From an uncultured delta proteobacterium (lineage in GTDB: Bacteria > Myxococcota_A > Polyangia > Polyangiales > Polyangiaceae): a DNA stretch of 64,000 nt. This document shows positions 1 through 64,000 of this stretch, piece by piece. The stretch's first letter is position 1; the number at the start of each line of letters is the position of its first letter. The translations under genes were made by a program, and so were the position numbers. The DNA is taken from positions 224,001 through 288,000 of the forward strand of contig CAVQUB010000021.1 in NCBI GenBank assembly GCA_963716725.1. The letters run 5' to 3'. The notes under the pieces are model-generated. The model worked only from the letters and a program-made list of their open reading frames with translations, was not told where the DNA came from and did no database searches.

Positions 1-177
1 CAGGGTCGGCACGTGCGCGCTCATGGGCTGGACCCGGCAACGGGCGTGCGCCAGCCGGTAGGCGGCGACTGCCAGACAGCTGCTCTCCGTGAGCAGTGCG
101 CGATGCGCTGCGCCATCTTCGGCGAACTGGCGGAGCCACTCGCTCGGGCGTTCGGTCTCGTCGCTGCTGCGGTACAT
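1..177 (-). CDS. hypothetical protein, N-terminal part (runs off the window edge)
   Basis: ATG at 177 on the minus strand, open to position 1 (MYRSSDETERPSEWLRQFAEDG...); no recognisable motif. Confidence 0.4.
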   Translation of the reverse strand, partial: MYRSSDETERPSEWLRQFAEDGAAHRALLTESSCLAVAAYRLAHARCRVQPMSAHVPTL

Positions 178-384
178 GACGCTGGATAGGATGCAACCGG
201 TGGGCCGATCCTTGGGCGGGCCGCGTCAGCCGGCTTCTCGCCGGGATTTCAGGCGCAACGGAGCGGGCAGCCGTTTATTCCCCCGCTGCAATCCGCGCAG
301 GCTCCGGATCAGGAAGTCATGGGGCGATGCACGGAAAGGACCCACATCCGTCGGAGGAGCTCTGAGATATCATCGCCGCCTCGC

Positions 385-1956
385 ATGAGGTGGCTGACCG
401 ACATCGTTGCCGAAGGCAGGAGCACGGGCACGCTCTGGCTGCTCGCTCTGGTCGTGCTCAACGCGCTGCTGGCCCGGCCCAAACAAGTCGACCGGCGGCG
501 GATCGTCGCCGCGCCAGTCGTGCTCTTCGGACTGCACTTGCTCCTGCTGCCCATCGCAGGCTACTTCCGTCAGCGTGGGGCGGGGGCGCCGGGCTACGTC
601 GAGAGCCGCCTGCCCCTGTTGATCTTCGCGGCGCTCACCGCCGTCACCTCGGCGGGCGCCATCGCGTTCACCGTGATCTTGCCGCGGCTACGCCTCGCCG
701 TGCCGCGCATCTTGCAAGATATCGTGATCGGCGCGGCTGCAGTCGTTGCGGTGCTCAGCGTCGCGTCCCGCGCTGGCATCAACCTGTCTGGTCTGATCGC
801 CACCAGCGCCGTGCTCACGGCCGTCATTGGGCTGTCATTGCAAGACACGCTCGGCAATGTGTTGAGCGGGCTCGCGCTGCAAACCGACGACAGCGTCCGA
901 GTCGGCGACTGGATCAAGATGGGCGACGTGAGCGGCCGCATCGTCGAAATCCGCTGGCGCTACACCGCGGTCGAGACCCGAAACTGGGAGACGGTGATTT
1001 TCCCCAACTCGCAACTGGTGAAAGGCCAGGTCACCGTGCTCGGCCGACGCCAAGGCCAGCCGGTAAAGTGGCGTCGTTGGGTCTGGTTCAACGTCGACTA
1101 TCGCTACCCACCCTCCGACGTCATCGGCAGCGTCACCGACGCGCTGCGTTCGGCTCCCATCGACAACGTGGCTGCCGATCCTCCGCCCAACTGCATTCTG
1201 ATGGACTTCCACGAGAGCTACGGTCGCTACGCGGTCCGCTACTGGCTCACGGATCTCGCGGCGGACGATCCGACGGACAGCGCCGTGCGAACGAGAGTCT
1301 ACTTTGCGCTGAAGCGCTCCGACCTGCCGCTCTCCATCCCCGCTCACGCCATCTTCGTCACCGAGCAGACCGCCGAGCTGAAGCAGCAGAAGACGACGGC
1401 CGAGCAGGACCGCCGCCTGCAGATGCTGTCGGGCATCTCCATGTTTGCCAAGCTGTCGGACGACGAACGCGACGCGCTGGCAGGAGCCTTGCGCTACGCG
1501 CCATTTGCGGCTGGGGAGACCATGACCAAGCAGGGCGCCAAGGCCCACTGGCTGTACATCATCGCCACCGGCGGGGCGAGCGTCCGAGTCGCCATCGACG
1601 GAGAAGGGCAGCAGGAAGTCGCGCGACTGAAGGCCGGAGACTTCTTCGGCGAACGCTCGCTGCTCACGGGAGATCCGCGCTCCGCCACCGTCGTGGCAAT
1701 GACGCGGGTCGAATGCTGGCGACTGGATCGGGCAGCTTTCCAGGAGTTGCTGACGCGAAGGCCAGAGATCGCTGACGAGGTCGCCGAGGTGCTCGCGGCC
1801 CGAGCGACCGATCTGGAGCGTGCGAGGGAGAACCTCGGAGCCGAGGCGGCGATGCGCCGAGCAGCCGAGACCAAGACCGATCTGGTGGACAAGATCCGCC
1901 GGTTTTTCCGAGTCGACGCTGAATCCGAGCCGCCGCCGCCCTCGAAGGGGGCATGA
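385..1956 (+). CDS. MscS-family mechanosensitive channel with C-terminal cyclic-nucleotide-binding domain
   Basis: N-terminal TM helices; MscS core (IGLSLQDTLGNVLSG, VRVGDWI, GRIVEIRWRYT, FPNS); cNMP domain (LKAGDFFGERSLLTGDPRSATV); start ATG 385 inferred. Confidence 0.9.
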   Translation: MRWLTDIVAEGRSTGTLWLLALVVLNALLARPKQVDRRRIVAAPVVLFGLHLLLLPIAGYFRQRGAGAPGYVESRLPLLIFAALTAVTSAGAIAFTVILPRLRLAVPRILQDIVIGAAAVVAVLSVASRAGINLSGLIATSAVLTAVIGLSLQDTLGNVLSGLALQTDDSVRVGDWIKMGDVSGRIVEIRWRYTAVETRNWETVIFPNSQLVKGQVTVLGRRQGQPVKWRRWVWFNVDYRYPPSDVIGSVTDALRSAPIDNVAADPPPNCILMDFHESYGRYAVRYWLTDLAADDPTDSAVRTRVYFALKRSDLPLSIPAHAIFVTEQTAELKQQKTTAEQDRRLQMLSGISMFAKLSDDERDALAGALRYAPFAAGETMTKQGAKAHWLYIIATGGASVRVAIDGEGQQEVARLKAGDFFGERSLLTGDPRSATVVAMTRVECWRLDRAAFQELLTRRPEIADEVAEVLAARATDLERARENLGAEAAMRRAAETKTDLVDKIRRFFRVDAESEPPPPSKGA

Positions 1957-1957
1957 C

Positions 1958-2767
1958 GTGGGCTCGACCTTCACGCTCACGAGGGGCTCCGCGCCCCTGG
2001 TCGTCAGCTTCCCGCACGACGGCACCGAGATCCCCCACGAGATCGAGGCGCGCCTCACGCCCGCAGCACGCCGCCGACCGGACACGGATTGGCACGTCGC
2101 CCGGCTCTACGCCTTCGTCGCGGAGTTGGGCGCCAGCCTGCTCGTGCCGCGGTGCTCCCGCTACGTCGCGGATTTGAATCGGAGTCCCACCGGCGCGGTG
2201 CTCTACCCGGGTGCCGACAACACGGGTCTGGTGCCCACCAGCACCTTTGACGGGCAGGCCATCTACCTGCCGGGAGAGGAACCCTCGGACGACGAGGTCG
2301 GCGGTCGAATCGAGGCCTTTCACCGACCCTATCATCAGGCGCTGCGGGCCGAGCTCGAGCGCCTCCGGACAGCTCATGGCGTCGCCGTCGTCTTCGACGC
2401 ACACAGCATTCGCTCCGAGGTGGTCCGCTTCTTCGACGGGACGCTGCCGGACTTGAACCTCGGGACGGCGTCCGGGGCAAGCGTCGATGACGAGCTCGGA
2501 GAGCTGCTGCACCGGGCGCTGTCCGAGAATCGTGACGGTTACACTTCGGTGCGCGACGGCCGGTTCAAAGGCGGCTACATCACCCAACACTACGGCCGAC
2601 CCGCTGACGGATGGCACGCCGTCCAGCTGGAGCTTGCGCAGCTGACCTACATGAACGAGGCCCACCCTTACGCCTTCGACTTGGAGAAGGCCGCCCGATT
2701 GAGGCCGACGCTGCTGCGCTTCGTGCAGACAATCCTGTCCTGGGCCGGCACACGGAGGCCCAGGTGA
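1958..2767 (+). CDS. hutG: N-formylglutamate deformylase
   Basis: PLVVSFPHDGT, DTDWHV, SRYVADLNR, FDAHSIRS, GRFKGGYIT, HAVQLEL; adjacent to hutF. Confidence 0.9.
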   Translation: MGSTFTLTRGSAPLVVSFPHDGTEIPHEIEARLTPAARRRPDTDWHVARLYAFVAELGASLLVPRCSRYVADLNRSPTGAVLYPGADNTGLVPTSTFDGQAIYLPGEEPSDDEVGGRIEAFHRPYHQALRAELERLRTAHGVAVVFDAHSIRSEVVRFFDGTLPDLNLGTASGASVDDELGELLHRALSENRDGYTSVRDGRFKGGYITQHYGRPADGWHAVQLELAQLTYMNEAHPYAFDLEKAARLRPTLLRFVQTILSWAGTRRPR

Positions 2768-4140
2768 CGATCTACGAGCTCGAGCACCTGTGGCGGCCGC
2801 AGGGCTTCATGAGCCCCGCCTGGGTCGAGGTGGACGCCAGCGGCTTCGTGACGACCCTCGGGGACTGTCCGCCAGGCGTGCAGTGCGAACGGGTCCGTGG
2901 CGTGGTCGTCCCGGGTGTGCCCAACCTGCACTCCCATGCTTTTCAGCGCGCGATGGCCGGGCTCGCCGAGCACCGCGTGGGCGACGACGACTTCTGGTCG
3001 TGGCGCGATGCCATGTACGCCTTCGTCGGCGAGCTCACGCCAGACGACGTCGAGACGATCGCGCTCGAGCTCTACGTCGAGATGCTCGAGGCGGGCTACA
3101 CCTCGGTCGGCGAGTTCCACTACTTGCACCACGACTTGCAGGGCCAGCCCTACTCGAACCCGGTCGAGCTCGCTGAACGCGTGCTCGCGGCGGCGCACCG
3201 CGCCGGCATCGGCATCACGCTGCTCCCGGTGCTGTACGCGGCCAGCGGCTTCGACGCCGCTCCCCCGCACCAGCGACAGCGGCGCTTTGCCACCACGCCG
3301 GACTTCATTGCAAGGGCGGTCGAGCGCCTGTCCGGCGCGTGGCGCGCGGATCCCGGTGTGCGCGTGGGACTCGCCCCGCACAGCCTGCGTGCGGTACCGG
3401 CCGAGGCGCTCCGGGAGGTCCTGATCGCGGTGCGCAGCATCGACGCCACCGCCCCGATCCACATTCACGTCGCCGAGCAACTGCGCGAGGTCGAGGATTC
3501 GGTCCGTGCCCGCGCTCGGCGCCCGGTGGAGTGGCTGTGCGAAAACCACCCCGTCGATCCGCGCTGGTGTCTGGTTCACGCGACCCACGTGACGCCGACG
3601 GAGATCGATGCGGTGGCCCAGACCGGAGCGGTCATCGCTTTGTGCCCGACGACGGAGGCTAACCTCGGCGACGGCATGGCGCCGAGCGTGGCGCTCTTGG
3701 CGGCGGGCATCCCCATCGGAATCGGCAGCGACAGTCACGTCAGCGTGAGCCCGAGCGAAGAACTCCGGCTGCTGGAGTATGCGCAGCGGCTCGCCGCACG
3801 GAAGCGCAACGTGCTCGTGAGCGACCTCCACCCGTCCACCGGCGAGCGCTTGTTCGCCGCCGTGCTCTCCGGCGGCGCCCAGGCCTTGGGTCGTCCGGTC
3901 GGCCTCGTCGCGCCCGGGGCGCGCGCGGACTGGGTCGTGCTCGACCCCGAGCACCCCTCGTTGGTCGGAAAACCCCTCGAGCGTGTCCTCGACGCCTGGG
4001 TCTTCTGCAACCACGGAAACCCGGTGGATTCCGTGATGGTGGGGGGACGCTGGGTAGTGCAGGGCGGGCGACATCGAGAGCACGACGCCGCACGTACAGC
4101 TTTCGCTTCGACCATGAACCGCCTACGGAACAGGTCATGA
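2764..4140 (+). CDS. hutF: formimidoylglutamate deiminase
   Basis: PNLHSHAFQRAMAG, FWSWR, VGEFHYLHH, PHSLRAV, HIHVAEQ, CPTTEANLGDG, GSDSH; GTGA overlap with hutG. Confidence 0.95.
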   Translation: MTIYELEHLWRPQGFMSPAWVEVDASGFVTTLGDCPPGVQCERVRGVVVPGVPNLHSHAFQRAMAGLAEHRVGDDDFWSWRDAMYAFVGELTPDDVETIALELYVEMLEAGYTSVGEFHYLHHDLQGQPYSNPVELAERVLAAAHRAGIGITLLPVLYAASGFDAAPPHQRQRRFATTPDFIARAVERLSGAWRADPGVRVGLAPHSLRAVPAEALREVLIAVRSIDATAPIHIHVAEQLREVEDSVRARARRPVEWLCENHPVDPRWCLVHATHVTPTEIDAVAQTGAVIALCPTTEANLGDGMAPSVALLAAGIPIGIGSDSHVSVSPSEELRLLEYAQRLAARKRNVLVSDLHPSTGERLFAAVLSGGAQALGRPVGLVAPGARADWVVLDPEHPSLVGKPLERVLDAWVFCNHGNPVDSVMVGGRWVVQGGRHREHDAARTAFASTMNRLRNRS

Positions 4141-5204
4141 GAGCGGCTGCATGCCTCGCCTTCGTGCTGGCGGCCTGTGCCTCCGATCCGGGCCAGCGAG
4201 ACGCCCAGGATGCGTGCCCCAATCTGGCCGCAACCCCTACCAACGCGACGCTCTCGCGGATCCCTGCCGCGCACGCCAGCGACGACCCGACGACCGTGCG
4301 CCTGTGTCAGGAGGGAGCGACGCCTCCGGATCAGCTCGAGAACCCATGGGACCTCCACTGCGAAGTCGCGTCGGGCCCCAGCGCCGCCATCGACGAGAAC
4401 GCCCCAGCGCCCTCGCGGCTTCGGGTCGTCGAGTGGAACATCAAGTTCGGCACGGAGCTCACTCGAGTTGGCGACCTGCTCGCGACCCACCCGATCTTGT
4501 CTCTCGCCGACGTGCTGCTGTTGGTCGAGGTCGATCGCGGCTGCAATCGCTCTGGAAAGGTCGATGTCTCCCGGGAACTCGGCGCGCGCCTCGGCATGGA
4601 GTGGGTGTTCGGTGTGGAGTTCATCGAGCACTCCCAGGGCGGCTGCGAAGAAGGCAACGCCATCTTGTCCCGCCACGCTTTGTTCAACCCGGTGCACCGC
4701 TTCCACAACGTGGGCAAGATCGAACGCGGCGGCCTGCACTCGCCCTATGACTGGGCCCTCGACGCGGACGAGCCGCGTACCGGACGACGCTCGTTCTTGG
4801 GCGCGGATCTGCGCTTCGGCAAGGGCCTCCTGCACGTGGTGTCCGCGCACCTCGAGAACCGCTCGAACGCCGAGGAGCGCGGAGGTCAGATCTCCGAAAT
4901 CGTGCAGCTCCTCGGAGAGCTTCCACGTAAGGCCGCCTGTGTGGCGGGGGACTTCAATGTCTTCCCGAACATCGGGGAGGCAGTCATCGATCAGTCCCTC
5001 TTCGACAGCCTGAGCGGGGCCTGTTTCGTCAATCCACACGCCGACATGCCCGACGCCGAGCGCAGGACTCGCCCCAGTCTGAACTACCAGATCGACTTCA
5101 CCTATTTGCGAGCCGTGCAGATCATCGAACGTGGCGTCGTCAACGACCTCCCAGACGTGCCGAGCGACCACTACCCGGTTTGGGTCGACATCGCGCCCCG
5201 CTGA
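4137..5204 (+). CDS. endonuclease/exonuclease/phosphatase (EEP) family lipoprotein
   Basis: lipobox LAAC; motifs WNI, xEVD, HLE, GDFN, IDF, SDH; ATGA overlap with hutF. Confidence 0.85.
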   Translation: MRAAACLAFVLAACASDPGQRDAQDACPNLAATPTNATLSRIPAAHASDDPTTVRLCQEGATPPDQLENPWDLHCEVASGPSAAIDENAPAPSRLRVVEWNIKFGTELTRVGDLLATHPILSLADVLLLVEVDRGCNRSGKVDVSRELGARLGMEWVFGVEFIEHSQGGCEEGNAILSRHALFNPVHRFHNVGKIERGGLHSPYDWALDADEPRTGRRSFLGADLRFGKGLLHVVSAHLENRSNAEERGGQISEIVQLLGELPRKAACVAGDFNVFPNIGEAVIDQSLFDSLSGACFVNPHADMPDAERRTRPSLNYQIDFTYLRAVQIIERGVVNDLPDVPSDHYPVWVDIAPR

Positions 5205-5290
5205 GGCCGCAGAACGCCTGCGCCGCGACGAACCGGCTGCGACATCGTGTCGCATGGTCAGATCCGAACCTTGGGTGCAAGAAGCAACGC

Positions 5291-5460
5291 ATGAACACTC
5301 GAGTCTTGGCCGCGGTCTGTCTTTCGTCGCTGCTCACCTGGGGAAGTCCGACGTGTTGATCAAGCTCGCGGTGAACGGCGTCGACTACACCACCGACGGC
5401 AACGCCGTGGATCCGACCCAGAAGAACGGGTTCGCGACCTTCTCCGTCACCGCACCCTGA
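5291..5460 (+). pseudogene. probable remnant of a secreted-protein gene (signal peptide out of frame with a C-terminal fragment)
   Basis: MNTRVLAAVCLSSLL in one frame; GKSDVLIKLAVNGVDYTTDG...FSVTAP* with GC3-rich codons in another. Confidence 0.4.
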
Positions 5461-5488
5461 GCGGCCTCAGCGCCGGCGATCCCCGACG

Positions 5489-6010
5489 TCACCCCGCGCA
5501 ACTGCCGTTGGTGCAGGTCTGCTTCTCGGCGCAAGCTCTGCCGCATGCGCCGCAGTTGGCTTCGTCGTAGTTGGGATTGACGCAGCCGCTGGCGCAACAG
5601 ATTTGGTTCTTGCCGCAGTCGTCCCCACCATTGCACGAGCATTGAATATTTCCGCCTTGAGACCGGCAGACTTCGCCCGGGCGACACGAATCCCCGTCGC
5701 ACACGCAGCGCCCGTCGTTGTTGCACTGGACGGATCCGCTCGAAGCACACTGCGCGGCCGCGGTGCAACGGCAACGCTGGCTCTCGCAGACCATGCCGAT
5801 CGGACAGAGACCGCAGTCGCCGGCACCGCCAGCCCCCGCCGCGCCTCCGGCCCCGCCCGCGCCTCCGGCCCCGCCCGCGCCGCCGGCCGCCGTGCCACCC
5901 ACACCCGCCGTGCCACCGGCAGCCCCGGCGTCCGCGAACTCGAAAGCGTCGTAGTCGTTGGTGCAGCCGATGACCAGCATGCCGCAGGCTAGAACGAGAG
6001 CTCTCCCCAT
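5489..6010 (-). CDS. Gly-rich linker / Cys-rich lipoprotein
   Basis: lipobox VIGC, GGAGG linker, many Cys, C-terminal NCGACGRAC motif typical of myxobacterial Cys-rich repeats. Confidence 0.75.
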   Translation of the reverse strand: MGRALVLACGMLVIGCTNDYDAFEFADAGAAGGTAGVGGTAAGGAGGAGGAGGAGGAAGAGGAGDCGLCPIGMVCESQRCRCTAAAQCASSGSVQCNNDGRCVCDGDSCRPGEVCRSQGGNIQCSCNGGDDCGKNQICCASGCVNPNYDEANCGACGRACAEKQTCTNGSCAG

Positions 6011-6074
6011 CGCGGGATCAGCATAGCTCACTCCAGCGGAACGTCCCGTTCCGAGCGCCGCAGAGCCGCGACGG

Positions 6075-6584
6075 TCACGGCGTGCGCACTTCAATCACCT
6101 CTATTTCGAAGCTCAGAGTCGAGTTCGGCGGGATCTTCTGATGAGCGCGGGCGCCGTAGCCGAGATCGGGCGGGATGGTCAGGCGACGGACGCCACCCTC
6201 GCGCATGCCGGACAGGCCTTCTTCGAAGCCCTTGATCAGATGGCCGCGTCCGAGATCGAGCTCGATGGGCGTGCCACGCTCGCGACTCGAATCAAAGACC
6301 GTACCGTCCTCTAGCGCGCCAACGTAGTGGAGGAGCACGCGGGTGCCGGCGCCCGCCAGCGCCCCCGATCCGACCTTCAGCTCCTCGATCCGGAGGCCGG
6401 AGGCGGTGACGGTGGCGCTCGGCTCCGGGCGAACCGCCGCCGGAGGCGCGGCGGGTGTGGGCACGGCGACCGGCTCGGGCACGGTGACGATGGCACCGGT
6501 CGCGGGAGGCGCGCGTTCGGGAGCCGGCGTCCCGCAGCTCGCGATCAGCAGCGGTGCAAGCCAGATTCTCTCCGATGCGCTCAC
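6075..6584 (-). CDS. FKBP-type peptidyl-prolyl cis-trans isomerase (probable lipoprotein)
   Basis: HYVGALEDGTVFDSS, LIKGFEEG, IPPDLGYG, IPPNSTLSFEIE; GTG overlaps the upstream stop; IASC lipobox-like. Confidence 0.92.
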   Translation of the reverse strand: MSASERIWLAPLLIASCGTPAPERAPPATGAIVTVPEPVAVPTPAAPPAAVRPEPSATVTASGLRIEELKVGSGALAGAGTRVLLHYVGALEDGTVFDSSRERGTPIELDLGRGHLIKGFEEGLSGMREGGVRRLTIPPDLGYGARAHQKIPPNSTLSFEIEVIEVRTP

Positions 6585-7492
6585 GACGGTCCGTGGGTGG
6601 CGCGCGCCACGGCCGCCGCGGTCGACAACGCGGCGGTCACCGGCGCGTCGAAATGAACGTCGACCTGCGGGAACGCGATCACGATGCCCTCGGCGCGGAA
6701 CGCGTCCCAGATCGCCCGCCGCAGCGCCGAGCCGAAGAGCCGACGATTCCACGGTTCGTGGATCAGCAGCGACAGCTCCCAATCGACGCTGTTCGCGCCG
6801 AACTCCACCAGCAATACCCGCGCCTGGCAGTCCTGATCCTTGCCCCCGAATTTCGCACCGACCTCCGCGAGCACGCGGTCGACTCGGTCCAGATCCGAGT
6901 CGTAGGCCACGCCGACCTTCACGCGCAGACGGTAGAGCGGATCCTGCATCGAGTAGCTCTTGATCAAACCTTGTACCAGCGTGGAGTTGGGAATGATCAG
7001 GTCCTCTTCGTCGGTCGAGCGCGCCAGCGTGGCTCGCACGCCCATCTCTTTGACGCGGACCATGGCCCCGTTGACCTCGATGATGTCGCCGGGTTTGATG
7101 GTGCGCTCCATCAACAAGATGACGCCCGACACGAAGTTCTGGGCGATGTTCTGCATCGCGAAGCCGATCCCGACGGCGAAGACCGCTCCCGCCGCGAACA
7201 GGGCGCTGAGTTCGATGCCGCCGGTCTGGAGCGCGACGCCGACCCCGACCAGGATCACGACGTAGTGAAGGAGGCGGGTGATCGCCCGGATACCACCGGT
7301 CTCCGCCTCGACGCCCCGGCGCTTCGCCGCGCGGTGGATCCCCGCCCGAAGCAAGCGCGAGATGATCCACGTCGCGACCACGACGAGCACCATCGTCGCG
7401 AGGGTGGACGCGGTGATCGGGGTCTTTCCAATCGAAAATAGATGCACCTGAGCCAGCTTGCCAACGGGCGAGAGGGCGTTTCCATCAGTCAT
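6581..7492 (-). CDS. MscS-family mechanosensitive channel
   Basis: GIGFAMQNIAQNFVSG, IKPGDIIEV, MGVRAT, IIPNS, GVAYDSD, IAFPQVDVH. Confidence 0.93.
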   Translation of the reverse strand: MTDGNALSPVGKLAQVHLFSIGKTPITASTLATMVLVVVATWIISRLLRAGIHRAAKRRGVEAETGGIRAITRLLHYVVILVGVGVALQTGGIELSALFAAGAVFAVGIGFAMQNIAQNFVSGVILLMERTIKPGDIIEVNGAMVRVKEMGVRATLARSTDEEDLIIPNSTLVQGLIKSYSMQDPLYRLRVKVGVAYDSDLDRVDRVLAEVGAKFGGKDQDCQARVLLVEFGANSVDWELSLLIHEPWNRRLFGSALRRAIWDAFRAEGIVIAFPQVDVHFDAPVTAALSTAAAVARATHGPS

Positions 7493-7574
7493 GATGCGTC
7501 GGGGATACACGCGCCGGAGGGGGCAGCCAAGCCGCGGCGCGGCGCCGCGGCCCGCGAGCGCTGGCCGAAGCTCG

Positions 7575-8459
7575 TCACCCGGCTGTAATTCGCGTCAGAC
7601 GTGCCGGCGGATGGATCCCGTCCCGGCGGAAGGCCTCGGTGACTCGGAGGTGCACCTCGGTTTCGAAGGACTTCTCGTACTTGGTGTCGAGCACGTACGG
7701 ACGCGCTTTCACCTCGAAGGCGAAGTACCCGTCGACCAAGAGCTGCTTGGTGAGCACCGGCACGTCTCGACCCAGAAAGACGTATTGGCTGGTCAGGCAG
7801 GCCTCGCGGATGATCTCGCGCGCTCGCCCCACGTCTTGGTCGATGCCGATGTAAAACGCCATCGGGACCTGCATCTCCAGCGCGCCGTAGTTGCCGCAAG
7901 ACGTGACGTCCGTGAGCACCTTGTTGTTCGGGATGGTGACGATGTTGTGATCGAGCGTGTTCATCTGCACGCTGCGAAGTCCGATCTTGATGATGTCGCC
8001 GTACTGGCCGGCGTATTCGACTCGGTCCCCCACTTGGAAGGGTCGATCGAACATGATGGTGATGCCGGCGATGAAGGCCGCGACCAGATCTCGCATGGCG
8101 AAACCCACGGCGAAGGCCAAGGCGCCCCCGATGACCGTGACCGCGGTCGGGTCGAGACGCACGCTCAAGCCGACGCAGACCGCCACCGTCACGATGTAGG
8201 TGACGAAGCGAGTGATCGACTCGACCTTCTGAATCACCATGCGCCGCGCGGTGAATCGCTTGCCGAGACCCTCGGCCACCCCCTCGACGATGCGGAGCAA
8301 GATGATCGCGCCGAGGACCACGAACACCGAAACGAACACACCCCCCGCGCGGACGAAGCTCACCAGCTTGCCGACTTCGGGCAGGTCCTGGGCCTGGGCC
8401 GGCAGCGACCAGACAAAGACGACGAGCGCGACGAGCGCGACCTGCAAGCGGCGAGTCAT
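7575..8459 (-). CDS. MscS-family mechanosensitive channel
   Basis: AVGFAMRDL, DRPFQVGDRV, IGLRSV, TIPN; ATGA overlap with the upstream NTPase gene. Confidence 0.9.
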   Translation of the reverse strand: MTRRLQVALVALVVFVWSLPAQAQDLPEVGKLVSFVRAGGVFVSVFVVLGAIILLRIVEGVAEGLGKRFTARRMVIQKVESITRFVTYIVTVAVCVGLSVRLDPTAVTVIGGALAFAVGFAMRDLVAAFIAGITIMFDRPFQVGDRVEYAGQYGDIIKIGLRSVQMNTLDHNIVTIPNNKVLTDVTSCGNYGALEMQVPMAFYIGIDQDVGRAREIIREACLTSQYVFLGRDVPVLTKQLLVDGYFAFEVKARPYVLDTKYEKSFETEVHLRVTEAFRRDGIHPPARLTRITAG

Positions 8460-11400
8460 GCGGCACCGGGCCGGGTCGGGTGGAGCAGGTATCGCCGCCG
8501 CAGGAAACGCGTCACCGCGCGGTACCAGGGCCAAGGCACCGAGTAGTTGTCGTCGCCAAATTCGACGAAGCCGCGCGCCTGCCCATAGCGCAGCGTATCC
8601 TGGACCTTGGCCAGCGGGATCATGGTTGCGTCGCTCACTTCTCGAGCGCTGGAATCCTCGAGGCGCACGAGCGCGCGCAGAACGAAGAGCGACGCATCCG
8701 GCAGGCGCTCGAGCTCGGCGATGTCGGCGGGCTCGAAGGGCTCCACCCGCGCGGCCCCGTCTTCCGCGAGGCTCAAGCAGCTGCGCCAGGCGTGGATCGC
8801 CAGTCCCGGATTGCCCTCCGCGTAGTCCCACATCATGCGGCTGTAAGCGATCTCGGCGCGTTGACGCGCTTCTTCGCGGTCGAACGCGTCCGCGTCGGCG
8901 GGCAGGTCGTCGATGACCACGGAGAAGTCCGGCGTGACGCCGGCTTCTTTGCAGCGCAGCCGGATCAGGCGAACGATGGCCTCTTCTTGCCAGCGTCGCA
9001 GCACCAGCGCCTCGTCGAAGGCCGGGCGTGCGCCGCGCGCCAGCTCGAAGAAGCGCCAGACGACGTCATCGATGGCGAACACCCAGGCCGAGCGCGAGCT
9101 GTACTTGCGCGCGACCTCGAGCAGTCGATCCATCGCGTCGAGGCCGCCCATGGTGGGACGGATGAGCCGGTGAGCGTCGTCGAGCAGCAAGGCAGCGTCA
9201 TCTCCGCCCTGGTCGAGCTTCTCGCCAATCTCGTCGAAGGTGGCTTCAGCCCGGAGACCGAGCGCTCGAGCAATGGCGGGCTGGAGTTCGGTGAGGCCGC
9301 CCGGTGGGCAAGTCACCAGCGTCACGGTCTTGCGCTGACCCTGCATCCGGTGCAGGAGCGTGGTCTTTCCAAGACCTCGCTCTCCGACTACGGCAAAGAC
9401 GCCGCCGCCCCGGCGGTCGATCTGCTCGAGCAGCTCATTGGCCTCCTCGTCCGCAGCGCTGGTGACCAAGCTCATGGAAGGCGTCTCGGGGTCCAACGCA
9501 CGCAGGAGCTCGTCCGAGAGCGACGCGCGCGGTTCCCGGCCATCACCCACGACCTTCTTGCTCATCTCGCGCTGAAACAGGTAGGCCAGCAGGCGCCGCG
9601 TGAGCTCCAGCCCGGTGGTCCACGCGCGGATACGACGGCCCACGCCCGTGCCGAGCAAGAACACGCCTGCGAGCGCGGCCACCGGGAAGCTCACCCAGCC
9701 GGCTTTGCGGGCGTCGACCCAGCGATCGAAGGGGCGCTTCTTGCGCTTGGTGGCCACGATCTCGAAGATGATCGGCTTCCACCAGTGCACGATCACCAGC
9801 GCCACCGGCAGCGCGGCAAACCAGCCCGCGGAGAACACCCAGGTGTAGATGGTGCCCTTGCCCACGACGACGTCGGTGACCGACAAGATCGCCCCAAAAA
9901 CCACCACCGCGCGGCTGATCAGACGCAGGGAGGCGATCCGGATGTGGCGCGTCTGCATCTGGGTGACGCGAACCAGCCGCCCGCTGCCCTCCCCGGCGAG
10001 CGCGTCCGCGACATCGACCGCGAGCGCGCCGCCCACGGTCCAACCCACGATGGCGACGGGGATCCTGATTTCCAGCAGGCCGAGGATCTCCGGCGGCAGG
10101 AATCGATACAAGACGTATAGGACGACTGCAATCTCGAGCCGAGCGCGGATCCGGATCAAGAACTCGACGCTGCGTTCGGCAAAGCTCGGGCCGACGAGCG
10201 CGCGGCTGCGGCGCGCTTCTCGCAGGCGGTCGAGCAAGGGAACGAGGAAACCCTCGGCCCGACGGCGCCACCACACATACACCGCCAGAACGAAACCCCA
10301 GGAGAGCGCCACCGCGCCGACGCCGAGCACCGAGTCCGTCCGCGCCGGACTCGAGGTACCGAGACCGCGCAGGTAGATGATGGCGTTTCGGAGGCGCGCT
10401 CGGAACGTGAGCGCGACCTGGCGGGCTTCCGCCGCGCCTTGGTCGCGACCCGCCGCCCCAAGGCCCGTCAGCGCGTCGCGCTTGCCCGCAGAGACCAAGG
10501 GCAAGAGCTGCAAGCGGCCGCGGTTGAGCTTCTCGATCTGGGCCGAGAACGCCGCAGCGCGGCCCTGCTGGGCTGCGCGCTCCTCTCCCGCCAGGGTCCG
10601 CTCGGCCTTCTCCAGGTCCGCGCGCTTCTTCGTGGCTACCTCGACGTTCACCTCGGCGGGCAGCTCGCTCAGCGGATTGCCCCCGACGCTCGGCACGTCG
10701 GTATGCGAGGAAGAGAGCGCCGTGAGCGCTCGATCGAGCTCGTCTCTGGAGCCCTTGAGGGTCTTCCGGAGCTCGTCGTAGAGAGCGTCGACGGACTCGC
10801 CGCCGCTCTTCTGCGGCGCGGCCGCTTCGATGGCCTCGCGGATCCGACGCTGCCAGGTCAGCGTGGTCTCGGCCGCCGCATCCAGCGCTTGTCTCCGTCG
10901 CACGAGCTCGCCCTCGAACTCGGCCTGCTGCTTCTCGACGGAGAGCAGTCGCGCTTCCTCTTCGGCCACCGTTCGAGCGGCCTCGGTTCGGGCGAGGCGG
11001 GCGACCTCGAGAGCGCGCTGGCGGCTCTCCTCGGCAGCGAGCGCCTTCTTGCCCGATTCGCGGAGCTCCTCTTCAGGCGTGTCGACCCGCTCGGTCTTCT
11101 GGCGCTCGGTGTGACGCTTCAGGAGCGCCTCGCGATCGGCCTGGGGCTTGCGATAGAAATCGAGCCGCGCGGCGTCGAGCGCGAGCCGGGACTGCAAGAG
11201 GATCGAATCGTCGCTCGGGACAGCGGTAGCGCCAGGCGCAGCATCGGCGCCAGCATCGAGCTCAGCCCGCTCCGGAGGCACGCCAAGCACGCGCTCGAGC
11301 CGCACGATCTCGACGGCGATGGCGTTCTCGTCTGCGAGCGGCACGTCGAACAACGACTGCGGCTCGACCGTCACGTCGAGCTTCTCTGCCAAGAGGGCCC

Positions 11401-11575
11401 GGACACGCTCCACCTGTCGCGCGAGCGCCTTCACCTCTTCGGGGTGGTCGGCGATCTCGCCCGCGTCGGCGCCGGGAGCTAGGCTCACCTCGGCATCCGG
11501 CCCCGCATCGGCCCCGGCCACGCCCGCCACGGCGACCCACGCGCTCAGCAGGGCCCAAGCTGTTCTTCGGCGCAT
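8456..11575 (-). CDS. large membrane protein: signal peptide, coiled coil, multiple TM helices, C-terminal P-loop NTPase (AAA+/STAND-like)
   Basis: signal peptide; long A/E/R-rich helical region; several hydrophobic segments; Walker A GERGLGKT, Walker B LLLDDAH, EGNPG. Confidence 0.75.
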   Translation of the reverse strand: MRRRTAWALLSAWVAVAGVAGADAGPDAEVSLAPGADAGEIADHPEEVKALARQVERVRALLAEKLDVTVEPQSLFDVPLADENAIAVEIVRLERVLGVPPERAELDAGADAAPGATAVPSDDSILLQSRLALDAARLDFYRKPQADREALLKRHTERQKTERVDTPEEELRESGKKALAAEESRQRALEVARLARTEAARTVAEEEARLLSVEKQQAEFEGELVRRRQALDAAAETTLTWQRRIREAIEAAAPQKSGGESVDALYDELRKTLKGSRDELDRALTALSSSHTDVPSVGGNPLSELPAEVNVEVATKKRADLEKAERTLAGEERAAQQGRAAAFSAQIEKLNRGRLQLLPLVSAGKRDALTGLGAAGRDQGAAEARQVALTFRARLRNAIIYLRGLGTSSPARTDSVLGVGAVALSWGFVLAVYVWWRRRAEGFLVPLLDRLREARRSRALVGPSFAERSVEFLIRIRARLEIAVVLYVLYRFLPPEILGLLEIRIPVAIVGWTVGGALAVDVADALAGEGSGRLVRVTQMQTRHIRIASLRLISRAVVVFGAILSVTDVVVGKGTIYTWVFSAGWFAALPVALVIVHWWKPIIFEIVATKRKKRPFDRWVDARKAGWVSFPVAALAGVFLLGTGVGRRIRAWTTGLELTRRLLAYLFQREMSKKVVGDGREPRASLSDELLRALDPETPSMSLVTSAADEEANELLEQIDRRGGGVFAVVGERGLGKTTLLHRMQGQRKTVTLVTCPPGGLTELQPAIARALGLRAEATFDEIGEKLDQGGDDAALLLDDAHRLIRPTMGGLDAMDRLLEVARKYSSRSAWVFAIDDVVWRFFELARGARPAFDEALVLRRWQEEAIVRLIRLRCKEAGVTPDFSVVIDDLPADADAFDREEARQRAEIAYSRMMWDYAEGNPGLAIHAWRSCLSLAEDGAARVEPFEPADIAELERLPDASLFVLRALVRLEDSSAREVSDATMIPLAKVQDTLRYGQARGFVEFGDDNYSVPWPWYRAVTRFLRRRYLLHPTRPGAA

Positions 11576-11681
11576 TCGACGGCCACATTGATGGTGCGGC
11601 GCCCCACCGGGGTCAAGCGCGGACGGTTGTGCGGATTTCTCCCAAGGGCACCGGGAGGTTAGGCGCTATGCTGCCGGCCGA

Positions 11682-13860
11682 ATGGCCGGCGCTCCGAGTG
11701 ATCCGTTTGGGTGGGTGGGCGCCACCGCGGACGCCAAGTACGTCATCGAAGAGTGCATCGGAGAAGGTGGCTTTGCGGTCGTGTACCGCGCCAACCACCT
11801 GGGCTTCGGCGAGAAGGTCGCCTTCAAATGCCTGCGGGTCCCCGAGGACTTCAAGGGCGAGGACAAGGATCGCTTCTTCGAGAGCTTCTTGCACGAAGGC
11901 AAGCTGCAGCACCGCCTGTCGAGGATGACCGCTGGCATCGTGCAGGCCCTCGACGTCGGCGCGGCGACCTCGCCGACCGGGCACTGGACTCCCTATCTGG
12001 TGCTCGAGTGGCTCGAGGGTCGGACCCTCGAGCGGGACATGGACGAGCGGCACAAGTTGGGAGCTCGGGGACGGCCCCTCGCCGAAGCGCTCACTCTGCT
12101 CGACCCCGTCGCGCGAGCCCTCGATCTGGCTCACGAACAAGGCGTCGCGCACCGCGACGTGAAACCGGCCAACCTGTTTCTCGCCGAGATCGGCGGCAGG
12201 CAAACCATCAAGGTCTTGGACTTCGGCATCGCCAAGGTCATCACCGAGACGGCCAGCGTGACCCGAGCCTTCGAGGTCACGGGGCGAACGTTGCAAGCAT
12301 TCACCGCCCACTACGGCGCGCCGGAGCAGTTCGCGCGCCGCTTCGGGGCCACCGGACCCTGGACGGACGTGTTCGCCCTCGCGCTCGTCCTGATCGAGCT
12401 GGTCAGCGGCAAGCGTGCGCTCGAGGGCGAGGACGCCGCGGAGCTCTTCGTCTCGTCGGCGGATTCTGGAGCACCGGCCCACGCTGCGGGCCCGCGGAGT
12501 CGACGTGAGCGATCCCGTCGAAGAGGTGATCCAGGTCGCGCTCTCGGTGGATCCGAGGGCCCGCTACCGCAACATGGGAGAGTTTTGGACCGCGCTGTCG
12601 GACGCCGCGAACTGGGCGCCGCGCGCCCAAATGTCGTCGCACGCCGCGGTGCTTCCCTCGGACACGTACCTGCCCACGTCCGACGGAGCAGCCATCGACG
12701 CGCTCTTGCCGTCCTCGCCGCCGCCGGACGCCCTGACAGCGGTGGGGCCGCCGCCGTCTCTGCAACGAATGCCAGAGGCTTCGACTCAGCTCTCGTCGAG
12801 CACGCAGGTACCGATAGAACCCGGGCAGGCCGCCGTCGAGATCGTGCCCGGCCGGCGCGGCCGGCTGCTCGCGACCGTCGCCGCGGGCAGCATCGCCGTC
12901 GGCGCCCTGATCGGAGGCGGCGCTTATCTGGCCTCGTCACGTCGCCCGCCGAGCGCAGCGGCGTCGGCCGCGGCCGTGCCCGAAGCGAGCGTGGCGTCGA
13001 GCGCAACGCCTGCGCCCGAACCGAGCGTCGCCCCTGCGCCAGCGTCGGCGTCCAGCCGACCGGAGCAGCCGCGCCCGTCGCCGCTCGCCAGATCGATACC
13101 GGCCGGCGCCGTTCCTGGTTCTAACGCCTGGGTAGAGGAGTTCCGCACTCAGTCGCTCCCCGACGACGCCGGGCGCAGCGTGCTGGAGGCCCAGACCAAG
13201 TGCGCAGACGCGGGGCTCTCTCTGTGCACCGAGCAACAATGGGCTCGAGTTTGTGCGGACGACGCGACCGTGGCGCGCGATCCGTCGTGGACGCTCTCCG
13301 CGCAGTCGCATGGGTTCGTGGTGCGAGGCGGCGGCGCGTGCACCATCCGCGCGGTCGCAGCCGGCGCGAGCGCGGCGCCGGACCGGCGCGGGCTCTGCTG
13401 CGAGCGGTCGATTGCCATCGAGTCCAACAACCGCAACAAGAACTTCGTGGTCGCAACCTCCCGCGCCCTCGAGAAGATCGAGGCTGCGCTGAACGCGCGG
13501 CGCACCAGCGTCTTCATGGGGCTCGTGAGTGACGGCGCGTCCATCGACGGTGAGCCTCGAACGCTCGCCGAGATCGGCAAGATGCTGGATCAGTCGTATC
13601 AGCAGTTCCCCGATCAATGGACCATCATCGATACCTGCAGCGTGAGCATGAAGGCCGTGGTGCGGGCACCGCTCAAGCCCAACAAGAGCAAACGAAAGCC
13701 TCGACCCCCCGAGAGCTCGTCGTGGAGCGCCGAGTGCGAAGTGCTCCGGCAGCGCGGCGGGCAGATCAGCGTCGTGACCACCAGCTACGTGATCGCGGGC
13801 AACGGCCGCCTGCAGCGCATCGACGACATCCGCACCAGCCGGCCGTGGTCCAAACCGTGA
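11682..13860 (+). CDS. membrane-anchored Ser/Thr protein kinase, split by a +1 frameshift near 12464-12465
   Basis: IGEGGFAVVY, VAFK, HRDVKPAN, LDFGIAK, YGAPEQ, WTDVFAL; removing one T in GATTCTG joins the two ORFs (..SSAD-LEHRPTL..); TM segment and Cys-containing extracellular part follow. Confidence 0.85.
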
Positions 13861-14318
13861 GGCTGTCGGGCGTGCTTCTGACCCTCGGCGTCGGAGGCTG
13901 CGCGCACGTCGCTCCGCTGCCCCAGCCGCTGCCGCCGGCGGCAGGAGCCCCGCCCTCGCCGAGCCCCGCAGCAACGACGGCGCCCGGCGCCTCACAGCCG
14001 GAGTTGGCGCCCACCACTGCGCTCGACGGCGAAGCGACGTACTACTCGGACAAGCTCGCCGGGCGAAAGACCGCCAGCGGCGAGCGCTACGATCCCGCGG
14101 CGCTGACCGCCGCGCACCGCTGGTTGCCCTTCGGCACGCGCGTTCGAGTGGTGCGCGTGGACACGGGCAACTCGGTGCTGGTGCGCATCACGGATCGTGG
14201 TCCCTTCGGGAAACCGAGCCGCATCATCGACCTGTCGAAGGCAGCAGCGAGGCAGCTCGACATGCTCCGGGCTGGAGTGATCCGCGTTCGCGTGGAAGTG
14301 CTGCCGCCCGGAGGCTGA
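13857..14318 (+). CDS. rlpA: RlpA-family lytic transglycosylase (DPBB) lipoprotein
   Basis: GEATYY, GRKTASGE, LTAAHRWLPFGTRV, VRITDRGPF, IIDLSKAAA; lipobox VGGC; no SPOR domain. Confidence 0.9.
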   Translation: MRLSGVLLTLGVGGCAHVAPLPQPLPPAAGAPPSPSPAATTAPGASQPELAPTTALDGEATYYSDKLAGRKTASGERYDPAALTAAHRWLPFGTRVRVVRVDTGNSVLVRITDRGPFGKPSRIIDLSKAAARQLDMLRAGVIRVRVEVLPPGG

Positions 14319-14325
14319 ATTCGCC

Positions 14326-14814
14326 TCAGCCGGCGTCCTTGCTCATCTCCAGATAGACGGTGATCGAGCTGCGCTCCGCCGCGGTATCCACGGCGAGAGT
14401 CACGTTGTTTGCGGCCTTCTGAAAACAGTCGTTCAAGGTGGCGGAGCCCGGTCCCGAGTGCGACGCCGACACGCTCTTGCGCTCGCCCTTGACGAACAAG
14501 TAGCTCAAGATCATGCGGCCCGCGGCCTCCGGCGTCGCTTCGAGCGTCGCCGCGTAGCAGGATTCGAAGGCCTCCCCCTGGCTCTCCAGGCCCTTGCGCA
14601 CCGCGGCCTCGTCCACGCCGCCACCCTGAATCTCGACCTTGCTCACGGCGACGCGGCGCGGCGCGGGCGGGGCGTTCGCTTCGGCGGTATCGGCCGCCGT
14701 CGGGCCGGGCTCCGAGCTGGGACCCGCGGGCGGCGGCGCAGGCGAACCCCCACAGCCGAAGCCAACGAGGCTCATGCAAGCAACGACGCCGATAGACCAA
14801 GTGGGAGCACGCAT
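14326..14814 (-). CDS. hypothetical lipoprotein (possible AgmX/PglI C-terminal-like domain)
   Basis: lipobox GFGC, Pro-rich linker, FESCY...GRM...NDCF pattern. Confidence 0.55.
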   Translation of the reverse strand: MRAPTWSIGVVACMSLVGFGCGGSPAPPPAGPSSEPGPTAADTAEANAPPAPRRVAVSKVEIQGGGVDEAAVRKGLESQGEAFESCYAATLEATPEAAGRMILSYLFVKGERKSVSASHSGPGSATLNDCFQKAANNVTLAVDTAAERSSITVYLEMSKDAG

Positions 14815-14866
14815 TTTCGCGTAACTGACCCAAGTCAGAGTCCGCCGTCAAGGGTCCAGAGCGACC

Positions 14867-15118
14867 TCAGAGCGTGCCGGAGTGGGCTCGCAGCAGAGCG
14901 TAGAGCTCGTCTTTCAGGTGCAGGCGCTGTTTCTTGAGAACCTCGAAGGCAAAGTCCGACATGGGAACATCCGCCGCTTCGGCCTTCACCACCTCGGCGT
15001 TGGTCGCGGCGTAGCGGTCGAGGAGCTCCTTGAAGCTCGCGTCGCTGAGCCGCAGCTCGGCGATCTGCGCTTTGTGATCGGGGAACTCCGACTCCAGATC
15101 GTGCGATTGAACGTGCAT
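14867..15118 (-). CDS. YdcH / DUF465 family small protein
   Basis: HDLESEFP...LKKQRLHLKDEL signature; AAGGAG RBS. Confidence 0.85.
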   Translation of the reverse strand: MHVQSHDLESEFPDHKAQIAELRLSDASFKELLDRYAATNAEVVKAEAADVPMSDFAFEVLKKQRLHLKDELYALLRAHSGTL

Positions 15119-15121
15119 GGT

Positions 15122-17194
15122 CTACTCCTTGGTCGCGGCGCCGTGGTGACCAGCGGCGCGGCGTTGCTGGTGCTCTTGTGTCAGACGCTGCTGGACGGAT
15201 TCGGGGACTCGGTCGAAGTGACTGAAGGCGATGGAGTAGCTGCCGTCGCCGCCGGTCATGGACTTCAGGCGGCTCTCGAAGGCGCCCATCTCGGCCATGG
15301 GCGCCTCGCCACTGATCTCGGCGCGCCCGTCTGCCAGGGCTGAGTTTCCCGTGATGCGCCCGCGCCGATGGGCAAAGTCGGCGCTCAGCTCGCCCAGCAG
15401 GTCAGCGCGCGCGCGAACGTGCACCTCGAGTACGGGCTCGAGCACGATGGGCCCCGCCTGCGCCACCGCGTCGAGCATGGCGTGGCGCCCGGCGGTGATG
15501 AACGCGACCTCTTTCGAGTCCACCGCGTGGGTCTTGCCGTCGAAGACCGTCACGCGCACGTCCGAGATGGGGTAGCCCGCTGCAACGCCCTCGCCCAGCG
15601 CCTGCCGGACGCCCTTCTCGACGGCCGAGATGAAGTGCCCGGGGATGACGCCGCCCTTGATTTCGTCCACGAACTCGAAGCCCGCCCCGCGTTCGAGCGG
15701 CTCGATGCGAAGGGCCACCTCACCGAACTGCCCGGCGCCACCGGTCTGCTTCTTGTGTCGATAACGCGTCTCGGATCGCGCCGAGATGGTCTCGCGGTAG
15801 GGCACGCTCGGTTCGCGGGTCTCGACCTTGACGTTGTACCGCGAGCCGAGTTGCTCGACGATTGTGCGCAGGTGGACCTCACCGAGTCCCCGGATGATGG
15901 TCTCATTCGACTCCGCATCGTGTTCCACCGCGAGCGACGGATCTTCTTCGAGCAGACGGTGCAACGCGTCCGACAGTTTCTGCTCGTCGCCGCGCCGCGC
16001 TGGGATCAGCGCGAGGCCGAAGACGGGCGTGGGAAAGGGTGGCGGATGGAGGTGGATCTGGTCTTCGTCGTGCGAATCGTGCAGCACGGCGTCCCGGGTG
16101 ATGGAATCGACGCGGGCGACGGCGCAGATGTCCCCCGCGATGGCCCGCTCGACGTCGACCTGGTTCTTCCCCTGCAGACGCAGCAGGTGCGACACCTTGA
16201 AGGGCTTGCGCGCGTCGCCGATGAAGAGCTGACTGCCCGGTGCGATGGTGCCCTGGTACAGGCGGAAGATCGCCAGCTTGCCCCGGAATGGGTCATTCAC
16301 GATCTCGAAGACGTGGGCGACGGCGTGGCGATTGGGATCGGCCACGACGTGCACCGCAGCAGCCTCGGCGCCTTGACTCCGGAAGAACCGGGGAGGATTA
16401 CCTTCGGTGGGGTCGGGCATCAGCTTTGCGATCACGTCCAGGAGTTCGCGCGTTCCCGCGCCGGTCGTACCGGAGACGAAGCACACCGGGATCAGGGCCC
16501 CCTGGCGAAGCGCGGCCTCGAACGCGTCGTGCAACTGCTCGGCCTTCAGCGACTCGCCCTGGCCCAGATAGAGCTCCATGAGCCGGTCATCGAGCGCGAC
16601 AACCTGGTCGACGACGGCGTCGTGCGCGGCCGCGACGCTGGAGAACGCGGTCTCGGCGCCCAGCTCGGGAGAGAAGAAGCAGTCGATGACTCGGTCCCCT
16701 TGGGGCGACGGCAGGTTGATGGGCAGACAGACCTTGCCGAACATCTCGGTGAGCTCGGTCATCAGCCCGGCGATCCTCTGAGGCTGGAGGTCGATCTTGT
16801 TGACGATCACCATACGACACAGGCCATCGGCCGCTCTCATCGCGCGCCGAGTGACCGCGCCTATCCCGGCGTCGGCACCAATGACCACGGCCGCCGTCTC
16901 GACGGCTTCGAGTGCCTCGAAGGCTCGACCGAGGAAGTCGGGTGTACCCGGCGTGTCCAAGAGATTCACGTGGTGGTCGGCCCACTCGAAGTGCGTGAGG
17001 CTAACGTTCAGCGAGTGGCGCATCGACTTCTCGAGGGGGTCGAAGTCGCTGACGGTGTCGCCTCGCTCGATCGAGCCAGCAGCCGGGATGGCCTTCGCGG
17101 CAAACAGCAGGCGCTCGGTCAACGTCGTCTTGCCGCTGCTGGCCTGGCCGAGCAGGGCGATGTTCCGAAGGGTATGAGGGGAAGCAGGGTTCAT
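15122..17194 (-). CDS. fusA: elongation factor G paralogue (EF-G2/FusA2-like)
   Basis: LRNIALLGQASSGKTTL, DTPG, NKID, EEDPSL, GLGEVHL, YRETI, HKKQTGGAGQFG, VDS, LEPV. Confidence 0.9.
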   Translation of the reverse strand: MNPASPHTLRNIALLGQASSGKTTLTERLLFAAKAIPAAGSIERGDTVSDFDPLEKSMRHSLNVSLTHFEWADHHVNLLDTPGTPDFLGRAFEALEAVETAAVVIGADAGIGAVTRRAMRAADGLCRMVIVNKIDLQPQRIAGLMTELTEMFGKVCLPINLPSPQGDRVIDCFFSPELGAETAFSSVAAAHDAVVDQVVALDDRLMELYLGQGESLKAEQLHDAFEAALRQGALIPVCFVSGTTGAGTRELLDVIAKLMPDPTEGNPPRFFRSQGAEAAAVHVVADPNRHAVAHVFEIVNDPFRGKLAIFRLYQGTIAPGSQLFIGDARKPFKVSHLLRLQGKNQVDVERAIAGDICAVARVDSITRDAVLHDSHDEDQIHLHPPPFPTPVFGLALIPARRGDEQKLSDALHRLLEEDPSLAVEHDAESNETIIRGLGEVHLRTIVEQLGSRYNVKVETREPSVPYRETISARSETRYRHKKQTGGAGQFGEVALRIEPLERGAGFEFVDEIKGGVIPGHFISAVEKGVRQALGEGVAAGYPISDVRVTVFDGKTHAVDSKEVAFITAGRHAMLDAVAQAGPIVLEPVLEVHVRARADLLGELSADFAHRRGRITGNSALADGRAEISGEAPMAEMGAFESRLKSMTGGDGSYSIAFSHFDRVPESVQQRLTQEHQQRRAAGHHGAATKE

Positions 17195-17380
17195 GTCCGT
17201 GGACTCCAGGGCTAGCGACCGGCCGGGGAAAGCACATCCCGTGCGAGGCCGACGCCGTTGGACAAAAGGCCTGCCGAGCCCGATGCTTCGCGAACGATTT
17301 GCGCACGCTAGGACGCTGCCCGCAGATGACTCGCGGTCGCCGCTATCTGGCCCTCCGAAATCGTCGTATAGGCGCGCGCC

Positions 17381-19405
17381 ATGCGCGCCCGTCGCCCCCT
17401 CATCTGCTCGCTCCTCCTCGCTCCCCTCGCCTGCTCCCCTCGCGAGGCTGCCCGGCCGCCGCCGCCGCTCATGCCGCTACCGGCCCCCGTGGCCGCGGCT
17501 CCGGCTCCGCCGCTGACCTACGACGCGCTCGACCGCCGGGCCTTCAATCAGCTCGCCGTGCGCATGAACCTGCCGGTGTACTGGGCGCACGACTCGAACG
17601 CGAACAAGGTCGTCGACGCCGACGAGATCCGCGGGCTCTTGTTCTACCCGACGTCGCCGCCGTGGGTCCGAGGCGGCAGGCTGAGCCCGGAGTTCGACCT
17701 GGCCTACTCGGGGATGCTCGCGTCGCTCCACCCTCCGAGCGTCGATCTCGACCCCGCCGAAGCAACTCGGCGCGCGCTCGTGCTCGAAGACCTCGACCAA
17801 GGTCGAACGACGCTCATTCACAGCGACTTCCGCGGGTTCGCGCCCTCGGACCGCGCCGCTGTCCGTTCCATCGTCGCGGCGGCCCTGGAAGTCGAGCGCT
17901 TGTTCGCGACTCAGACCGGGATGACAGCCCTCGAGAGCAAAGTCCCGAGCGACCACGCGGCCAGTCAGAGCCTGTTTCGTCGCAACTGGGGCTCGAAGTG
18001 TGAGGGCCCCAAGACCGAGAAGAACCCCGCGTGCAGCGCCATCCCCGGCGCGCCGAAGCGCAAGGTGGATCTCTACCCTGCCAGCCTGCAAGACGATCCG
18101 CAGTTCTGCGAAGCCCTGGAAAAGCGCAAGGACGCCAAAGACCTGCTGGCTCCCTTCGTCGTCGTCCGAGAGCAAGACGGGCAGCTCGTGCCAGTGAAGT
18201 ACTCGAACGCATACGCGCGCGGCATGCAGATGGTCGCGGCGCACCTCGACGCCGCCGCAGGGTCCCTCGGCACCGACGAGCGCGCCTTCGCCGACTACCT
18301 GTCGGCTGCGGCCCGCGCCTTCCGCGACAACGACTGGGAGGCCGCCGACGAAGCCTGGTCGAAGATGAGCGGCAAGGGCTCCAAGTTCTACCTGCGGATC
18401 GGGCCGGACGAGACCTACTGGGAACCCTGCAGCCAGAAGGCGGGCTTTCATGTCAGCTTCGCACGCGTCAACAAGGACTCGCTGGTCTGGCAACAGAAGC
18501 TCTCGCCTTTCCGGCAGGAAATGGAGGCCGCGCTCGCCAAGCTGATTGGGTGGCCGTACCGAACTCGGACGGTGAACTTCAAGCTGCCCGAGTTCATCGA
18601 CGTCGTGCTCAACGCGGGCGACAGCCGCGCGGCCTTCGGTGCCACCATCGGTCAGTCGTTGCCGAACTGGGGCAAGGTCGCCAACGAGAGTCGCGGTCGT
18701 ACCGTCGCCATGGCGAACCTCTACACGGACCCCGACTCATTGCAGGCGAGGCGTGAGCAGGCGCAGTCGCTGCTCGACAAGTCCACGGCCAGCCTGCTGC
18801 GCGACGACGCGATGCCCGGGCTCTTGGCCACCGTCCTCCACGAGGCGACGCACAACCTCGGCCCGAGCCACGAGTACACTTTCATGGGCAAGACCGACAG
18901 CCAAGCCTTCGGCGGCGGCCTCGCTTCGATGCTCGAAGAACTCAAGGCGCAGAGCGGCGCGCTCTACTTCTTGGACTTGCTCGTAAAGAAGGCAGTCATC
19001 ACCGAAGAGGTGAGGCGGCAGTCGTACCTCGACAGCGTCGTGTGGTCGTTTGGCCACGTCGCGCAGGGAATGTGGACCGACGAAGGCACCCGCAAGCCGT
19101 ACAGCCAATTGGCCGCGATTCAGCTCGGCGTGTTGATGGAGGCCGGCGCCGTGGTGTGGGACGCCACCGCGATCGCGGCCAATGGCAGCGACGTAGGCGC
19201 CTTCAAGCTGCAGTTCGACAAGTTCCCGAGCGCCAGCCAGCAGCTGATGCGCCAGGTCGCACAGCTCAAGGCGCGAAACGACAAGAAGGGCCTCGAAGCC
19301 CTGGCAAAGAAGCACGTCGATGGCGGCCAGGTCCCGCAAGGCATCATCGCGGAGCGGGTGCTGCGCTTCCCCAAGAACAGCTTCGTCTACTCCGTGGATC
19401 TCTGA
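17381..19405 (+). CDS. zinc metallopeptidase, M49/DPP III-like lipoprotein
   Basis: lipobox PLAC; IGPDETY, GQSLPN, HEATHNLGP, EELKA. Confidence 0.7.
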   Translation: MRARRPLICSLLLAPLACSPREAARPPPPLMPLPAPVAAAPAPPLTYDALDRRAFNQLAVRMNLPVYWAHDSNANKVVDADEIRGLLFYPTSPPWVRGGRLSPEFDLAYSGMLASLHPPSVDLDPAEATRRALVLEDLDQGRTTLIHSDFRGFAPSDRAAVRSIVAAALEVERLFATQTGMTALESKVPSDHAASQSLFRRNWGSKCEGPKTEKNPACSAIPGAPKRKVDLYPASLQDDPQFCEALEKRKDAKDLLAPFVVVREQDGQLVPVKYSNAYARGMQMVAAHLDAAAGSLGTDERAFADYLSAAARAFRDNDWEAADEAWSKMSGKGSKFYLRIGPDETYWEPCSQKAGFHVSFARVNKDSLVWQQKLSPFRQEMEAALAKLIGWPYRTRTVNFKLPEFIDVVLNAGDSRAAFGATIGQSLPNWGKVANESRGRTVAMANLYTDPDSLQARREQAQSLLDKSTASLLRDDAMPGLLATVLHEATHNLGPSHEYTFMGKTDSQAFGGGLASMLEELKAQSGALYFLDLLVKKAVITEEVRRQSYLDSVVWSFGHVAQGMWTDEGTRKPYSQLAAIQLGVLMEAGAVVWDATAIAANGSDVGAFKLQFDKFPSASQQLMRQVAQLKARNDKKGLEALAKKHVDGGQVPQGIIAERVLRFPKNSFVYSVDL

Positions 19406-19411
19406 GCTCGC

Positions 19412-20497
19412 TCAGGGCCGGATCACCCACGCCAGCTCCGTCACGAAGGAGCTCCCGCACTCCCGCACGCGCACCGGCGCGTCGGCCTGCGATCCATCGG
19501 CGAGGACCACCTCGACGTGGCTGCAGCCCTGGGTCTCTCCCCACAGGTACGCGATCTTCTTGCCGTCGGGCGACCAGACCGTACTGGTGCCGTTGCGGCT
19601 CGCGACCTTGATCAGGTCGGAGCCGTCGAGCTTCATGCTGTAGAGCGCGCTCTTCTGCGCGGTATCGGCAAAGAGCAGACGAGCACCGTCCGGCGAGAGC
19701 ACGCCGCCCGAAGCGCTCGCTCGGAGCGAGGTCGGAGCGCCGCTCGGCAGCGTCTTCTTCACAATGGCGCGCTCTTGTTTGCCACCGGTGACGTTGATCA
19801 GCGTGTAGAAGAGCGTGGTTTCGTCGGAGCTGAGCTGGGGATGAAGCTCCATCGTCGTGGGCGTCGAGTCCTCGCCGAGACCCAACCACTCGAAGGCGCC
19901 GCTCGTCGCGAGCCGGCCGACGCGATAGGTCTTGTTTTCTCCCGTCGCGGCGAAGTCACGCCGACGACACACGACCATGGAGTCCGCCGCGCTGTTCCAA
20001 TCGTGGCACTCGTCGTTGATGTTGCCCCACGAGAGCACCGCGGCGCTCTGTGTCGCTGCGTCGTAGACCCAGGTGTGCTGAACGGCGTCGCCAATCTCGA
20101 CGCCGTAGTGCTCCTTCTGCAGCGGATCACCGCAAGCAAAGGCAATCTTCGCCGCGTCCTTCGAGACGCCCATGGACCAGACCCGGTGTGCCTCGAAGAT
20201 CTTCGTCTCGGATGACCCGTCGGGCTTCATGGAAGACACCGCGTTGGGTTGCAGATCCCAGTCGTTGAACAGGATCTGTTCACCGGAGGGCATGGGGGCC
20301 AGCGCTTTGAAAGCGATGCCGGCGGGCTCGGGCTTGGCCACGCCGCCGCTGCCGCTCGCTCCGCCTGCGCCGCCAACGCCGCCAACGCCGCCAACGCCAC
20401 CGGTCGCCGAGCCACCGTCAGCGTCGTCGCTACCGCACGCTACGAACGTGCCAGCGCCCAAGCACACGAGCGCGAGCGTCCAAATCCCCAGCTTCAT
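19412..20497 (-). CDS. TolB/PD40-like beta-propeller lipoprotein
   Basis: lipobox FVAC, Gly linker, repeated SPDG motifs (LSPDGARLLF, WSPDGKKIAY). Confidence 0.7.
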   Translation of the reverse strand: MKLGIWTLALVCLGAGTFVACGSDDADGGSATGGVGGVGGVGGAGGASGSGGVAKPEPAGIAFKALAPMPSGEQILFNDWDLQPNAVSSMKPDGSSETKIFEAHRVWSMGVSKDAAKIAFACGDPLQKEHYGVEIGDAVQHTWVYDAATQSAAVLSWGNINDECHDWNSAADSMVVCRRRDFAATGENKTYRVGRLATSGAFEWLGLGEDSTPTTMELHPQLSSDETTLFYTLINVTGGKQERAIVKKTLPSGAPTSLRASASGGVLSPDGARLLFADTAQKSALYSMKLDGSDLIKVASRNGTSTVWSPDGKKIAYLWGETQGCSHVEVVLADGSQADAPVRVRECGSSFVTELAWVIRP

Positions 20498-20585
20498 GGC
20501 CGCGGAGCCAAACACGCGCCGCGCTCTGGGGCAACCCCGGCGTGTCTTGACGCGGCCTCCGAGATGCGGCCATGGCTTGGCCTCG

Positions 20586-21735
20586 ATGCGCTTCCTCTAC
20601 ACGGGCGACGGGCAGGGCGAAGCGCGAGAGCGGGCCGCCCTCGCCGCTCGCATCGACGCCGTCTTGCACTCCGTGGCCGAAGCGGGTCACGACGAGGTGA
20701 CCATCGCGGATCTCCATCGCGCGCATCCATCCCGATCTGGACGCCGAGCTACTTCGCGACGAACACTTGGTGGTGGTGACGCCCCGCGGCGAACGCCGAG
20801 TTCGGCCCCTGGCCGCGTTCGTGGCGGAGCGGGCGTCGAAGGTCGATGGCCTACGTTTCACCACGCATCGGCCAGCGCGGGCCTTCGACGAGATGGTGGC
20901 CACCGTGCGGCGGGAGCACGGCTTCGAGCTCGGCTCTGCCCAGGCCCGGGCGGGTTTTTCTCGCGGTCACTTGCTCGAGCTGGTCATCTATGGCGACGGT
21001 TTCGGAAGCGCCACGGACGAGCGCGCGCTGGCGGCGGCCGAACGCGCCGCGGAGGTCTTGCTCGGTGAGCGGGTGACCGATGACTGGGTTGGCAGAATCG
21101 ACGCGGAGCCCTTGCCGCGTGGTGGGGCGCTGCGCGTCGTGCAGCGGGACGCCGCGCCACGTTTTCCGCTGGCGGAGTTGCCGCAGGCCGTCGCCCGGGC
21201 GGTGGAGGGTTTGGCTCGCGAGCTGCCAGATCTGGCAGGGCTCACGGCGCCGCGCGAGGGCTGGGTGCTGTTCGAGTCCGAGCCCGAAGCCTGTTCCGAG
21301 TATGCGGCCCAGGACGACGTCGCCCTGGCAAGCGGCGCCTTGCCCGAGATGCTCAAGTGTTTCCTCGAAGGCGCGCCCTTCTCGTCGAAGCGCTTCGTGC
21401 GCGGTGGAGCCCGGGTTGTGTACTTGAAGACCGACGCCGGGGGCGCATCGTTCGAAGATCGCGTCGCTCGGCGCGCAAAGCTGGAGGACGACTTGGCCAC
21501 CTCGCTCTCCGCGCGACGGCTCGGCGCCGTCGTCGGCAACGGCCTGGGGCTGCGCTACGCCTATGTGGATTTGGCGCTGGCGCCCGAACCAGCCGCGCTC
21601 TCGGTGGTGTGCGAGGTGGCGAGGAGCGCCGGAGTGAGTCGCCGGAGTTGGCTCCTGTTCTGCGACAGCGACCTCGCCGACGAATGGGTGGGGGTGTGGC
21701 CCGACACCCCACCGCCCCCCGCGCTCGTGCCCTGA
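20586..21735 (+). pseudogene. hypothetical protein frameshifted by a 4-bp CATC duplication
   Basis: CATCCATC at 20724-20731; removing one unit joins MRFLYTG..RAHP to DLDAELLRDEHLVVVTPRG.. in one ORF. Confidence 0.6.
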
Positions 21736-21876
21736 AGGCGTGTCGAAGAATGGCGGAACGCAAGCCGGCGGAGCCGGCCCACCCCGTCGGCTGTCGCGCA
21801 GCGCGTCGCGTGGGGCGGGGAGGCGCGTGCCTCCCCGATGACCAAGTGAAAGAGCTGTCGGATTTTCGACAGCTCT
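21736..21876. mobile_element. MITE/REP-like palindromic element, copy 1
   Basis: near-identical to 33993-34171; ends AGGCGTGTCGAAGAA ... TTTTCGACAGCTCT; internal hairpins; lies between convergent genes. Confidence 0.7.
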
Positions 21877-21880
21877 CGAG

Positions 21881-22951
21881 TCAGAGCAATCGCCTCAAGA
21901 GCGCGTGCAGCCGATCGAGCGTCGGGTCACCGTCGAGTCGCTCGAGAGCGCCGAAGACCTTCTCGATGGTGGGCTCGACAAAACCCAAGAACGCTGGATT
22001 TCCCCGGACGCGATCGATGAAGACGAAGCGACCCGCGTCCTTGAGCTTGCGCTGGACGGTGACGGTGTCGAACTCCCGCCCGACGGCTTTGCGACCGACC
22101 GCGTCGAGCCCGTGGTGCTCCGAGTACTCGTCGAGGCGCGCTTCGACGAAGCTCCGGTCGAAGGACTGGTAGCTGTCGTTGAGCAGCGCAACCAAGTCGT
22201 AGACCCGCGGGCCGAGCAAGGCGTCCTGGAAATCAATCCAGACCAGCGACGGATCGGCGTCAGCGTGCTCCTGCACCATCAGGTTTCGGCTCTGATAGTC
22301 CCGGTGCACGAAACCGCGCGGCCAGCTCGCGATGCGCTCGGCCAGGGTGCTGGCTGCTTCGGCGAAGACGCCACTGTCCTCGGCACCGAGCGTGATCCCG
22401 CGGGCTTCGAGCGCCCACTCGCGGAAGTGCTCCACCTCCCAGCGCAGGAGATCTTCGTCGAACGCCCGTGATGCGACCACTGAGGTGGCCGGGAGTGGGC
22501 TCAGCTCGCGCTGCGCTCGCGCGAGATCGGCCACCGCCGACTGGTACAGGCGCTCGCGCGTCGCGGGCTTCCGCTCGAGGTAGCGCGCGAGGGTGTCGTC
22601 CCCCAGATCTTCGACGAGCAGGAACCCATCGTCACAGGCTTCGCCGATCACGCGCGGCACCCTCACTCCCTTGTCGGCGAGCAGGTCCCTGACTTCGAGG
22701 AAGGGCCAGCGGCGGGCGGAGTCGTCGGCCTTGGCCACCTCGTCCGAGCGTTTCGCGTCAGGGACGTACATCGCGACGGCGCTGCGACCGTCTCGCAGAC
22801 GGATACGAAAGAACCGGCGTGTCGACGCGCCCCCTTCCATCGCGGCGACGCTAACCGGCCCCGAGGTGCCGGTTGCGGCTCGCACCAGGCGCTCGAGGGC
22901 TTCGAGGGACGGCGTCGGATCGCGGACCGCCGCCGGGGGCAAGGTGGGCAT
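21881..22951 (-). CDS. aminoglycoside phosphotransferase family kinase (AmgK-like)
   Basis: GGASTRRFFR, VEDLGD, HRDYQSRNLM, IDFQDALLGP, YDLVALL, QRKLK. Confidence 0.85.
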   Translation of the reverse strand: MPTLPPAAVRDPTPSLEALERLVRAATGTSGPVSVAAMEGGASTRRFFRIRLRDGRSAVAMYVPDAKRSDEVAKADDSARRWPFLEVRDLLADKGVRVPRVIGEACDDGFLLVEDLGDDTLARYLERKPATRERLYQSAVADLARAQRELSPLPATSVVASRAFDEDLLRWEVEHFREWALEARGITLGAEDSGVFAEAASTLAERIASWPRGFVHRDYQSRNLMVQEHADADPSLVWIDFQDALLGPRVYDLVALLNDSYQSFDRSFVEARLDEYSEHHGLDAVGRKAVGREFDTVTVQRKLKDAGRFVFIDRVRGNPAFLGFVEPTIEKVFGALERLDGDPTLDRLHALLRRLL

Positions 22952-23000
22952 ACGCCCCACGGTGTAGCAAAAGTCCCGGGTGCGGTACACGTTGGGGGAA

Positions 23001-23627
23001 ATGCCGACTCGCCCGGGAGGGGGCCTCGCCCCACGCATCGAGCGCTGCATGCGCAGCCTGAATGCAGAAGCAGACCATGAAACGGTGCGGACGCTCGCCG
23101 CTCTCCTCGACCGCGTCGTCGAGTGGAACGACAAAGTCGATTTGACCGCGGCGCGGGACCCCGACGAACTCGTAGACCTGTTCGTGGCCGACGCTGCCGT
23201 GGTCGCACGCCTGCACGACCGCGTCGGCGAGGCTTGGGTCGACGTCGGGAGCGGGGCGGGCGCGCCGGGCATTCCCTTGGCGCTCTTGATGAATGGCAGC
23301 CTCACGCTGATCGAGCCCAAGGCCAAGCGGGTGGCGTTCTTGCGTACCGCGGTCGGTGCCCTCGCGCTGGACCGCGTATCGGTGCGTCGCGATCGCTGCG
23401 AGGCGATTGCGGACAGGAGCTTCGACGCGGCGATCTCGCGCGCCACCCTCGATCCGGCAGACTGGCTGGCCGAAGGCGTACGGATCGCGCGTAACTCGGT
23501 GTGGGTGCTCGTCGCGCGCACCGCTCCGCCGAGCGTCGCCGGATGGCGCGTCGATCGCGACGAGACCTACTGCCTCCCGCTCACCGGCGCGCCGCGACGC
23601 GCCCTGCGCTACGTGCCCGTGGCCTGA
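23001..23627 (+). CDS. rsmG: 16S rRNA m7G527 methyltransferase
   Basis: WNDKVDLTA, DVGSGAGAPGIPL, IEPKAKRVAFL, ISRA. Confidence 0.88.
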   Translation: MPTRPGGGLAPRIERCMRSLNAEADHETVRTLAALLDRVVEWNDKVDLTAARDPDELVDLFVADAAVVARLHDRVGEAWVDVGSGAGAPGIPLALLMNGSLTLIEPKAKRVAFLRTAVGALALDRVSVRRDRCEAIADRSFDAAISRATLDPADWLAEGVRIARNSVWVLVARTAPPSVAGWRVDRDETYCLPLTGAPRRALRYVPVA

Positions 23628-23688
23628 AGATCAGCGCGCAGGACCGTGGCGCAGGACGCAGCCACGAAGCGCGCGGTCGATCGCCCCT

Positions 23689-24213
23689 TCAGTCGGAGCC
23701 TGCGTCGTCGGGCCCAGCGTCCGCGCCGCCGCTGCCGCCGGTCGAGCCGCCGCTGCCGCCGGTCGAGCCGCCGCTGCCGCCGGTCGAGCCGCCGCTGCCG
23801 CCGGTCGAGCCGCCGCTGCCGCCGGTCGAGCCGCCGCTGCCGCCGGTCGAGCCGCCGCTGCCGCCGGTCGCGCCGCCGCTGCCGCCGGTCGAGCCGCCGC
23901 TGCCGCCGGTCGAGCCGCCGCTGCCGCCGGTCGAGCCGCCGCTGCCGCCGGTCGCGCCACCGCTGCCGCCCGTCGCGCCACCGCTGCCCGCTGTTCCGCC
24001 GGCGCCCGCGGTGCCGCCGGTCGAGCCGCCGCTGCCGCCGGTCGAGCCGCCGCTGCCGCCGGTCGCACCGCCGCTGCCGCCGGTCGCACCGCCGCTGCCC
24101 GGGGTGCCACCGGACGCTTCGATTTTCGCGCGGTCGACGTCGGTGATGAGAGCGCAGCCGATGAGCGCCAGTCCGGCGCCTGCGATGACGAGGTAGCGAC
24201 TCGAGCCAGTCAT
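23689..24213 (-). CDS. Gly/Ser-rich low-complexity lipoprotein
   Basis: lipobox LIGC, then ALITDVDRAKI, then about 16 GSGG(S/A)TG units. Confidence 0.75.
   Translation of the reverse strand: MTGSSRYLVIAGAGLALIGCALITDVDRAKIEASGGTPGSGGATGGSGGATGGSGGSTGGSGGSTGGTAGAGGTAGSGGATGGSGGATGGSGGSTGGSGGSTGGSGGSTGGSGGATGGSGGSTGGSGGSTGGSGGSTGGSGGSTGGSGGSTGGSGGSTGGSGGADAGPDDAGSD
23724..24099. repeat. 21-bp coding tandem repeat (12 + 4 units)
   Basis: repeated GCCGCCGCTGCCGCCGGTCG(A/C) unit. Confidence 0.95.
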
Positions 24214-24255
24214 GCGACGGGTTGTATCACAGGCGGCTCGCCGCTTGGAAAGGCC

Positions 24256-24852
24256 TCAATCGGTGCTGGCGTCCCCGGCGTCGCCTGCAGCGTCGTCCGG
24301 TGCATCGGCGCCGGCATCCCCGCCGCCGGTGCTGGCGTCGACCGCGGCGTCGGAGCCCGCGTCACTGCCACCGCTGCCGCCCGCGCCGCCGCTGCCGCCC
24401 GCGCCGCCCGCGCCGCCCGCGCCGCCGCTGCCGCCCGCGCCACCGCTGCCGCCCGCGCCACCGCTGCCGCCCGCGCCACCGCTGCCGCCCGCGCCACCGC
24501 TGGAAGCATCCGGGCCGCCATCGCTTCCGGCTGCGCCGTCGCCAGCGTCGCTGCCGGCCAATCCGTCGCCGGCGTCAGCGCCAGCCATGCCGCCGCTGCC
24601 GGCCATGCCGCCACTGCCCGCCGTGCCGCCCGTGCCGCCCGTGCCACCGGCGCCGCCGATGCCACCAGTGCCGCCGGTTCCGCCGCCACCGGTGCCGCCT
24701 CCGCCGACCCCACCGGTGCCTCCGCTGCCGCCGATGCCGCCGGTCCCCTCCTGGATCTTGTCGCGGTCGACGTCCGTGAAGAGCGTGCAGCTCGACACGA
24801 CCAGGGCTCCCAGCATCCCGAGACTCATTAGTGTGCGGCGACGATTGGTCAT
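24256..24852 (-). CDS. Gly-rich low-complexity lipoprotein (paralogue of 23689-24213)
   Basis: lipobox VSSC, then TLFTDVDRDKI, GGxGG repeats and DAG motifs. Confidence 0.75.
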   Translation of the reverse strand: MTNRRRTLMSLGMLGALVVSSCTLFTDVDRDKIQEGTGGIGGSGGTGGVGGGGTGGGGTGGTGGIGGAGGTGGTGGTAGSGGMAGSGGMAGADAGDGLAGSDAGDGAAGSDGGPDASSGGAGGSGGAGGSGGAGGSGGAGGSGGAGGAGGAGGSGGAGGSGGSDAGSDAAVDASTGGGDAGADAPDDAAGDAGDASTD

Positions 24853-24954
24853 GTCCGAGCCCTCGTTTTCGAGTGGCCGCGATGTTCCTCTGCCCGCCCG
24901 TCGAGCGCAAGGACTGATCGTCCGAGAGGTAATTTGTCGTATGAGGGTCGCCCA

Positions 24955-25830
24955 GTGCGGGTTCATCTGATCGACGGCACCTACGAGCTCTTCCGAGCCT
25001 TCTTCGGAACGCCCAGCGCCCATGACGCGCGTGGGCGCGAGGTCGGCGCGACGCGAGGTCTGCTGAGCAGCCTCCATGCGTTCTTGCGTGACGAAAACGT
25101 CACGCACGCCGCCTGTGCCTTCGATCACGTGATCGAGTCGTTTCGAAACGATCTCTTCGCTGGCTACAAGACCGCGGACGGGGTCGATCCCGCCTTGCTG
25201 TTACAATTCGAGCTCGCCGAGCGCGCGGCGGAGGCGCTGGGCCTGGTGGTCTGGCCAATGACTGCGCTCGAAGCCGACGACGCCATGGCGAGCGCCGCGG
25301 CCCAGCTGATCAGGGACTCCCGAGTCGAGCAGGTAGTGCTGTGCTCCCCCGACAAGGATCTCGCTCAGTGTGTGGTGGACGACCGTGTGGTCTGTCTCGA
25401 TCGCGCGCGTCGACGAGTACTCGACGCCGACGGCGTGCGACTCCGCTTCGGCGTACCGCCAGGCGCCATCGCGGACTACTTGGCGTTGGTCGGTGACGCT
25501 GCCGACGGTATCCCGGGCATCCCACGCTGGGGCGCACGCTCCGCGTCGACGCTACTCGCTCGCTACGAGAGCATCGAGAACATCCCCGACGACGACTCGA
25601 TGTGGGACGTCGCGGTGCGCGGAGCACGGTCGTTGGCCCGGGAGCTCTCGACCCGCCGCGAGGAGGCTCGCCTGTACAAGACCCTCACGACTCTGAGGAG
25701 CGACGCGGAGCTGTTCGGCCGCGTCGAGGAGCTCGAGTGGCACGGCGCCAATCGCTCGATGCTCGAATCGCTGTGCGAGGAGATCGGCGAGCGGGGGCTG
25801 CCGGCCCGGGTGGTTCGCTGGCGGAATTGA
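24955..25830 (+). CDS. 5'-3' exonuclease / flap endonuclease
   Basis: HLIDGTYELFRAF, SFRN..YK, EADD, SPDKDLAQ, LVGDAADGIPGI. Confidence 0.92.
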   Translation: MRVHLIDGTYELFRAFFGTPSAHDARGREVGATRGLLSSLHAFLRDENVTHAACAFDHVIESFRNDLFAGYKTADGVDPALLLQFELAERAAEALGLVVWPMTALEADDAMASAAAQLIRDSRVEQVVLCSPDKDLAQCVVDDRVVCLDRARRRVLDADGVRLRFGVPPGAIADYLALVGDAADGIPGIPRWGARSASTLLARYESIENIPDDDSMWDVAVRGARSLARELSTRREEARLYKTLTTLRSDAELFGRVEELEWHGANRSMLESLCEEIGERGLPARVVRWRN

Positions 25831-25855
25831 CCCGATGCAGCTAGGCTCTGCGTCG

Positions 25856-26704
25856 ATGAAGAGCCAAATCGTGTTGGCACTCGCCGTTCTCGCCGCTCCC
25901 GGCGCCGCGTCCGCTCAAACCTGGGGCCAGCCCGCGGGGCAGCAACCACAGCAGCCGCAGCAGAGCTGGGGGACACCTCAAGGCCAGGGGACCGGCGGCA
26001 TGAGCGCCGGCGGCCTGGCGCCACCGAGCTCGAACCCGGGGGACCCCAACGCGGGCTACCAACAAACCGAGCAACAGATGTCGAAGGCGGACAAAGAGGA
26101 CTCCGGCCGTGGGCTCGAGTTCTTCTGGCTCAACGCCGAAGTGGGCGGTCAGCACCTCGGGCTTCAGACCTTCAAGGCCAACAACCTGGTCGATGCTGGC
26201 ACGGTGAAAACCTCGCAAACGGGTCTGATGTACGGCGCAGGCTTGGGCCTCCGGCTCGTCTTCATCACCCTCGGCGCACGCTTCCGGCTGGGGCAGTTCA
26301 GCGAGTGGGACATCTGGACGCTCAATGGAGAGCTCGGCATTCACATCCCGCTCGGGGCCGTCGAGCCCTACTTCACCTTCGGCGGCGGCTACGCTTCGAT
26401 GGGCGCCTTCGATGGCAACAACCTGGGCGGCAGCCTCAGCTCCGAAGACGTGGACATCAAGGGCTACGACATCCGCGGCGGCTTCGGCATCGACGTCTAC
26501 GTCTCGAGCACGTTCTCGATCGGCGCCAACCTGACCGGCGAGATGCTCGTGCTCACTCGACCGGGGGTCAATCCGTCGAAGCTCAAGGCCAGCGGCACCA
26601 GCGGCACCAGCGGCACGCAGGCGGCTGCCGAGGCGTACGAGGCCGACGGCTCGAGCATCGGTGCGGCGGTCTCGCTGACGGGCGTCGCCGGGCTCCACTT
26701 CTGA
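25856..26704 (+). CDS. outer-membrane beta-barrel-like secreted protein
   Basis: signal peptide; amphipathic Gly/aromatic strands; C-terminal GLHF. Confidence 0.65.
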   Translation: MKSQIVLALAVLAAPGAASAQTWGQPAGQQPQQPQQSWGTPQGQGTGGMSAGGLAPPSSNPGDPNAGYQQTEQQMSKADKEDSGRGLEFFWLNAEVGGQHLGLQTFKANNLVDAGTVKTSQTGLMYGAGLGLRLVFITLGARFRLGQFSEWDIWTLNGELGIHIPLGAVEPYFTFGGGYASMGAFDGNNLGGSLSSEDVDIKGYDIRGGFGIDVYVSSTFSIGANLTGEMLVLTRPGVNPSKLKASGTSGTSGTQAAAEAYEADGSSIGAAVSLTGVAGLHF

Positions 26705-26719
26705 TCGGAGCGGCGCATC

Positions 26720-27859
26720 GTGCCGCGGTTCCTGCTCGTCGCGCTGACCAGCGTCGTCCCGCTGGCGATCGCGTTCTTGGTTTGGCGGCTCGTCAGTCGA
26801 CAAGGCCAGGTTTCTCGGGGCCGCACGGCGCTGGTCGTCGGCCTCGCGCTGTTGGCTGGGCTCGGCGCAGGTTGGCTCGAGCGCGTCGTGCTCACCTTCG
26901 CCGATCTCTCTTTCGACGCCGCTCGCGCGGGCACGACCGGCGCGCTGCTCGCGACCTTCCTCCTGGCGGCTCCCCTCGAAGAGGGGCTGAAGGTCTTGGT
27001 GGTGTGGCCGCTCTACAGCACGCGCGCTCTGGTGTCTCCGCGCCTCGGCCTCGTCTACGCGGCCTGCGCTGGCGCAGGATTCGCGGCGGGTGAGGGCATC
27101 AGCATTGCTAGCTCCGAACCGCCCTCGACGCTGTTGGCGGCGCGGCTCTTGCTCGGGATGCTGGCGCACCCCTTCTTGGCGGCAATGTGGGGCTACGCCC
27201 TCGGCACCCAGCGCGCCGCGCGTGGTCGCTGGTTCGTGATCGCTTGGTTTTCGTCCGTGGCCCTGCACGGCCTGTACGACCACATCGTGTTTGGTCGCGG
27301 GCCGGGCGTCTTGGTGCTGGCCGTACCCATGTTCTTGACGATGGCGGCGGCCAGCTGGGCCGCGCTGCGCGACGTCGCGCCAGCCCCTGACTCGCGCGCC
27401 TCGCGGCTGCTCTCGAGCAGTCCGGAGCCGCCGTCGCTCCGAAGCATGCGCCACGCACTCGCACGGCCGGAGCGTCCGCTGATGCTGCACTGGATCGCGA
27501 TCGGCGCCCTGGTCACCCTCGGGGTCGTCCTGGTCGCGCTCGCGGGAGCGGTGTACGTTGGTCACGCAATTGGGGTCGACTTCGCGCTGGCTGACGAGAG
27601 CGACGTGCGCTCGAGCGGGCCTCTGGTGCTGCTCGGCGCAGGCGTGCTCGCGGGGTTTCCCGTCGCCGGTTACTTGGTCGCGCGCGCGAGCTCCGCTCAC
27701 AGCGTGCTCGAGCCGGCCATGGGAGCGGGCGTCGCCATCATCGCTGCGGTCCTGCTCGCTTCCCTCGCCGCGCCGGTGACAGCGGTGTTCGGCTTGGCGG
27801 CGGCCCCGCTGGCGTTTGCGCTTGCGTGCGGCGGCGCCTGGTTCGGGCTCGTGCGCTGA
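26720..27859 (+). CDS. PrsW-family glutamic intramembrane protease
   Basis: APLEEGLK, GAGFAAGE, AHP, LHGLYD; multi-TM. Confidence 0.85.
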   Translation: MPRFLLVALTSVVPLAIAFLVWRLVSRQGQVSRGRTALVVGLALLAGLGAGWLERVVLTFADLSFDAARAGTTGALLATFLLAAPLEEGLKVLVVWPLYSTRALVSPRLGLVYAACAGAGFAAGEGISIASSEPPSTLLAARLLLGMLAHPFLAAMWGYALGTQRAARGRWFVIAWFSSVALHGLYDHIVFGRGPGVLVLAVPMFLTMAAASWAALRDVAPAPDSRASRLLSSSPEPPSLRSMRHALARPERPLMLHWIAIGALVTLGVVLVALAGAVYVGHAIGVDFALADESDVRSSGPLVLLGAGVLAGFPVAGYLVARASSAHSVLEPAMGAGVAIIAAVLLASLAAPVTAVFGLAAAPLAFALACGGAWFGLVR

Positions 27860-27865
27860 GCCCCT

Positions 27866-27889
27866 TGGCACACGCCCGATCTGGCACAA
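27866..27889 (+). promoter_or_regulatory. tandem TGGCACA motif, putative activator binding site
   Basis: TGGCACA-CGCCC-GATC-TGGCACAA; same architecture at 28877-28900. Confidence 0.55.
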
Positions 27890-27950
27890 CATGCGCTCGG
27901 CCTGCCCCGGCGCGCAGCCGACGGTCGGCGAGAATCGCGACCTTTGTGCG

Positions 27951-27966
27951 TGGCACGAGCCCTGCA
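27951..27966 (+). promoter_or_regulatory. sigma54 (-24/-12) promoter
   Basis: TGGCACGAGCCCTGCA, GG-N10-GC spacing, just upstream of ATG 27980. Confidence 0.7.
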
Positions 27967-27979
27967 CTCGAGTTCGGCC

Positions 27980-28837
27980 ATGCGTTTTGCCATTGGCTTG
28001 TTGGTGATCTCGGGTCTGGCTCTCGTCGGTTGCGGCGGCTCCACCATGCTGGACGGCAAGGGCGGGGCCGATGCCGGCGCCGGCGCCGGCGGAACCTCCG
28101 GCGGTGGCACGGGCGGAGGCGCGTCGGGATCCGGTGGCGTGGCGGGCGCCGGTGGCGGCAGCTCGGGCGCCGCGGGCGGAGGCGGGGCCGCCGGCAGTCC
28201 CGGCTGTTGCAGTGCAAACGCCAAGTACGACTGCGAAACCTACGGCGACTCGAAGCAGTGCGTGAACGGCGTCTGCAAAGAGCCGCCGCCGCCGGGACTC
28301 TGCTGGTCGGATCAAGACTGCGGCGGACTGGGATCCGTCTGCAAGGGAGGGTTCGTGTGCCCCTGCGACGCCGACTGCTCGGGTCCCGATCAGCTGGGAC
28401 AGTGCACTGTGCAGCCGGGGTGCTGCGCGAAGGACGCGGACTGCACGCAGAAGCCCAACGTGCCGATGATGTGCGTGGGGGGAAACTGCGAGATGAAGCC
28501 CCCCGCGGGGCAGTGCTGGAGCAGCAAGGACTGCAGCAACGGGACGACATGCAGCGGCGAATGTGTCTGCCCCTGCGGCGCGATGTGCGCGTGCGGCGGG
28601 CAGATGGGGTGGTGCAAGGGCTCCCCGCCGCCACCGCCCCCACCCACGGCGTGCTGCAAGTCACAGCTCGACTGCGGGGCCGGATCCGTGTGCGCGATGG
28701 GCGTGTGCAAGCAGTCCGTCGCAGGCGCCTGCTGGGCCGACGTCGAGTGTGCCCAAGGCAAAAAGTGCAACGGAGCGTCGATCTGCCCATGCGGTGCCCT
28801 GTGCGGCATGGCCGAATACCCGGGCAAGTGCCTTTGA
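27980..28837 (+). CDS. Gly-linker, Cys-rich repeat lipoprotein
   Basis: lipobox LVGC; three repeats of CC..DC...C..G.C...CW...DC...C.CPC. Confidence 0.75.
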   Translation: MRFAIGLLVISGLALVGCGGSTMLDGKGGADAGAGAGGTSGGGTGGGASGSGGVAGAGGGSSGAAGGGGAAGSPGCCSANAKYDCETYGDSKQCVNGVCKEPPPPGLCWSDQDCGGLGSVCKGGFVCPCDADCSGPDQLGQCTVQPGCCAKDADCTQKPNVPMMCVGGNCEMKPPAGQCWSSKDCSNGTTCSGECVCPCGAMCACGGQMGWCKGSPPPPPPPTACCKSQLDCGAGSVCAMGVCKQSVAGACWADVECAQGKKCNGASICPCGALCGMAEYPGKCL

Positions 28838-28876
28838 CCGCGGCGCGACCTGACACGCCGCGGGCGTCGCGTCCGC

Positions 28877-28900
28877 TGGCACATCCGGGATCTGGCACAA
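28877..28900 (+). promoter_or_regulatory. tandem TGGCACA motif, putative activator binding site
   Basis: TGGCACA-TCCGG-GATC-TGGCACAA. Confidence 0.55.
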
Positions 28901-28943
28901 GGCCGAGCCCCGCTGATTTCCAGACGTTGGGGCTGGCCCGGGG

Positions 28944-28959
28944 CGGCACGGAACCTGCT
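28944..28959 (+). promoter_or_regulatory. sigma54 (-24/-12) promoter
   Basis: CGGCACGGAACCTGCT, GG-N10-GC spacing, upstream of ATG 28975. Confidence 0.55.
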
Positions 28960-28974
28960 CTGACCCCGCTCATC

Positions 28975-29706
28975 ATGCACAAGGCCGTCCTGTCCGCCGC
29001 GCTGATCTTGATCGCCTCGCCGGCATTCGCCCAGTCGTCCGCGTCGTTCCCGGACCTCTCTCGGGGGGGCAGCCCATCCCCCACTGCACAGTCGCCGGCG
29101 GCGCAACCGTCGGAGCAAGCACCGCGCTTCGATACCAGCCCACGGGAGCCAGCCTTCGCTGCGCCGTCGCAACAAGGCGGCGGAGGCCCTGCCTACGCGC
29201 CCGCCTTCGGGACCAGCCCCTCCCCGGCGTTTGCCCCCACCTTCGCCCCGGGCGCCCCGGGCACCCCGGGCGCACCCATGCGTGACCTGCCCAGCGACGG
29301 AAGCTCGACCGCGTCTTCGCCAATGGTGTTGGTGGGCGCGTTGATGATCGGGTTGCCCTACGCGACCGGCCTTGGGATCGGCGCATCCGAGGGCTTCGAG
29401 AACGGAAGTGGATGGCTCGCCGCGCCGGTGGTGGGCCCCTGGCTCGCGCTGTCGGGGCGCCGAGATCCCTGCGCCGACGCGGAAGACAAGAAGGGCTTCG
29501 ACAGCGAGGTCGGCAAATGTGTGGGCGAGCCGCTAGTGCGCGGGATGCTCGTGCTCGATGGCGTGCTTCAAGCGGGGGGCGCGGTACTCATGCTCGTCGG
29601 CGCCTCCTCCGGGCGGCCCAGCCCAACCGGGCCGACCCGAGTGATGGCGGCCCCCGCAGCGGTGGGCCGAAAGGGATACGGCGTGGCGGTGGCCGGGCTG
29701 TTCTGA
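28975..29706 (+). CDS. secreted hypothetical protein (Pro-rich linker, hydrophobic C-terminal domain)
   Basis: signal peptide ending AFA; PVVGPW; C-terminal GLF. Confidence 0.65.
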   Translation: MHKAVLSAALILIASPAFAQSSASFPDLSRGGSPSPTAQSPAAQPSEQAPRFDTSPREPAFAAPSQQGGGGPAYAPAFGTSPSPAFAPTFAPGAPGTPGAPMRDLPSDGSSTASSPMVLVGALMIGLPYATGLGIGASEGFENGSGWLAAPVVGPWLALSGRRDPCADAEDKKGFDSEVGKCVGEPLVRGMLVLDGVLQAGGAVLMLVGASSGRPSPTGPTRVMAAPAAVGRKGYGVAVAGLF

Positions 29707-29726
29707 ACGCTGTCGCCCGGTGAAGG

Positions 29727-31913
29727 TCAGGCCAAGACGCTCTCCCGTCCCGAGTCGACGGTGAACATGCAGCTCGAGCGCGTCTCTTCCACCATGCGCT
29801 TGACGAACTCCATGTCGTAGTCCTTCGGCATGCCCATGATGTCCATGTCGCTCTGCGGCGCCAGTGCCAGACACTCTTCGAAGCGGCCGACGAAGACCAG
29901 GCTCTTGGCGCGACCTGGAATGCGAGCCAGGTCCCGCAGCTCTTCGAGGTAAAGGTCGGCAGCCGCGTGCTCTTCTTCCGTCTCCACGACGCAGATCAGA
30001 TTCAGCTCTGCCTCCCAACCCCGCGCCAGGCGATATCCGAGCAACATGCCCAGGTTCATGTTCCCGCGGCTGAGCGTCTGCTCGATCGACTCGCCCTCGA
30101 GGGGTGGACGCAGCCAGACATTCACGACGTCCGTGCGACCCAGCCCGGCCTTGGCGTGCAGGCCGAGCAAGGTCACTCCGACATCGAGTCGCGCGGCCTC
30201 TTTGACCAAATTCGTCAGCTCCGCGTGTCGCTCGGTGTTCTCCGGCAGGCTGAGCAGGAGCACGTTCGGGCGGAAGAACGCGCTCTTCAGCGCCTGGAGC
30301 CCCGCGATCGTGCCCGTGACGTAGCCGCCCGAGTCGATCACGCTCCAGGTCGAAAACACGGCGCGCTTCCGCAGGCTCAACCCGAGGTTCTCGATCCGCG
30401 GAGTCAGGTCGCGCACGGTCTCCTGGTCGGCGATCCCGAGCAGCTTCACGCTCCCGCTGGGCTGACACATGTCCACCACGAGCTGGAACTCGCCTCGCAA
30501 CTCCGAACCGTCCACCACGGGCACCAAGAAGCTCGGCTTCCAGGCGCGGCTCGTGTTGATGCCAAGCTCGGTGCACTTGCTCGCCGCCCACTCGGCGAAG
30601 GCCACGAAGATGCCGCTGCGGACGTCGTCACCACGGCGAGCCAGACCGCGCTGCATGATCCAGAAGTACAGGGCGATGACCAAGCCCCACGCCACCAGAC
30701 TGAAGGTCGGGTTGACGATGAACATCGCGAACAGGCACCCCACCGTACCGAGCAGCGGCACCCAGATGGGCAGCCGCAGCGTGGGCCTGAAGCTCACCAG
30801 ACCTAGGCTGGACTCCACCATCATGACCACGTTGATGACCGCGTAGGTGATCAGGAAGAACCCCGAGATCAGCGGCGCGATGGCGTTGAGGTTTCTCAGC
30901 ATCAGAGCCCCGAGAACGAGGACTCCGGTCAAGAGCATCGCGTTGCGCGGCTCTCCACCGGGGGAAACCTTGGCAAAGGCTGCACCCCTCGGCACCAGTC
31001 CGTCCTGAGCCAGCGCCAACAAGATGCGAGGCGCGCCCACCAACGACGCGAGCGCCGACGAGAACGTGGCGCCCAGGAGCCCCGCGAGCACCAGCGGTCC
31101 GTATAGAGACTTGTCGACCAGCAACGTGTAGTTGCCGACCAGCTCGTCCTCGCTGCCCGCCTTGGAGGACCAGATCACCAGCGCGAAATACACGACGGTG
31201 CTGATGGCAATGGCCGCCAGCGTGCCCTGCGGGATGCTCTTGCGCGGGTTCTGCAGCTCGCCGCTCATGTTCGCGCCCGCCATGATGCCGGTGGCGGCCG
31301 GGAAGAAGACCGCAAACACCGCCCAAAAGTTGGTGCCCGAGTAGCCGTTCTCCGGCGAGCCGCGGAAGGTCCCCCACAACTTCACCGAGGTGGGGCTCGT
31401 CCACACCTCGAAGTTGCCGAAGACGACCACCAGCGAGGCGACGATGATCACCAAGACCACGTACTGGATCCGGAACGCGAGACCGGCGCTCACGAAGGCG
31501 ATCACGAACACCACGGCGAAGGCGCCGAGGTCCACGAGCAAGGGATGGTGATGGGGGAAGATCCAGTTCCACCCCTCACGAAACCCAAAGATGTACATCG
31601 CCACGGCCAGCGCCTGCGACAGGTACAGCGGGACCCCAACGCTGCCGCCGATCTCGAGTCCGAGGGACTTCGAGATGATGGCGTAGGGACCACCGGCGCC
31701 CAGTCGCGTGTTCGTGGCGATGGACGAAAGAGACAGACCGGTAGCCAGGGTGATGCCCACGGCGAGCGCAATCACCAGCGAGCCCCCGAGCAGACCTGCG
31801 TTGCCCACGACCCACGGCAAACGCAGGTACATGATCACGCCGAGGATCGTCAGCAGCGTGGGGGCGAACACTCCGCCGAGCGTGCCGAACTGGCGGGGTT
31901 TGGGCTGGCTCAC
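29727..31913 (-). CDS. prokaryotic cation-chloride cotransporter (SLC12-like, APC superfamily)
   Basis: FGTLGGVFAPTLLTILGVIMYLR, GGPYAIISKSLGLEIGG, FFPAATGIMAGANMSGEL, cytosolic C-terminal domain (WKP, FFRPN). Confidence 0.88.
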   Translation of the reverse strand: MSQPKPRQFGTLGGVFAPTLLTILGVIMYLRLPWVVGNAGLLGGSLVIALAVGITLATGLSLSSIATNTRLGAGGPYAIISKSLGLEIGGSVGVPLYLSQALAVAMYIFGFREGWNWIFPHHHPLLVDLGAFAVVFVIAFVSAGLAFRIQYVVLVIIVASLVVVFGNFEVWTSPTSVKLWGTFRGSPENGYSGTNFWAVFAVFFPAATGIMAGANMSGELQNPRKSIPQGTLAAIAISTVVYFALVIWSSKAGSEDELVGNYTLLVDKSLYGPLVLAGLLGATFSSALASLVGAPRILLALAQDGLVPRGAAFAKVSPGGEPRNAMLLTGVLVLGALMLRNLNAIAPLISGFFLITYAVINVVMMVESSLGLVSFRPTLRLPIWVPLLGTVGCLFAMFIVNPTFSLVAWGLVIALYFWIMQRGLARRGDDVRSGIFVAFAEWAASKCTELGINTSRAWKPSFLVPVVDGSELRGEFQLVVDMCQPSGSVKLLGIADQETVRDLTPRIENLGLSLRKRAVFSTWSVIDSGGYVTGTIAGLQALKSAFFRPNVLLLSLPENTERHAELTNLVKEAARLDVGVTLLGLHAKAGLGRTDVVNVWLRPPLEGESIEQTLSRGNMNLGMLLGYRLARGWEAELNLICVVETEEEHAAADLYLEELRDLARIPGRAKSLVFVGRFEECLALAPQSDMDIMGMPKDYDMEFVKRMVEETRSSCMFTVDSGRESVLA

Positions 31914-32046
31914 CGCGCAAGAGCCTTCCACACCCGCCGTTCCGGGGAAACGCCCGCCCGAAAGCAAATCACCTCCTGGCGGCAGCGCCGGCTGCCGCCC
32001 GCCGAATTCGACGACCGGGCGCGCGGACGCCCGTATAGTCGGAGTG

Positions 32047-33063
32047 GTGACCGCGTTCGACCCCCCGCCATCGCGACCGATCGCCGATCTCCTATCCCAA
32101 CGCGATGCAAAGTCGCCCCGAGCGCTGGCTCTGGCGCTGCAAGAGACGATCGACGCCCCCTTCTTCGCCGAGGAGTCGGGCGCCCTCTTCCCCATGCGTC
32201 GCGTCGGGCTCGACGGTTCGACGCCGAACTTTCCGGGCGCGGTGGTCGTCGCCGACGGCTTGGTCGCGGACGGAGCGCGGAGCAGCGCCGCGCTGGTCGA
32301 GCTCCATCGCGCAGAATTCTTGTCCACGCCGGTGATGCGCGTCGGGGGGCGAGACCAAACCGTGACGGACGTCCTGGCCGCCGCCGCAGGGAACTCGTCC
32401 GACGACGAACGCCCCACGCCCGCGCTGAACGCCTGCTTGCGTGCCATCGCGGGCGTGGTGCTGCATGCCCTTCGACCCGTCGCGCCCTTGGCGTCCGAGA
32501 TCGAGCCGCTCATCACGCGCCACACCGTGCCCGCCGGGGCGAGCCTCTTCGTGGCCCGCGACTCCGCGCTGAACACCCTCGGCATCGACGCTCCGCTCGA
32601 TCGCGGTTTCACCTGGGCGGCCGCGGTGCGCTTCCTTCGCCCGCGGGCGTCACAGAGCGGCGTCGTCTACGAGGTCGGAGAAGTGCAGGGGGACTCCCTC
32701 ATCTTCTCCGTGCGCGCATCGGCGGACGACAGCGTCCACTTTCTGTGCCGACTCCCCGGCGGTCCGGTGCTCGAAGTCGGGGCGCCCGTTGCCGGGCTCT
32801 TCGATCGGTATGTGCGACTCGTGGCCGTCGTGCGCTTCGCACCTTACTCCCAGCTCCGCGTCTGGGCCGACGACGTGCTCGTCGGAAGAGCGCGCAGTGA
32901 ACGCTCGAGCGCGGGACGTCTCGTCGGACGACAGACGATCGGGGCGGGCATCCTGGGCAAGCACCGTTCGGCGCTGTTCCTGCGCGAACTGATGCTGATC
33001 GGGAACCCCCTCGACGCTCGCGGTCGGAGCAAGGTCATGCTGCACCTCCAGCGGCACACCTAG
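32047..33063 (+). CDS. hypothetical protein, possibly with a C-terminal LamG/ConA-like domain
   Basis: long GC3-rich ORF; beta-rich C-terminus (LRVWADDVLVG, TIGA, LRELML); start uncertain. Confidence 0.5.
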   Translation: MTAFDPPPSRPIADLLSQRDAKSPRALALALQETIDAPFFAEESGALFPMRRVGLDGSTPNFPGAVVVADGLVADGARSSAALVELHRAEFLSTPVMRVGGRDQTVTDVLAAAAGNSSDDERPTPALNACLRAIAGVVLHALRPVAPLASEIEPLITRHTVPAGASLFVARDSALNTLGIDAPLDRGFTWAAAVRFLRPRASQSGVVYEVGEVQGDSLIFSVRASADDSVHFLCRLPGGPVLEVGAPVAGLFDRYVRLVAVVRFAPYSQLRVWADDVLVGRARSERSSAGRLVGRQTIGAGILGKHRSALFLRELMLIGNPLDARGRSKVMLHLQRHT

Positions 33064-33122
33064 GCAGTCCGCACCCCTGCTGGTTTCGACCGGCGGGTCG
33101 GGCTAATTTGCTGGCCGCGAGC

Positions 33123-33992
33123 ATGCTGGCTCAACCCGCATCGACCACCGCTCTGCCCATCCGTCCCGCCGCGGACATCGGGGCCTTTCTCGACTCGCCG
33201 GTCGATCGATTCGTCGCGCGTCGCTGCTTCTGCTTCTGGCAGCTGGGCACCGACACCAAGGGCCTCGTCGCCTGGGGAGCTCCCAGCGCCGAAGACGCGC
33301 GGGAAATGGTCCGGGCCTTCGGGACGGGAGAGCGCCCTGACGAGCCCCACGTGTCGTTGATCGACATGCGCTCCCTCCGAACCATCGACGTGGCGGCGTT
33401 CGAGATCATCATGCGATACATGGCCGAGCGGCAGGAGGTATTCTCCCGCACGGTTCGACGCCAGGCGCTGCTGCACGGGACCGGCGCGATAGGTGCGGCG
33501 GTCGCGGGCTTCTACTCGGTGGTGCAGCCCAGCTATCCCGTCGAGTCGCACTCGGACCTCGCCGAAGCCATCGCTTGGATCGCGCCCGCGAATCCGCACG
33601 CCGTGCACGCGATCGTGGTCGCCCTGCGCGCTCGGCACATCGACGCGCCTCCCGTGGTGTCTCGCCTGCGAGTTGCCCTGGAATCGAGCGCCGACCTGTT
33701 GACGCTCGCCGATGCGGCCCGGGCCCTGGGGACCAGTCGCCGCTCGCTCCAACGAGATCTCGACGCGGCGGGAAGCTCATTCCGCGAGGAGGTGGCCCTT
33801 CACCGACTGACACGCGCAGAACGCCTGCTCGCGGGCTCGAGTCTGCCGCTCAAGTCCATCGCGGCCGCCGTCGCCCTGGCGCCATCGCGACTGAACGCGT
33901 TGTTCCGCCATCACCACGGCGTCGGTCCGGCCGCGTGGCGCGCCCGGTTCGTGCGAGCCGCCTCGGAAAAGGACCCGGGCGACCCCGTCTGA
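33123..33992 (+). CDS. AraC-family transcriptional regulator
   Basis: LADAARALGTSRRSLQR, LPLKSIAAAV, FRHHHGVGPAAWR. Confidence 0.88.
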   Translation: MLAQPASTTALPIRPAADIGAFLDSPVDRFVARRCFCFWQLGTDTKGLVAWGAPSAEDAREMVRAFGTGERPDEPHVSLIDMRSLRTIDVAAFEIIMRYMAERQEVFSRTVRRQALLHGTGAIGAAVAGFYSVVQPSYPVESHSDLAEAIAWIAPANPHAVHAIVVALRARHIDAPPVVSRLRVALESSADLLTLADAARALGTSRRSLQRDLDAAGSSFREEVALHRLTRAERLLAGSSLPLKSIAAAVALAPSRLNALFRHHHGVGPAAWRARFVRAASEKDPGDPV

Positions 33993-34171
33993 AGGTCTGT
34001 CGAAGAATGGCGGAGCGCAAGCCGGCGGAGCCGGCCCACCCCGTCGGCCCGTCGGGTGTCACGCAGCGCGTCGCGTGGGGTGGGGCCCCAACGAATTCAC
34101 TTCGGTGGGGCGGGGAGGCGCGTGCCTCCCCGATGACAAAGTGAAAGAGCTGTCGAATTTTCGACAGCTCT
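33993..34171. mobile_element. MITE/REP-like palindromic element, copy 2 (with a 30-bp and an 8-bp insertion)
   Basis: aligns end-to-end with 21736-21876; ends in palindrome AGAGCTGTCGAATTTTCGACAGCTCT. Confidence 0.7.
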
Positions 34172-34182
34172 TGAGTCCGCCC

Positions 34183-34998
34183 TCACTTCTTCTGGTAGAA
34201 CGTCTTGCAGTTCTCGCCGGTGCAGGCGAGATCCGTCAGCCAGATGCCGGGCTTGTCGCCCGCCAGGTCCAACGCATATTTGAAGTTCAGGACCTTGCCC
34301 GGGGCCGCTTTTGTGTAGCCGGTGCCACAGCCGCCGATCCATGCCACGGCGGTGACGCCCTCGGCGAGCGTGACGGTGAGCTCGTCGCCCTTCGCCGTGA
34401 CCGAGCCGGTCTTCCACTCGCTGTTGACCGACATCGAGCAGGACCCGACCGATGACTCCTTGTACTTCGTGTGGATCGCAGAGCCGCCTGCGGCGAAGGT
34501 GAAGTCCGAAACGTCGCTCCAGCCGGGTTGCACCCAGTAACCCACCAGCTCGGCCGAGATCGCGCCCGTGGGCACGCCGCCGTCGGGATTGGGCGTGCCG
34601 CCTCCCGTCGTGCTCGACTCGAGGCAAGTGACGAGCTCCGTTGGGCATTGGGCCTCGGTGCAGGTCACGTCTTCGCACTTCTTGTCGTCCATGCAGGTGA
34701 GCAGCGCGAGCAGCTGCGACTGAGCCGGAGCAGCGCCCGCCGAGTAGCAGGCGTCGGGGCAATTCGCGTCCGTCTCCGGGCAGTCGGCGATGCAGGACAA
34801 GAGGTCCATGCAAGTCGAGTAACCCACCGGGCCGCCCCCGCTGCCGCCGCTGCCGCCAGCCCCGCCCACGCTGCCGCCGGCGCCGCCACTGCCAGAGACG
34901 CCTGCGCTGCCGCCCGTCGCGGAATTGTCGTTCTTGGCCACGGTGCAGCCCAGCGCGAGGGCCAAGGCTGAAACTGAAATGAGGACGGTTCGCATCAC
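34183..34998 (-). CDS. Gly-linker, Cys-rich lipoprotein
   Basis: lipobox ALGC; helical Cys-rich module; C-terminal beta domain (ELVGYW). Confidence 0.7.
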   Translation of the reverse strand: MMRTVLISVSALALALGCTVAKNDNSATGGSAGVSGSGGAGGSVGGAGGSGGSGGGPVGYSTCMDLLSCIADCPETDANCPDACYSAGAAPAQSQLLALLTCMDDKKCEDVTCTEAQCPTELVTCLESSTTGGGTPNPDGGVPTGAISAELVGYWVQPGWSDVSDFTFAAGGSAIHTKYKESSVGSCSMSVNSEWKTGSVTAKGDELTVTLAEGVTAVAWIGGCGTGYTKAAPGKVLNFKYALDLAGDKPGIWLTDLACTGENCKTFYQKK

Positions 34999-35099
34999 GG
35001 AAGCTTACGAACCAGCAACCCTCTGCATACCGTACGCATTGCGCCAAAGGGCAGACGTCTCACGCCAAGTGCGGGCCCGGCGGCCGTTTTCGGTCCGGC

Positions 35100-35930
35100 T
35101 CAGCGCAGCAGGCGCGGCAAAAGCCCGCGCCAATTCCTCGCCACCAGCTCCGAGGCCAGCGACGGAGCGGCGCGCTTCGCCGCGTCGATGAGGTGCGCTT
35201 CCCGCGTGATCAGCACCCGCGGCGAGTTCTTCTCGATGCCCCGCACGATGGCGTGAGCGACTTTGGCCGGCGGCATCAGTCGCTCGAACTTCCTCGCCGC
35301 CTGCGCACGGATGGCTTCGGCTTCGGCGCCACCGGAGCTGCGCGAAGCGACGACGATGTTGGTGGCGACGCCCCCCGGGTGAACCGAGGTGACGCCAATC
35401 CGCGTGTCCGAGAGCTCCGCGCGCAGGCTTTCGCTCAGGCCGGCGACCGCGAACTTGCTGGCGCAATAGGCCGAGTTCAGCGGCATGCCCATGATCCCGA
35501 ACACGCTGGAGATGTTCACGATGTGGGCTTCGTCCTGGCGACGCAGCAGCGGCAAGAACAGTTTGCAGCCGTGCACCACACCCCAGAAGTTGACGCCCAT
35601 GAGCCAGTGGAAGTCCTCGAGTGGCAGCTCTTCGAAGCTCGACGCGACGCCGACGCCGGCGTTGTTCACCACGATCTGCACGCTGCCGTGCGCACCCTCG
35701 ACGGCGCGGACCAGGTCTTCCATCCGCGAGCGGTCGGACACGTCGCAAGCGTGCACGCTGACTCGCCGCCCCATGCGCTCAATCTCGGCGCGGACCTCGG
35801 CGAGACCGCGGTCGTTCACGTCCACCAGCGCCAGGTGCGCCCCCTTCTCGGCGAGCCGCAGCGCCGTAGCTCGACCAATCCCGCTTGCCGCGCCGGTCAC
35901 GACGGCGACACGATCCCGAAGGCGTTTCAT
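35100..35930 (-). CDS. short-chain dehydrogenase/reductase
   Basis: TGAASGIG, NNAG, NISS, YCASK. Confidence 0.95.
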   Translation of the reverse strand: MKRLRDRVAVVTGAASGIGRATALRLAEKGAHLALVDVNDRGLAEVRAEIERMGRRVSVHACDVSDRSRMEDLVRAVEGAHGSVQIVVNNAGVGVASSFEELPLEDFHWLMGVNFWGVVHGCKLFLPLLRRQDEAHIVNISSVFGIMGMPLNSAYCASKFAVAGLSESLRAELSDTRIGVTSVHPGGVATNIVVASRSSGGAEAEAIRAQAARKFERLMPPAKVAHAIVRGIEKNSPRVLITREAHLIDAAKRAAPSLASELVARNWRGLLPRLLR

Positions 35931-35994
35931 GGACCGGTGCTAGCGCTAGGCGGTGCGGATTACCAGGTGTAGTCTCGCGCCGAGTCTTCCTTCG

Positions 35995-37260
35995 ATGCGG
36001 TCCCGAGCTCTCCTGCCTTTGTCACCTCTGCTGTTCGCCTTCGGGGTGGCGTTCGGCGCCGAGGGCAGCGCCGCGGCGCAAGCAGCAGAAGACGTCGCGC
36101 GCCTGCCGACCGTCACGCGGTCGAGCTTCATTCGACTCCGGGTGGTCAGCGGCCTGGAAACCGCCCGCGCCATCGCCGGAATGCTGCCCCCGCTCGGCGG
36201 ACGCGTGCTGCGTTCCAGCGAGGCCGAGACCGCGGCCGAGGTGCCCACGGCCCGCTATCGGGATTTCGTCGCAGAACTGCGGCGCCTCGGTGAGCTCCAA
36301 AAGGAGCAGGTCTCCTCCAAGGATGTCAGCGCAGCGCTTGCCGATGCGGAGTCGGAAGCACGGGCCGCCCGCGCTGCTTTCGAGCGGCGCCGCCAGATGG
36401 CGCGGGTCGCTACCGGCGTGAACGACAAGCTGGCGCTGGAACGCGAGCTCTCGAGCGCTTCGAGCCGGGCCCTGCTCGCGGAAGGTCGCGTGCGTGAGCT
36501 GCAGTCCAGTGGCGAGGCCGTGAACGTCACCGTCAGCTTCGAGACAGAAGCCAAGGAGCCCATCGAAGCGTCGCAGCTCCCCTTCCCCTGGCTCGACGAT
36601 CTCGGGCTCGAGCGCCTGGCAAATCCGCCGTCGCAGCGCTCCGATCAGTCGCGAGCGCTTCGCTCGCTCACTGACTTCGGCTTGACGCTGAACACGGCCT
36701 ACGTGCCCCGCGCCGAAGCGCTGGATGGCACCAAGCTCGCCGTCGCCCTCGGATTCGACCTGCGATCGCTGGGCGAGGCCAACCCCATCGGTCTGTTCGG
36801 CGGCTTCGATCTCGCGGCGGGCGCCAGCGCTGGCTTCGTCTACGGCAGCCACTTCGTGCTCGGCGCCGGCATGCCCCTCGGAAAGCGCTTTGCGTTTGGC
36901 GTGGGAGCGGGCGGCGGCATCGACGGCATCACCTCGGTGGTGCCCATCGGGCTCGTGGTCCCCGTCGAAGTCTGGGTCGGCTGGGATCTCGCGGACTTCA
37001 TGCACCTGAGCTTGCGCGCGCAGAACGCCTGGGTCCCAGCCTCCGACGAGCGAAGGCACGGCTCGGAGCGCGCGCTCTTCGGGGACGAGCTCTCCGCCGG
37101 GCTGCACGTCGTGATCGACGAGCGCAGCGACTGGGGCAGCTCGCAGCGTCGCGGCGGGCTGCTGGTGGGCGCGGGTTATCGCGAGCTGATGGGGACGAGC
37201 GTGGTCGAGCTACGACTCGGAATTGGCGGGGTTAATTCAGGTTTTTCAGGCGATTATTGA
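35995..37260 (+). CDS. DUF4349-like domain fused to a C-terminal beta-strand-rich domain
   Basis: signal peptide; EVPTARYRDF..LG..VSSKDVS and LERELS..EG pattern; Gly/aromatic strands after it. Confidence 0.6.
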   Translation: MRSRALLPLSPLLFAFGVAFGAEGSAAAQAAEDVARLPTVTRSSFIRLRVVSGLETARAIAGMLPPLGGRVLRSSEAETAAEVPTARYRDFVAELRRLGELQKEQVSSKDVSAALADAESEARAARAAFERRRQMARVATGVNDKLALERELSSASSRALLAEGRVRELQSSGEAVNVTVSFETEAKEPIEASQLPFPWLDDLGLERLANPPSQRSDQSRALRSLTDFGLTLNTAYVPRAEALDGTKLAVALGFDLRSLGEANPIGLFGGFDLAAGASAGFVYGSHFVLGAGMPLGKRFAFGVGAGGGIDGITSVVPIGLVVPVEVWVGWDLADFMHLSLRAQNAWVPASDERRHGSERALFGDELSAGLHVVIDERSDWGSSQRRGGLLVGAGYRELMGTSVVELRLGIGGVNSGFSGDY

Positions 37261-37370
37261 GTGCCACTTGCTAACATCGACACTCTGCGTCAACCTTCTT
37301 GACGACGCGGTGCGGCACGGGCCGTCCGACCGTCAGCACGGGTCCGAGCAGGGGGGAGGAGCAACCAGCC

Positions 37371-39212
37371 ATGTCCCTTCCCCAGAACCGCTACAAGGCC
37401 GACCTTCGTGAGATCCAGTTCGTGTTGTTCGAGCAGTTCGGCCTCGGCGACCTGCTTGGACGCGAGCCGTACGAGGACTGGGGCGAAGACGAAGTCAGGC
37501 TGACGCTGAGCGAGGTCTACCGCTTTGCGACGGAGGTGACTGGACCGCTCAACTCCGTCGGAGACAGCGAAGGCTGCCGGATCGAAGACGGCCAGGTGAT
37601 CACGCCGACGGGATTCAAAGACGCTTGGAAGAAGATCTACGAGAGCGGGTTCAAGAGCCTGATCGTGCCAGCCGAGTACGGTGGACAGGGCGCGCCGCGG
37701 GTGCTCTCCGCCATCACGATCGAGCTCACTAGCGGGTCGAACACCGCCTTCGACATGTACCCGGGTCTGACCATCGGCGCTGCGGATCTAATCGAAGCCT
37801 TCGGCACTCCCGAGCAACGCGAACGCTACTGCCACAAGATGTTCTCCGGCGAGTGGGCCGGCACCATGTGCCTGACCGAGCCCCAAGCCGGCTCGGACGT
37901 CGGCGCCGCGTCCACCTTCGCCAAGAAGAACGCCGACGGCACTTACGACATCACCGGCACGAAGCTCTTCATCAGCGGCGGCGACCACGACCTGACCGAG
38001 AACATCATCCACATGGTGCTGGCGCGCACCGAGGGCGCGCCCAAGGGCACCAAGGGTCTGTCGCTGTTCATCGTGTCCAAGCGGCGCATCGAGGCCGACG
38101 GCACGTCCGGCGAGTCCAACGACGTCAAGTGCGCGTCGATCGAGCACAAGATGGGCATCAACGGCTCGTCCACCGCGCTCCTGCAGTTCGGCGACGACGG
38201 CACGTGCATCGGCGAGCTGTGCGGCACCGACGAGCAGCAGGGCATCCGACAGATGTTCAAGATGATGAACTACGCGCGCATCGGCGTCGGTCTGCAGGGG
38301 CTGGGCATCGCCTCCGCGGCCTATTTCTCAGCCTTGGACTACGCCAAGGAGCGCAAGCAGGGCGCGAGCGCTGCGACCTGGAAGGATCCCGACGCGCCGC
38401 GAGTTCCCATCATCGAGCACGCCAACGTGCGCCGCATGCTGCTCTGGATGAAGGCGCACGTCGAGGGCGTGCGCGCGCTGATCGTCAAGGGCGCGATGCA
38501 CCTCGATCAGGCGGCCATGCTCGCGGGCAAAGACGACGAGCAGGCCCTTTACCACCAAGGCCAGGTCGAGTTGCTCACGCCGCTGATCAAGGCTTACTCG
38601 TCGGACACGGCGTTCCGCGTCGCCGAGATCGCGATTCAGGTGCACGGTGGCGTCGGCTACACCTGCGACTATCCGGTCGAGCAGCACGCTCGCGACGCCA
38701 AGATCTTCAGCATCTACGAGGGCACCAACGGAATTCAGGCTCTCGACTTGGTCGCGCGCAAGCTGGGCCAAGCCGGAGGCGTGAACACCCAACGCTTCCT
38801 CGGCGACATCGCCACGTTCGTCGACAAGCACCGCGAACACCCCGCGCTCGGCCCCAGCATCGCGCAACTGGCCTTGGCCCAAGAAGCCGTGGCGAGCTCG
38901 GTCATGCAGTTGCTTGGCTGGTTCCAGGCGGGCGAGGTCGCGCGCGTCCCGCTGGTCGCCAATCGGTTCTTGGGCATGATGAGCGAGCTCACGGTGGGGT
39001 GGCTGCTGCTCGACGCGGCGGTCATCGCCCTCGAAAAGCAGAAAGGCCTCGCCGAGAGCGACCGCGATCACGCCTTTTACGAAGGCAAGCGCCACGCGGC
39101 GAACTTCTTCGCCCAGCAGGTGCTGCCCGGGGTGGTGGGCTCCGCCAAGATGCTCGCTGGCGGTGACACCAGTGCGCTCGACATCCCCGACGCTGCGTTC
39201 GCCAGCGTATAG
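37371..39212 (+). CDS. acyl-CoA dehydrogenase
   Basis: GTMCLTEPQAGSD, GTKLFIS, GTKGLSLF, EHKMGI, QVHGGVGY, IYEGTNGIQA; GGAGG RBS. Confidence 0.95.
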   Translation: MSLPQNRYKADLREIQFVLFEQFGLGDLLGREPYEDWGEDEVRLTLSEVYRFATEVTGPLNSVGDSEGCRIEDGQVITPTGFKDAWKKIYESGFKSLIVPAEYGGQGAPRVLSAITIELTSGSNTAFDMYPGLTIGAADLIEAFGTPEQRERYCHKMFSGEWAGTMCLTEPQAGSDVGAASTFAKKNADGTYDITGTKLFISGGDHDLTENIIHMVLARTEGAPKGTKGLSLFIVSKRRIEADGTSGESNDVKCASIEHKMGINGSSTALLQFGDDGTCIGELCGTDEQQGIRQMFKMMNYARIGVGLQGLGIASAAYFSALDYAKERKQGASAATWKDPDAPRVPIIEHANVRRMLLWMKAHVEGVRALIVKGAMHLDQAAMLAGKDDEQALYHQGQVELLTPLIKAYSSDTAFRVAEIAIQVHGGVGYTCDYPVEQHARDAKIFSIYEGTNGIQALDLVARKLGQAGGVNTQRFLGDIATFVDKHREHPALGPSIAQLALAQEAVASSVMQLLGWFQAGEVARVPLVANRFLGMMSELTVGWLLLDAAVIALEKQKGLAESDRDHAFYEGKRHAANFFAQQVLPGVVGSAKMLAGGDTSALDIPDAAFASV

Positions 39213-39253
39213 TCGCGGGGGCGATGGCGGCCCGTCGCCAGGCGACACGCAGC

Positions 39254-40051
39254 ATGACTCCCCCGAAGCTCGAACTCGACTGGAGAGGCGATACGCCAGA
39301 CGGCGCGCAGTCCCTCGAGGGTGCCCCGGAAGTCGAGATGCTCGCCGGCAAGGGCCCACCGGGAGATCCCCGCTACATGAGCGCCGAGCTGCGCTCCGAG
39401 CTCTGCGCCATCCTCGAAGGTAGCTGGCTCTCCGTGAGGCAGCAGTTCGAGCGCCTGCAGATGTGGATCGGGTGGGACCAGCCCAACCAGTACGTGGTGC
39501 GCGGATCGGACACGCGGGTGGTGCTCTACGCCGGGGAAGAGCGAGGGATTTGGTCGAACCTTGCGCGCAACTTCAACCCCTTTCACCAGCGCCACATCGA
39601 GTGCCTCACGCTGAATGGCACCCGCGCCATGACCATCGACTTCCCGTTCCGCTTCTTGCTCCGTCGTGGCGAAGTCCAGGCGTGGGATGGCCGTCCCATG
39701 GGGTACCTCCAGGAGCGCTTCCACCTGCTCCGCACCATCTTGGAGGTTCAGTCTCCGAGTGGGGCCACCCAGCTTGTCATTCGCGGGCCCTGGCTCAAGC
39801 TGTTTTCGTTCTCGGACTGGGTCTTCGATGTGACGCAGGGTGAGCGCGTCGTCGCCCGCATCAAGAAGCACTGGAGCGGCTGGCTGCGCGAGTCGCTGGG
39901 CACGTCCGACAACTTCTCGATCGAGTTCGAGCCGCAGTTGGTCGATCCGCGTCTGCGTCAGCTCTTGGTCGCCGCGGCGCTGACGCTCGACCTCGTGCGG
40001 TTCGAGCAGCGCGGCAACCCCGGCACCGCCATGCGTCTCTTGGGCGGTTGA
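39254..40051 (+). CDS. scramblase / LURP-one (tubby C-terminal-like) family protein
   Basis: VRQQFE...NQYVV...AGEE, RIKKHWSG, DNFSIEF, LLVAAALTLD; start may be 39224. Confidence 0.75.
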   Translation: MTPPKLELDWRGDTPDGAQSLEGAPEVEMLAGKGPPGDPRYMSAELRSELCAILEGSWLSVRQQFERLQMWIGWDQPNQYVVRGSDTRVVLYAGEERGIWSNLARNFNPFHQRHIECLTLNGTRAMTIDFPFRFLLRRGEVQAWDGRPMGYLQERFHLLRTILEVQSPSGATQLVIRGPWLKLFSFSDWVFDVTQGERVVARIKKHWSGWLRESLGTSDNFSIEFEPQLVDPRLRQLLVAAALTLDLVRFEQRGNPGTAMRLLGG

Positions 40052-40106
40052 GGGTTGCGGCGAGGTTCGTCGCGAGGGCCCGTGCGACCTGCTAGAGTCG
40101 CGGGCG

Positions 40107-41312
40107 ATGCGGATTGGGCGTACCTGGATCGCGCTTGCCGCCGGGGTGGTGCTCAGCGTCGGCGGTGCGCTTGCCTATCGAGCTGCGCGAAAAGCTCCCG
40201 AGTCGGTCGAGGTCCGCCCTCGCGAGCTCCGCCAGACCGTTGTGAGTAGCGGGCAGGTGATGCCCCCTGCGGAGGTTCGCCTCGAGAGCCTGACGACGAG
40301 CACCGTCGTCGAGATCGCCAAGCGCGAGGGCGACCTGGTGAAGGCCGGAGAACTCCTGATCCGGTTCGACGACAGCGACGCCGACGCCGCTGTCCAGCAG
40401 GGCGAGGCCGCGGTGGCGCAAGCGCGCGCGGGAAAGAGCTCGATCAAGGTCACGACTCTGCCGCAGGCGGCCGAGACTCTGAACCAGATCCGCGCAAACC
40501 TGAGCGTCGCACGGGTTGAGTTGAAGCGGCAGAAGACGCTCTTCGAGAGCGGCGTCACCACGGCCTCGGCCCTCGAGTCCGCGCAGAACGCCGTCCGCAT
40601 CTACGAGAGCCAGGAGAAGGCTGCCGACCTGCAGGTCAAGGCAGCGTCGAAGGGTGGGTCCAGCAACCTGAGCGCATCGACCGCCGTCGCCGTCGCCGCC
40701 GCACAGCTCGCCGCCTCCAAGGTATCCAAGGACAGGACGCGCATCGTCGCGCCGATGGACGGCGTCATCACCTCGCGCTCAGTCGAGATCGGCGAGGCAG
40801 TGCGGCCCGGAACGGAGCTCTTGGTGTTGACCGCGAGCGGTCGGACGCGCGTGCTGCTCGAGCCCGACGAGCGTAACCTCGCCCTACTCGAGAAGGGGCA
40901 GCACGCAGTGGTCTCTGCCGAGGCGTATCCGAGCCAGACGTTTGACGCGACGTTGAGCTACATCGCGCCCGCCGTGAACAGCGACCGCGGCACGATCGAG
41001 GTTCGCCTAGACGTGCCCAAACCGCCGGCCTACCTCCGGCCAAACATGACCGTGTCTGTCGAGCTGCAGATCCAGACGCGGCGGAGTGCGCTCGCTCTGC
41101 CCCTCACCACCGTGCAAGATCTGGGCAGCACGCGACCGTGGGTCGGCGTGCTCGACGATCGCGGCAAGGTCTCGCGCCGGGCCGTACAGCTTGGCCTGCG
41201 CGGCGACGAACTGGTCGAGATCACGTCGGGCCTCAGCCAGGGCGAGCGCGTCGTCTACGAACCCACCGTACCCAAGGGCGAGCCGCTGCCCGCTCCGCAG
41301 ATGGGGAAATGA
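40107..41312 (+). CDS. efflux periplasmic adaptor (MacA/HlyD family)
   Basis: N-terminal TM; EGDLVKAGELL, IVAPMDGVI, GEAV, LRPNMTV, ITSGL. Confidence 0.9.
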   Translation: MRIGRTWIALAAGVVLSVGGALAYRAARKAPESVEVRPRELRQTVVSSGQVMPPAEVRLESLTTSTVVEIAKREGDLVKAGELLIRFDDSDADAAVQQGEAAVAQARAGKSSIKVTTLPQAAETLNQIRANLSVARVELKRQKTLFESGVTTASALESAQNAVRIYESQEKAADLQVKAASKGGSSNLSASTAVAVAAAQLAASKVSKDRTRIVAPMDGVITSRSVEIGEAVRPGTELLVLTASGRTRVLLEPDERNLALLEKGQHAVVSAEAYPSQTFDATLSYIAPAVNSDRGTIEVRLDVPKPPAYLRPNMTVSVELQIQTRRSALALPLTTVQDLGSTRPWVGVLDDRGKVSRRAVQLGLRGDELVEITSGLSQGERVVYEPTVPKGEPLPAPQMGK

Positions 41313-41313
41313 A

Positions 41314-42540
41314 GTGCCGCTCGGGTGGTTCGTCGCACTCCGATTCATGTGGGAACAGCGCTCTCAGAATGCGCTGATGGTCACGGGCGTTGGGGTCGGC
41401 GTCGGCGTCCTCGTGTTCATCTCCGCCTTGATCGGCGGCCTCCAGACCTCGCTCATCGATCGCACGACCGGGACTCAGGCGCACGTCGTCGTGACGGCGC
41501 TCGAGCTCGAGGGGCGGCCGGTTCTCGAGGCTGATCCAGCGGACTCTGTCGCGTACTTGCGCCGCGTCGAGCGCCCGATCCAACGCATTCGGTCGATTCC
41601 GGATTTCCGGAAGCACGAGCGAAACATCGCCACGGTGAGCGGCGTGACCGCAACCGCGCCGGTCGCGACGGGACCGGCCCTGGCCATGCGGGGCGCGACC
41701 GAGCGGTCGGTCGTGGTGATGGGAGCCGACGCTGAGCGGCTCGAGAACGTGATTGCGATCCGCCAGAATGTCGTCAAGGGAAGCTACGGCGTGAACGGCA
41801 CCGACGTGGTGCTCGGCGTCGATCTCGCCACCGACCTCGGCGTCGGGCTCGGCGACCGAGTGCGGTTGCGTACCGCGCGCGGCGAGGGTCAGCTGTTCAT
41901 CGTCCGCGGCCTGGTCGACATGGGCAATCAGGGCCTGAACAAGAGCTGGGCACTCATGAGCCTCCGCAATGCCCAAACCCTGCTCGAGCTCGGCGGGGCG
42001 TCGACGTCGATCTACGTGCGCGTTCGAGATCTCTATGCAGCCGACGCCGCCGCGCAGCGCATCGGGCGTGTTACGGGGCTCACCTCGCGGAGCTGGATGG
42101 AGAGCAACGCCCAGCTCTTGACGGCGCTCGAGTCGCAGAGCGCCTCGACCACCATGATCCGATTCTTCGTGGTCGTGAGTGTGGCCATCGGCATCGCCAG
42201 CGTGCTCGTCGTCTCGGTCATCCAGCGCTCGCGAGAGATCGGGATTCTCCGGGCCATGGGCACGTCACGAGGCGGCATCCTGCGCATTTTCCTGATCCAA
42301 GGAGCAATCGTGGGGCTCCTGGGCAGCGCCGTCGGCTGCGGCATGGGCGCCGGTCTGTCCGTCGGCTTCCAGGCTGCGGTCCGCAACGCAGACGGCTCTC
42401 CCCTCTTTCCGTTCACCCTCACCGCCGAGCTCTTCCTGACTTCGGCCGCGGTTGCCACATTCGCCGGGGTCCTCGCGGCAATCGTGCCCGCCCGTCGGGC
42501 AGCGCGCCTCGATCCAGCGGAGGCGATCCGCTATGGTTGA
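41314..42540 (+). CDS. ABC transporter permease (MacB/FtsX/LolC-like)
   Basis: [30 protein letters not shown]. Confidence 0.92.
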
Positions 42541-43282
42541 GTCGACGGGCGTCGCCGCTCCCGACACCAGCACACAGCGCCGGCCGCCAGTCCTCGAGCT
42601 CAGCGGCATCGTGAAGGATTTTGGCGTGGACGAGACCCGCGTGCGCGTACTGCACGGTCTCGAACTCCGGGTCGAGCCGGGGGAGCTGATCGCGATCATC
42701 GGCCCCTCCGGCAGCGGCAAGAGCACGCTGCTCGGCATCATCGGTCTCTTGATGCCCGCGACCGCGGGCTCGCTGCGCCTGACCGGCCAGGATGTGGCTC
42801 AGATGGACGACACGACGCGCACGCGGTTCCGCGGAGAGCGGATTGGCTTCGTCTTCCAGTTTCACCATTTGATCTCGGGCCTCACCGCAGCCGAGAACCT
42901 GATGATGCCTCTGATCATTCGCCGAGGCCGCATCACGCCGGACATGCGCGAGACGGCGCGCGCCGCGCTGGTCGAGGTCGGCCTTGGACACAAAATGGAT
43001 GCCCGTCCCACGCAGATGTCAGGCGGCGAGCAACAGCGCGTGGCCGTCGCACGGGCGCTCATCGGTCACCCACCACTGGTCCTCGCCGACGAACCGACCG
43101 GCAACCTCGACACTGAAAACTCGGAAAAGATCTTCGACTTGATGCGTCGCTACAATCGCGACCGCGAGACGGCGATCGTGACCGTCACGCACGATCCGCG
43201 GATCGCGGCGCGATGCGATCGCATCGTGAGCGTCGTCGACGGACGTATCGAGGACGAAGCACCGGTCCAGAGAGAGGCCTGA
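42533..43282 (+). CDS. ABC transporter ATP-binding protein (LolD/MacB-like)
   Basis: [36 protein letters not shown]. Confidence 0.95.
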
Positions 43283-43418
43283 GAGCGCCTTGGGTCGCCC
43301 TCTCGAGCGTCTCGCAAGCTGCTCTGCGCCGAGGAGCGAGACTTCTCGCTGCGTGAAGAGAGAAGCGCCGGGGCGCTCCGAGGGAGGCGGGCGCGTCCCA
43401 CCCCGCTCTCACCTGAGA

Positions 43419-44984
43419 TCACCGCGCGCTTCGGCTCGAGGCGAGCTCGTGCAGGTACACCTCGAGGTTGGTGTAGCCGGGTGCGCGCAACCTGGAGACA
43501 GACAGGGTGGTGGCGTTGCCGTCCTTCGGGTTCGCAGAGTCGAGCCCGTGTTGCTTCTCCCACGCATCGTCGATGCCGTCACCGTCGGCGTCGGGCGGTG
43601 AAGCGGGCGGCGAGCGCGGGTCGAACGCAAGGCTCAAGGCGTCGCCCGCCGGGTTGCGATCGCTCGGCGAGGCGTCGAATCCCCTGGCACGAACCGGCGC
43701 GGTGAGGCGGCGGTCCATCGGGTCGCGCGGGAGGGCTCCAGCCGTGTCGACGACCGAGCTGATCGTGGCCTCGCCGGCGGGCAAGTACGACACCGCGGGG
43801 AATGCGTGCCGCACTTGCGCGAAGAACTGAGCCGCGCGGGCGGGTCCGTAAGGAAACGACCCATCGCGGTCGGCGACGTCGTAGTCGTTGCAGCAGTAGA
43901 TGAGCTCGAGATCGCTGCGCTTCGGAAAGCGAAGGCTGCGGTTGCCCGACAAGAAGAGGCTCGAACCAGCCGCCAGCGCCTGCGGTTTTGGCGTCTCCTC
44001 GATGGTGAGCATCCCGTATGCGCGCTGCGGCGCGAGGCCGTACACGTTGCCGACGAAGTTGATGCGCCAATGCACCGGCTTCTTGGTCTGCGGATTGGCG
44101 CCGGCGAGCCACATCGGGCGGTGCGGGTCCCAGATCACGTTGTTGGCGATTTCGAGCTCCGCGGTCGTTCCGTCGCTCGAAGCGAAGTTTTCGCGTGAAA
44201 GCTCGGGCGTGCGACCCTGAATGCGGACCAAGAGGTTGCGAAGCAGCGCGATCCGCGTGAGCGGAAAGCCGCGCCCCGGATCGGAGTAGTTGATCAGGAT
44301 CCCCCCGAGCTCTGCGTGCGCTCCGAGGGTCTCGGCGATGATCGAGTCCTGCAAGCTCAACTCGCTGGACAGGGAGATCTGCACGGCTTCGTCAGCTGCA
44401 TTGCCGATGGATAGGTGATCGACGATGCCGCGCCGGGCGCGATGAAAGCGCAGGCCGTCGCCGCTGCCAACGGCGTCATCGGAGCCGGCGGGCCGGATCC
44501 GCAGATGACGAACCACGAAGTTCGACGGTGATTGGCCCGGCAAGGGACAGCCCTCTTGTTCACAGACGGTGTCACCTTGGATCATCAGGCCGCGCAAGAT
44601 CACCCCGCCGGGGGAGGTCTGCCCGGCGATTGTCACGTCACCCTTTTGGAGGACGGGCACACCGGCGACCACGCCGCTCACGTGAAAGACGATCGTGCGA
44701 GGCCCATCGGCGTCGAGCGCCGCCTGGAGCGAGCCAGGCCCCGAAGCCGCCAGCGTCGTCACTGCGATGACGCGCCCACCTCGGCCGCCGGTAGCGATCG
44801 CGCCGAAGCCCTCGGCGCCCGGAAATGCGACGGGGCCGCCTCCCGCTGGCGGAAGCGCTGCGGCCGCGCCCGGGGGCTTCGCGCCTTCGTTTGGCGCCGC
44901 GACCACACTCTTGTTCCGCGGCCGATTGCACATCACTACGAGAGGCAGCGCTGCAAGGAACCCGCCGAAGGCTCGGAGACGCAT
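43419..44984 (-). CDS. pectate lyase-like (PL1, beta-helix) secreted protein
   Basis: AFPGAEGFG..TGGRGG, GPGSL, TIAGQTSPG, C-terminal DADGDGIDDAWE and YTNLEVYL. Confidence 0.8.
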   Translation of the reverse strand: MRLRAFGGFLAALPLVVMCNRPRNKSVVAAPNEGAKPPGAAAALPPAGGGPVAFPGAEGFGAIATGGRGGRVIAVTTLAASGPGSLQAALDADGPRTIVFHVSGVVAGVPVLQKGDVTIAGQTSPGGVILRGLMIQGDTVCEQEGCPLPGQSPSNFVVRHLRIRPAGSDDAVGSGDGLRFHRARRGIVDHLSIGNAADEAVQISLSSELSLQDSIIAETLGAHAELGGILINYSDPGRGFPLTRIALLRNLLVRIQGRTPELSRENFASSDGTTAELEIANNVIWDPHRPMWLAGANPQTKKPVHWRINFVGNVYGLAPQRAYGMLTIEETPKPQALAAGSSLFLSGNRSLRFPKRSDLELIYCCNDYDVADRDGSFPYGPARAAQFFAQVRHAFPAVSYLPAGEATISSVVDTAGALPRDPMDRRLTAPVRARGFDASPSDRNPAGDALSLAFDPRSPPASPPDADGDGIDDAWEKQHGLDSANPKDGNATTLSVSRLRAPGYTNLEVYLHELASSRSAR

Positions 44985-45154
44985 TGATCCCAAAGCCTCT
45001 CATGCCGCGGTACGGTGGTCGAGCCGAGCGAGCCGCCAACCAATCTTCGCCCCCGTCGGCAGCGGAACGGCGCTCGCGGGACCTGAAGCCTCGACGCGCC
45101 CCAACTCGGGACAAGACGTTGCCGCCAACAGCACGAACGATGAATACTACGGCG

Positions 45155-45538
45155 ATGTGGAAAACGAGGAGTCGACTCGTCGCCTCGGCGTTGCTCTTCT
45201 TTGCGACCGTCGCTCGGGCCGACGTCCCCCCGATGGACAGTTGTGGCCCGGCGGGCTCGATCTGCAAGAACGCCGGCAACAACGCCGATGAGTCGGGCAT
45301 TTGCAAGAAGGCGACTTGTTCGCGCTCCAGCCCCGACGGCACCACCCGCGTCTACGAGTGCAACCGCTGCGCCGCCGGTGTCAGCGCATTGACGAAGGGC
45401 TGTGAAATGGGCCGAGATGGGGGAGAGCCGCCGGTGCCGCTGGTGATCCTGGCCATCGGAGCGCTGGCCAGGTGGCGACGGGCCGGGACTTCTCGCGGGC
45501 GACCGAGCGCGCAGCCACGCGGGCAACGCGGGTTCTAG
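45155..45538 (+). CDS. small Cys-rich secreted protein with a MYXO-CTERM-like tail
   Basis: signal peptide ending ARA; six Cys; KGC then hydrophobic stretch then RWRR. Confidence 0.6.
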   Translation: MWKTRSRLVASALLFFATVARADVPPMDSCGPAGSICKNAGNNADESGICKKATCSRSSPDGTTRVYECNRCAAGVSALTKGCEMGRDGGEPPVPLVILAIGALARWRRAGTSRGRPSAQPRGQRGF

Positions 45539-45706
45539 ACCGAGCCCCCAGAGCCCCCAGGCGCCCGGCGCTGCCCCTAGACCGTGCCCACCGGTTCGGT
45601 TAAGATTCTAGGTTTAGAGGTCGTAGTCAGTAGGGAACATGCTGCTGGAACCAGAGCGACTCCGCTTGGCACTCTCCGTCGGCACTTCGAGGGGGGCGCG
45701 GCGAGC

Positions 45707-47542
45707 TTGACCCACCCAGCGGCCGCTCAGGGTGACGGAGCGCTGGGTCCGCGCGACCGAGGAACGATCCTGTTCGTCGACGATCAATCGACCCAGCTCC
45801 AGATCATCGGCCGCACTCTCGAGACCTCCGGCTACACCGTGCACACGGCGCAACAAGCGGAAACGAGCTTGCAGACCGCAGCGACGCACTCCATCGAGGT
45901 CGCTATCTGTGATCTGCACATGCCAATCGTCGATGGGATCTCCCTCATGCGTCGCCTCCAGGCGCACGACCCCAACTTGCCCGTGATCATTCTGAGCGCC
46001 GACGCGGACGTCAGCGGGATCCTCGATGCGGTGGGCGCAGGCGCGTTCGACTACGTGCTGAAGACGCCGGAGGGGCTCCGCTTGCTGCCGGTCGCGCTCG
46101 ACCGCGCGGTGAACCACTCGCGCGCGGCGCACCGAGCACAGCTTCTGACCAAGGAACTGGAGCGCGCAAATGCCGAACTGGAAGCGCGGGTGTCGCGCCG
46201 AACGGCGGCCCTCGAGGCGACCGTGGACCAACTCCGCCGTCGTCGGCAGGAGCTACAGACGGCTCTGGACGAGCTCGAAGCCGCCAAACAGCACATCATC
46301 ATGCAGGAGCGCCTGGCATCCATGGGCACGCTGAGCGCGGGCATTGCGCACGAGATCAACAACCCAGCGGCGGTCGTGATGGCCAACCTCGAACTGGCGC
46401 GCGCCGACCTCGAGACGCTCGACGAAGCCGCCTCCGAAGTTCGGCGTTGGGTAGTGGCTCATCCGGAACTGGAGGAGCTTCAGGCGGTTTTCCAGCAAAG
46501 CGAGCTCTCGCCTAGACTGAGTCGACTGCGCGACGTCGTCGCGGATGGTCTCGAGGGCATCCAAAGGATCGCTACCTTGAGCGCCGATCTCCGCGTCTTC
46601 AGCCGACACCAGAACGACGAGCAAGAGCCCGTCGACATCAACGCGACGGTCGCTACGGCTTGCCGGATGGCCGGGAACGAGATCCGGCACCGCGCGACCC
46701 TGCACGCGGACTACCAGCCACTGCCGCAGATCCTCGGAAACCGGCTGAAGCTGAGCCAGGTGGTGCTCAACCTCTTGATCAACGCCGCGCACGCGATCCC
46801 CGAGGGAAACACCCAGCAGCACCGAGTCAGTGTGCGGACATCGATTGCGGGTGAGCTGCTCTGCATCGAAGTGGCAGACACCGGCCTCGGTATCCCCCCC
46901 GAGATCGCCCCGAGGATCTTCGAGCCCTTCTTCACGACCAAGCCAGTGGGCGAAGGCACCGGCCTCGGCCTGGCGCTCTGCGCAAAGATCGTGCGCGATC
47001 ATGGCGGCGAGCTCACGTTCACCAGCACTCCGGGCGAAGGAAGCCGCTTCCTCGTCGAGATCCCCATCGGAACGAGCCCTGTCGCACCTGCCTCGCGCAC
47101 GCCCATTTCGACTCTTCCTCCGCCGCCCCTGGTCGGACTGCGGATCCTCCTGGTGGACGACGAGGAGCTCCTGCTCAAGGCGCTGCGCCGCACCCTCGCC
47201 GGCAACGAAGTCGTGCTGGCGCAGGGGGGGAGCGTCGCGCAGCGCACGCTCGCAGCGGACTCCAGCTTCGATCTGGTCCTGTGCGACCTGAAAATGGCCG
47301 ACGTCGATGGCTCCTGCCTGTATGAGAGCGTAGCGGCGACGGACGCGGATCTCGCCAGCCGGTTCATCTTCCTCACCGGCGGTGCCTTCGCGCCGCAAGC
47401 GACGGAGTTCCTCGACAGGGTCGGTGTTTGCGTGCTGAAGAAACCGACCTCGCGCACTGAGTTGGTCGAGGCATGCCAGACCACCCTCATGCGTGTCGGC
47501 CGGCGGCCCGTGGGCAGCAACCACGACGAGGTTCACTCGTGA
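45707..47542 (+). CDS. hybrid histidine kinase (REC-HisKA-HATPase-REC)
   Basis: LFVDD..CDLHMP; AHEINNP; NLLINA, DTGLG, FFTTK, GTGLGL; LLVDD..CDLKM; start uncertain (ORF open from 45584). Confidence 0.9.
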
Positions 47543-47949
47543 TCCCAGAAGCGCCGGTGCTCGACGAGCAAGCGGTCTCGCTCCTTCGTCGGCTCGTCGG
47601 ACCGGACCGCCCTCACTTCCTGCGCGAGACCGTCGATACCTATCTCCGTGACGCTGAGGAGACCGCCATCGCTCTCGAGCGCGCGCTTCGCAACGCTGAC
47701 TCTGCGGAAGTGGCGGACGCCGCGCACCGAATTAAAGGCGCGAGCGCCATGGTCGGGGCCGCTCGCGTCGCCAACGTCGCTGAAGCCCTCCAGATCGCCG
47801 CCAGCGTGTCTGAAGTCAGCGCCTACGCCGGTCTCTTCGGCAGGCTCGAAGAAGAGCTCGAGCGGGCGAGGTCAGCGCTTTGTGAGCTGATATTCGAAGA
47901 CCACGACGCGACGAGAGCACACCCGCGAACCAAAGCAGGAGACCCATGA
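47539..47949 (+). CDS. Hpt phosphotransfer protein
   Basis: AAHRIKGASAMVGA; GTGA overlap with the upstream kinase. Confidence 0.9.
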   Translation: MIPEAPVLDEQAVSLLRRLVGPDRPHFLRETVDTYLRDAEETAIALERALRNADSAEVADAAHRIKGASAMVGAARVANVAEALQIAASVSEVSAYAGLFGRLEEELERARSALCELIFEDHDATRAHPRTKAGDP

Positions 47950-49097
47950 CGAATACACTGAACCTCAAGCGCGGCGCGTCTCGAGCCAAGGACGAACTCG
48001 AAGCTGCGAGAGAGCTCTGGGAGGCCATCGGTCAGCCAGACATCTCGTTCTGCCTGTTCTTCTGCTCTCCCAACTACGACGTGAAGAAGCTCGGCCCGGC
48101 CCTCGCCGAGCACTTCGGCGCCTTGCCAATGCTGGGCTGCACGACAGCCGGAGAGATTTCGCCGACAGGCTACCTGAGCGGAGCGATCACCGGCATCAGC
48201 ATCGCTAGCCCAGACTTCAGGGTCGTGACGCGTCGCATCGACCAGCTCAATGCCTTCGATCTCGATGACGGTGAGAGGACGATCACTTCGCTCCTTGCAG
48301 AGCTCAAACAGGTCGGCGAACCACCGACGAGCGAAAACACCTTCGCGTTCTTGCTGGTCGATGGCCTGAGCCTACAGGAAGAGCGGGTGGTGGCGGGCCT
48401 GTGTCGCGGCATTGGCGACATCCAGCTTTTCGGCGGCTCCGCCGGCGACGAGGAGAACTTCTCGGCCACATACCTCTTCCATGACGGCGCATTTCACGAC
48501 AACGCGGCGGTGGTGGCTTTGGTGCAGACCCAGCGCCCCTTTCACGTCTTCAAGACCCAACACTTCGTGCCATCGGACGCGAAGCTCGTCGTCACCGGCG
48601 CAGATCCAGCCAATAGGGTAGTGACCGAGATCAACGGGGACCCCGCGGGCGCCGAGTACGCACGGCTCGTTGGCCTCGAAGTCGACAAGCTCACACCGAT
48701 GATCTTCGCGACCTACCCCGTGGTCGTGCGCCTTGGCGGCGACTACTACGTGCGCTCGATCCAGAAGGTGAACGAGGACGGGAGCCTCACGTTTTTCTGC
48801 GCCATCGACGAAGGCGTCGTGCTGACGATCGCGCAGGGCGTGGATTTCATTCAGAACCTCGAGGACGCCTTTGTAGGGGTCCAAAAGGCGGTGGGCGTGC
48901 CCGAGCTCGTCATCGGCTGTGACTGCATCCTCAGGAAGCTGGAGAGCGAGCAGAAGGGCATCAAGGCGCAGATCTCGGAGCTCATGACCAAGAACAACGT
49001 CATCGGTTTCGCCACCTACGGCGAACAGTTCAACGCGATGCACGTGAACCAGACCTTCACCGGCGTCGCCATCGGCGCGATGAGCGATGGCGAGTGA
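47946..49097 (+). CDS. nosP: FIST-domain sensor, NosP-like
   Basis: [63 protein letters not shown]. Confidence 0.88.
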
Positions 49098-50874
49098 TGA
49101 ATTCAACGAGCTAGAGCTTCTCCGAAGCCGGAACGCTCGGCTCGAGAAGATCAACCGCGCGCTCATGGATCGGGTAGAGCGCTCGATGGACCAGCAGGGC
49201 AGCGCCTACTCTCTGTTCCAGACCGCGACTGCGATGGAGGGCGAGCTTCGCAAGCGAACCGCAGCGCTCCGCAGCACCATGGAGGAGCTCGAGCGCTCCA
49301 ACCGCGATCTGTCCACGGCCAAAGAACTCGCCGACGCGGCCAATCGGGCCAAGTCCGACTTCCTTGCCAACATGAGCCACGAAATCCGCACGCCACTCAA
49401 CGGCGTGTTGGGCATGGTGGGTCTGCTCCTGAAGACCGATCTGGGACCGACCCAAGAGCACTACGCCGAGACGGTCCGGCGCTCCGGCGACATCCTGCTC
49501 CGGATCATCAACGACATCCTCGATTTCTCGAAGATAGAGGCTGGTAAGCTGGAGCTGGAAAACACCAGCTACGATCTCAGGAGGGTCGTGGAGGACGCCA
49601 TCGAAGGGTTCGCCACGCGCGCTCACAACGCGCGGACAGAGCTGATCTGCGAGATCGCGCCTGAAGTCCCCCGAATCGTCAGCGGCGACCCTTTGCGGGT
49701 TCATCAGGTGCTCGCCAACTTGCTCTCCAACGCCATCAAGTTTTCCTGCAACGGAGACGTACGCCTCATCGTCGAAGTCCAGAAGGCACCTCCGGTCGAC
49801 GCCATTCGCTTCGAGGTTCACGACCAGGGGCAGGGGTTGAGCGGCGAGCAATGCACGCGCTTGTTCAGTGCGTTCACTCAAGCGGATACTTCGACCACGC
49901 GCCGGTTCGGCGGGACTGGCCTCGGCCTCGCCATCAGCAAGCAGCTCACCGAGATGATGGGGGGACGGATCGGGGTGCGGACTGCCATTGGCGAAGGCAG
50001 CACCTTTCATTTCACCGTGCCCTTCGATGCATCCGCGGCTCGAGCGACGGGCTGGGTCCCGAAGTTGTTCGACCGAACCGCCCTCGTCGTGGACGCGAGC
50101 GAAGGCAGCGGTCGGGCGCTGCTCACTCAGCTGGCGAGGCTGGGCCTTCACGCGACTCACCAGAGAAGTCTGGCCTCGGGGGCCAGCTGGCTCTCTGCCC
50201 AAGCTGGCGCCGTCGACTTGATCGTGGTGTCTCGCGAGACGGTCGGCAAAGACGACGCGGAGATCCACAGCGTCCTCGCGGCGAGCGGCCACCCCGAAGC
50301 GAAGACGCTGCTGCTGACGCCGTTTCTGGCTGACCTTGCGGAGTCGGCCGGCTCCACTGCCTACGACGCTGCCACGCACAAGCCGGTCACGCCCAGCCGG
50401 CTTCGAAGTGTCGTGGAGGCCGTGGTCGCGCCCGAGTTGAAGCCTCGACGCCGCAGTGTGAGCGTCCCGACCTCGAGACCCGCGCTCGGCGAGGTCGCCA
50501 GACCTCGGGTGCTCGTCGCGGAGGACAACCCCACGAACCAATTGGTCATCACCGCTCTCCTGGCGGAGCTCGGCTACGCAGCCGTCGTGGTCGGCAACGG
50601 AAGCGAGGCCATCGCCGCGCTCGAGGAGCCCCATGAAATTCGGGCTGTGCTCATGGACTGGCAGATGCCGATCATGGATGGAGTGGTGGCGACTCGCGAA
50701 ATCCGCCGGCTCGAAGCACTCCGGGGCACACGCGTACCCATCATTGGTCTGACCGCGCACGCGCTCAGCGACCAGAAGTCGGTCGCGCTCGATTCGGGCA
50801 TGGACGAATACCTCACCAAGCCGGTTCGTGAGGAGGAGCTGGCCCGAGCGCTGACGCGGTGGTGCGGAGTATGA
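49087..50874 (+). CDS. NosP-associated hybrid histidine kinase (NahK-like), with pseudo-REC and REC domains
   Basis: N-terminal [57 protein letters not shown]. Confidence 0.88.
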
Positions 50875-50916
50875 GAGCCCAGAAGCGACCAGCGGCGCCG
50901 AAGCGGCGCCCCGCGC

Positions 50917-51412
50917 CTAGTGCCGCGCGGCCGAAGTTCGAGTGGATTCGCCCCTGAGACCTGCGCTCATTTGGGCTCTCACAGGAAGGGCGGAAGAGCG
51001 GAAGGATTTGGGGTGGTCAGGCGTTAGCCTCCGCAGGCCATTTCTGAGCGCGGTCACGTTGAAGTTGACGAGCAGGCCGACGGGCAACCGCGAAAGGCGC
51101 AGATAGGTGATGACCTGCGCTTCGTAAATCGGGAGCAGCCGCTCGACCGCCTTGAGCTCCAGGAGGATACGATCTGGAAGCGACCAGGTCGAGGCGATAG
51201 GCGCTGTCAAGGTGCACGCCTTTGTAGCGGATTGGTAGCGGTCGCTGCCGCTCGAACTTGAGCCGTCGTTCGGACAGCTCGGCAGATAGACAGGCCTCAT
51301 ATGCGGATTCCATCAGCCCTGGACCGAGATGCCGATGCACCTCGATCAGCGCACCGATCACCTCGTCCGTCCCATCCCCAAATCTTCCGAGCTTTCGCCC
51401 TTCCTGTGCCAT
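50917..51412 (-). CDS. GxxExxY PD-(D/E)XK nuclease-like protein, +1 frameshift near 51176
   Basis: IEVHRHLGPGLMESAYEACL, YRLDLV, then in the next frame ILLELKAVE, AQVITYL, GLLVNF. Confidence 0.9.
50980..51013 (+). repeat. inverted repeat arm at the 3' end of the GxxExxY gene
   Basis: CACAGGAAGGGCGGAAGAGCGGAAGGATTTGGGG; pairs with 51376-51408. Confidence 0.85.
51376..51408 (-). repeat. inverted repeat arm at the 5' end of the GxxExxY gene
   Basis: reverse complement CACAGGAAGGGCGAAAGCTCGGAAGATTTGGGG; 3 mismatches and 1 gap versus the other arm. Confidence 0.85.
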
Positions 51413-51439
51413 CCCCGTGTGGTCGGGCCTCACTCCGAA

Positions 51440-52100
51440 ACAGTTGCTGTCCGGCCACCATCGGAATGTCAGCGTAGCGGCGTTCGAGCGCCTGGATGCC
51501 GGTCTTCTCGTCGACGCACACGATGTGCTCCTTCTTTGGCGTCTCGTAGTAGACGCGCAGCACGTCGTCGCGCTTCCCCCTGAACTCGTCGTCGTGCGAA
51601 GTCAGGTACATTTGTTGCCGATGCGGTTGCAGGTCAGCATCCTTGAGTATGCGGCCCACCGACCGGTCGCTGATCTGAATTCCTTGCGCGCGAACGTGCA
51701 CGCCAAGCAACGACGCTGACCAGTGCGTGACGGGCACGCCGACGTCGCTCGGCGGTCGACACGCTTCTGCTTCTACTCGAGCCGCTACGGTGTCCGAGAG
51801 AGAGGGCGGCCGTCCCGAGCGCGGGGCGTCCGCCAGTCTCTCGCTAGGTGCCGCGCAGTCGAAGCGCTTGCGCCAGTCGTCCACCGTGCGCACGTGCACC
51901 CCGAGGAGCCGGGCGATGTCCGTCGCAGGCACTCCGTCCGCCATCATCAACACGGCCTGCGCCCGACGAACCAGCCGCTGCTCCGCCCTGGCGGGTCGCA
52001 ACGCCTCCTCGATCCGCGCGCGCTCTTCAGCCCTCAGCGCGAGCGGAACCGTCGGACGACCACCGTGCGCTCGGCCCGCGAACGCGCTGTAGTCGATCAT
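51440..52100 (-). pseudogene. IS630 transposase, truncated after the first catalytic Asp
   Basis: HTH region (IARLLGV, DAPRSGRP, THWS, LQPHR) and CVDEKTGIQALER; the later DDE motifs are absent. Confidence 0.88.
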
Positions 52101-52165
52101 GTCACCCCACTACACCGACGACACGCACACGGAAAAGAAACCAGCGAAACTTCTGCCGCGCGGCA

Positions 52166-53509
52166 CTAGTCGCTCGCGCCCGGGCGCGCGGCAACGCTGC
52201 GTCTGGGCGCGGCCGGCTCGCGCGGCGGATCAGCGAGCTCGTCGGCGAGATCGAAGGCCACGAAGCGCCCCGAGAGGTGCGGCGCTTCGCTGACCCACAG
52301 CGTGCGGCGACCACAGTCGAAGACGACGCCATGGGTGGCGATGTCCGCGTCGATGGCGCGCCGATCGCCCGCTGGCAGCGAGGCGCCACCTGCTGCCTTG
52401 CGATCGCGCAGGAGGCGTACCGCGTCCTCGACGGTCACGGGGCGGGTCAGGGTCGAGACGAGCTCGCGCCCTCGGGCCTCGCGCTCGAGCGTGGTGGTCT
52501 CGCGGCGCACCCGCTGGTTCTTCGGATCGCCCGCGAGGGGCCCCTCGAAGTGATTGGTGACCGCGGCCCGCGTGGGCAGCGCGCGGGCGTGGGGCGGCGA
52601 GCCCGGAACGCGCTCGATGGCAGAGGCGTGTCCGCCGGCGTCCGCGGCGATGACGATGTGGCTGACCATGGGCTCGCGCAGGGCAAATGCCTTCACCGCT
52701 TCGTCCACCGTGCGGGCGGTGGACAGCACGCGCCGGAGCGCGTGAACGACGGGCTCGCCCTGCGCTCGCGGTTCACCCGCGCGTCCGCCGTGCACCACCA
52801 GCGCCAGACCCTCGCGATTCATGCCGCTGACGACACCCGGCAGACCCGGCCAGGCCACCGAGGCGAAGGGGATCTGCCCCGCTTCGTTCACGAAGAAGAC
52901 CGCTTTCTGCTCGTCGAACACGTCGTGCACGTCGAAGTCGAAGGCGCGGGCCAGCAGGGTGTGTCCGTCCTCCGCGGCTTCTCGCGCGAAGGTGAAGCTG
53001 GTGCAGCCGATGAGCGGAGAGCTCTCGAATGAGAGCGCGATGTCGTAGAGCGCGTTCAAGTAGACGAAACGCTGATAGGTGGGGAAGAACCCGGTGTAGG
53101 GATCGGGGGCGAATCCGAGGGCAGCGGCGGCGAGCTCCCGGCGTCGCGCTGGATCGATCTCGCGGTCGAGATCACGATAGCGGAGCTGCGCCAGATCCAA
53201 GACCAGCCAGCGCAGTGGCGCCGGGCGCACGGAATGCTCGAACTGCCCGAGCAGGACGCGCTCGTTGTGCATCATGTCCTGTCGCAGCAGGCGCGCGTGG
53301 GAAAACCCGATCTCTTCCGGGCTTCCAGCGAGATGCACGACGCGCAGGCTGCCTTCCCGTGAGAGTCGTGAGCGGCCAAGCATGCCTTCGCTCACGCTGA
53401 CCGCGGGCGGCTCGAGGCGCGCTCGAAGTCCAATGCCAACGTGGCTCGCGCCGAGGCCGACGGCCAGACCGAGAACCGCGACCAAGACGGCGCGCCGACG
53501 ACGCGTCAC
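52166..53509 (-). CDS. C45-family autoproteolytic acyltransferase/hydrolase (Ntn)
   Basis: GCTSF, ARAFDF, VSGMNREGL, VTNHF, IATHGVVFD; N-terminal TM. Confidence 0.88.
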   Translation of the reverse strand: MTRRRRAVLVAVLGLAVGLGASHVGIGLRARLEPPAVSVSEGMLGRSRLSREGSLRVVHLAGSPEEIGFSHARLLRQDMMHNERVLLGQFEHSVRPAPLRWLVLDLAQLRYRDLDREIDPARRRELAAAALGFAPDPYTGFFPTYQRFVYLNALYDIALSFESSPLIGCTSFTFAREAAEDGHTLLARAFDFDVHDVFDEQKAVFFVNEAGQIPFASVAWPGLPGVVSGMNREGLALVVHGGRAGEPRAQGEPVVHALRRVLSTARTVDEAVKAFALREPMVSHIVIAADAGGHASAIERVPGSPPHARALPTRAAVTNHFEGPLAGDPKNQRVRRETTTLEREARGRELVSTLTRPVTVEDAVRLLRDRKAAGGASLPAGDRRAIDADIATHGVVFDCGRRTLWVSEAPHLSGRFVAFDLADELADPPREPAAPRRSVAARPGASD

Positions 53510-54201
53510 GCGCCCCCACGACCCAACAGCAGGGTAGACACGACCCTGGCGACGATGCGCGCCGGATCGCGCACCGAGTTGAAGTGGGTGCGTCGGTCCG
53601 AGGGGTAGATCACGCGGATCGGGACCTGCTCGATGAAGACTCCCGCGCGGGCCGCGAGCAGCACGATCTCCGCCTCGAAGGCGTAGCCGGTCGAGCGGGC
53701 GCCCAGCGCCAGCGTGCGCTGGAGGGGATAGCGCCGGAGCCCACACTGAGTGTCCAGCAGTCGGCGGCCAGTGAACCCCGACAAGAAGAAATTCGAGATA
53801 GCGTTCGACCGTTGGTTTGCGCGGGGCGCACCGGCGCCGACGAGATCTCGGATCCCGAGCAGCAACGACTCGACGGGAGCCGGATGGATCGCGAGCTTGA
53901 TGGCCTCGCCGGCAGGGTGTTGTCCGTCGGCGTCCACGCTGACGACGGCCTCGGCGCCGAAGGCCCGGGCGCGCTCGAAGCCAGTTCGAAGCGCCGCGCC
54001 CTTGCCTTGGTTCTTCGGGTGACGCACCACGTAGGCGCCCGCGTCCCGGGCCACGGATCCGGTTCGATCGCCGGAGCCGTCGTCAACCACGATCACCGCG
54101 GGCATGCCTTCGACCTTCGGCCACGACGCGCGAAGGGCGTGAACGACCTCACCCACCGACCGCTCGGCGAAGTATGCGGGAACGAGCGCGACCACGCGCA
54201 T
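53506..54201 (-). CDS. glycosyltransferase family 2
   Basis: VVDDGSGD, NQGKGAAL, DADGQH, DTQCGLR. Confidence 0.92.
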   Translation of the reverse strand: MRVVALVPAYFAERSVGEVVHALRASWPKVEGMPAVIVVDDGSGDRTGSVARDAGAYVVRHPKNQGKGAALRTGFERARAFGAEAVVSVDADGQHPAGEAIKLAIHPAPVESLLLGIRDLVGAGAPRANQRSNAISNFFLSGFTGRRLLDTQCGLRRYPLQRTLALGARSTGYAFEAEIVLLAARAGVFIEQVPIRVIYPSDRRTHFNSVRDPARIVARVVSTLLLGRGGA

Positions 54202-54259
54202 GGGGACGAATCTGCCACGAGACGGGCCCGAGCCGAAGCGGCCGTGGTATCCAGTGCCC

Positions 54260-54898
54260 ATGGCGGAGCTCGAAAAAGGCGAATTGGAGGCGCTCTTGGC
54301 CCAAGCCAAGCGCCAGATCCGGGCCCGGATGAAGGCCCTGCGGAGCGCACTTCCTCCCTCGGCCATCTCCGCGCGAAGCGCGCGCATCATCGACTCACTC
54401 GACCGGCTGCCCGAGTTCCAGCGCGCCCAGAGCGTCGCGTTGTTCTGGCCCATGGTCAGCAAGAACGAGATCGATCTCAGGGCGCTCGACACGGCGCTGC
54501 GTTCCCGGGACAAACGCGTCTTTTACCCCTTCATGTCCCCCACCGAGCAAGGGTTCCACACCGGGTTTCGCCGGCTCGATCGCACGACTGATCTCGAGGC
54601 ACGAGGCCGCGGATTCATGGAGCCACCGCAAGGCGCAACCGAGGCCGCCCGGGGCGACGTGGACCTGGTGATCGTCCCGGCCCTCGCGGCCTCTGCCGAC
54701 GGCTACCGCATCGGCTACGGGATCGGCTTCTACGACGTGACCTTGCCGGACGTGTGCCCGCCCGCGGTCTCGGTGATCGTCGCGCTTTCGTTCCAGCTGC
54801 TCGCGGAGCTGCCCCACGACCAACACGACTTCGCTTGCGACTGGGTGGTCACCGACGAACGCTTCATCGATGCGCGCTCCGCGCGCGCCCCGGCTTGA
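54260..54898 (+). CDS. 5-formyltetrahydrofolate cyclo-ligase
   Basis: KRQIR, NEID, EP, DLVIVPALA, RIGYGIGFYD, HDF..DWVVTD. Confidence 0.9.
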   Translation: MAELEKGELEALLAQAKRQIRARMKALRSALPPSAISARSARIIDSLDRLPEFQRAQSVALFWPMVSKNEIDLRALDTALRSRDKRVFYPFMSPTEQGFHTGFRRLDRTTDLEARGRGFMEPPQGATEAARGDVDLVIVPALAASADGYRIGYGIGFYDVTLPDVCPPAVSVIVALSFQLLAELPHDQHDFACDWVVTDERFIDARSARAPA

Positions 54899-55382
54899 CC
54901 TGGCTCTTCTTGGCGCACTCCGCACACGCGCCGTAGAGTTCGTGTTTGTGGTCACGGACCACGAACCCGTAGCGTGCCGCGATGGCATCTTGCAGCTCTT
55001 CGATGGCGGGCTCCTCGAACTCGGTGATCTTGCCGCAGTCGAGACAGATCAGGTGATCGTGGTGCGCATGTTCGTCAGCCAACTCGTAGCGCGTGAAGCC
55101 ATCGCCAAACTTGCGCTCGTGCACCAAGCCGCCTTCGGACAACAGCTTCATGGTTCGGTACACGGTGGCGTACCCCACGCGTGGATCCACGGCGCGAACG
55201 CTCTCGAGCAACTGGTCGATGGTCACGTGCTCGGTCACCTCGAAGAGTTGTTCGATGATCACGCGGCGCTGCTCGGTGCTGCGCAAGCCGCGCCTATCCA
55301 TGAACGCCGTCAGCTCCCCGCGGAGCCGCTCTCGATCGGGCGGGCGAGGTGCGCTTCGAGGCTGGTGATCGCCGCGCTTCAC
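54864..55382 (-). CDS. Fur-family transcriptional regulator
   Basis: RSTEQR, GYATVYRT, HHDHLICLDCG, YGACAEC; start uncertain. Confidence 0.92.
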   Translation of the reverse strand: MKRGDHQPRSAPRPPDRERLRGELTAFMDRRGLRSTEQRRVIIEQLFEVTEHVTIDQLLESVRAVDPRVGYATVYRTMKLLSEGGLVHERKFGDGFTRYELADEHAHHDHLICLDCGKITEFEEPAIEELQDAIAARYGFVVRDHKHELYGACAECAKKSQVKPGRARSAHR

Positions 55383-55423
55383 CCACACTACATCGCGCCC
55401 GCAGCCCGAGGGGTCAAGCCATC

Positions 55424-57719
55424 TCAGCCTTCTCGGGAGCGCAGGCGGAAGAGTGCGGCGACGGTGCCCATCACCGCGGAGAGCGGCGCGACCGCGGGCG
55501 GCAGGAGCGCGAAGGCGACACCCAGGCTGGCCCCGAGCCCGGGGACGACAGTCAGCAGCAATCCCAAGCGAGCCTCTTGCTTCGCTCGGTGGGCGAGCCG
55601 AATGGCAAAGGCCGCGTCGCGAACGTCGTCGCTGGCGAGTTGAACGCCCCATTCCGCGGTGCTCGAGCCCGCGGAGCTCAACGCGGCGGAGACGTCCGCA
55701 GCCGCCAGGGCGACGTCATCGCCGGGGCTTCGACCCACGACCGCGACCGTAGCGCCGCCTGCCGCGAGCCTACGCACTTCGTCACCGCGATCGCCGGGCA
55801 GGACTTCGGGGCGGATGTGCTCGATGTCGAGCGCCCGGCCGATGGCCTCACAGGTCTCGCGTGCATCACCCGACAGGAGCACCGGCTCGACGCCCACGTC
55901 GAGCAGGTGTTGAACGGCCGCGCGAGCACCGGGACGCAAGCCATCCTGCAATCCCATGACGCCGACCAAGTGGCCCCCGAGAGCGACCAAGAGCACGGTG
56001 CGCCCCATGGCCTCCAGCTCGAGGATCTTCGGCTCGGCGGCGGCGACGCTGATGCGCTCCTTCAACATCAGCGCGCGGCTGCCGACGACCAGGGGCTGAC
56101 CGCTCGATGCCACTGCTGTCACGCCCAGACCCGCCTGCACGTTCGGGCTGCGCACGCCGTCGGGGCGAACGCCGCGGACCCGCGCGGCGCGCAGCACCGC
56201 CGTCGCCATGGGGTGTGTTTCGCCCGCTTCCGCGCCGGCGGTCAACGCGAGCACGCGCTCAGGCTCCGTCTCGCCAACGGGCTCGATATTGGTCACCTCA
56301 GGCTCGCCGAGCAGCAGCGTGCCCCGCGCGCAGAAGGCAGCGACCGCGACGCGTCCCGCCTTGTCCAGGGCTTCTGCCGATCGGAACACGATCCCGCGAC
56401 GCAGCGCGACCAACACCGCTTCGAGCACGTGGAGCGCGCCGATTTGGGCGACACCGGCGTTGGCGAGCGCAGTCTGCGCCGCGACCGCGAACATGGCGAT
56501 CACGAGCGGGGGCTGATCCTCCGCGTAGCCCGCCAGCGCCGCCAGGCCCGCCGCGGTGGGCGCGGCCCGCTCGGCGGTGAGCCGCCCCACGCGCGCTGCC
56601 GCAGCGAGACGGTCGGCGCGTCGCCTGAGATCGTTCGTGACGCGCATCCACGCGCGGTCGAGACCAGTCCAGGCCGCAACGGCCCGCACGCGGCCTTCGA
56701 TCACGGTGGCTCCCGCGACAACGTGGTCGCCTTCGCCCCGAATCGCGCTGGACCTCGCGCCGAGCCAAGGCGCGACGCGAGCCGAGCCGGCGGTGATGGT
56801 GGCGTCGACCGGAATGACCTCGCCCGGTTCGACGACGATCTCTTCACCCGGCCTGAGATCCTGCGCGCGCACCGTCGCTGTTTCGTCTCCGATCACCCTC
56901 CGACCCGAGCCCGACAGCGCTTCGGCGATGGCCTCGCGCTCCAGATCGAGAGGGCGTCGCGCTCGCCGTGTAAGCCAAATGCTCGCGGCCACCGCGGCGA
57001 GCACGACGCCTGCGAGGGTGACGGCAGCGCTGGCTTCCTTTGCGCCAGAGATGTGCCCGATGAACGCCAACGCGAGGGCGGCGATTGGGCCTGCAAGCAA
57101 CACGGCCGGATGGAGTTCGGTCGGATCACGTCGCGCCGTGACGGCTTCGGCGACGAGGGCAGCCGCGGCGACGCAAACAACCACCAGACGGGCGGTGAGG
57201 GCACCCGGCGAGCCGCCGGCCAAGCTGAGCGCGACCGACAGCATGCCGCCCGCGATGGTCAGGCCAAGCAAGAGCACGCCCACGTCAGCCCGCTCCGGCG
57301 ATCCGGACGAGGACAGGCTCGGCACCGACACCTCATCCGACGCCACCAGCTCCGGGTCGCCGAGCGCGTCGAGGTGGCTCGCGTCGTGGCCCGGTCCGAT
57401 CTGCGCGGCCGTCACGTCCGCGAGTGCTGCCACCTGCCGCCGCTGGTCGAGGGACTCGACGGCCTCGGCACGGGTCGCGACCACGTCGGCAGCGGGCGTC
57501 GCCGCCCTCCGCCGCTTGGGCATTGGTAGCGGAGTCTCGCGGGCCACCGGGTCGTAGTGCTCCCGGCATTCTGCGCTGCAAAAGTAGCGAAACTTGTCAT
57601 TGAAGATGGCCACCCGGGCCGCCCGCAGCGGATCGACGGCGCTGCCGCAGCCCGCGCAGCGAACCGGGCGGGCGCGCGGTCCCGTCCCAGGTTCGATCGG
57701 TGCCGGTGATTCCAGCGTC

Positions 57720-57727
<8 letters not shown>
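55424..57727 (-). CDS. degenerate P1B-type ATPase-like protein with an N-terminal YHS/TRASH-like domain
   Basis: CAGC..VDP..YFCSAEC; PGEVIPVD; HP and GLGV kept; DKTGT replaced by CARGT and GDGxND by GRSPGD. Confidence 0.8.
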
Positions 57728-58651
<924 letters not shown>

Positions 58652-58655
<4 letters not shown>

Positions 58656-59863
58656 GACAGCCCTTTCAGGACACGATCAACGACCTCGAGCGCCTCGGCG
58701 ATCTCCGCCTTCTGAACCACCAGGGCCGGCGAGAATCGCAGGCCGGCGGCGCCGGCGAGGCTGAAGAGCACCCCTGCCTCGCGGAGCCGCTCCAGCACGC
58801 CGCGCGCGTCGACTCCGTCGCGCAACACCAAGGCCTGCAAGAGCCCGGATCCGCGCGAGGTCGCGACCACGCCTTCGTGGCGTTTGGCCAGATCGGAGAG
58901 CCCCTGCGTGAGTTCGGCCCCACGAGCGACGACGTTGGCGACGATCTGTTCCTCGTCGATGACGTCGAGCACCTCGAGCGCGGCCGCGGAGGCCAAGGGA
59001 TTGCCTCCAAAAGTCGAACCGTGACTTCCGGGTGGCAGCACGCCCTCGAGCGCTGACTTGCACAGCATCGCTCCGATCGGCACCCCCCCAGCCAGTCCCT
59101 TGGCGAGCACCAGCGCGTCAGGCTCCACACCCTCGTGCTGCACCGCGAGGAACTTCCCCGTGCGCCCCACGCCGGTCTGGATCTCGTCGGCCAAAAGCAG
59201 CGCCCCGTTTTCGTCAGCGATTCGCCGGAGCTCGCGGACGAATCCAGGCGGCGCCGGCAGCACGCCGCCTTCTCCCTGAATGGGCTCGAACAAGATCCCA
59301 GCGACGTCGGGACCCATGGCCGCGCGCACTGCCCCCACGTCACCGAAGGGAACGTGCGTGACGCCGGGCAACGGACCGAACCCTTCGCGGTACTTCTTCT
59401 GACCCGTCGCCGCCAACGCGCCGAGCGTCCGCCCGTGAAACGAGTTTTCGAAGGCAACGATGCGGTACCGGTCCGGCTGGCCCTGGTCGAAGTAGTGCCT
59501 CCGCGTCAGCTTCAGCATGCCCTCCATGGCCTCGGCTCCGGAGTTACAGAAGAAAGCGCGTGCCATGCCGGTGAGCTGACACAGGCGCTGCGCCAGTCGG
59601 ATGTTGGGCTCGTTGTAGAAGTAGTTGGAGAGGTGGATCACCTCGCCCGCCTGCCTCGCGATCGCGGCGACGAGCCGCGGGTGCGCGTGCCCCAAGGTAC
59701 TGACCGCGATGCCGCCGTGCATGTCGAGGTAGCGCTTACCGCTCTTGTCCCAGAGTTCGCAGCCCTTGCCGCGCGCGATCACCAAGGGCGGTTGGCGGTA
59801 GTTGGGGTAGAGGAACTGCGCCCCGAGGGCGACGAGGTCGGATTCAGCGGCTGGGCTGGACAT
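58652..59863 (-). CDS. argD: acetylornithine aminotransferase
   Basis: FCNSGAEA, SFHGRT, EPIQGEGG, DEIQTGVGRTG, AKGLAGG, HGSTFGGNP; coupled to argF. Confidence 0.92.
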
Positions 59864-60063
59864 GGCGAGCACCGACTACCGCAGTCGCGCGCGGCAGGCC
59901 AATGGCACCGGTTTTTGTCGCGCGCCAATGAAACGAGCGCGCAGGACGGCGCGGCCCGGCGCGCGACGCCCACTGCCCGGCGCGGGCCGCGCGAGTAGCG
60001 CGCATGCGCTCGCGGAAACGAGCGAGCGTCCCGCCCGCCCCGCTGCGCGATCCTGCAACGCCG

Positions 60064-60225
60064 AACCCGCTCCGGCGTGGCGTTTGGCGCCCACAGCGAC
60101 ATCAACCACGTCTGAGCGCCTTCCGGCGTGGCCTTTGGCGCCCACAGCGACATCGACCACGTCGCAACCCGCTCCGGCAGTGCACCCCGTGACGCGGCCA
60201 TGCCAGAGCGCGCTCCGGCGTGGCG
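60064..60225. repeat. degenerate intergenic tandem repeat, 51-bp period
   Basis: TCCGGCGTGGC.TTTGGCGCCCACAGCGACATC.ACCACGTC at 60071 and 60122; partial copies at 60173 and 60214. Confidence 0.75.
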
Positions 60226-60337
60226 GTGCCGGGAAGCGGGCGCGTTCCGGGCCGCCGCTCCGCTGATTCTCTTGACGCATCGACAGCCGTCCGGTCGCGC
60301 GCCTATAGTTCCTCCCGGAACCGGTCGAGGAGTTCAC

Positions 60338-60697
60338 ATGACGATCCGCCTTGCTCAATGGAGCTGCCTGTTCGGACTGTTTGCGATGGCCTGCGGAGGC
60401 GCCGCAGCGCCGAACGAACGCGTGACCTCGGCGACGGCCGCCGTGCGCGCGGCCGAGGTCGCCGGGGCGCCGGGCGTTCCGGACGCGAGCCTCTTGCTCA
60501 AGCGCGCGCGCGAGGGGCTCGACCAAGCCAAGGCGCTGATGGGCAACGGCAAGAACGAAGAAGCGGACCGCGTGCTCCAGCGCGCCGAGGCAGACGCCGA
60601 ATTGGCGCTTCACCTGGCCCGCGAGGCGGTGGCGAAGGCCGAGGCGCAGGCCGCCGTCGATCAGGTCAAGGCCTTCAAGAAGAAAGCAAGCGAGTGA
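60338..60697 (+). CDS. DUF4398-like lipoprotein
   Basis: lipobox AMAC; AVRAAE.AGA, RAEADAELA; AGGAG RBS. Confidence 0.8.
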   Translation: MTIRLAQWSCLFGLFAMACGGAAAPNERVTSATAAVRAAEVAGAPGVPDASLLLKRAREGLDQAKALMGNGKNEEADRVLQRAEADAELALHLAREAVAKAEAQAAVDQVKAFKKKASE

Positions 60698-60719
60698 CCC
60701 GCCGCGAGGAGGACCGCAC

Positions 60720-61679
60720 ATGACTCGAACGAACAAGACTCTCGCCACCCTCGCTCTGGCTCTGTCGCTCGCCCCGTTGGCCTGCGGCACCACGCTCGCG
60801 CCGAAGGAGCTGCTCGACGCCCGCGACGCCTACGCCCGCGCCGCAAAGGGCCCCGCAGCGAAATTGACCCCGGCCCAGCTCGACACCGCGAAGCAATCCC
60901 TCGACCAAGCCGAGTCGTCGTTCCGAGACGACGGTGACCAGGAGAACACCAGGACGCTCTCCCACGTGGCGATGCGCAAGGCGCAGATCGCGGCCGCTCA
61001 AGCCGAGGTCGCGGCTGCCGCACTGCGCCGCGATCAGGCCGCGAGCGACCTGCAGGCCGCTCAAATCGCCGACGGCGACAAGGCCAAAAAGAGCCTCGCG
61101 AAGACCAAGGCCGAGCTCCAGGATCAGAAACGGAAGGCCGAAGCCGACCGCAAGCTGGCGGAGATCGATCGCAAGCAGAGCCAGGCCGAGATCGCTCGCA
61201 AGGAGCAAGAGGTCCACAAGACCCAGAAGCAGCTCGAAGAAGAGCAGAAGAAGCGGCTCGAGACCGAGAAGAAGCTCTCCTTGGCGATGGCAAGCTTGAC
61301 CGAGATCGCCAAGGTCAAAGAAGAGAAGCGCGGCGTCGTGATCACGATCTCGGGCGAAGTGCTGTTCGCCTCGGGCAAGCACACGCTCTTGCCGATCGCG
61401 CAGTCCAAACTCGAGGACGTGGCCAAGGCCCTCAAAGACCAGGGTTACAAGGCCATTTTGGTCGAGGGGCACACGGATTCGCGCGGCAGCGCCAAGAAGA
61501 ACGAGGAGCTGTCGTTCCAGCGCGCGGACTCGGTTCGATCGTATCTCGTCTCGCGCGGCATAGCGGCCGACAAGATCAAGGCGACGGGCATCGGCCCTTC
61601 GCGCCCTGTCGCGACCAACGACACCGCCGAGGGCCGAGCCAACAACCGCCGGGTCGAGCTGGTCGTGACGCCCGAATGA
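60720..61679 (+). CDS. OmpA-family lipoprotein with DUF4398-like/coiled-coil N-terminus
   Basis: VLFASG, VEGHTDSRG, NEELSFQRA, GRANNRRVE. Confidence 0.92.
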   Translation: MTRTNKTLATLALALSLAPLACGTTLAPKELLDARDAYARAAKGPAAKLTPAQLDTAKQSLDQAESSFRDDGDQENTRTLSHVAMRKAQIAAAQAEVAAAALRRDQAASDLQAAQIADGDKAKKSLAKTKAELQDQKRKAEADRKLAEIDRKQSQAEIARKEQEVHKTQKQLEEEQKKRLETEKKLSLAMASLTEIAKVKEEKRGVVITISGEVLFASGKHTLLPIAQSKLEDVAKALKDQGYKAILVEGHTDSRGSAKKNEELSFQRADSVRSYLVSRGIAADKIKATGIGPSRPVATNDTAEGRANNRRVELVVTPE

Positions 61680-61692
61680 CGGGGTCGCTGGA

Positions 61693-61926
61693 CTAAAGCG
61701 AGAGCGTGATCCCCATCTCCTGCAGCACGAAGTAATCGAAGGCCCCCGCGACCATCAGACAGACCAGCGGGAGCACGAGGACCAGCGCGACGTCGGTCGG
61801 CGCGAAACGCTTCTTCGGGGGCAGCCCGAGTCGCGCATTAGAAACCCACGCTGGTGGGCGATCTGGGCCGCGCAGGTCGGTGTGCTCGTCGTCGCTTGCG
61901 TCTTCTTCTGGCTGGCGGTCATCCAT
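61693..61926 (-). CDS. small hypothetical membrane protein
   Basis: acidic N-terminus and one C-terminal TM helix. Confidence 0.55.
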   Translation of the reverse strand: MDDRQPEEDASDDEHTDLRGPDRPPAWVSNARLGLPPKKRFAPTDVALVLVLPLVCLMVAGAFDYFVLQEMGITLSL

Positions 61927-61973
61927 CCGCTGCTCGAGGGACTCGAGCGGGTGTTTTCCTGAGTCGGGGCCAG

Positions 61974-62201
61974 TCAGCGCATCGGGGTTGCGTCAGCGGC
62001 GCCCGCGTCGCGCTTGCGCGCCACCCGATTGCCGTACCTCGGCGGAGGAGCCGTGTGGATCCCGGCGTCCGCTTCGGGTCGCACTTCCGTGAGGGGGCGC
62101 TCGGTGGGCTCGGGAAGGGCCCGGGGCTCTTGCGCCGGCGCGCCGCAAGACGCCGCGCCCAGCGCCACGCCCACACCCGCTCCCAAGAGCAACCGCGCCA
62201 T
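61974..62201 (-). CDS. small hypothetical lipoprotein
   Basis: lipobox AASC; PPPRYGNRV. Confidence 0.5.
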   Translation of the reverse strand: MARLLLGAGVGVALGAASCGAPAQEPRALPEPTERPLTEVRPEADAGIHTAPPPRYGNRVARKRDAGAADATPMR

Positions 62202-62251
62202 CGGGACGATCTGACACGCTCTCATCGGTCGCTCCGCACTCCGGAAGGAGC

Positions 62252-63962
62252 CTACGCCCGTTCTTCTCTCAACACCAAGCGCGCGAGCAGCACGCATGCG
62301 ACGGCGTTCGCGACGGCGAAGAGCGCGAGGCCCCAGCGTCCCAAGGGTGAGTGGATGCCCCCCTGCACCGCTACGGCGAACAAATAGGCCGCCGTACCGA
62401 CGGCGAGGCCCGAAATCATGGGCCGTGCGCTACGGACTCCGAGCAAGAGCAGCGTGAGGGAAAAGGGCAACAGCACGGTGCCCAAGGGCAGGTAGCCGTG
62501 GAAGGACGCGCCGAGCAGGATGTCCCAGTCCGGGAGCGGACGCGCGAGCAAGTCCACGAAGTCGTTGTGTCGTCCGATCACGAAGGGCGCAAAGAACAAC
62601 AGACCGGGGCCGGCAAGCAGCGCGGGCCCGAGGAAGCCCGGAGTCCACGGGCTCCGGCGCCGTTGCTTTCGGAACACGACGAAGATCACCAGCGCGAGGG
62701 CGAGCAGCCGGCCCAGCGTGCGCTCGAGCGCGACGCTCCTCAGCGCCACCGCGGCATCCAGGGCGCCGGCCCCGAACAAAAAACGGCCTTGGGCAGAGTC
62801 ATCGAGCGTGCGCGCGTTCTTGGTGAGCGCTCGTTCGACCGCTGCGGGCTCCGATAGCCCGAGGGACACCAAGAGCGCTGCGGCGCCGGCCACGTGGGGC
62901 GACGCCATGCTCGTGCCGTTGTAGCTCGGGAACCGCTCGCAGCGATCGTGCCCGCCGTTGCAGATGGTCTGCTGCACCACGTCGACGCCCGGAGCCGCGA
63001 GGTCCACGCCGGGCCCCCGCGACGAAAACCTCGCCAGTTTGTCGGCTCGAATCCAGGGCGCTGACTCCAATCACACCCTCGGACCCACCCGGGAACCCCA
63101 CCGCGCCGCCGCTGTTGCCGGCCGCGGCCACGACGACGACGCCGCGTTTCTTCGCGTAGTCGACGGCGCGTTGCAAGATGCGCGAGTTGCGCGGACCGCC
63201 CAGGCTCAGGTTGATCACCTGGGCGCCGTGGTCGGCGGCCCAACGGATCCCGTCTGCAACGTCTGTCGTCGTTCCCCATCCGCCCTGGCTGAGGACCTTC
63301 ACGGGCATCAGGCGGGCGTCGAAGGCCATGCCCGCCGCGCCAATGCCGTTGTTGGTGCTCTGGGCGATGGTGCCGGCAACGTGCGTCCCGTGACCGTGGT
63401 CGTCGTTGGCGTGAGGCGACTTGGCGACGAAGTTGTAGCCTTCCACGCAGCGGGTCCGGGCGAGATCCGTGGCTTTGTCGAAGGGGCCAAACTTCTCGCA
63501 GGCGATACCGGTGTCGATCACCGCGACCGTCACCCCTCGTCCGGTCGAGAAGTCCCACGCGCGCTCGGCGCCGACGCGGCTCAGGTGCCACTGGTCTTTG
63601 AGCAGTGGGTCGTTGGGAACGAACAGCGCCCGCACTTTGGCGTGGGGCTCGACGACCTCGACGCGCGAGTCCTTCTCGAGCGCTCCACGCACCTCGTCCA
63701 GTCGCTCGCCGACCACGCGCACCACCTGGATGCGGGTCTGCACCTCGAGCGCTGAAGGCGAAAACGAGACCGCCAATCGCGCGAAGAGATCGCTGATGGT
63801 CGTCTGCCCCACGTCGTCAGCGAAGTCGACGACCAACTCACCCGGAATGTCCTCGGCAGACTCCTCGGCGGCAGTGGGCGCCGGCACCCCCGGAGCGCCC
63901 GCGAAGGCCGCCTCGGCGGCAAGCAGAGCGGCAACCGAGATTGACCAGATCGATGCCTTCAC
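62252..63962 (-). CDS. S8 subtilase with C-terminal TM region, +1 frameshift near 63045
   Basis: VIDTG, HGTHVAG, AAAGN in one frame; FSSRG, LAAPG, GTSMASPH in the next; removing one base joins them. Confidence 0.9.
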
Positions 63963-64000
63963 GTGCCGGGGAGCGTAGCTCAGCGCGCGGGCACGGGCAT

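Follow-up and report, generated by a model that had tools for sequence, protein, structure and literature searches.

A minus-strand gene cluster in the 64,000-nucleotide stretch of DNA analyzed here (the window) encodes a large membrane NTPase, which we call BIG, directly followed by a short MscS-family channel, MscS1. The arrangement raises the question of whether the two proteins form one dedicated system and, if so, what a nucleotide-binding module would do for such a channel. Gating by lipid tension alone, with no helper protein involved, has its textbook example in MscS channels. The features considered are listed below.

8456..11575, minus strand: BIG, large membrane NTPase of 1,039 amino acids (stop-free open reading frame [ORF] and its translation)
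11504..11575, minus strand: predicted signal peptide of BIG, residues 1-24, MRRR...AGA-DA (sequence; hydrophobic N terminus in the family)
10346..11503, minus strand: periplasmic all-helical domain of BIG, residues ~25-410 (~385 amino acids), long antiparallel helices (AF2)
9596..10345, minus strand: membrane module of BIG, residues 411-660, five transmembrane (TM) helices plus a hydrophobic helix at 626-646 (hydropathy)
8459..9475, minus strand: predicted cytoplasmic Orc1/Cdc6/STAND-like AAA+ module of BIG, residues 701-1039 (Foldseek, Pfam)
9362..9385, minus strand: Walker A motif GERGLGKT, residues 731-738 (sequence and family alignment)
9176..9190, minus strand: Walker B motif LLLDD, residues 796-800 (sequence and family alignment)
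8804..8815, minus strand: GNPG motif in the lid, residues 921-924 (sequence and family alignment)
7575..8459, minus strand: MscS1, MscS-family channel of 294 amino acids that carries a separate signal peptide and whose mature N terminus is conserved (Pfam; profile against PDB)
6581..7510, minus strand: MscS2, second MscS paralogue, with MscK-core-like sequence (Pfam, E 9.7e-16; NCBIfam)
6075..6584, minus strand: FKBP-type lipoprotein (FKBP_C, E 1.9e-30; lipobox-like LIASC)

The BIG-MscS1 gene pair

The preliminary description of this DNA reported a 1,039-amino-acid protein with a leader, a helical region, several TM helices, Walker A and B motifs, and a GNP motif; the ORF, Pfam, hydropathy, and an AF2 model (mean pLDDT of 88.7, pTM of 0.67) agree with it. 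A protein search returned 36 full-length homologues (29 to 54% identity) that carry either no name or the name "AAA family ATPase," and a profile of the N-terminal region collected 797 representatives (E ≤ 1e-3, 50% clustering). BIG is here the founding member of an uncharacterized family. A hydrophobic N-terminal stretch is present in 81 of 96 family members, but the start codon is uncertain: a database twin (P0007) is annotated as 1,024 amino acids, 15 residues shorter, so the predicted signal peptide depends on the ATG at 11575. BIG matches Pfam family AAA_22 (PF13401) at residues 723-818 (E 5.3e-11, 43.4 bits against a cutoff of 27) and, under the cutoff, a TrmB-type winged helix at 965-1010 (E 1.1e-3). 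PDB sequence searches with BIG and its C-terminal profile gave generic P-loop matches only (a designed P-loop protein, ABCF, and ABC), which are uninformative as to the clade of the NTPase. A search of the ESM Atlas with a BIG homologue returned its own family only at 0.99, with other leads below 0.9. No fused BIG-MscS form was found by length among the 36 homologues, and 10 family members scanned for domains, several of the longest included, contained AAA_22 alone.

MscS1 contains the MscS beta-domain (MS_channel_2nd, PF00924; 67.1 bits against a cutoff of 20.2, E 1.5e-18), and its family profile aligns at positions 78-285 to the MscS of T. tengcongensis (3t9n, E 6.2e-17) and also to E. coli MscS, MscM, MscK, and YnaI in the PDB. 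Single-sequence Pfam matches for TM2/3 and the C-terminal domain are under the cutoff. An F[IV]RWGG-like motif occurs in 69 of 70 MscS1 orthologues, and 59 of the 70 have a hydrophobic leader.

As first described, the two genes overlap, the BIG stop codon and the MscS1 ATG sharing ATGA at 8456-8459. Linkage was counted by tblastn in 80 loci out of 106 BIG relatives found in genome contigs with a search profile made from 13 sequences. Of the 77 loci with downstream DNA, 76 have an MscS1 orthologue (45 to 77% identity) immediately downstream of BIG in the same orientation. The remaining 4 of the 80 comprise three in which the contig ends first (L024, L061, and L069) and a sole true exception, L009, where a CASTOR/POLLUX-type RCK channel (Castor_Poll_mid, E 7e-17) occupies the MscS1 position; since this only substitute is another ion channel, we count it in favor of a tie between BIG and a channel. 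In 47 of the 76 loci, a potential start codon for MscS1 overlaps the stop codon of BIG by 4 nucleotides, and all 76 have a possible MscS1 start within 25 nucleotides of that stop. Pairing holds down to 31 to 33% BIG identity, in loci labeled Nannocystales (L059, L062, L073, L074, and L078). At L013, BIG is intact but the MscS1 ORF is shortened to 169 amino acids, perhaps through decay of a second copy or through misassembly. The pairing is far beyond chance, and in soil myxobacteria it is near-obligate and translationally coupled. The initial proposal had been made to depend beforehand on the linkage of homologues to MscS, and pairing in 76 of 77 testable loci does not refute it.

An alternative count by flank clustering (49 loci, compared with 76 by tblastn) was dropped because its codon-position GC filter under-counts MscS1; flank cluster 2, an antisense shadow ORF of BIG, was likewise dropped for the tblastn count. 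A promoter and terminator scan and an Rfam search across the operon gave nothing above background.

Pfam confirmed that a second MscS gene and an FKBP gene follow the pair on the same strand. The GTG of the FKBP gene at 6584 overlaps the MscS2 stop, and MscS2 matches the NCBIfam MscK model with an E value of 2.9e-45 (positions 833-1093). The idea that these genes and a CCC gene are linked components had to be given up, as they are not kept with the pair across loci. MscS2 orthologues occur in 6 of 81 loci (window included), directly after MscS1 in 3 of these 6; the FKBP gene, found by tblastn in 0 of 80 loci, is specific to this window; and a CCC gene was near the pair in 0 of 80. Ser/Thr kinases turned up in 16 of 81 loci, at no fixed position, which fits the abundance of kinases in myxobacteria; they were rejected as conserved partners along with the other three. 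A further MscS paralogue directly follows MscS1 in 11 of 77 pairs. Recurring variable neighbors are Na+/H+ exchangers (9 to 10 loci), TerC (6 loci), and a Usp-domain membrane protein (5 loci). The window also holds a bCNG channel gene at 319-1956.

Periplasmic and membrane regions of BIG and the likeness to MscK

Residues 46-677 of the BIG model are all helical, with single helices of up to 55 residues. The predicted periplasmic helices (46-62, 83-98, 122-141, 145-164, 167-194, 198-252, 259-288, 312-360, and 374-407) mostly have pLDDT values above 90. In the 96-sequence family alignment, hydropathy places TM segments at ~415-436, 480-497, 503-525, 553-572, and 578-598, together with the N-terminal leader and a weaker hydrophobic helix at 626-646. 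K+R counts of the loops fit an N-out/C-in topology; K/R-rich loops flank helix 626-646 on both sides, and this helix is probably not membrane spanning. Conservation in BIG peaks at the TM4-TM5 hairpin and the turn that it makes on the periplasmic side, VGKGTIYxW (conservation of 0.69 for residues 553-600). The N-terminal 700 residues of BIG have no Pfam match. Searched against Pfam at E ≤ 10, the N-terminal regions gave no recurrent family, the commonest match appearing in 4 of 61 members.

The preliminary description saw in this layout a split MscK-like system. The BIG N-terminal family profile aligned by hhalign to E. coli MscK with a probability of 0.3% and to a 14-sequence MscK alignment with a probability of 0.2%; the latter alignment is shallow (82 to 100% identity), because the protein search returned only MscK sequences at ≥80% identity. 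Neither MscS_porin (PF12795) nor MscS_TM (PF12794) was detected in any of 61 BIG N-terminal regions, even at E ≤ 10. By these comparisons, the N-terminal 700 residues of BIG have no detectable sequence relationship to MscK. Nor does the pore core point to MscK, as MscS1 is closer to small MscS (NCBIfam, 1.4e-14 versus 5.9e-12; PDB, 6e-17 versus 1e-11). When the model of the N-terminal ~700 amino acids was compared with 350,542 PDB chains by Foldseek, there was no match at E ≤ 1e-3, but ranks 1 and 2 were both E. coli MscK, 7ux1 (E 0.048, probability 0.87) and 7uw5 (E 0.055, probability 0.72), with TM-scores of 0.15 to 0.17 and root mean square deviations of 22 to 24 Å; the next match had an E value of 0.5 and a probability of 0.13. 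The likeness to a split MscK, with MscK as the top structural match at a nonsignificant E value of ~0.05 and nothing from sequence, Pfam, or the pore core, is an architectural analogy only.

The C-terminal nucleotide module

The C-terminal part of BIG is modeled as a nucleotide-binding domain (NBD, residues 701-860), a helical lid (861-935), and a winged helix (936-1039). In Foldseek searches of the PDB, the module gave 249 matches at E ≤ 1e-3, the best to archaeal Cdc6/Orc1 (1fnn_A, E 1.3e-7, target TM-score 0.45) and others to 2qby, plant NLR resistosomes, RuvB, 2qen, 2fna, Apaf-1, 1w5t, and 2v1u. Pfam searches of 61 members matched AAA_22 and AAA_16 in all 61, nSTAND_NTPase5 in 52 (best E 4e-6), NACHT in 45, NB-ARC in 35, and ORC-CDC6-like in 31; in BIG, only AAA_22 clears the cutoff, with NB-ARC, NACHT, nSTAND, and ORC-CDC6-like matches sub-threshold. 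The order of NBD, lid, and winged helix (WHD), an hhhhDD Walker B, and a Gly-x-Pro lid are the motifs that define STAND proteins, and the AF2 model, Foldseek, and the family alignment find all of them in BIG. The hhhhDE Walker B of Orc1/Cdc6 is absent, BIG having DD (or DN in 13 of 96 sequences). From its model, the module is thus best described as an Orc1/Cdc6/STAND-like AAA+ unit.

Conservation across the 96 sequences shows the nucleotide-binding residues to be under selection. In Walker A, G734 and G736 are invariant (96/96) and K737 is present in 93; in Walker B, D799 is present in 94, and position 800 is Asp in 78 and Asn in 13, so that ATP hydrolysis may be dispensable in part of the family. 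In the lid motif, G921 is present in 96/96 and N922 and P923 in 95/96 each.

The winged helix had first been noted as a wHTH-like tail. A winged helix is indeed present, but Foldseek and Pfam place it within the NBD-lid-WHD unit, and the tail therefore belongs to the ATPase and is not a separate DNA-binding add-on. This bears on the possibility that the two genes are co-transcribed without contact between their products, with MscS1 merely sharing the operon. BIG would then be a signaling or DNA-binding protein tethered to the membrane, would contact DNA through its winged helix in the manner of Orc1/Cdc6, and would control transcription or anchor DNA in response to a periplasmic cue. The closest solved folds of the module are DNA-binding Orc1/Cdc6 proteins, the C-terminal helix is highly basic with conserved arginines (R1019 in 92/96, R1027 in 96/96), and there are weak TrmB/MarR-type matches (E 2e-4 for the window protein; TrmB in 11/61 and MarR_2 in 9/61 members). 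However, the winged helix is integral to the NBD-lid-WHD unit in STAND and Orc modules, so its presence alone need not mean DNA binding. The 4-nucleotide overlap in many lineages and the replacement by another channel in L009 indicate a functional tie with a channel, and the BIG-MscS1 complex prediction described below, classed as weak support, lies far over its controls (0.41 versus 0.01). We consider this explanation very unlikely.

The STAND-like features raise a different possibility, a defense or dormancy cassette in place of an osmotic safety valve, with BIG as a membrane-spanning sensor of the STAND type and MscS1 as its effector. A phage, toxin, or other conflict signal, arising at the envelope or in the cytoplasm, would cause NTP-dependent oligomerization of BIG, which would force the channel open and collapse ion gradients or turgor. 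The STAND/Orc-like module, with plant resistosomes and Apaf-1 among its Foldseek matches and sub-threshold nSTAND_NTPase5 in 52/61 members, fits this scheme, as do the compact two-gene cassette with flanks that vary between loci and the two copies in some MAGs (L002/L013 and L004/L019, each pair from one assembly). According to excerpts of a preprint on Tmn (PMC13001434), membrane-integrated P-loop NTPases of phage defense alter ion content, and some STAND effectors are pore forming. Yet BIG, MscS1, and MscS2 had no match in PADLOC 2.0 at E ≤ 0.01, a collection that dates from 2023 and would miss newer systems. Five of 117 flanking ORFs matched PADLOC at E ≤ 1e-5 (three generic Ser/Thr kinases, one GlgB-like, and one weak); as these are mostly generic or weak, they do not make a defense island. 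The recurring neighbors are instead ion-homeostasis genes. Pfam found no sensor repeats or effector domain in BIG or in 61 N-terminal regions, and BIG has neither the repeat-type sensor nor the N-terminal effector of Avs-type STANDs. In our judgment, such a cassette is quite improbable.

A candidate two-subunit channel system and its known relatives

Complex prediction with BIG 400-1039 and MscS1 24-294 gave a score of 0.41 (runs of 0.41, 0.50, and 0.40) with the verdict "weak support," the best of 3 controls reaching 0.01. The runs share ≥95% of contacts, and partner pLDDT is ≥76; the output carried no reported interface. Of 157 solved complexes, 116 reach the mark, as do 2 of 215 mismatched pairs; these counts hold only roughly for our own alignments, and scores of ≤0.60 that passed it came from 18 of the 157 solved complexes and both passing mismatches. 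The pass may partly reflect likeness to the solved MscK/MscM structures. Physical association with MscS, as originally proposed, hence clears the mark at the level of weak support. In an exploratory mirror-tree comparison of 55 loci, divergence of the N-terminal and TM part of MscS1 tracked the TM module of BIG best (r of 0.74, versus 0.54 to 0.66 for other BIG regions), figures that shared phylogeny confounds.

Contact at this level would equally fit a transient one, with BIG as an assembly or quality-control factor whose NTPase inserts, oligomerizes, or turns over the MscS1 heptamer and stays outside the working channel. A parallel exists in GspA/ExeA-type membrane proteins with AAA_22, which assist the assembly of another multimer, and BIG has an AAA_22 match above the Pfam cutoff. 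BIG and MscS1 appear tightly co-translated, and MscS1 is unusual in having a cleavable leader and a conserved mature N terminus that need translocation. Set against this, a large conserved periplasmic domain and five TM helices exceed the apparent needs of a chaperone, and the Walker B D/N variation and NBD-lid-WHD build suggest a switch, not an unfoldase. From general knowledge and from excerpts of a 2026 review of MscS-like channels (PMC13591265), MscS-family channels assemble unaided elsewhere. An assembly role strikes us as distinctly unlikely.

On balance, we lean slightly toward BIG and MscS1 being two subunits of one dedicated membrane system, with BIG as an MscK-like accessory subunit that carries a nucleotide switch. 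MscS1 would be the pore, with an ordinary three-TM MscS core. BIG, encoded separately, would pack its five-TM module on the outer TM helices of the channel, and its helical domain would occupy the periplasm in a manner similar to the N-terminal half that is fused to the core in MscK/MscM. The NBD-lid-WHD module would switch slowly with nucleotide: its conformation or oligomeric state would shift as ATP is bound and hydrolyzed, and this would determine whether, or at what tension, MscS1 opens. Alternatively, the nucleotide cycle may control whether the complex assembles. Because the recurring neighbors are ion and osmotic genes, the physiological signal is probably ionic or osmotic stress. Here we infer the physical complex, its stoichiometry, and the NTPase-to-channel direction of control. 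All support for the system is computational, and adjacency, however tight, is not proof of a complex. A further point against it is that canonical MscS, in the same excerpts (PMC13591265), gates by lipid tension alone without accessory proteins. Also counting against it are the lack of a fused BIG-MscS form to serve as a Rosetta stone among the proteins inspected, the Asn at Walker B position 800 in 13 of 96 sequences, the negative sequence comparisons with MscK, and the shortened MscS1 ORF at L013.

An elaboration that we regard as unlikely places seven BIG subunits around the MscS1 heptamer, as the fused domains of MscK surround its core. Nucleotide-bound STAND-like modules would oligomerize under the cytoplasmic cage and open or lock the pore, so that nucleotide-driven, resistosome-like assembly would replace or add to membrane tension. 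If true, it would give the first example of a mechanosensitive-type channel switched by nucleotide, as well as a bacterial STAND-like oligomerizer wired to a ready-made ion channel.

The two-subunit system, if confirmed, would add a regulatory layer to the MscS family through a large accessory subunit with a switch-type ATPase, and it would link turgor release to the nucleotide state of the cell or to a periplasmic cue. It would also be an independent split-gene counterpart of the fused MscK/MscM, whose periplasmic and extra TM domains remain poorly understood. Since the BIG family is large (797 representatives) and entirely unannotated, annotation of myxobacterial genomes benefits when it is given a partner and a topology. 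The preliminary description knew of no characterized example, and this agrees with our findings: none turned up in the literature or in the excerpted 2026 review (PMC13591265), and a known Orc1/Cdc6 or STAND NTPase paired with an MscS channel was likewise not found in the literature. The pairing suggests a nucleotide-controlled channel complex undescribed in the literature searched.

Several known systems share parts of this architecture. Like E. coli MscK/MscM (7uw5, 7ux1, and 11sm), the pair combines a signal peptide, a helical periplasmic domain, extra TM helices, and an MscS core. In MscK, as excerpted from the review (PMC13591265), the periplasmic domain of ~470 amino acids forms two helical bundles and there are eleven TM helices. 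Unlike in MscK/MscM, separate polypeptides form the extra module and the pore in 77 of 77 pairs, BIG has five extra TM helices (plus one that probably does not span) rather than eight, and its NTPase is absent from both MscK and MscM.

With Orc1/Cdc6 and STAND proteins (Apaf-1, plant NLRs, Avs, 2qen, and 2fna), BIG shares the NBD, lid, and winged helix and the Walker A GxxGxGK[ST], Walker B hhhhDD, and lid Gly-x-Pro motifs, such Walker A and B forms and Gly-x-Pro being the motif labels of these families. It differs from them in lacking a repeat sensor and any nuclease or protease effector, and in having its module attached to five TM helices and a periplasmic domain. Like Tmn/YobI and KAP/PifA, as described in excerpts (PMC13001434), BIG is a membrane-anchored P-loop NTPase whose nucleotide cycle would be tied to ions or membrane integrity. 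It belongs to a different NTPase clade from YobI and KAP, whose P-loop domains have TM helices within or next to them, as that of BIG does not; unlike all of these systems, it lacks a PADLOC match, and the pore is a separate canonical MscS. In bCNG channels, too, an MscS-family pore is tied to a nucleotide-binding regulatory module, but there a cNMP-binding fold is fused in cis at the channel C terminus, whereas here a separate membrane subunit bears the module, which is a P-loop NTPase.

Conserved linkage of BIG and MscS1

BIG, a 1039-aa membrane P-loop NTPase, and the small MscS-family channel MscS1 lie in the following gene run of the window (G+C content, 66 to 72%).

Genes around the BIG-MscS1 pair (E values from Pfam)
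5489-6010, minus strand: predicted Cys-rich lipoprotein (linker rich in Gly/Ala, C-terminal region rich in Cys)
6075-6584, minus strand: FKBP lipoprotein (FKBP_C, E 1.9e-30)
6581-7510, minus strand: MscS2, a second MscS paralogue (MS_channel_2nd, E 9.7e-16)
7575-8459, minus strand: MscS1, 294-aa ORF (MS_channel_2nd, E 1.5e-18)
8456-11575, minus strand: BIG, 1039-aa ORF (AAA_22 at residues 723-818, E 5.3e-11; weak TrmB-like winged-helix match at residues 965-1010)
11682-13124, divergent, upstream of BIG: Ser/Thr kinase ORF

ORFs, Pfam matches and motif positions in BIG (GERGLGKT, 731-738; LLLDD, 796-800; GNPG, 921-924) bore out the gene layout and motifs of the preliminary description as written. 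The BIG stop codon and the MscS1 ATG share the sequence ATGA, 64 to 82 nt separate MscS1 from MscS2, and the GTG of the FKBP lipoprotein gene overlaps the MscS2 stop (GTGA, 6581-6584), which suggests translational coupling. The twin of BIG in the database carries an annotation shorter by 15 residues, so the BIG signal peptide hinges on the ATG at 11575. The sole Pfam match of the Cys-rich lipoprotein was weak (Stig1-like, E 0.039). Elsewhere in the window, long ORFs with no Pfam match at E ≤1e-4 lie at 17381-19405 (plus strand, 674 aa) and, as candidates, at 27826-29706 (plus strand, 626 aa) and 43419-44993 (minus strand, 524 aa).

A word-indexed protein search returned 36 full-length homologues of BIG, none with a more specific name than "AAA family ATPase." A profile of the BIG N-terminal region matched 797 representatives out of 1.84 billion at E ≤1e-3 (the matches listed are the best 150 of the 797), and 488 still matched at E ≤1e-30. 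A scan of species-representative genomes yielded 106 BIG relatives, and the loci of 80 of these were compared. Nearly all are labeled Polyangiaceae, Polyangiales, Polyangia, Nannocystales, Myxococcales or "delta proteobacterium" metagenome-assembled genomes (MAGs); two odd labels (Gaiellaceae and Caulobacter) we infer to be binning errors.

The decisive result is the linkage of the two genes. Searched by tblastn with the window's proteins, 76/80 loci carried an MscS1 orthologue (45 to 77% identity) directly downstream of BIG on the same strand, and since the contig ends first in L024, L061 and L069, this amounts to 76 of the 77 testable loci. BIG homologues unlinked to MscS, which would have spoken against the proposed complex, were thus not what we saw. 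An available start codon in the MscS1 frame overlapped the BIG stop by 4 nt in 47 of the 76 loci, and a possible start lay ≤25 nt away in all 76. The sole true exception, locus L009, has in place of MscS1 a CASTOR/POLLUX-type channel that includes an RCK domain (L009:13036-15006, plus strand; 656 aa; Castor_Poll_mid, E 7.4e-17), as if BIG had exchanged its partner for a channel of an unrelated family. At locus L013, the MscS1 ORF is shortened to 169 aa beside an intact BIG (L013:13016-13522, plus strand), and a gene for a Usp-domain membrane protein starts where MscS1 stops short; this locus is a second copy, the same MAG carrying an intact pair at L002.

No other gene is conserved with the pair. 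The preliminary description had noted the second MscS and the FKBP on the same strand and had proposed a survey of linkage to a cation-chloride cotransporter (CCC), and none held up as a conserved partner: within 10 kb, the CCC was absent from 80/80 related loci, the FKBP and Cys-rich proteins had no tblastn matches in these 80, and MscS2-type genes occurred in 6/81 loci. MscS2 and FKBP, which form a second channel-plus-periplasmic-partner pair at 6075-7510, are likewise not conserved together in the 80 related loci. The window's own CCC gene, of the prokaryotic type, is 18 kb away from BIG and MscS1 (29727-32612, minus strand; AA_permease and the two C-terminal CCC domains, E ~1e-39). Kinases were found in 16 loci at scattered positions. 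An additional MscS paralogue directly follows MscS1 in 11 of 77 pairs. In eight loci (L023, L028, L029, L031, L052, L056, L060 and L067) a distinct third MscS-type gene comes straight after MscS1, ~0.9 kb past the BIG end (MS_channel_2nd, E 1.7e-9 for that of L023); small arrays of MscS paralogues are thus the setting of many pairs.

The conserved linkage could also belong to a conflict or defense cassette with the MscS1 channel as effector, and defense systems are now known to include P-loop NTPases of the membrane that change ion content (PMC13001434). However, BIG, MscS1 and MscS2 had no PADLOC match, and only 5/117 flanking ORFs matched PADLOC, three of them generic kinases. The neighbors that recur, in variable sets, are instead ion-homeostasis genes: Na+/H+ exchangers (9 to 10 loci), TerC (6 loci) and a Usp-domain membrane protein (5 loci).

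Architecture of BIG

An AF2 model of BIG, built on 96 family sequences, was confident (mean pLDDT, 88.7; pTM, 0.67). Long antiparallel helices make up residues 46-410, with 198-252 and 312-360 the longest of them, and a helical membrane block extends to ~677; an alpha/beta P-loop domain (720-860), a helical lid (864-932) and a winged helix (953-1027) follow. Family-averaged hydropathy placed transmembrane (TM) helices at ~415-436, 480-497, 503-525, 553-572 and 578-598. Mean K+R content is 5.8 to 11.6 in loops 437-478, 526-552, 599-625 and 647-680, and only 0.6 to 0.8 in turns 492-503 and 570-579, a pattern that fits an N-out/C-in topology with five spanning helices. Helix 626-646 is less hydrophobic than these five and, because K/R-rich segments flank it on both sides, probably does not span the membrane. 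Conservation across the whole of BIG is highest in the TM4-TM5 hairpin and its periplasmic turn (V571, G572, G574, T575, Y577 and W579).

The preliminary description called the system "split MscK-like," and this stands at most as a suggestive resemblance of build, not as a sequence relationship. The N-terminal 700 residues of BIG matched no Pfam family. Among 61 N-terminal regions of the family searched against Pfam at E ≤10, none matched MscS_porin or MscS_TM, the domains of MscK, and no match was present in more than 4. Profile comparison was likewise negative, with a probability of 0.3% against the single E. coli MscK sequence and 0.2% against a shallow alignment of 14 MscK sequences. Residues 1-700, modeled on their own with AF2 (pLDDT, 87.5; pTM, 0.74), had no match at E ≤1e-3 among 350,542 PDB chains. 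The two top chains were both E. coli MscK, 7ux1 (E 0.048, probability 0.87) and 7uw5 (E 0.055, probability 0.72), each aligned over ~530 columns with TM-scores of just 0.15 to 0.17; the third-ranked match had E 0.5 and probability 0.13. This N-terminal model is thus suggestive of a likeness of build and gives no evidence of membership.

The full BIG model gave 249 Foldseek matches in the PDB at E ≤1e-3, led by archaeal Cdc6/Orc1 1fnn (E 1.3e-7; target TM-score, 0.45) and then 2qby, 1w5t and 2v1u; behind these came plant NLR resistosomes, RuvB, the archaeal ATPases 2qen and 2fna, and Apaf-1. For the window's BIG only AAA_22 passed its curated Pfam cutoff.

Pfam matches among 61 BIG family members
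AAA_22: 61/61
AAA_16: 61/61
nSTAND_NTPase5: 52/61
NACHT: 45/61
ATPase_2: 37/61
NB-ARC: 35/61
ORC-CDC6-like: 31/61

Across 96 aligned BIG sequences, conservation is near complete in Walker A (G734 and G736, 96/96; K737, 93/96), at D799 of Walker B (94/96) and in the lid motif (G921, N922 and P923, 95 to 96/96). D800 is kept in 78/96 and is Asn in 13/96, so some family members may bind nucleotide yet hydrolyze it poorly. An hhhhDD Walker B and a lid Gly-x-Pro are typical of STAND-type switches, not AAA+ motors. A winged helix might suggest mere co-transcription with a DNA-binding BIG. The preliminary "wHTH-like tail" is indeed a winged helix but not a separate tail: given the NBD-lid-WHD build and the switch-type motifs (Foldseek, Pfam and motif positions), it is the third domain of that unit.

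MscS1 and its predicted contact with BIG

MscS1 scored higher against small MscS models and structures than against MscK; the MscK-core-like neighbor is MscS2 (NCBIfam MscK model, E 2.9e-45). Mean column identity among 70 MscS1 orthologues was 58%, clearly above BIG conservation. A hydrophobic leader is present in 59/70, an AxA-like cleavage site in 63/70, and the motif F[IV]RWGG directly before TM1 in 69/70; to our knowledge, a cleavable leader is unusual for a small three-TM MscS. Such a leader would place a conserved short peptide on the periplasmic face of the membrane, as is the most conserved turn of BIG, and we speculate that the two touch.

The preliminary description had proposed a multimer prediction of BIG with MscS1. 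With BIG 400-1039 and MscS1 24-294 both supplied as alignments, the complex passed the mark, but at 0.41 (runs, 0.41, 0.50 and 0.40; top control, 0.01) the verdict was only "weak support." Contact agreement between runs was ≥95% and partner pLDDT ≥76, and the prediction named no interface. The mark was attained by 116/157 solved complexes and 2/215 mismatched pairs, and at scores of 0.60 or under by only 18/157 solved complexes and both passing mismatches, counts that are only a rough guide here because we supplied our own alignments. The pass could be partly owed to solved MscK/MscM structures, and as the genomic prior is strong, we take it as modest added support. In an exploratory pairwise comparison of 55 loci, confounded by shared phylogeny, divergence of the MscS1 N-terminal/TM part tracked the BIG TM module best (r 0.74).

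A candidate two-subunit channel system

On computational evidence, the best-supported reading is that BIG and MscS1 form a dedicated two-subunit channel system. MscS1 would be the pore. BIG would span the membrane as an accessory subunit, similar in build to the additional half of MscK/MscM, and its cytoplasmic STAND/Orc-like nucleotide switch may control gating or assembly of the channel; alternatively, BIG could be an assembly factor.

The preliminary description knew of no characterised example, and we found none, nor any account of a P-loop or AAA+ protein as the partner of an MscS, in full-text literature whose reach excludes most subscription journals. The available part of a 2026 review of MscS-like channels likewise held no example; it states that MscL and MscS activate without accessory proteins, and a term search of it did not return "ATP" (PMC13591265).

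The window holds a third MscS-family gene within 12 kb, a 545-aa bCNG-type channel (319-1956, plus strand; MS_channel_2nd, E 3e-15; cNMP_binding, E 2e-21). It differs from the pair in that its cNMP-binding domain is fused to the MscS core. The channel family and the NTPase fold class of the pair are already known; what appears from the sequences to be new is their arrangement as two genes, kept together under strict conservation, along with a membrane module that lacks annotation.

Follow-up and report, generated by a model that had tools for sequence, protein, structure and literature searches.

The window examined here, the whole 64-kb stretch of DNA that was analysed, contains a dead GxxExxY cassette within a dead IS630 element. 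The cassette and both parts of the insertion sequence read from the minus strand, and the locus is made up of the following features:

50918..50919, no strand: TA, first copy of the IS630 target duplication (pattern TAGTGCCGCGCGGCMGAAGTT and sequence)
50920..50953, minus strand: terminal 34 nt of IS630, with the terminal inverted repeat and the last 11 transposase codons (GESTRTSAARH)
50954..50974, minus strand: IS10-like, degenerate outer repeat at what is the 3′ end of the cassette as the gene reads (motif search, alignment A1)
50980..51013, minus strand: inner arm 3′ of the gene, built of three tandem 8–9-nt units (CTTCCGCC type)
51014..51375, minus strand: GxxExxY/PDDEXK_3 nuclease core, a pseudogene (TIGR04256, PF13366, relatives)
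51376..51408, minus strand: inner arm on the 5′ side of the gene (CACAGGAAGGGCGAAAGCTCGGAAG...)
51413..51447, minus strand: cassette leader (GCAACTG...CCCGA...GGGG ahead of the ATG), shortened (alignment A1, end of L003)
51448..52100, minus strand: N-terminal part of the IS630 transposase, with the HTH domains and the region of the first catalytic Asp
52101..52166, minus strand: 5′ untranslated end of IS630 with its terminal inverted repeat (pattern TAGTGCCGCGCGGCMGAAGTT and sequence)
52167..52168, no strand: TA, second copy of the IS630 target duplication (sequence and TAGTGCCGCGCGGCMGAAGTT)

The IS630 shell spans 50920–52166, with both ends intact and a TA at each side. In a pattern search TAGTGCCGCGCGGCMGAAGTT was confined to 50918–50938 (+) and 52148–52168 (−), against a chance expectation of 0. 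The terminal repeats, the TA duplication, the N-terminal HTH, and the beginning of the DDE domain are those of the IS630/Tc1-mariner group, but the transposase is incomplete: the cassette stands in place of approximately 146 codons (~438 nt), among them those for the remainder of the catalytic domain, and the window element is non-autonomous. The NF033545 profile for IS630 transposases matches over positions 1–170 of 299 only (E 4e-32), and homology stops at ...PMVAGQ. When the truncation was mapped against the homologues P0124, P0130, and P0122, genuine identity was found to stop at residue 144 of P0124, with residues 145–290 absent from the window. An invaded IS630 that has lost its catalytic half, as the original prediction described it, is what these comparisons reveal. 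One protein alignment in the IS630 frame that reached as far as 51414 was dropped, since its last 12 residues are identical at 3 of 12 positions and the underlying nucleotides are those of the cassette leader.

At the other side of the cassette, the tail of the transposase was compared with the C-termini (KSW..TSAGRH) of 89 homologues, each 280 aa or longer, and agrees with them at as many as 7 of 11 positions; in this end-anchored comparison, shuffled tails reached 7/11 in 2 of 1000 trials. A BLASTP search of the read-through tail, a very short query, against IS630 homologues gave nothing significant (E 1.5–3.9). No other transposases were found among the 37 large ORFs of the window.

The gene carried by the cassette starts with an ATG at 51412–51410, just beyond the 5′ inner arm. 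It has no intact ORF and is a pseudogene member of the TIGR04256/PF13366 family. The match to TIGR04256 is split over two frames, which cover profile positions 3–67 (E 2.1e-21) and 68–114 (E 2.6e-13); the halves score 76.4 and 50.4 bits, where the cut-off is 35, and those of the Pfam match to PF13366 score 72.9 and 49.4 bits, where it is 22. The break between the frames had been placed at 51176. It is real, but the responsible 1-nt insertion lies at ~51180, 4 nt away, where the window has an extra base against all of the aligned relatives (7/7). The metagenome protein P0108, which represents a cluster of five sequences from five contigs, is continuous across this point in the window's post-insertion frame. 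An isolated sequencing error is made less likely by this continuity, since P0108 seems to share the insertion. Through a second 1-nt indel the TGA of the cassette itself is no longer in frame, and for this reason the frame runs on into the IS630 terminus, where the TA at 50918..50919 also contributes to the TAG stop. A unit with no working stop of its own, reading into the transposase tail, had been described at the outset, and that description holds.

Translations of the window contain GLMESAY, RLD, and ELK, which supply the GxxExxY motif and the D...E-x-K residues. Among 94 homologues, G32, E35, Y38, D75, E85, and K87 show either no variation or at least 90% conservation, and the sole gene of the unit is, as had been proposed, a putative PD-(D/E)XK nuclease gene with conserved catalytic residues. 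The AlphaFold model of P0001, a relative with 95% identity, has a pLDDT of 88.6, and the modeled fold is PD-(D/E)XK-like. Its best Foldseek matches are Cas4 SSO0001 (E 3.9e-3), lambda exonuclease, the nuclease domain of AddAB, and Hjc, with TM values of 0.4–0.5 and none at E ≤ 1e-3; a search by sequence matched no PDB entry at E ≤ 1. The peptides encoded by the arms are of low confidence in the model (mean pLDDT 40 for residues 1–10, 67 and 55 for residues 131–144) and are predicted to be disordered. Homodimer prediction for core residues 12–132 (alignment A2) returned a score of 0.00, to which no weight is given either way. PF13366/TIGR04256 is a very large family, the function of which is entered as ‘Unknown’ in a table of PMC3424549.

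The nuclease core is bracketed by an inverted repeat. A gapped local alignment pairs 50980–51013 with 51376–51408 over 34 columns, of which 30 match, 3 mismatch, and 1 is a gap, and an ungapped repeat search gives arms of 44 nt at 50973–51016 and 51372–51415 that are 77% complementary. The alignment score of 45 compares with a mean of 15.9 (sd 2.3) and a maximum of 29 in 1000 shuffles, and the 17-nt core CACAGGAAGGGCGRAAG occurs at the two arm sites only within the window. The inner repeat is thus as real as it was first taken to be, with 30 of 34 positions matched and 0/1000 shuffles as high, and the translations bear out the accompanying observation that it encodes the ends of the protein: 51376..51408 is read as the N-terminal QEGRKLGRFG and 50980..51013 as the C-terminal PKSFRSSALPV. 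A weak repeat at 50872–50892 and 50961–50981 was taken as chance.

That the inner repeat is itself a chance match, or that the join between IS630 and GxxExxY sequences is an assembly chimera, is scarcely credible. No shuffle attained the observed score. The same junction peptide is present in P0140, which is 99% identical and stands for a cluster of 11 sequences, and P0108, whose cluster comes from five contigs, is continuous over ~51180 in the post-insertion frame.

The inner repeat does not delimit the cassette. Nucleotide similarity to other genomes defines a larger common unit, ~50953/50954–51447, and the IS630 part is common to no other locus. The cassette, about 530 bp in length, sits 34 nt from the end of the IS630 copy and is ordered as outer IS10-like repeat, short leader, inner arm, nuclease ORF, inner arm, and outer repeat. 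The outer repeat retained in the window, at 50954..50974, shows 4 mismatches to the arm of L003 and was compared with the IS10 ends of plasmid R100. No partner outer arm is present at the 5′ end. Similarity to the related cassettes L003, L004, and L013 runs to 51445–51447 and then ends, and ~34 nt of the cassette 5′ end are missing, outer repeat included. The 5′ junction, which cuts through the leader, is on the strength of these alignments a deletion scar, not a transposon end. The original prediction had the unit join IS630 at the inner repeats, and held that junctions unrelated to them would speak against it; both junctions lie outside the inner repeat, 26 nt past one arm and 39 nt past the other, and that part of the proposal is not supported for this copy.

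The outer arms, CTGAGGCATCCCCTCATTTGG, are found in L001, L003, L004, and L013 as well as on the 3′ side of the window cassette, and the IS10-like end pattern can be written CTGAGG.ATCCCCTCAT. Exact 9-bp direct repeats flank three of the four loci that have both outer arms:

L003, 9-bp direct repeat: GACGCGGCG
L013, 9-bp direct repeat: GATTCCGCG
L004, 9-bp direct repeat: ATACCCGAC

These three cassettes are complete, with an outer arm at each end; the window keeps one degenerate arm. L003 and L004 come from one MAG and are 97.7% identical over 527 nt, and their flanks are unrelated. Of 17 positions counted from the terminal base, 15 are the same in the cassette ends and in the IS10 termini of R100, a short match that scores 24–26 and is equaled by 0–3 of 200 shuffles. 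The target duplication of IS10 is 9 bp in length. For IS4-family elements as a group, duplications of ~10 bp are given in PMC2266710. The earlier remark that a target duplication cannot be seen holds for the inner repeat of the window, but complete relatives carry 9-bp duplications outside the outer repeat.

The outer IS10-like repeats and the 9-bp duplications point to a DDE transposase that acts in trans, rather than to the nuclease, and mobility driven by the nuclease, as first proposed, is not the signature of this lineage. An IS10-like transposase that mobilises the cassette in trans is hypothetical; a tblastn search with the R100 IS10 transposase gave no match in the 80 loci collected for this analysis or in the window. 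Since GxxExxY units of the window clade carry outer arms, such units can evidently be passengers. With their IS10-like ends and 9-bp duplications around a non-transposase gene, these cassettes resemble IS4-family MICs and MITEs of the MIC231 type. They differ in that the 80 loci and the window yielded no cognate transposase, that the host here is myxobacterium-like and not Bacillus or an enterobacterium, and that the GxxExxY cargo has a nested inverted repeat of its own.

That the inner repeats are the ends of a 430-bp transposon, which the GxxExxY nuclease moved into the IS630 core or exchanged for it, seems very improbable. The inner repeat is real and conserved, and in some other lineages, L067/L077 and L024/L029, similarity between copies does stop at the arms; but the unit of the window and its closest relatives extends 26 nt and 39 nt past the arms, complete relatives end in another, outer repeat with 9-bp duplications, and the 5′ junction within the cassette leader is a deletion scar. 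Nor does the locus harbor an active minimal mobile element, as had been suggested. The window copy is a pseudogene inside a defective insertion sequence, and the remnant is inert, open at most to passive carriage on the intact IS630 ends.

We infer that the inner repeat is not a transposon end here, but a family-wide cis element of GxxExxY genes. Among the 80 loci, 79 could be evaluated for flanking repeats, which were counted if they scored at least 30 and above all of 100 shuffles. Such a repeat flanks the gene in 60 of the 79, distributed over more than 12 phyla, and displaced-window controls reach a score of 30 in 17 of 996 cases. The repeat is found at other GxxExxY genes, as had been anticipated, and is no local accident. 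The arms are lineage-specific and are built of tandem 8–9-nt units with ...ACCAC/ACCGC termini. Co-variation between the arms was assessed in 12 sequences, where 85.1% of cells pair, compared with 76.4% after shuffling (0/500 as high) and 45–54% when partner arms are slid; both sides have changed in 17 of 33 arm pairs, compared with 11.0 after shuffling (0/500 as high), counts that include close relatives and represent ~4–5 independent lineages. The embedding of both arms in the gene's own ORF, which had been remarked on at first, is true of the window but peculiar to its clade, being found in 8 of the 60 loci only. The 5′ arm is not terminal in every case: it is set in by ~40 nt in L012/L051 and in the clade of the window. 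Full-text searches of the literature gave no paper that ties PF13366/TIGR04256 to repeats or mobility.

The arms lie close about the ORF, at a median of 31 nt ahead of codon 15 on one side and 32 nt beyond codon 125 on the other. In 41 loci the purine-rich arm is the upstream one and in 8 the downstream one, and the arm units contain GGAG, GAGG, or GAAGG, which are Shine-Dalgarno-like cores. This upstream bias and these cores are also compatible with a role at the level of RNA.

It is possible, though we consider it unlikely, that the arms act in RNA, where the two arms of the mRNA would pair in a long stem around the ORF that masks the start region or the Shine-Dalgarno-like units, or that forms an RNase III site as in 23S rRNA intervening sequences. 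The effect would be to keep a potentially toxic nuclease silent, or to excise the sequence from host transcripts. The proximity of the arms to the ORF, their prevailing polarity, and the composition of their units are in keeping with such a role, as is the predicted RNA fold of 50975–51415 (−205.4 kcal/mol, z −5.49), which the stem of the arms closes; there are also known intervening sequences in which stems flank an ORF (PMC4990558). But G.U-type mismatches between the arms are not in excess over A.C (66 G.T, 65 A.C), and the lack of a G:U bias fits a DNA-level element. In addition, polarity is reversed in eight loci, and gene-less hairpins that lie kilobases away have no ORF to regulate. Leptospira provides a case of an ORF-bearing 23S rRNA intervening sequence. 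Such sequences (PMC4990558) resemble the GxxExxY units in their length of ~400–750 nt and in the long inverted-repeat stem around an ORF of ~120 aa of unknown function; the protein there is of the S23p/four-helix-bundle type, and that encoded here belongs to another family. At Rfam gathering thresholds, searches of the window and of 12 of the 80 loci matched no rRNA or other Rfam family. Neither the window nor any of the 12 thus lies in rRNA, where 23S intervening sequences occupy helix 25 or 45 and are excised by RNase III.

The unit bounded by the arms is discrete, is present in multiple copies, and has gene-less derivatives, as its early description implied. In comparisons between non-syntenic loci, similarity continues more than 25 nt past the arm in 6 of 102 alignments on the 5′ side and in 8 of 102 on the 3′ side. 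Extra copies of the arms more than 700 nt from the gene number 22 in 533 kb, against 0.1 expected, and occur at 10 of the 60 loci. Eight of these 22 distant copies fold as near-perfect hairpins, with DNA folding energies of −26 to −48 kcal/mol. One gene-less hairpin retains gene-proximal sequence past the arm and thus looks like an internal-deletion derivative. No target duplications are visible beside the inner arms or the gene-less hairpins. Within the 64 kb of the window the arm motif is confined to the cassette, and REP-like abundance is not seen there.

The arms might instead belong, as its terminal repeats, to an ordinary MITE-like family served by an unrelated transposase. The GxxExxY gene would then be mere cargo, perhaps a nuclease for defence or addiction, and its product would not act on the arms. 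We give this explanation limited credence. The unit of the window clade does ride on foreign IS10-like ends, and transposase-less cassettes bounded by IS ends are known, such as MIC231, cited in PMC2266710. But the same arm architecture accompanies the gene in more than 12 phyla and would need a constant partner transposase; target duplications are absent beside the inner arms and the gene-less hairpins; and the arms, being lineage-specific, track the gene.

The history that we favor for the locus begins with a cassette of the window lineage that would have been moved in trans by an IS4-family (IS10-like) DDE transposase and would have transposed into an IS630 copy. One later deletion would then have taken the 5′ end of the cassette, one copy of the 9-bp duplication, and the catalytic half of IS630. 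This deletion history is a reconstruction from sequence comparison. The ancestral unit may have consisted of arm, nuclease gene, and arm, bounded by hairpin-forming arms of approximately three 8–9-nt units each. The nuclease would recognise its own arms, probably in hairpin or cruciform form, and cut the DNA there; host repair or recombination would then place copies of the unit, gene-bearing or gene-less, at new sites. Such cutting and copying would explain why the genes are multi-copy and why hairpins that lack the gene are scattered about. The copying is assigned to host repair because a PD-(D/E)XK hydrolase is not known to catalyse strand transfer. The probability that this local history is correct, together with an arm–nuclease unit that acts by the inferred mechanism like a REPIN/RAYT or an autonomous-element/MITE pair, is in our estimate about one half.

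As small, nuclease-only selfish units whose spread would rely on host repair, the GxxExxY units recall free-standing homing endonuclease genes. They differ from these in having no intron or intein context and no defined empty target allele, and in being flanked by repeats. A broader and more doubtful proposal is that GxxExxY (PF13366) and its arms constitute a widespread autonomous, nuclease-driven class with no DDE, HUH, or serine/tyrosine recombinase, on which the gene-less hairpins would be MITE/REPIN-like dependants. Here the hairpin or cruciform would be cut by the nuclease and the unit copied by host repair in more than a dozen phyla.

The association of a GxxExxY nuclease with hairpin repeats suggests a previously undescribed kind of mobile unit. 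PF13366/TIGR04256 thereby gains a testable hypothesis, that of a repeat-associated nuclease analogous to the RAYTs. If it is true, a new enzyme class would join the few proteins that maintain populations of palindromic repeats in bacterial genomes. The arms also account for the odd low-complexity peptides at the N- and C-termini of GxxExxY annotations, and for read-through ‘fusions’ of GxxExxY with neighbouring genes. The nested case described here, a hairpin unit in IS10-like ends in an IS630 element, should help in the annotation of such relics.

The closest parallel is with REPINs and RAYTs. In these systems (PMC3337134, PMC3116915), a small nuclease-type gene lies between lineage-specific inverted repeats, the same repeats occur elsewhere as gene-less hairpin doublets, and no target duplication is seen, all of which applies to the GxxExxY units as well. 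Both the inverted repeats (60/79 loci) and dispersed gene-less copies (22 distant arm copies at 10/60 loci, 8 of them forming hairpins) are found in the family, the dispersed copies outside the 64 kb of the window. The differences are equally clear. GxxExxY has a predicted PD-(D/E)XK-like fold (PF13366), not that of an HUH/Y1 transposase, and profile and Pfam searches gave no Y1_Tnp match in the window unit; its arms are tandem 8–9-nt units that are not palindromic themselves and have no GTAG/CGTC heads; and its gene is multi-copy, not single-copy. By analogy, then, the GxxExxY unit may at most work like a REPIN/RAYT pair, and it is no member of that system. In L039 the repeats form alternating arrays, in the manner of BIMEs.

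The GxxExxY (PDDEXK_3) coding region of the window is split over two reading frames: a profile search matched TIGR04256 positions 3-67 at E 2.1e-21 and, in the next frame, positions 68-114 at E 2.6e-13, and a PF13366 search agrees, its match being divided in the same way. The inverted repeat of the original prediction was recovered independently. A repeat search pairs 51372-51415 with 50973-51016 (44 nt, 77% complementary), and in gapped alignment the two inner arms match at 30 of 34 columns, with a score of 45 against a shuffle maximum of 29 (n = 1000). The 17-nt core of the repeat has no further occurrence within the 64-kb window. Translation bears out that the arms encode the termini of the protein itself, QEGRKLGRFG and PKSFRSSALPV, and the ATG (51412-51410) lies immediately beyond one arm. 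In the predicted RNA fold of a 441-nt stretch the arms form the closing stem (-205.4 kcal/mol, z -5.49).

Features of the window discussed here
49087-50874: histidine kinase gene, on one side of the IS630 relic
50917-51433, minus strand: GxxExxY / PDDEXK_3 coding region
50920-52166: IS630 element, 1247 bp, both terminal repeats present, TA on each side
50954-50974: 3' copy of the outer repeat, 4 mismatches
50980-51013 and 51376-51408: inner arms
52166-53746: AAT-family gene, on the other side of the relic

The object in the window is a relic. The frameshift suspected at 51176 is one extra nucleotide at about 51180, absent from all 7 aligned relatives, and another 1-nt indel, located between the 3' inner and 3' outer arms, masks the TGA stop that relatives use. 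The original prediction is confirmed as an observation and partly supported as an interpretation.

P0001, an intact relative with 95% identity, served as query in a scan of 185,579 species genomes; 142 relatives were found and the best 80 loci retained. Nucleotide similarity between the window and the closest of these (L003, L004, L013 and L001, among the best 80 of 142) spans 50953-51447, and the IS630 part is common to none of the loci compared (best 80 of 142). The shared unit runs 26 nt and 39 nt past the inner arms, so that the inner repeats are not, as had been proposed, the junctions with IS630. A conserved leader, GCAACTG...CCCGA...GGGG ATG, precedes the 5' inner arm, and the alignment reveals a second, outer inverted repeat, CTGAGGCATCCCCTCATTTGG ... 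CCAAATGAGGGGATGCCTCAG, of which the window retains the 3' copy only. The absence of a visible target duplication holds for the window copy but not for complete relatives, where exact 9-bp direct repeats lie outside the outer repeat in three of the four loci with both outer arms: GACGCGGCG at L003, GATTCCGCG at L013 and ATACCCGAC at L004, where removal of one copy restores an 18-nt tandem repeat in the target. None is present at L001, whose arms are degenerate. L003 and L004, from one metagenome-assembled genome (MAG), share 527 nt at 97.7% identity, and their flanks are unrelated; L005, L007 and L013 are three copies within another.

The outer ends agree with the termini of IS10 on plasmid R100 (CTGAGAGATCCCCTCAT / CTGATGAATCCCCTAAT) at 15 of 17 positions, counted from the terminal base, a short match (score 24-26) equalled by 0-3 of 200 shuffles. 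IS10 itself generates a 9-bp target duplication. An excerpt of PMC2266710 gives about 10 bp for elements of the IS4 family. A tblastn search with the R100 IS10 transposase found no IS10-like transposase in the window or the retained loci (best 80 of 142). As a rival to a role of the nuclease in mobility, its gene might be a passenger in a unit moved by an unrelated transposase, and at the outer layer of the window clade this is demonstrably the case.

The limits of the IS630 shell are set at 50920-52166 because the only two occurrences of TAGTGCCGCGCGGCMGAAGTT in the window, 0 being expected by chance, are at 50918-50938 (+) and 52148-52168 (-). The transposase begins at 52100 on the minus strand, upstream of the nuclease, and matches only profile positions 1-170 of 299. 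Genuine homology ends at ...PMVAGQ, residue 144 of the full-length homologue P0124; residues 145-290 (about 438 nt), including the remaining DDE domain, are absent, and the nuclease unit does occupy the site of the catalytic core. That it lacks a stop of its own and reads into the transposase tail also stands: with the TGA out of frame, the read-through frame closes with ...GESTRTSAARH and then TAG at the IS end, and P0124 and P0130, another full-length relative, end in ...KSW..TSAGRH. In an end-anchored comparison with 89 homologues (280 aa or longer) the tail is identical at up to 7/11 positions, a value that 2 of 1000 shuffled tails attain; BLASTP of this short tail against IS630 homologues gave no significant match. 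Within the transposase gene, GTGCCGCGCAGTCGAAG (51848-51864) matches the terminal repeat at 50920-50936 in 15 of 17 positions and has the same orientation; it could be an internal binding site or chance. The surrounding genes are ordinary chromosomal ones (a FIST protein, hybrid histidine kinases, EF-G, MscS channels, acyl-CoA dehydrogenase and others), the genome is myxobacterium-like with 68% GC, and no further transposase was found among the 37 large ORFs of the window.

We infer that the cassette transposed into IS630, 34 nt from the IS end. A later deletion of about 480 nt would have taken one copy of the target duplication, the catalytic half of the transposase and some 34 nt from the start of the cassette, with a join that coincides with a possible CAGC microhomology; the nuclease gene would then have decayed through the two 1-nt indels. 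A one-off assembly error seems an unlikely source of the join and the break, because independent metagenome proteins support both. P0140, representing a cluster of 11 sequences, has the same junction peptide, and P0108 (5 contigs) stays in one open frame across ~51180, the frame that the window has after the insertion; this would be expected if P0108 carries the same insertion, and it has other frame changes elsewhere.

The inner repeat is a hallmark of the GxxExxY family. At each locus two 150-nt segments, one directly before codon 15 and the other, reverse-complemented, directly after codon 125, were aligned with each other; 79 of the 80 loci (best 80 of 142 relatives) were evaluable, L015 having too little flank. 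In 60 of the 79 the gene is flanked by a repeat whose score is 30 or more and exceeds that of each of 100 shuffles, whereas control windows displaced by 600-2400 nt reached a score of 30 in 17 of 996. These loci are labeled in the databases as Myxococcota, Acidobacteriota, Planctomycetota, Verrucomicrobiota, Chloroflexota, Armatimonadota, Gemmatimonadota, Omnitrophota, Cloacimonadota, Pseudomonadota and others. Arm offsets are constant (medians 31 nt upstream of codon 15 and 32 nt downstream of codon 125), and the arms, of median length 30 nt, comprise about three tandem 8-9-nt units whose sequence depends on lineage: CACAGGAAG/GGCGGAAG in the window type, and CACAGAGG, CGCAGAGG, CACGGAG, CATGAAG, CACCAAG or CACAAAG in others. 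Embedding of the repeat in the ORF is a property of the window clade but not of the family: of 60 loci, only 8 have both arms within the ORF, and in 11 the reading frame meets its first stop only after the 3' arm. AlphaFold models P0001 with pLDDT 88.6 but assigns low confidence to the arm-encoded ends, so that the arms are conserved as nucleotide sequence.

Judged from aligned sequences, the inner arms of the window clade co-vary. Among its 12 sequences, which represent only about 4-5 independent lineages, 85.1% of arm cells pair, against 76.4% when shuffled (0/500 as high) and 45-54% with slid partners. Double-sided changes, such as CAGGAAG/CTTCCTG to CAGGGAG/CTCCCTG, affect 17 of 33 arm pairs in these 12 sequences, compared with 11.0 shuffled (0/500) and 5-7 slid.

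The arms also mark the limits of a discrete unit. In 102 gene-covering alignments of non-syntenic loci (pairs sharing >900 nt were omitted as syntenic), similarity extends >25 nt past the arm's outer end in 6 on the 5' side and 8 on the 3' side, and ends within 10 nt of it in 33 on each side. Arm probes found 22 further copies >700 nt from the gene in 533 kb, at 10 of 60 loci; shuffled probes found 0.1. Eight distant copies are arm pairs 10-70 nt apart that form near-perfect hairpins (DNA energies -26 to -48 kcal/mol), and the hairpin at L009 has a GGAAG-type arm, the same as the window's. At L033, some 20 nt from the start region of the gene persist beyond the arm of a gene-less hairpin, which therefore looks like an internal-deletion derivative. 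At L039 (Acidobacteriota, 5540-6650), forward and reverse arms alternate with a period of about 181 nt, and the gene takes the place of the 28-nt loop of a neighboring arm pair; alternating arrays are present also in L045, L057 and L073. Such arrays resemble BIME-like clusters of REPs, with the nuclease gene filling one inter-arm loop. In 55 longer proteins, tandem GxxExxY genes or read-through fusions with neighboring housekeeping genes, the joints are arm-encoded peptides, which shows tight intergenic insertion. One read-through ORF (P0287, 528 aa, metagenome/NCBI) joins GxxExxY, FabZ-like and Y1_Tnp (IS200/RAYT-type) domains; that a GxxExxY unit adjoins a tyrosine-transposase gene could be accidental, or could hint that the two share repeat targets.

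Anatomy, target duplications, co-variation and dispersed hairpins are direct observations; by analogy, the nuclease would act on its own arms at the DNA level, in a relation like that of REPIN and RAYT or of MITE and autonomous element. A serious rival is an RNA stem, in which the paired arms control or process the mRNA. Every arm unit (L001-L080) has a Shine-Dalgarno-like core (GGAG, GAGG or GAAGG) on its purine-rich strand, so that the opposite arm carries an anti-Shine-Dalgarno-like CCTC or CTCC. These cores speak for the RNA stem, as does the position of the purine-rich arm, which precedes the gene in 41 of 60 loci and follows it in 8. Against it, mismatches show no G:U bias (66 G.T versus 65 A.C), and gene-less hairpins lie away from any ORF. 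For these two reasons, and because the nuclease is the sole gene of the unit, the DNA-level relation is favored.

Across 94 homologues, residues G32, E35, Y38, D75, E85 and K87 show no variation or a conservation of at least 90%. Structural neighbors are weak (Cas4, lambda exonuclease, the AddAB nuclease domain and Hjc; best E 3.9e-3, TM 0.4-0.5), and a PDB sequence search with the nuclease gave 0 matches. A table excerpted from PMC3424549 lists PF13366 with function "Unknown". In open PubMed Central and bioRxiv texts the name GxxExxY occurs in 3 papers, one use being an annotation beside a reverse transcriptase gene, and no text among the matches listed there (15 of 48) contains PDDEXK beside REP, REPIN or RAYT. 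It is plausible that the family-wide hairpin architecture is a new variant of repeat-nuclease partnerships, and it merits a genome-scale census and a simple biochemical test.

Several loci depart from the usual layout. At L004 (6284-6596) the 3' part of the rearranged cassette is duplicated in tandem (158 nt), each copy ending in an outer arm, and at L005 (3346-4128) a rearranged cassette has repeated 5' and 3' pieces; recombination seems frequent at these units. At L006 a well-preserved arm (5918-5954) lies upstream of the leader and the arm at the usual post-ATG site is degenerate; possibly this layout is older, with arms that enclosed the promoter region too. L034 and L043, whose MAGs are labeled Actinomycetota and Verrucomicrobiae, share a 12.3-kb stretch of 91% identity around the GxxExxY gene, and L001, labeled Phycisphaerales, has a myxobacterial-type cassette, which suggests mis-binning, mislabeling or recent transfer.
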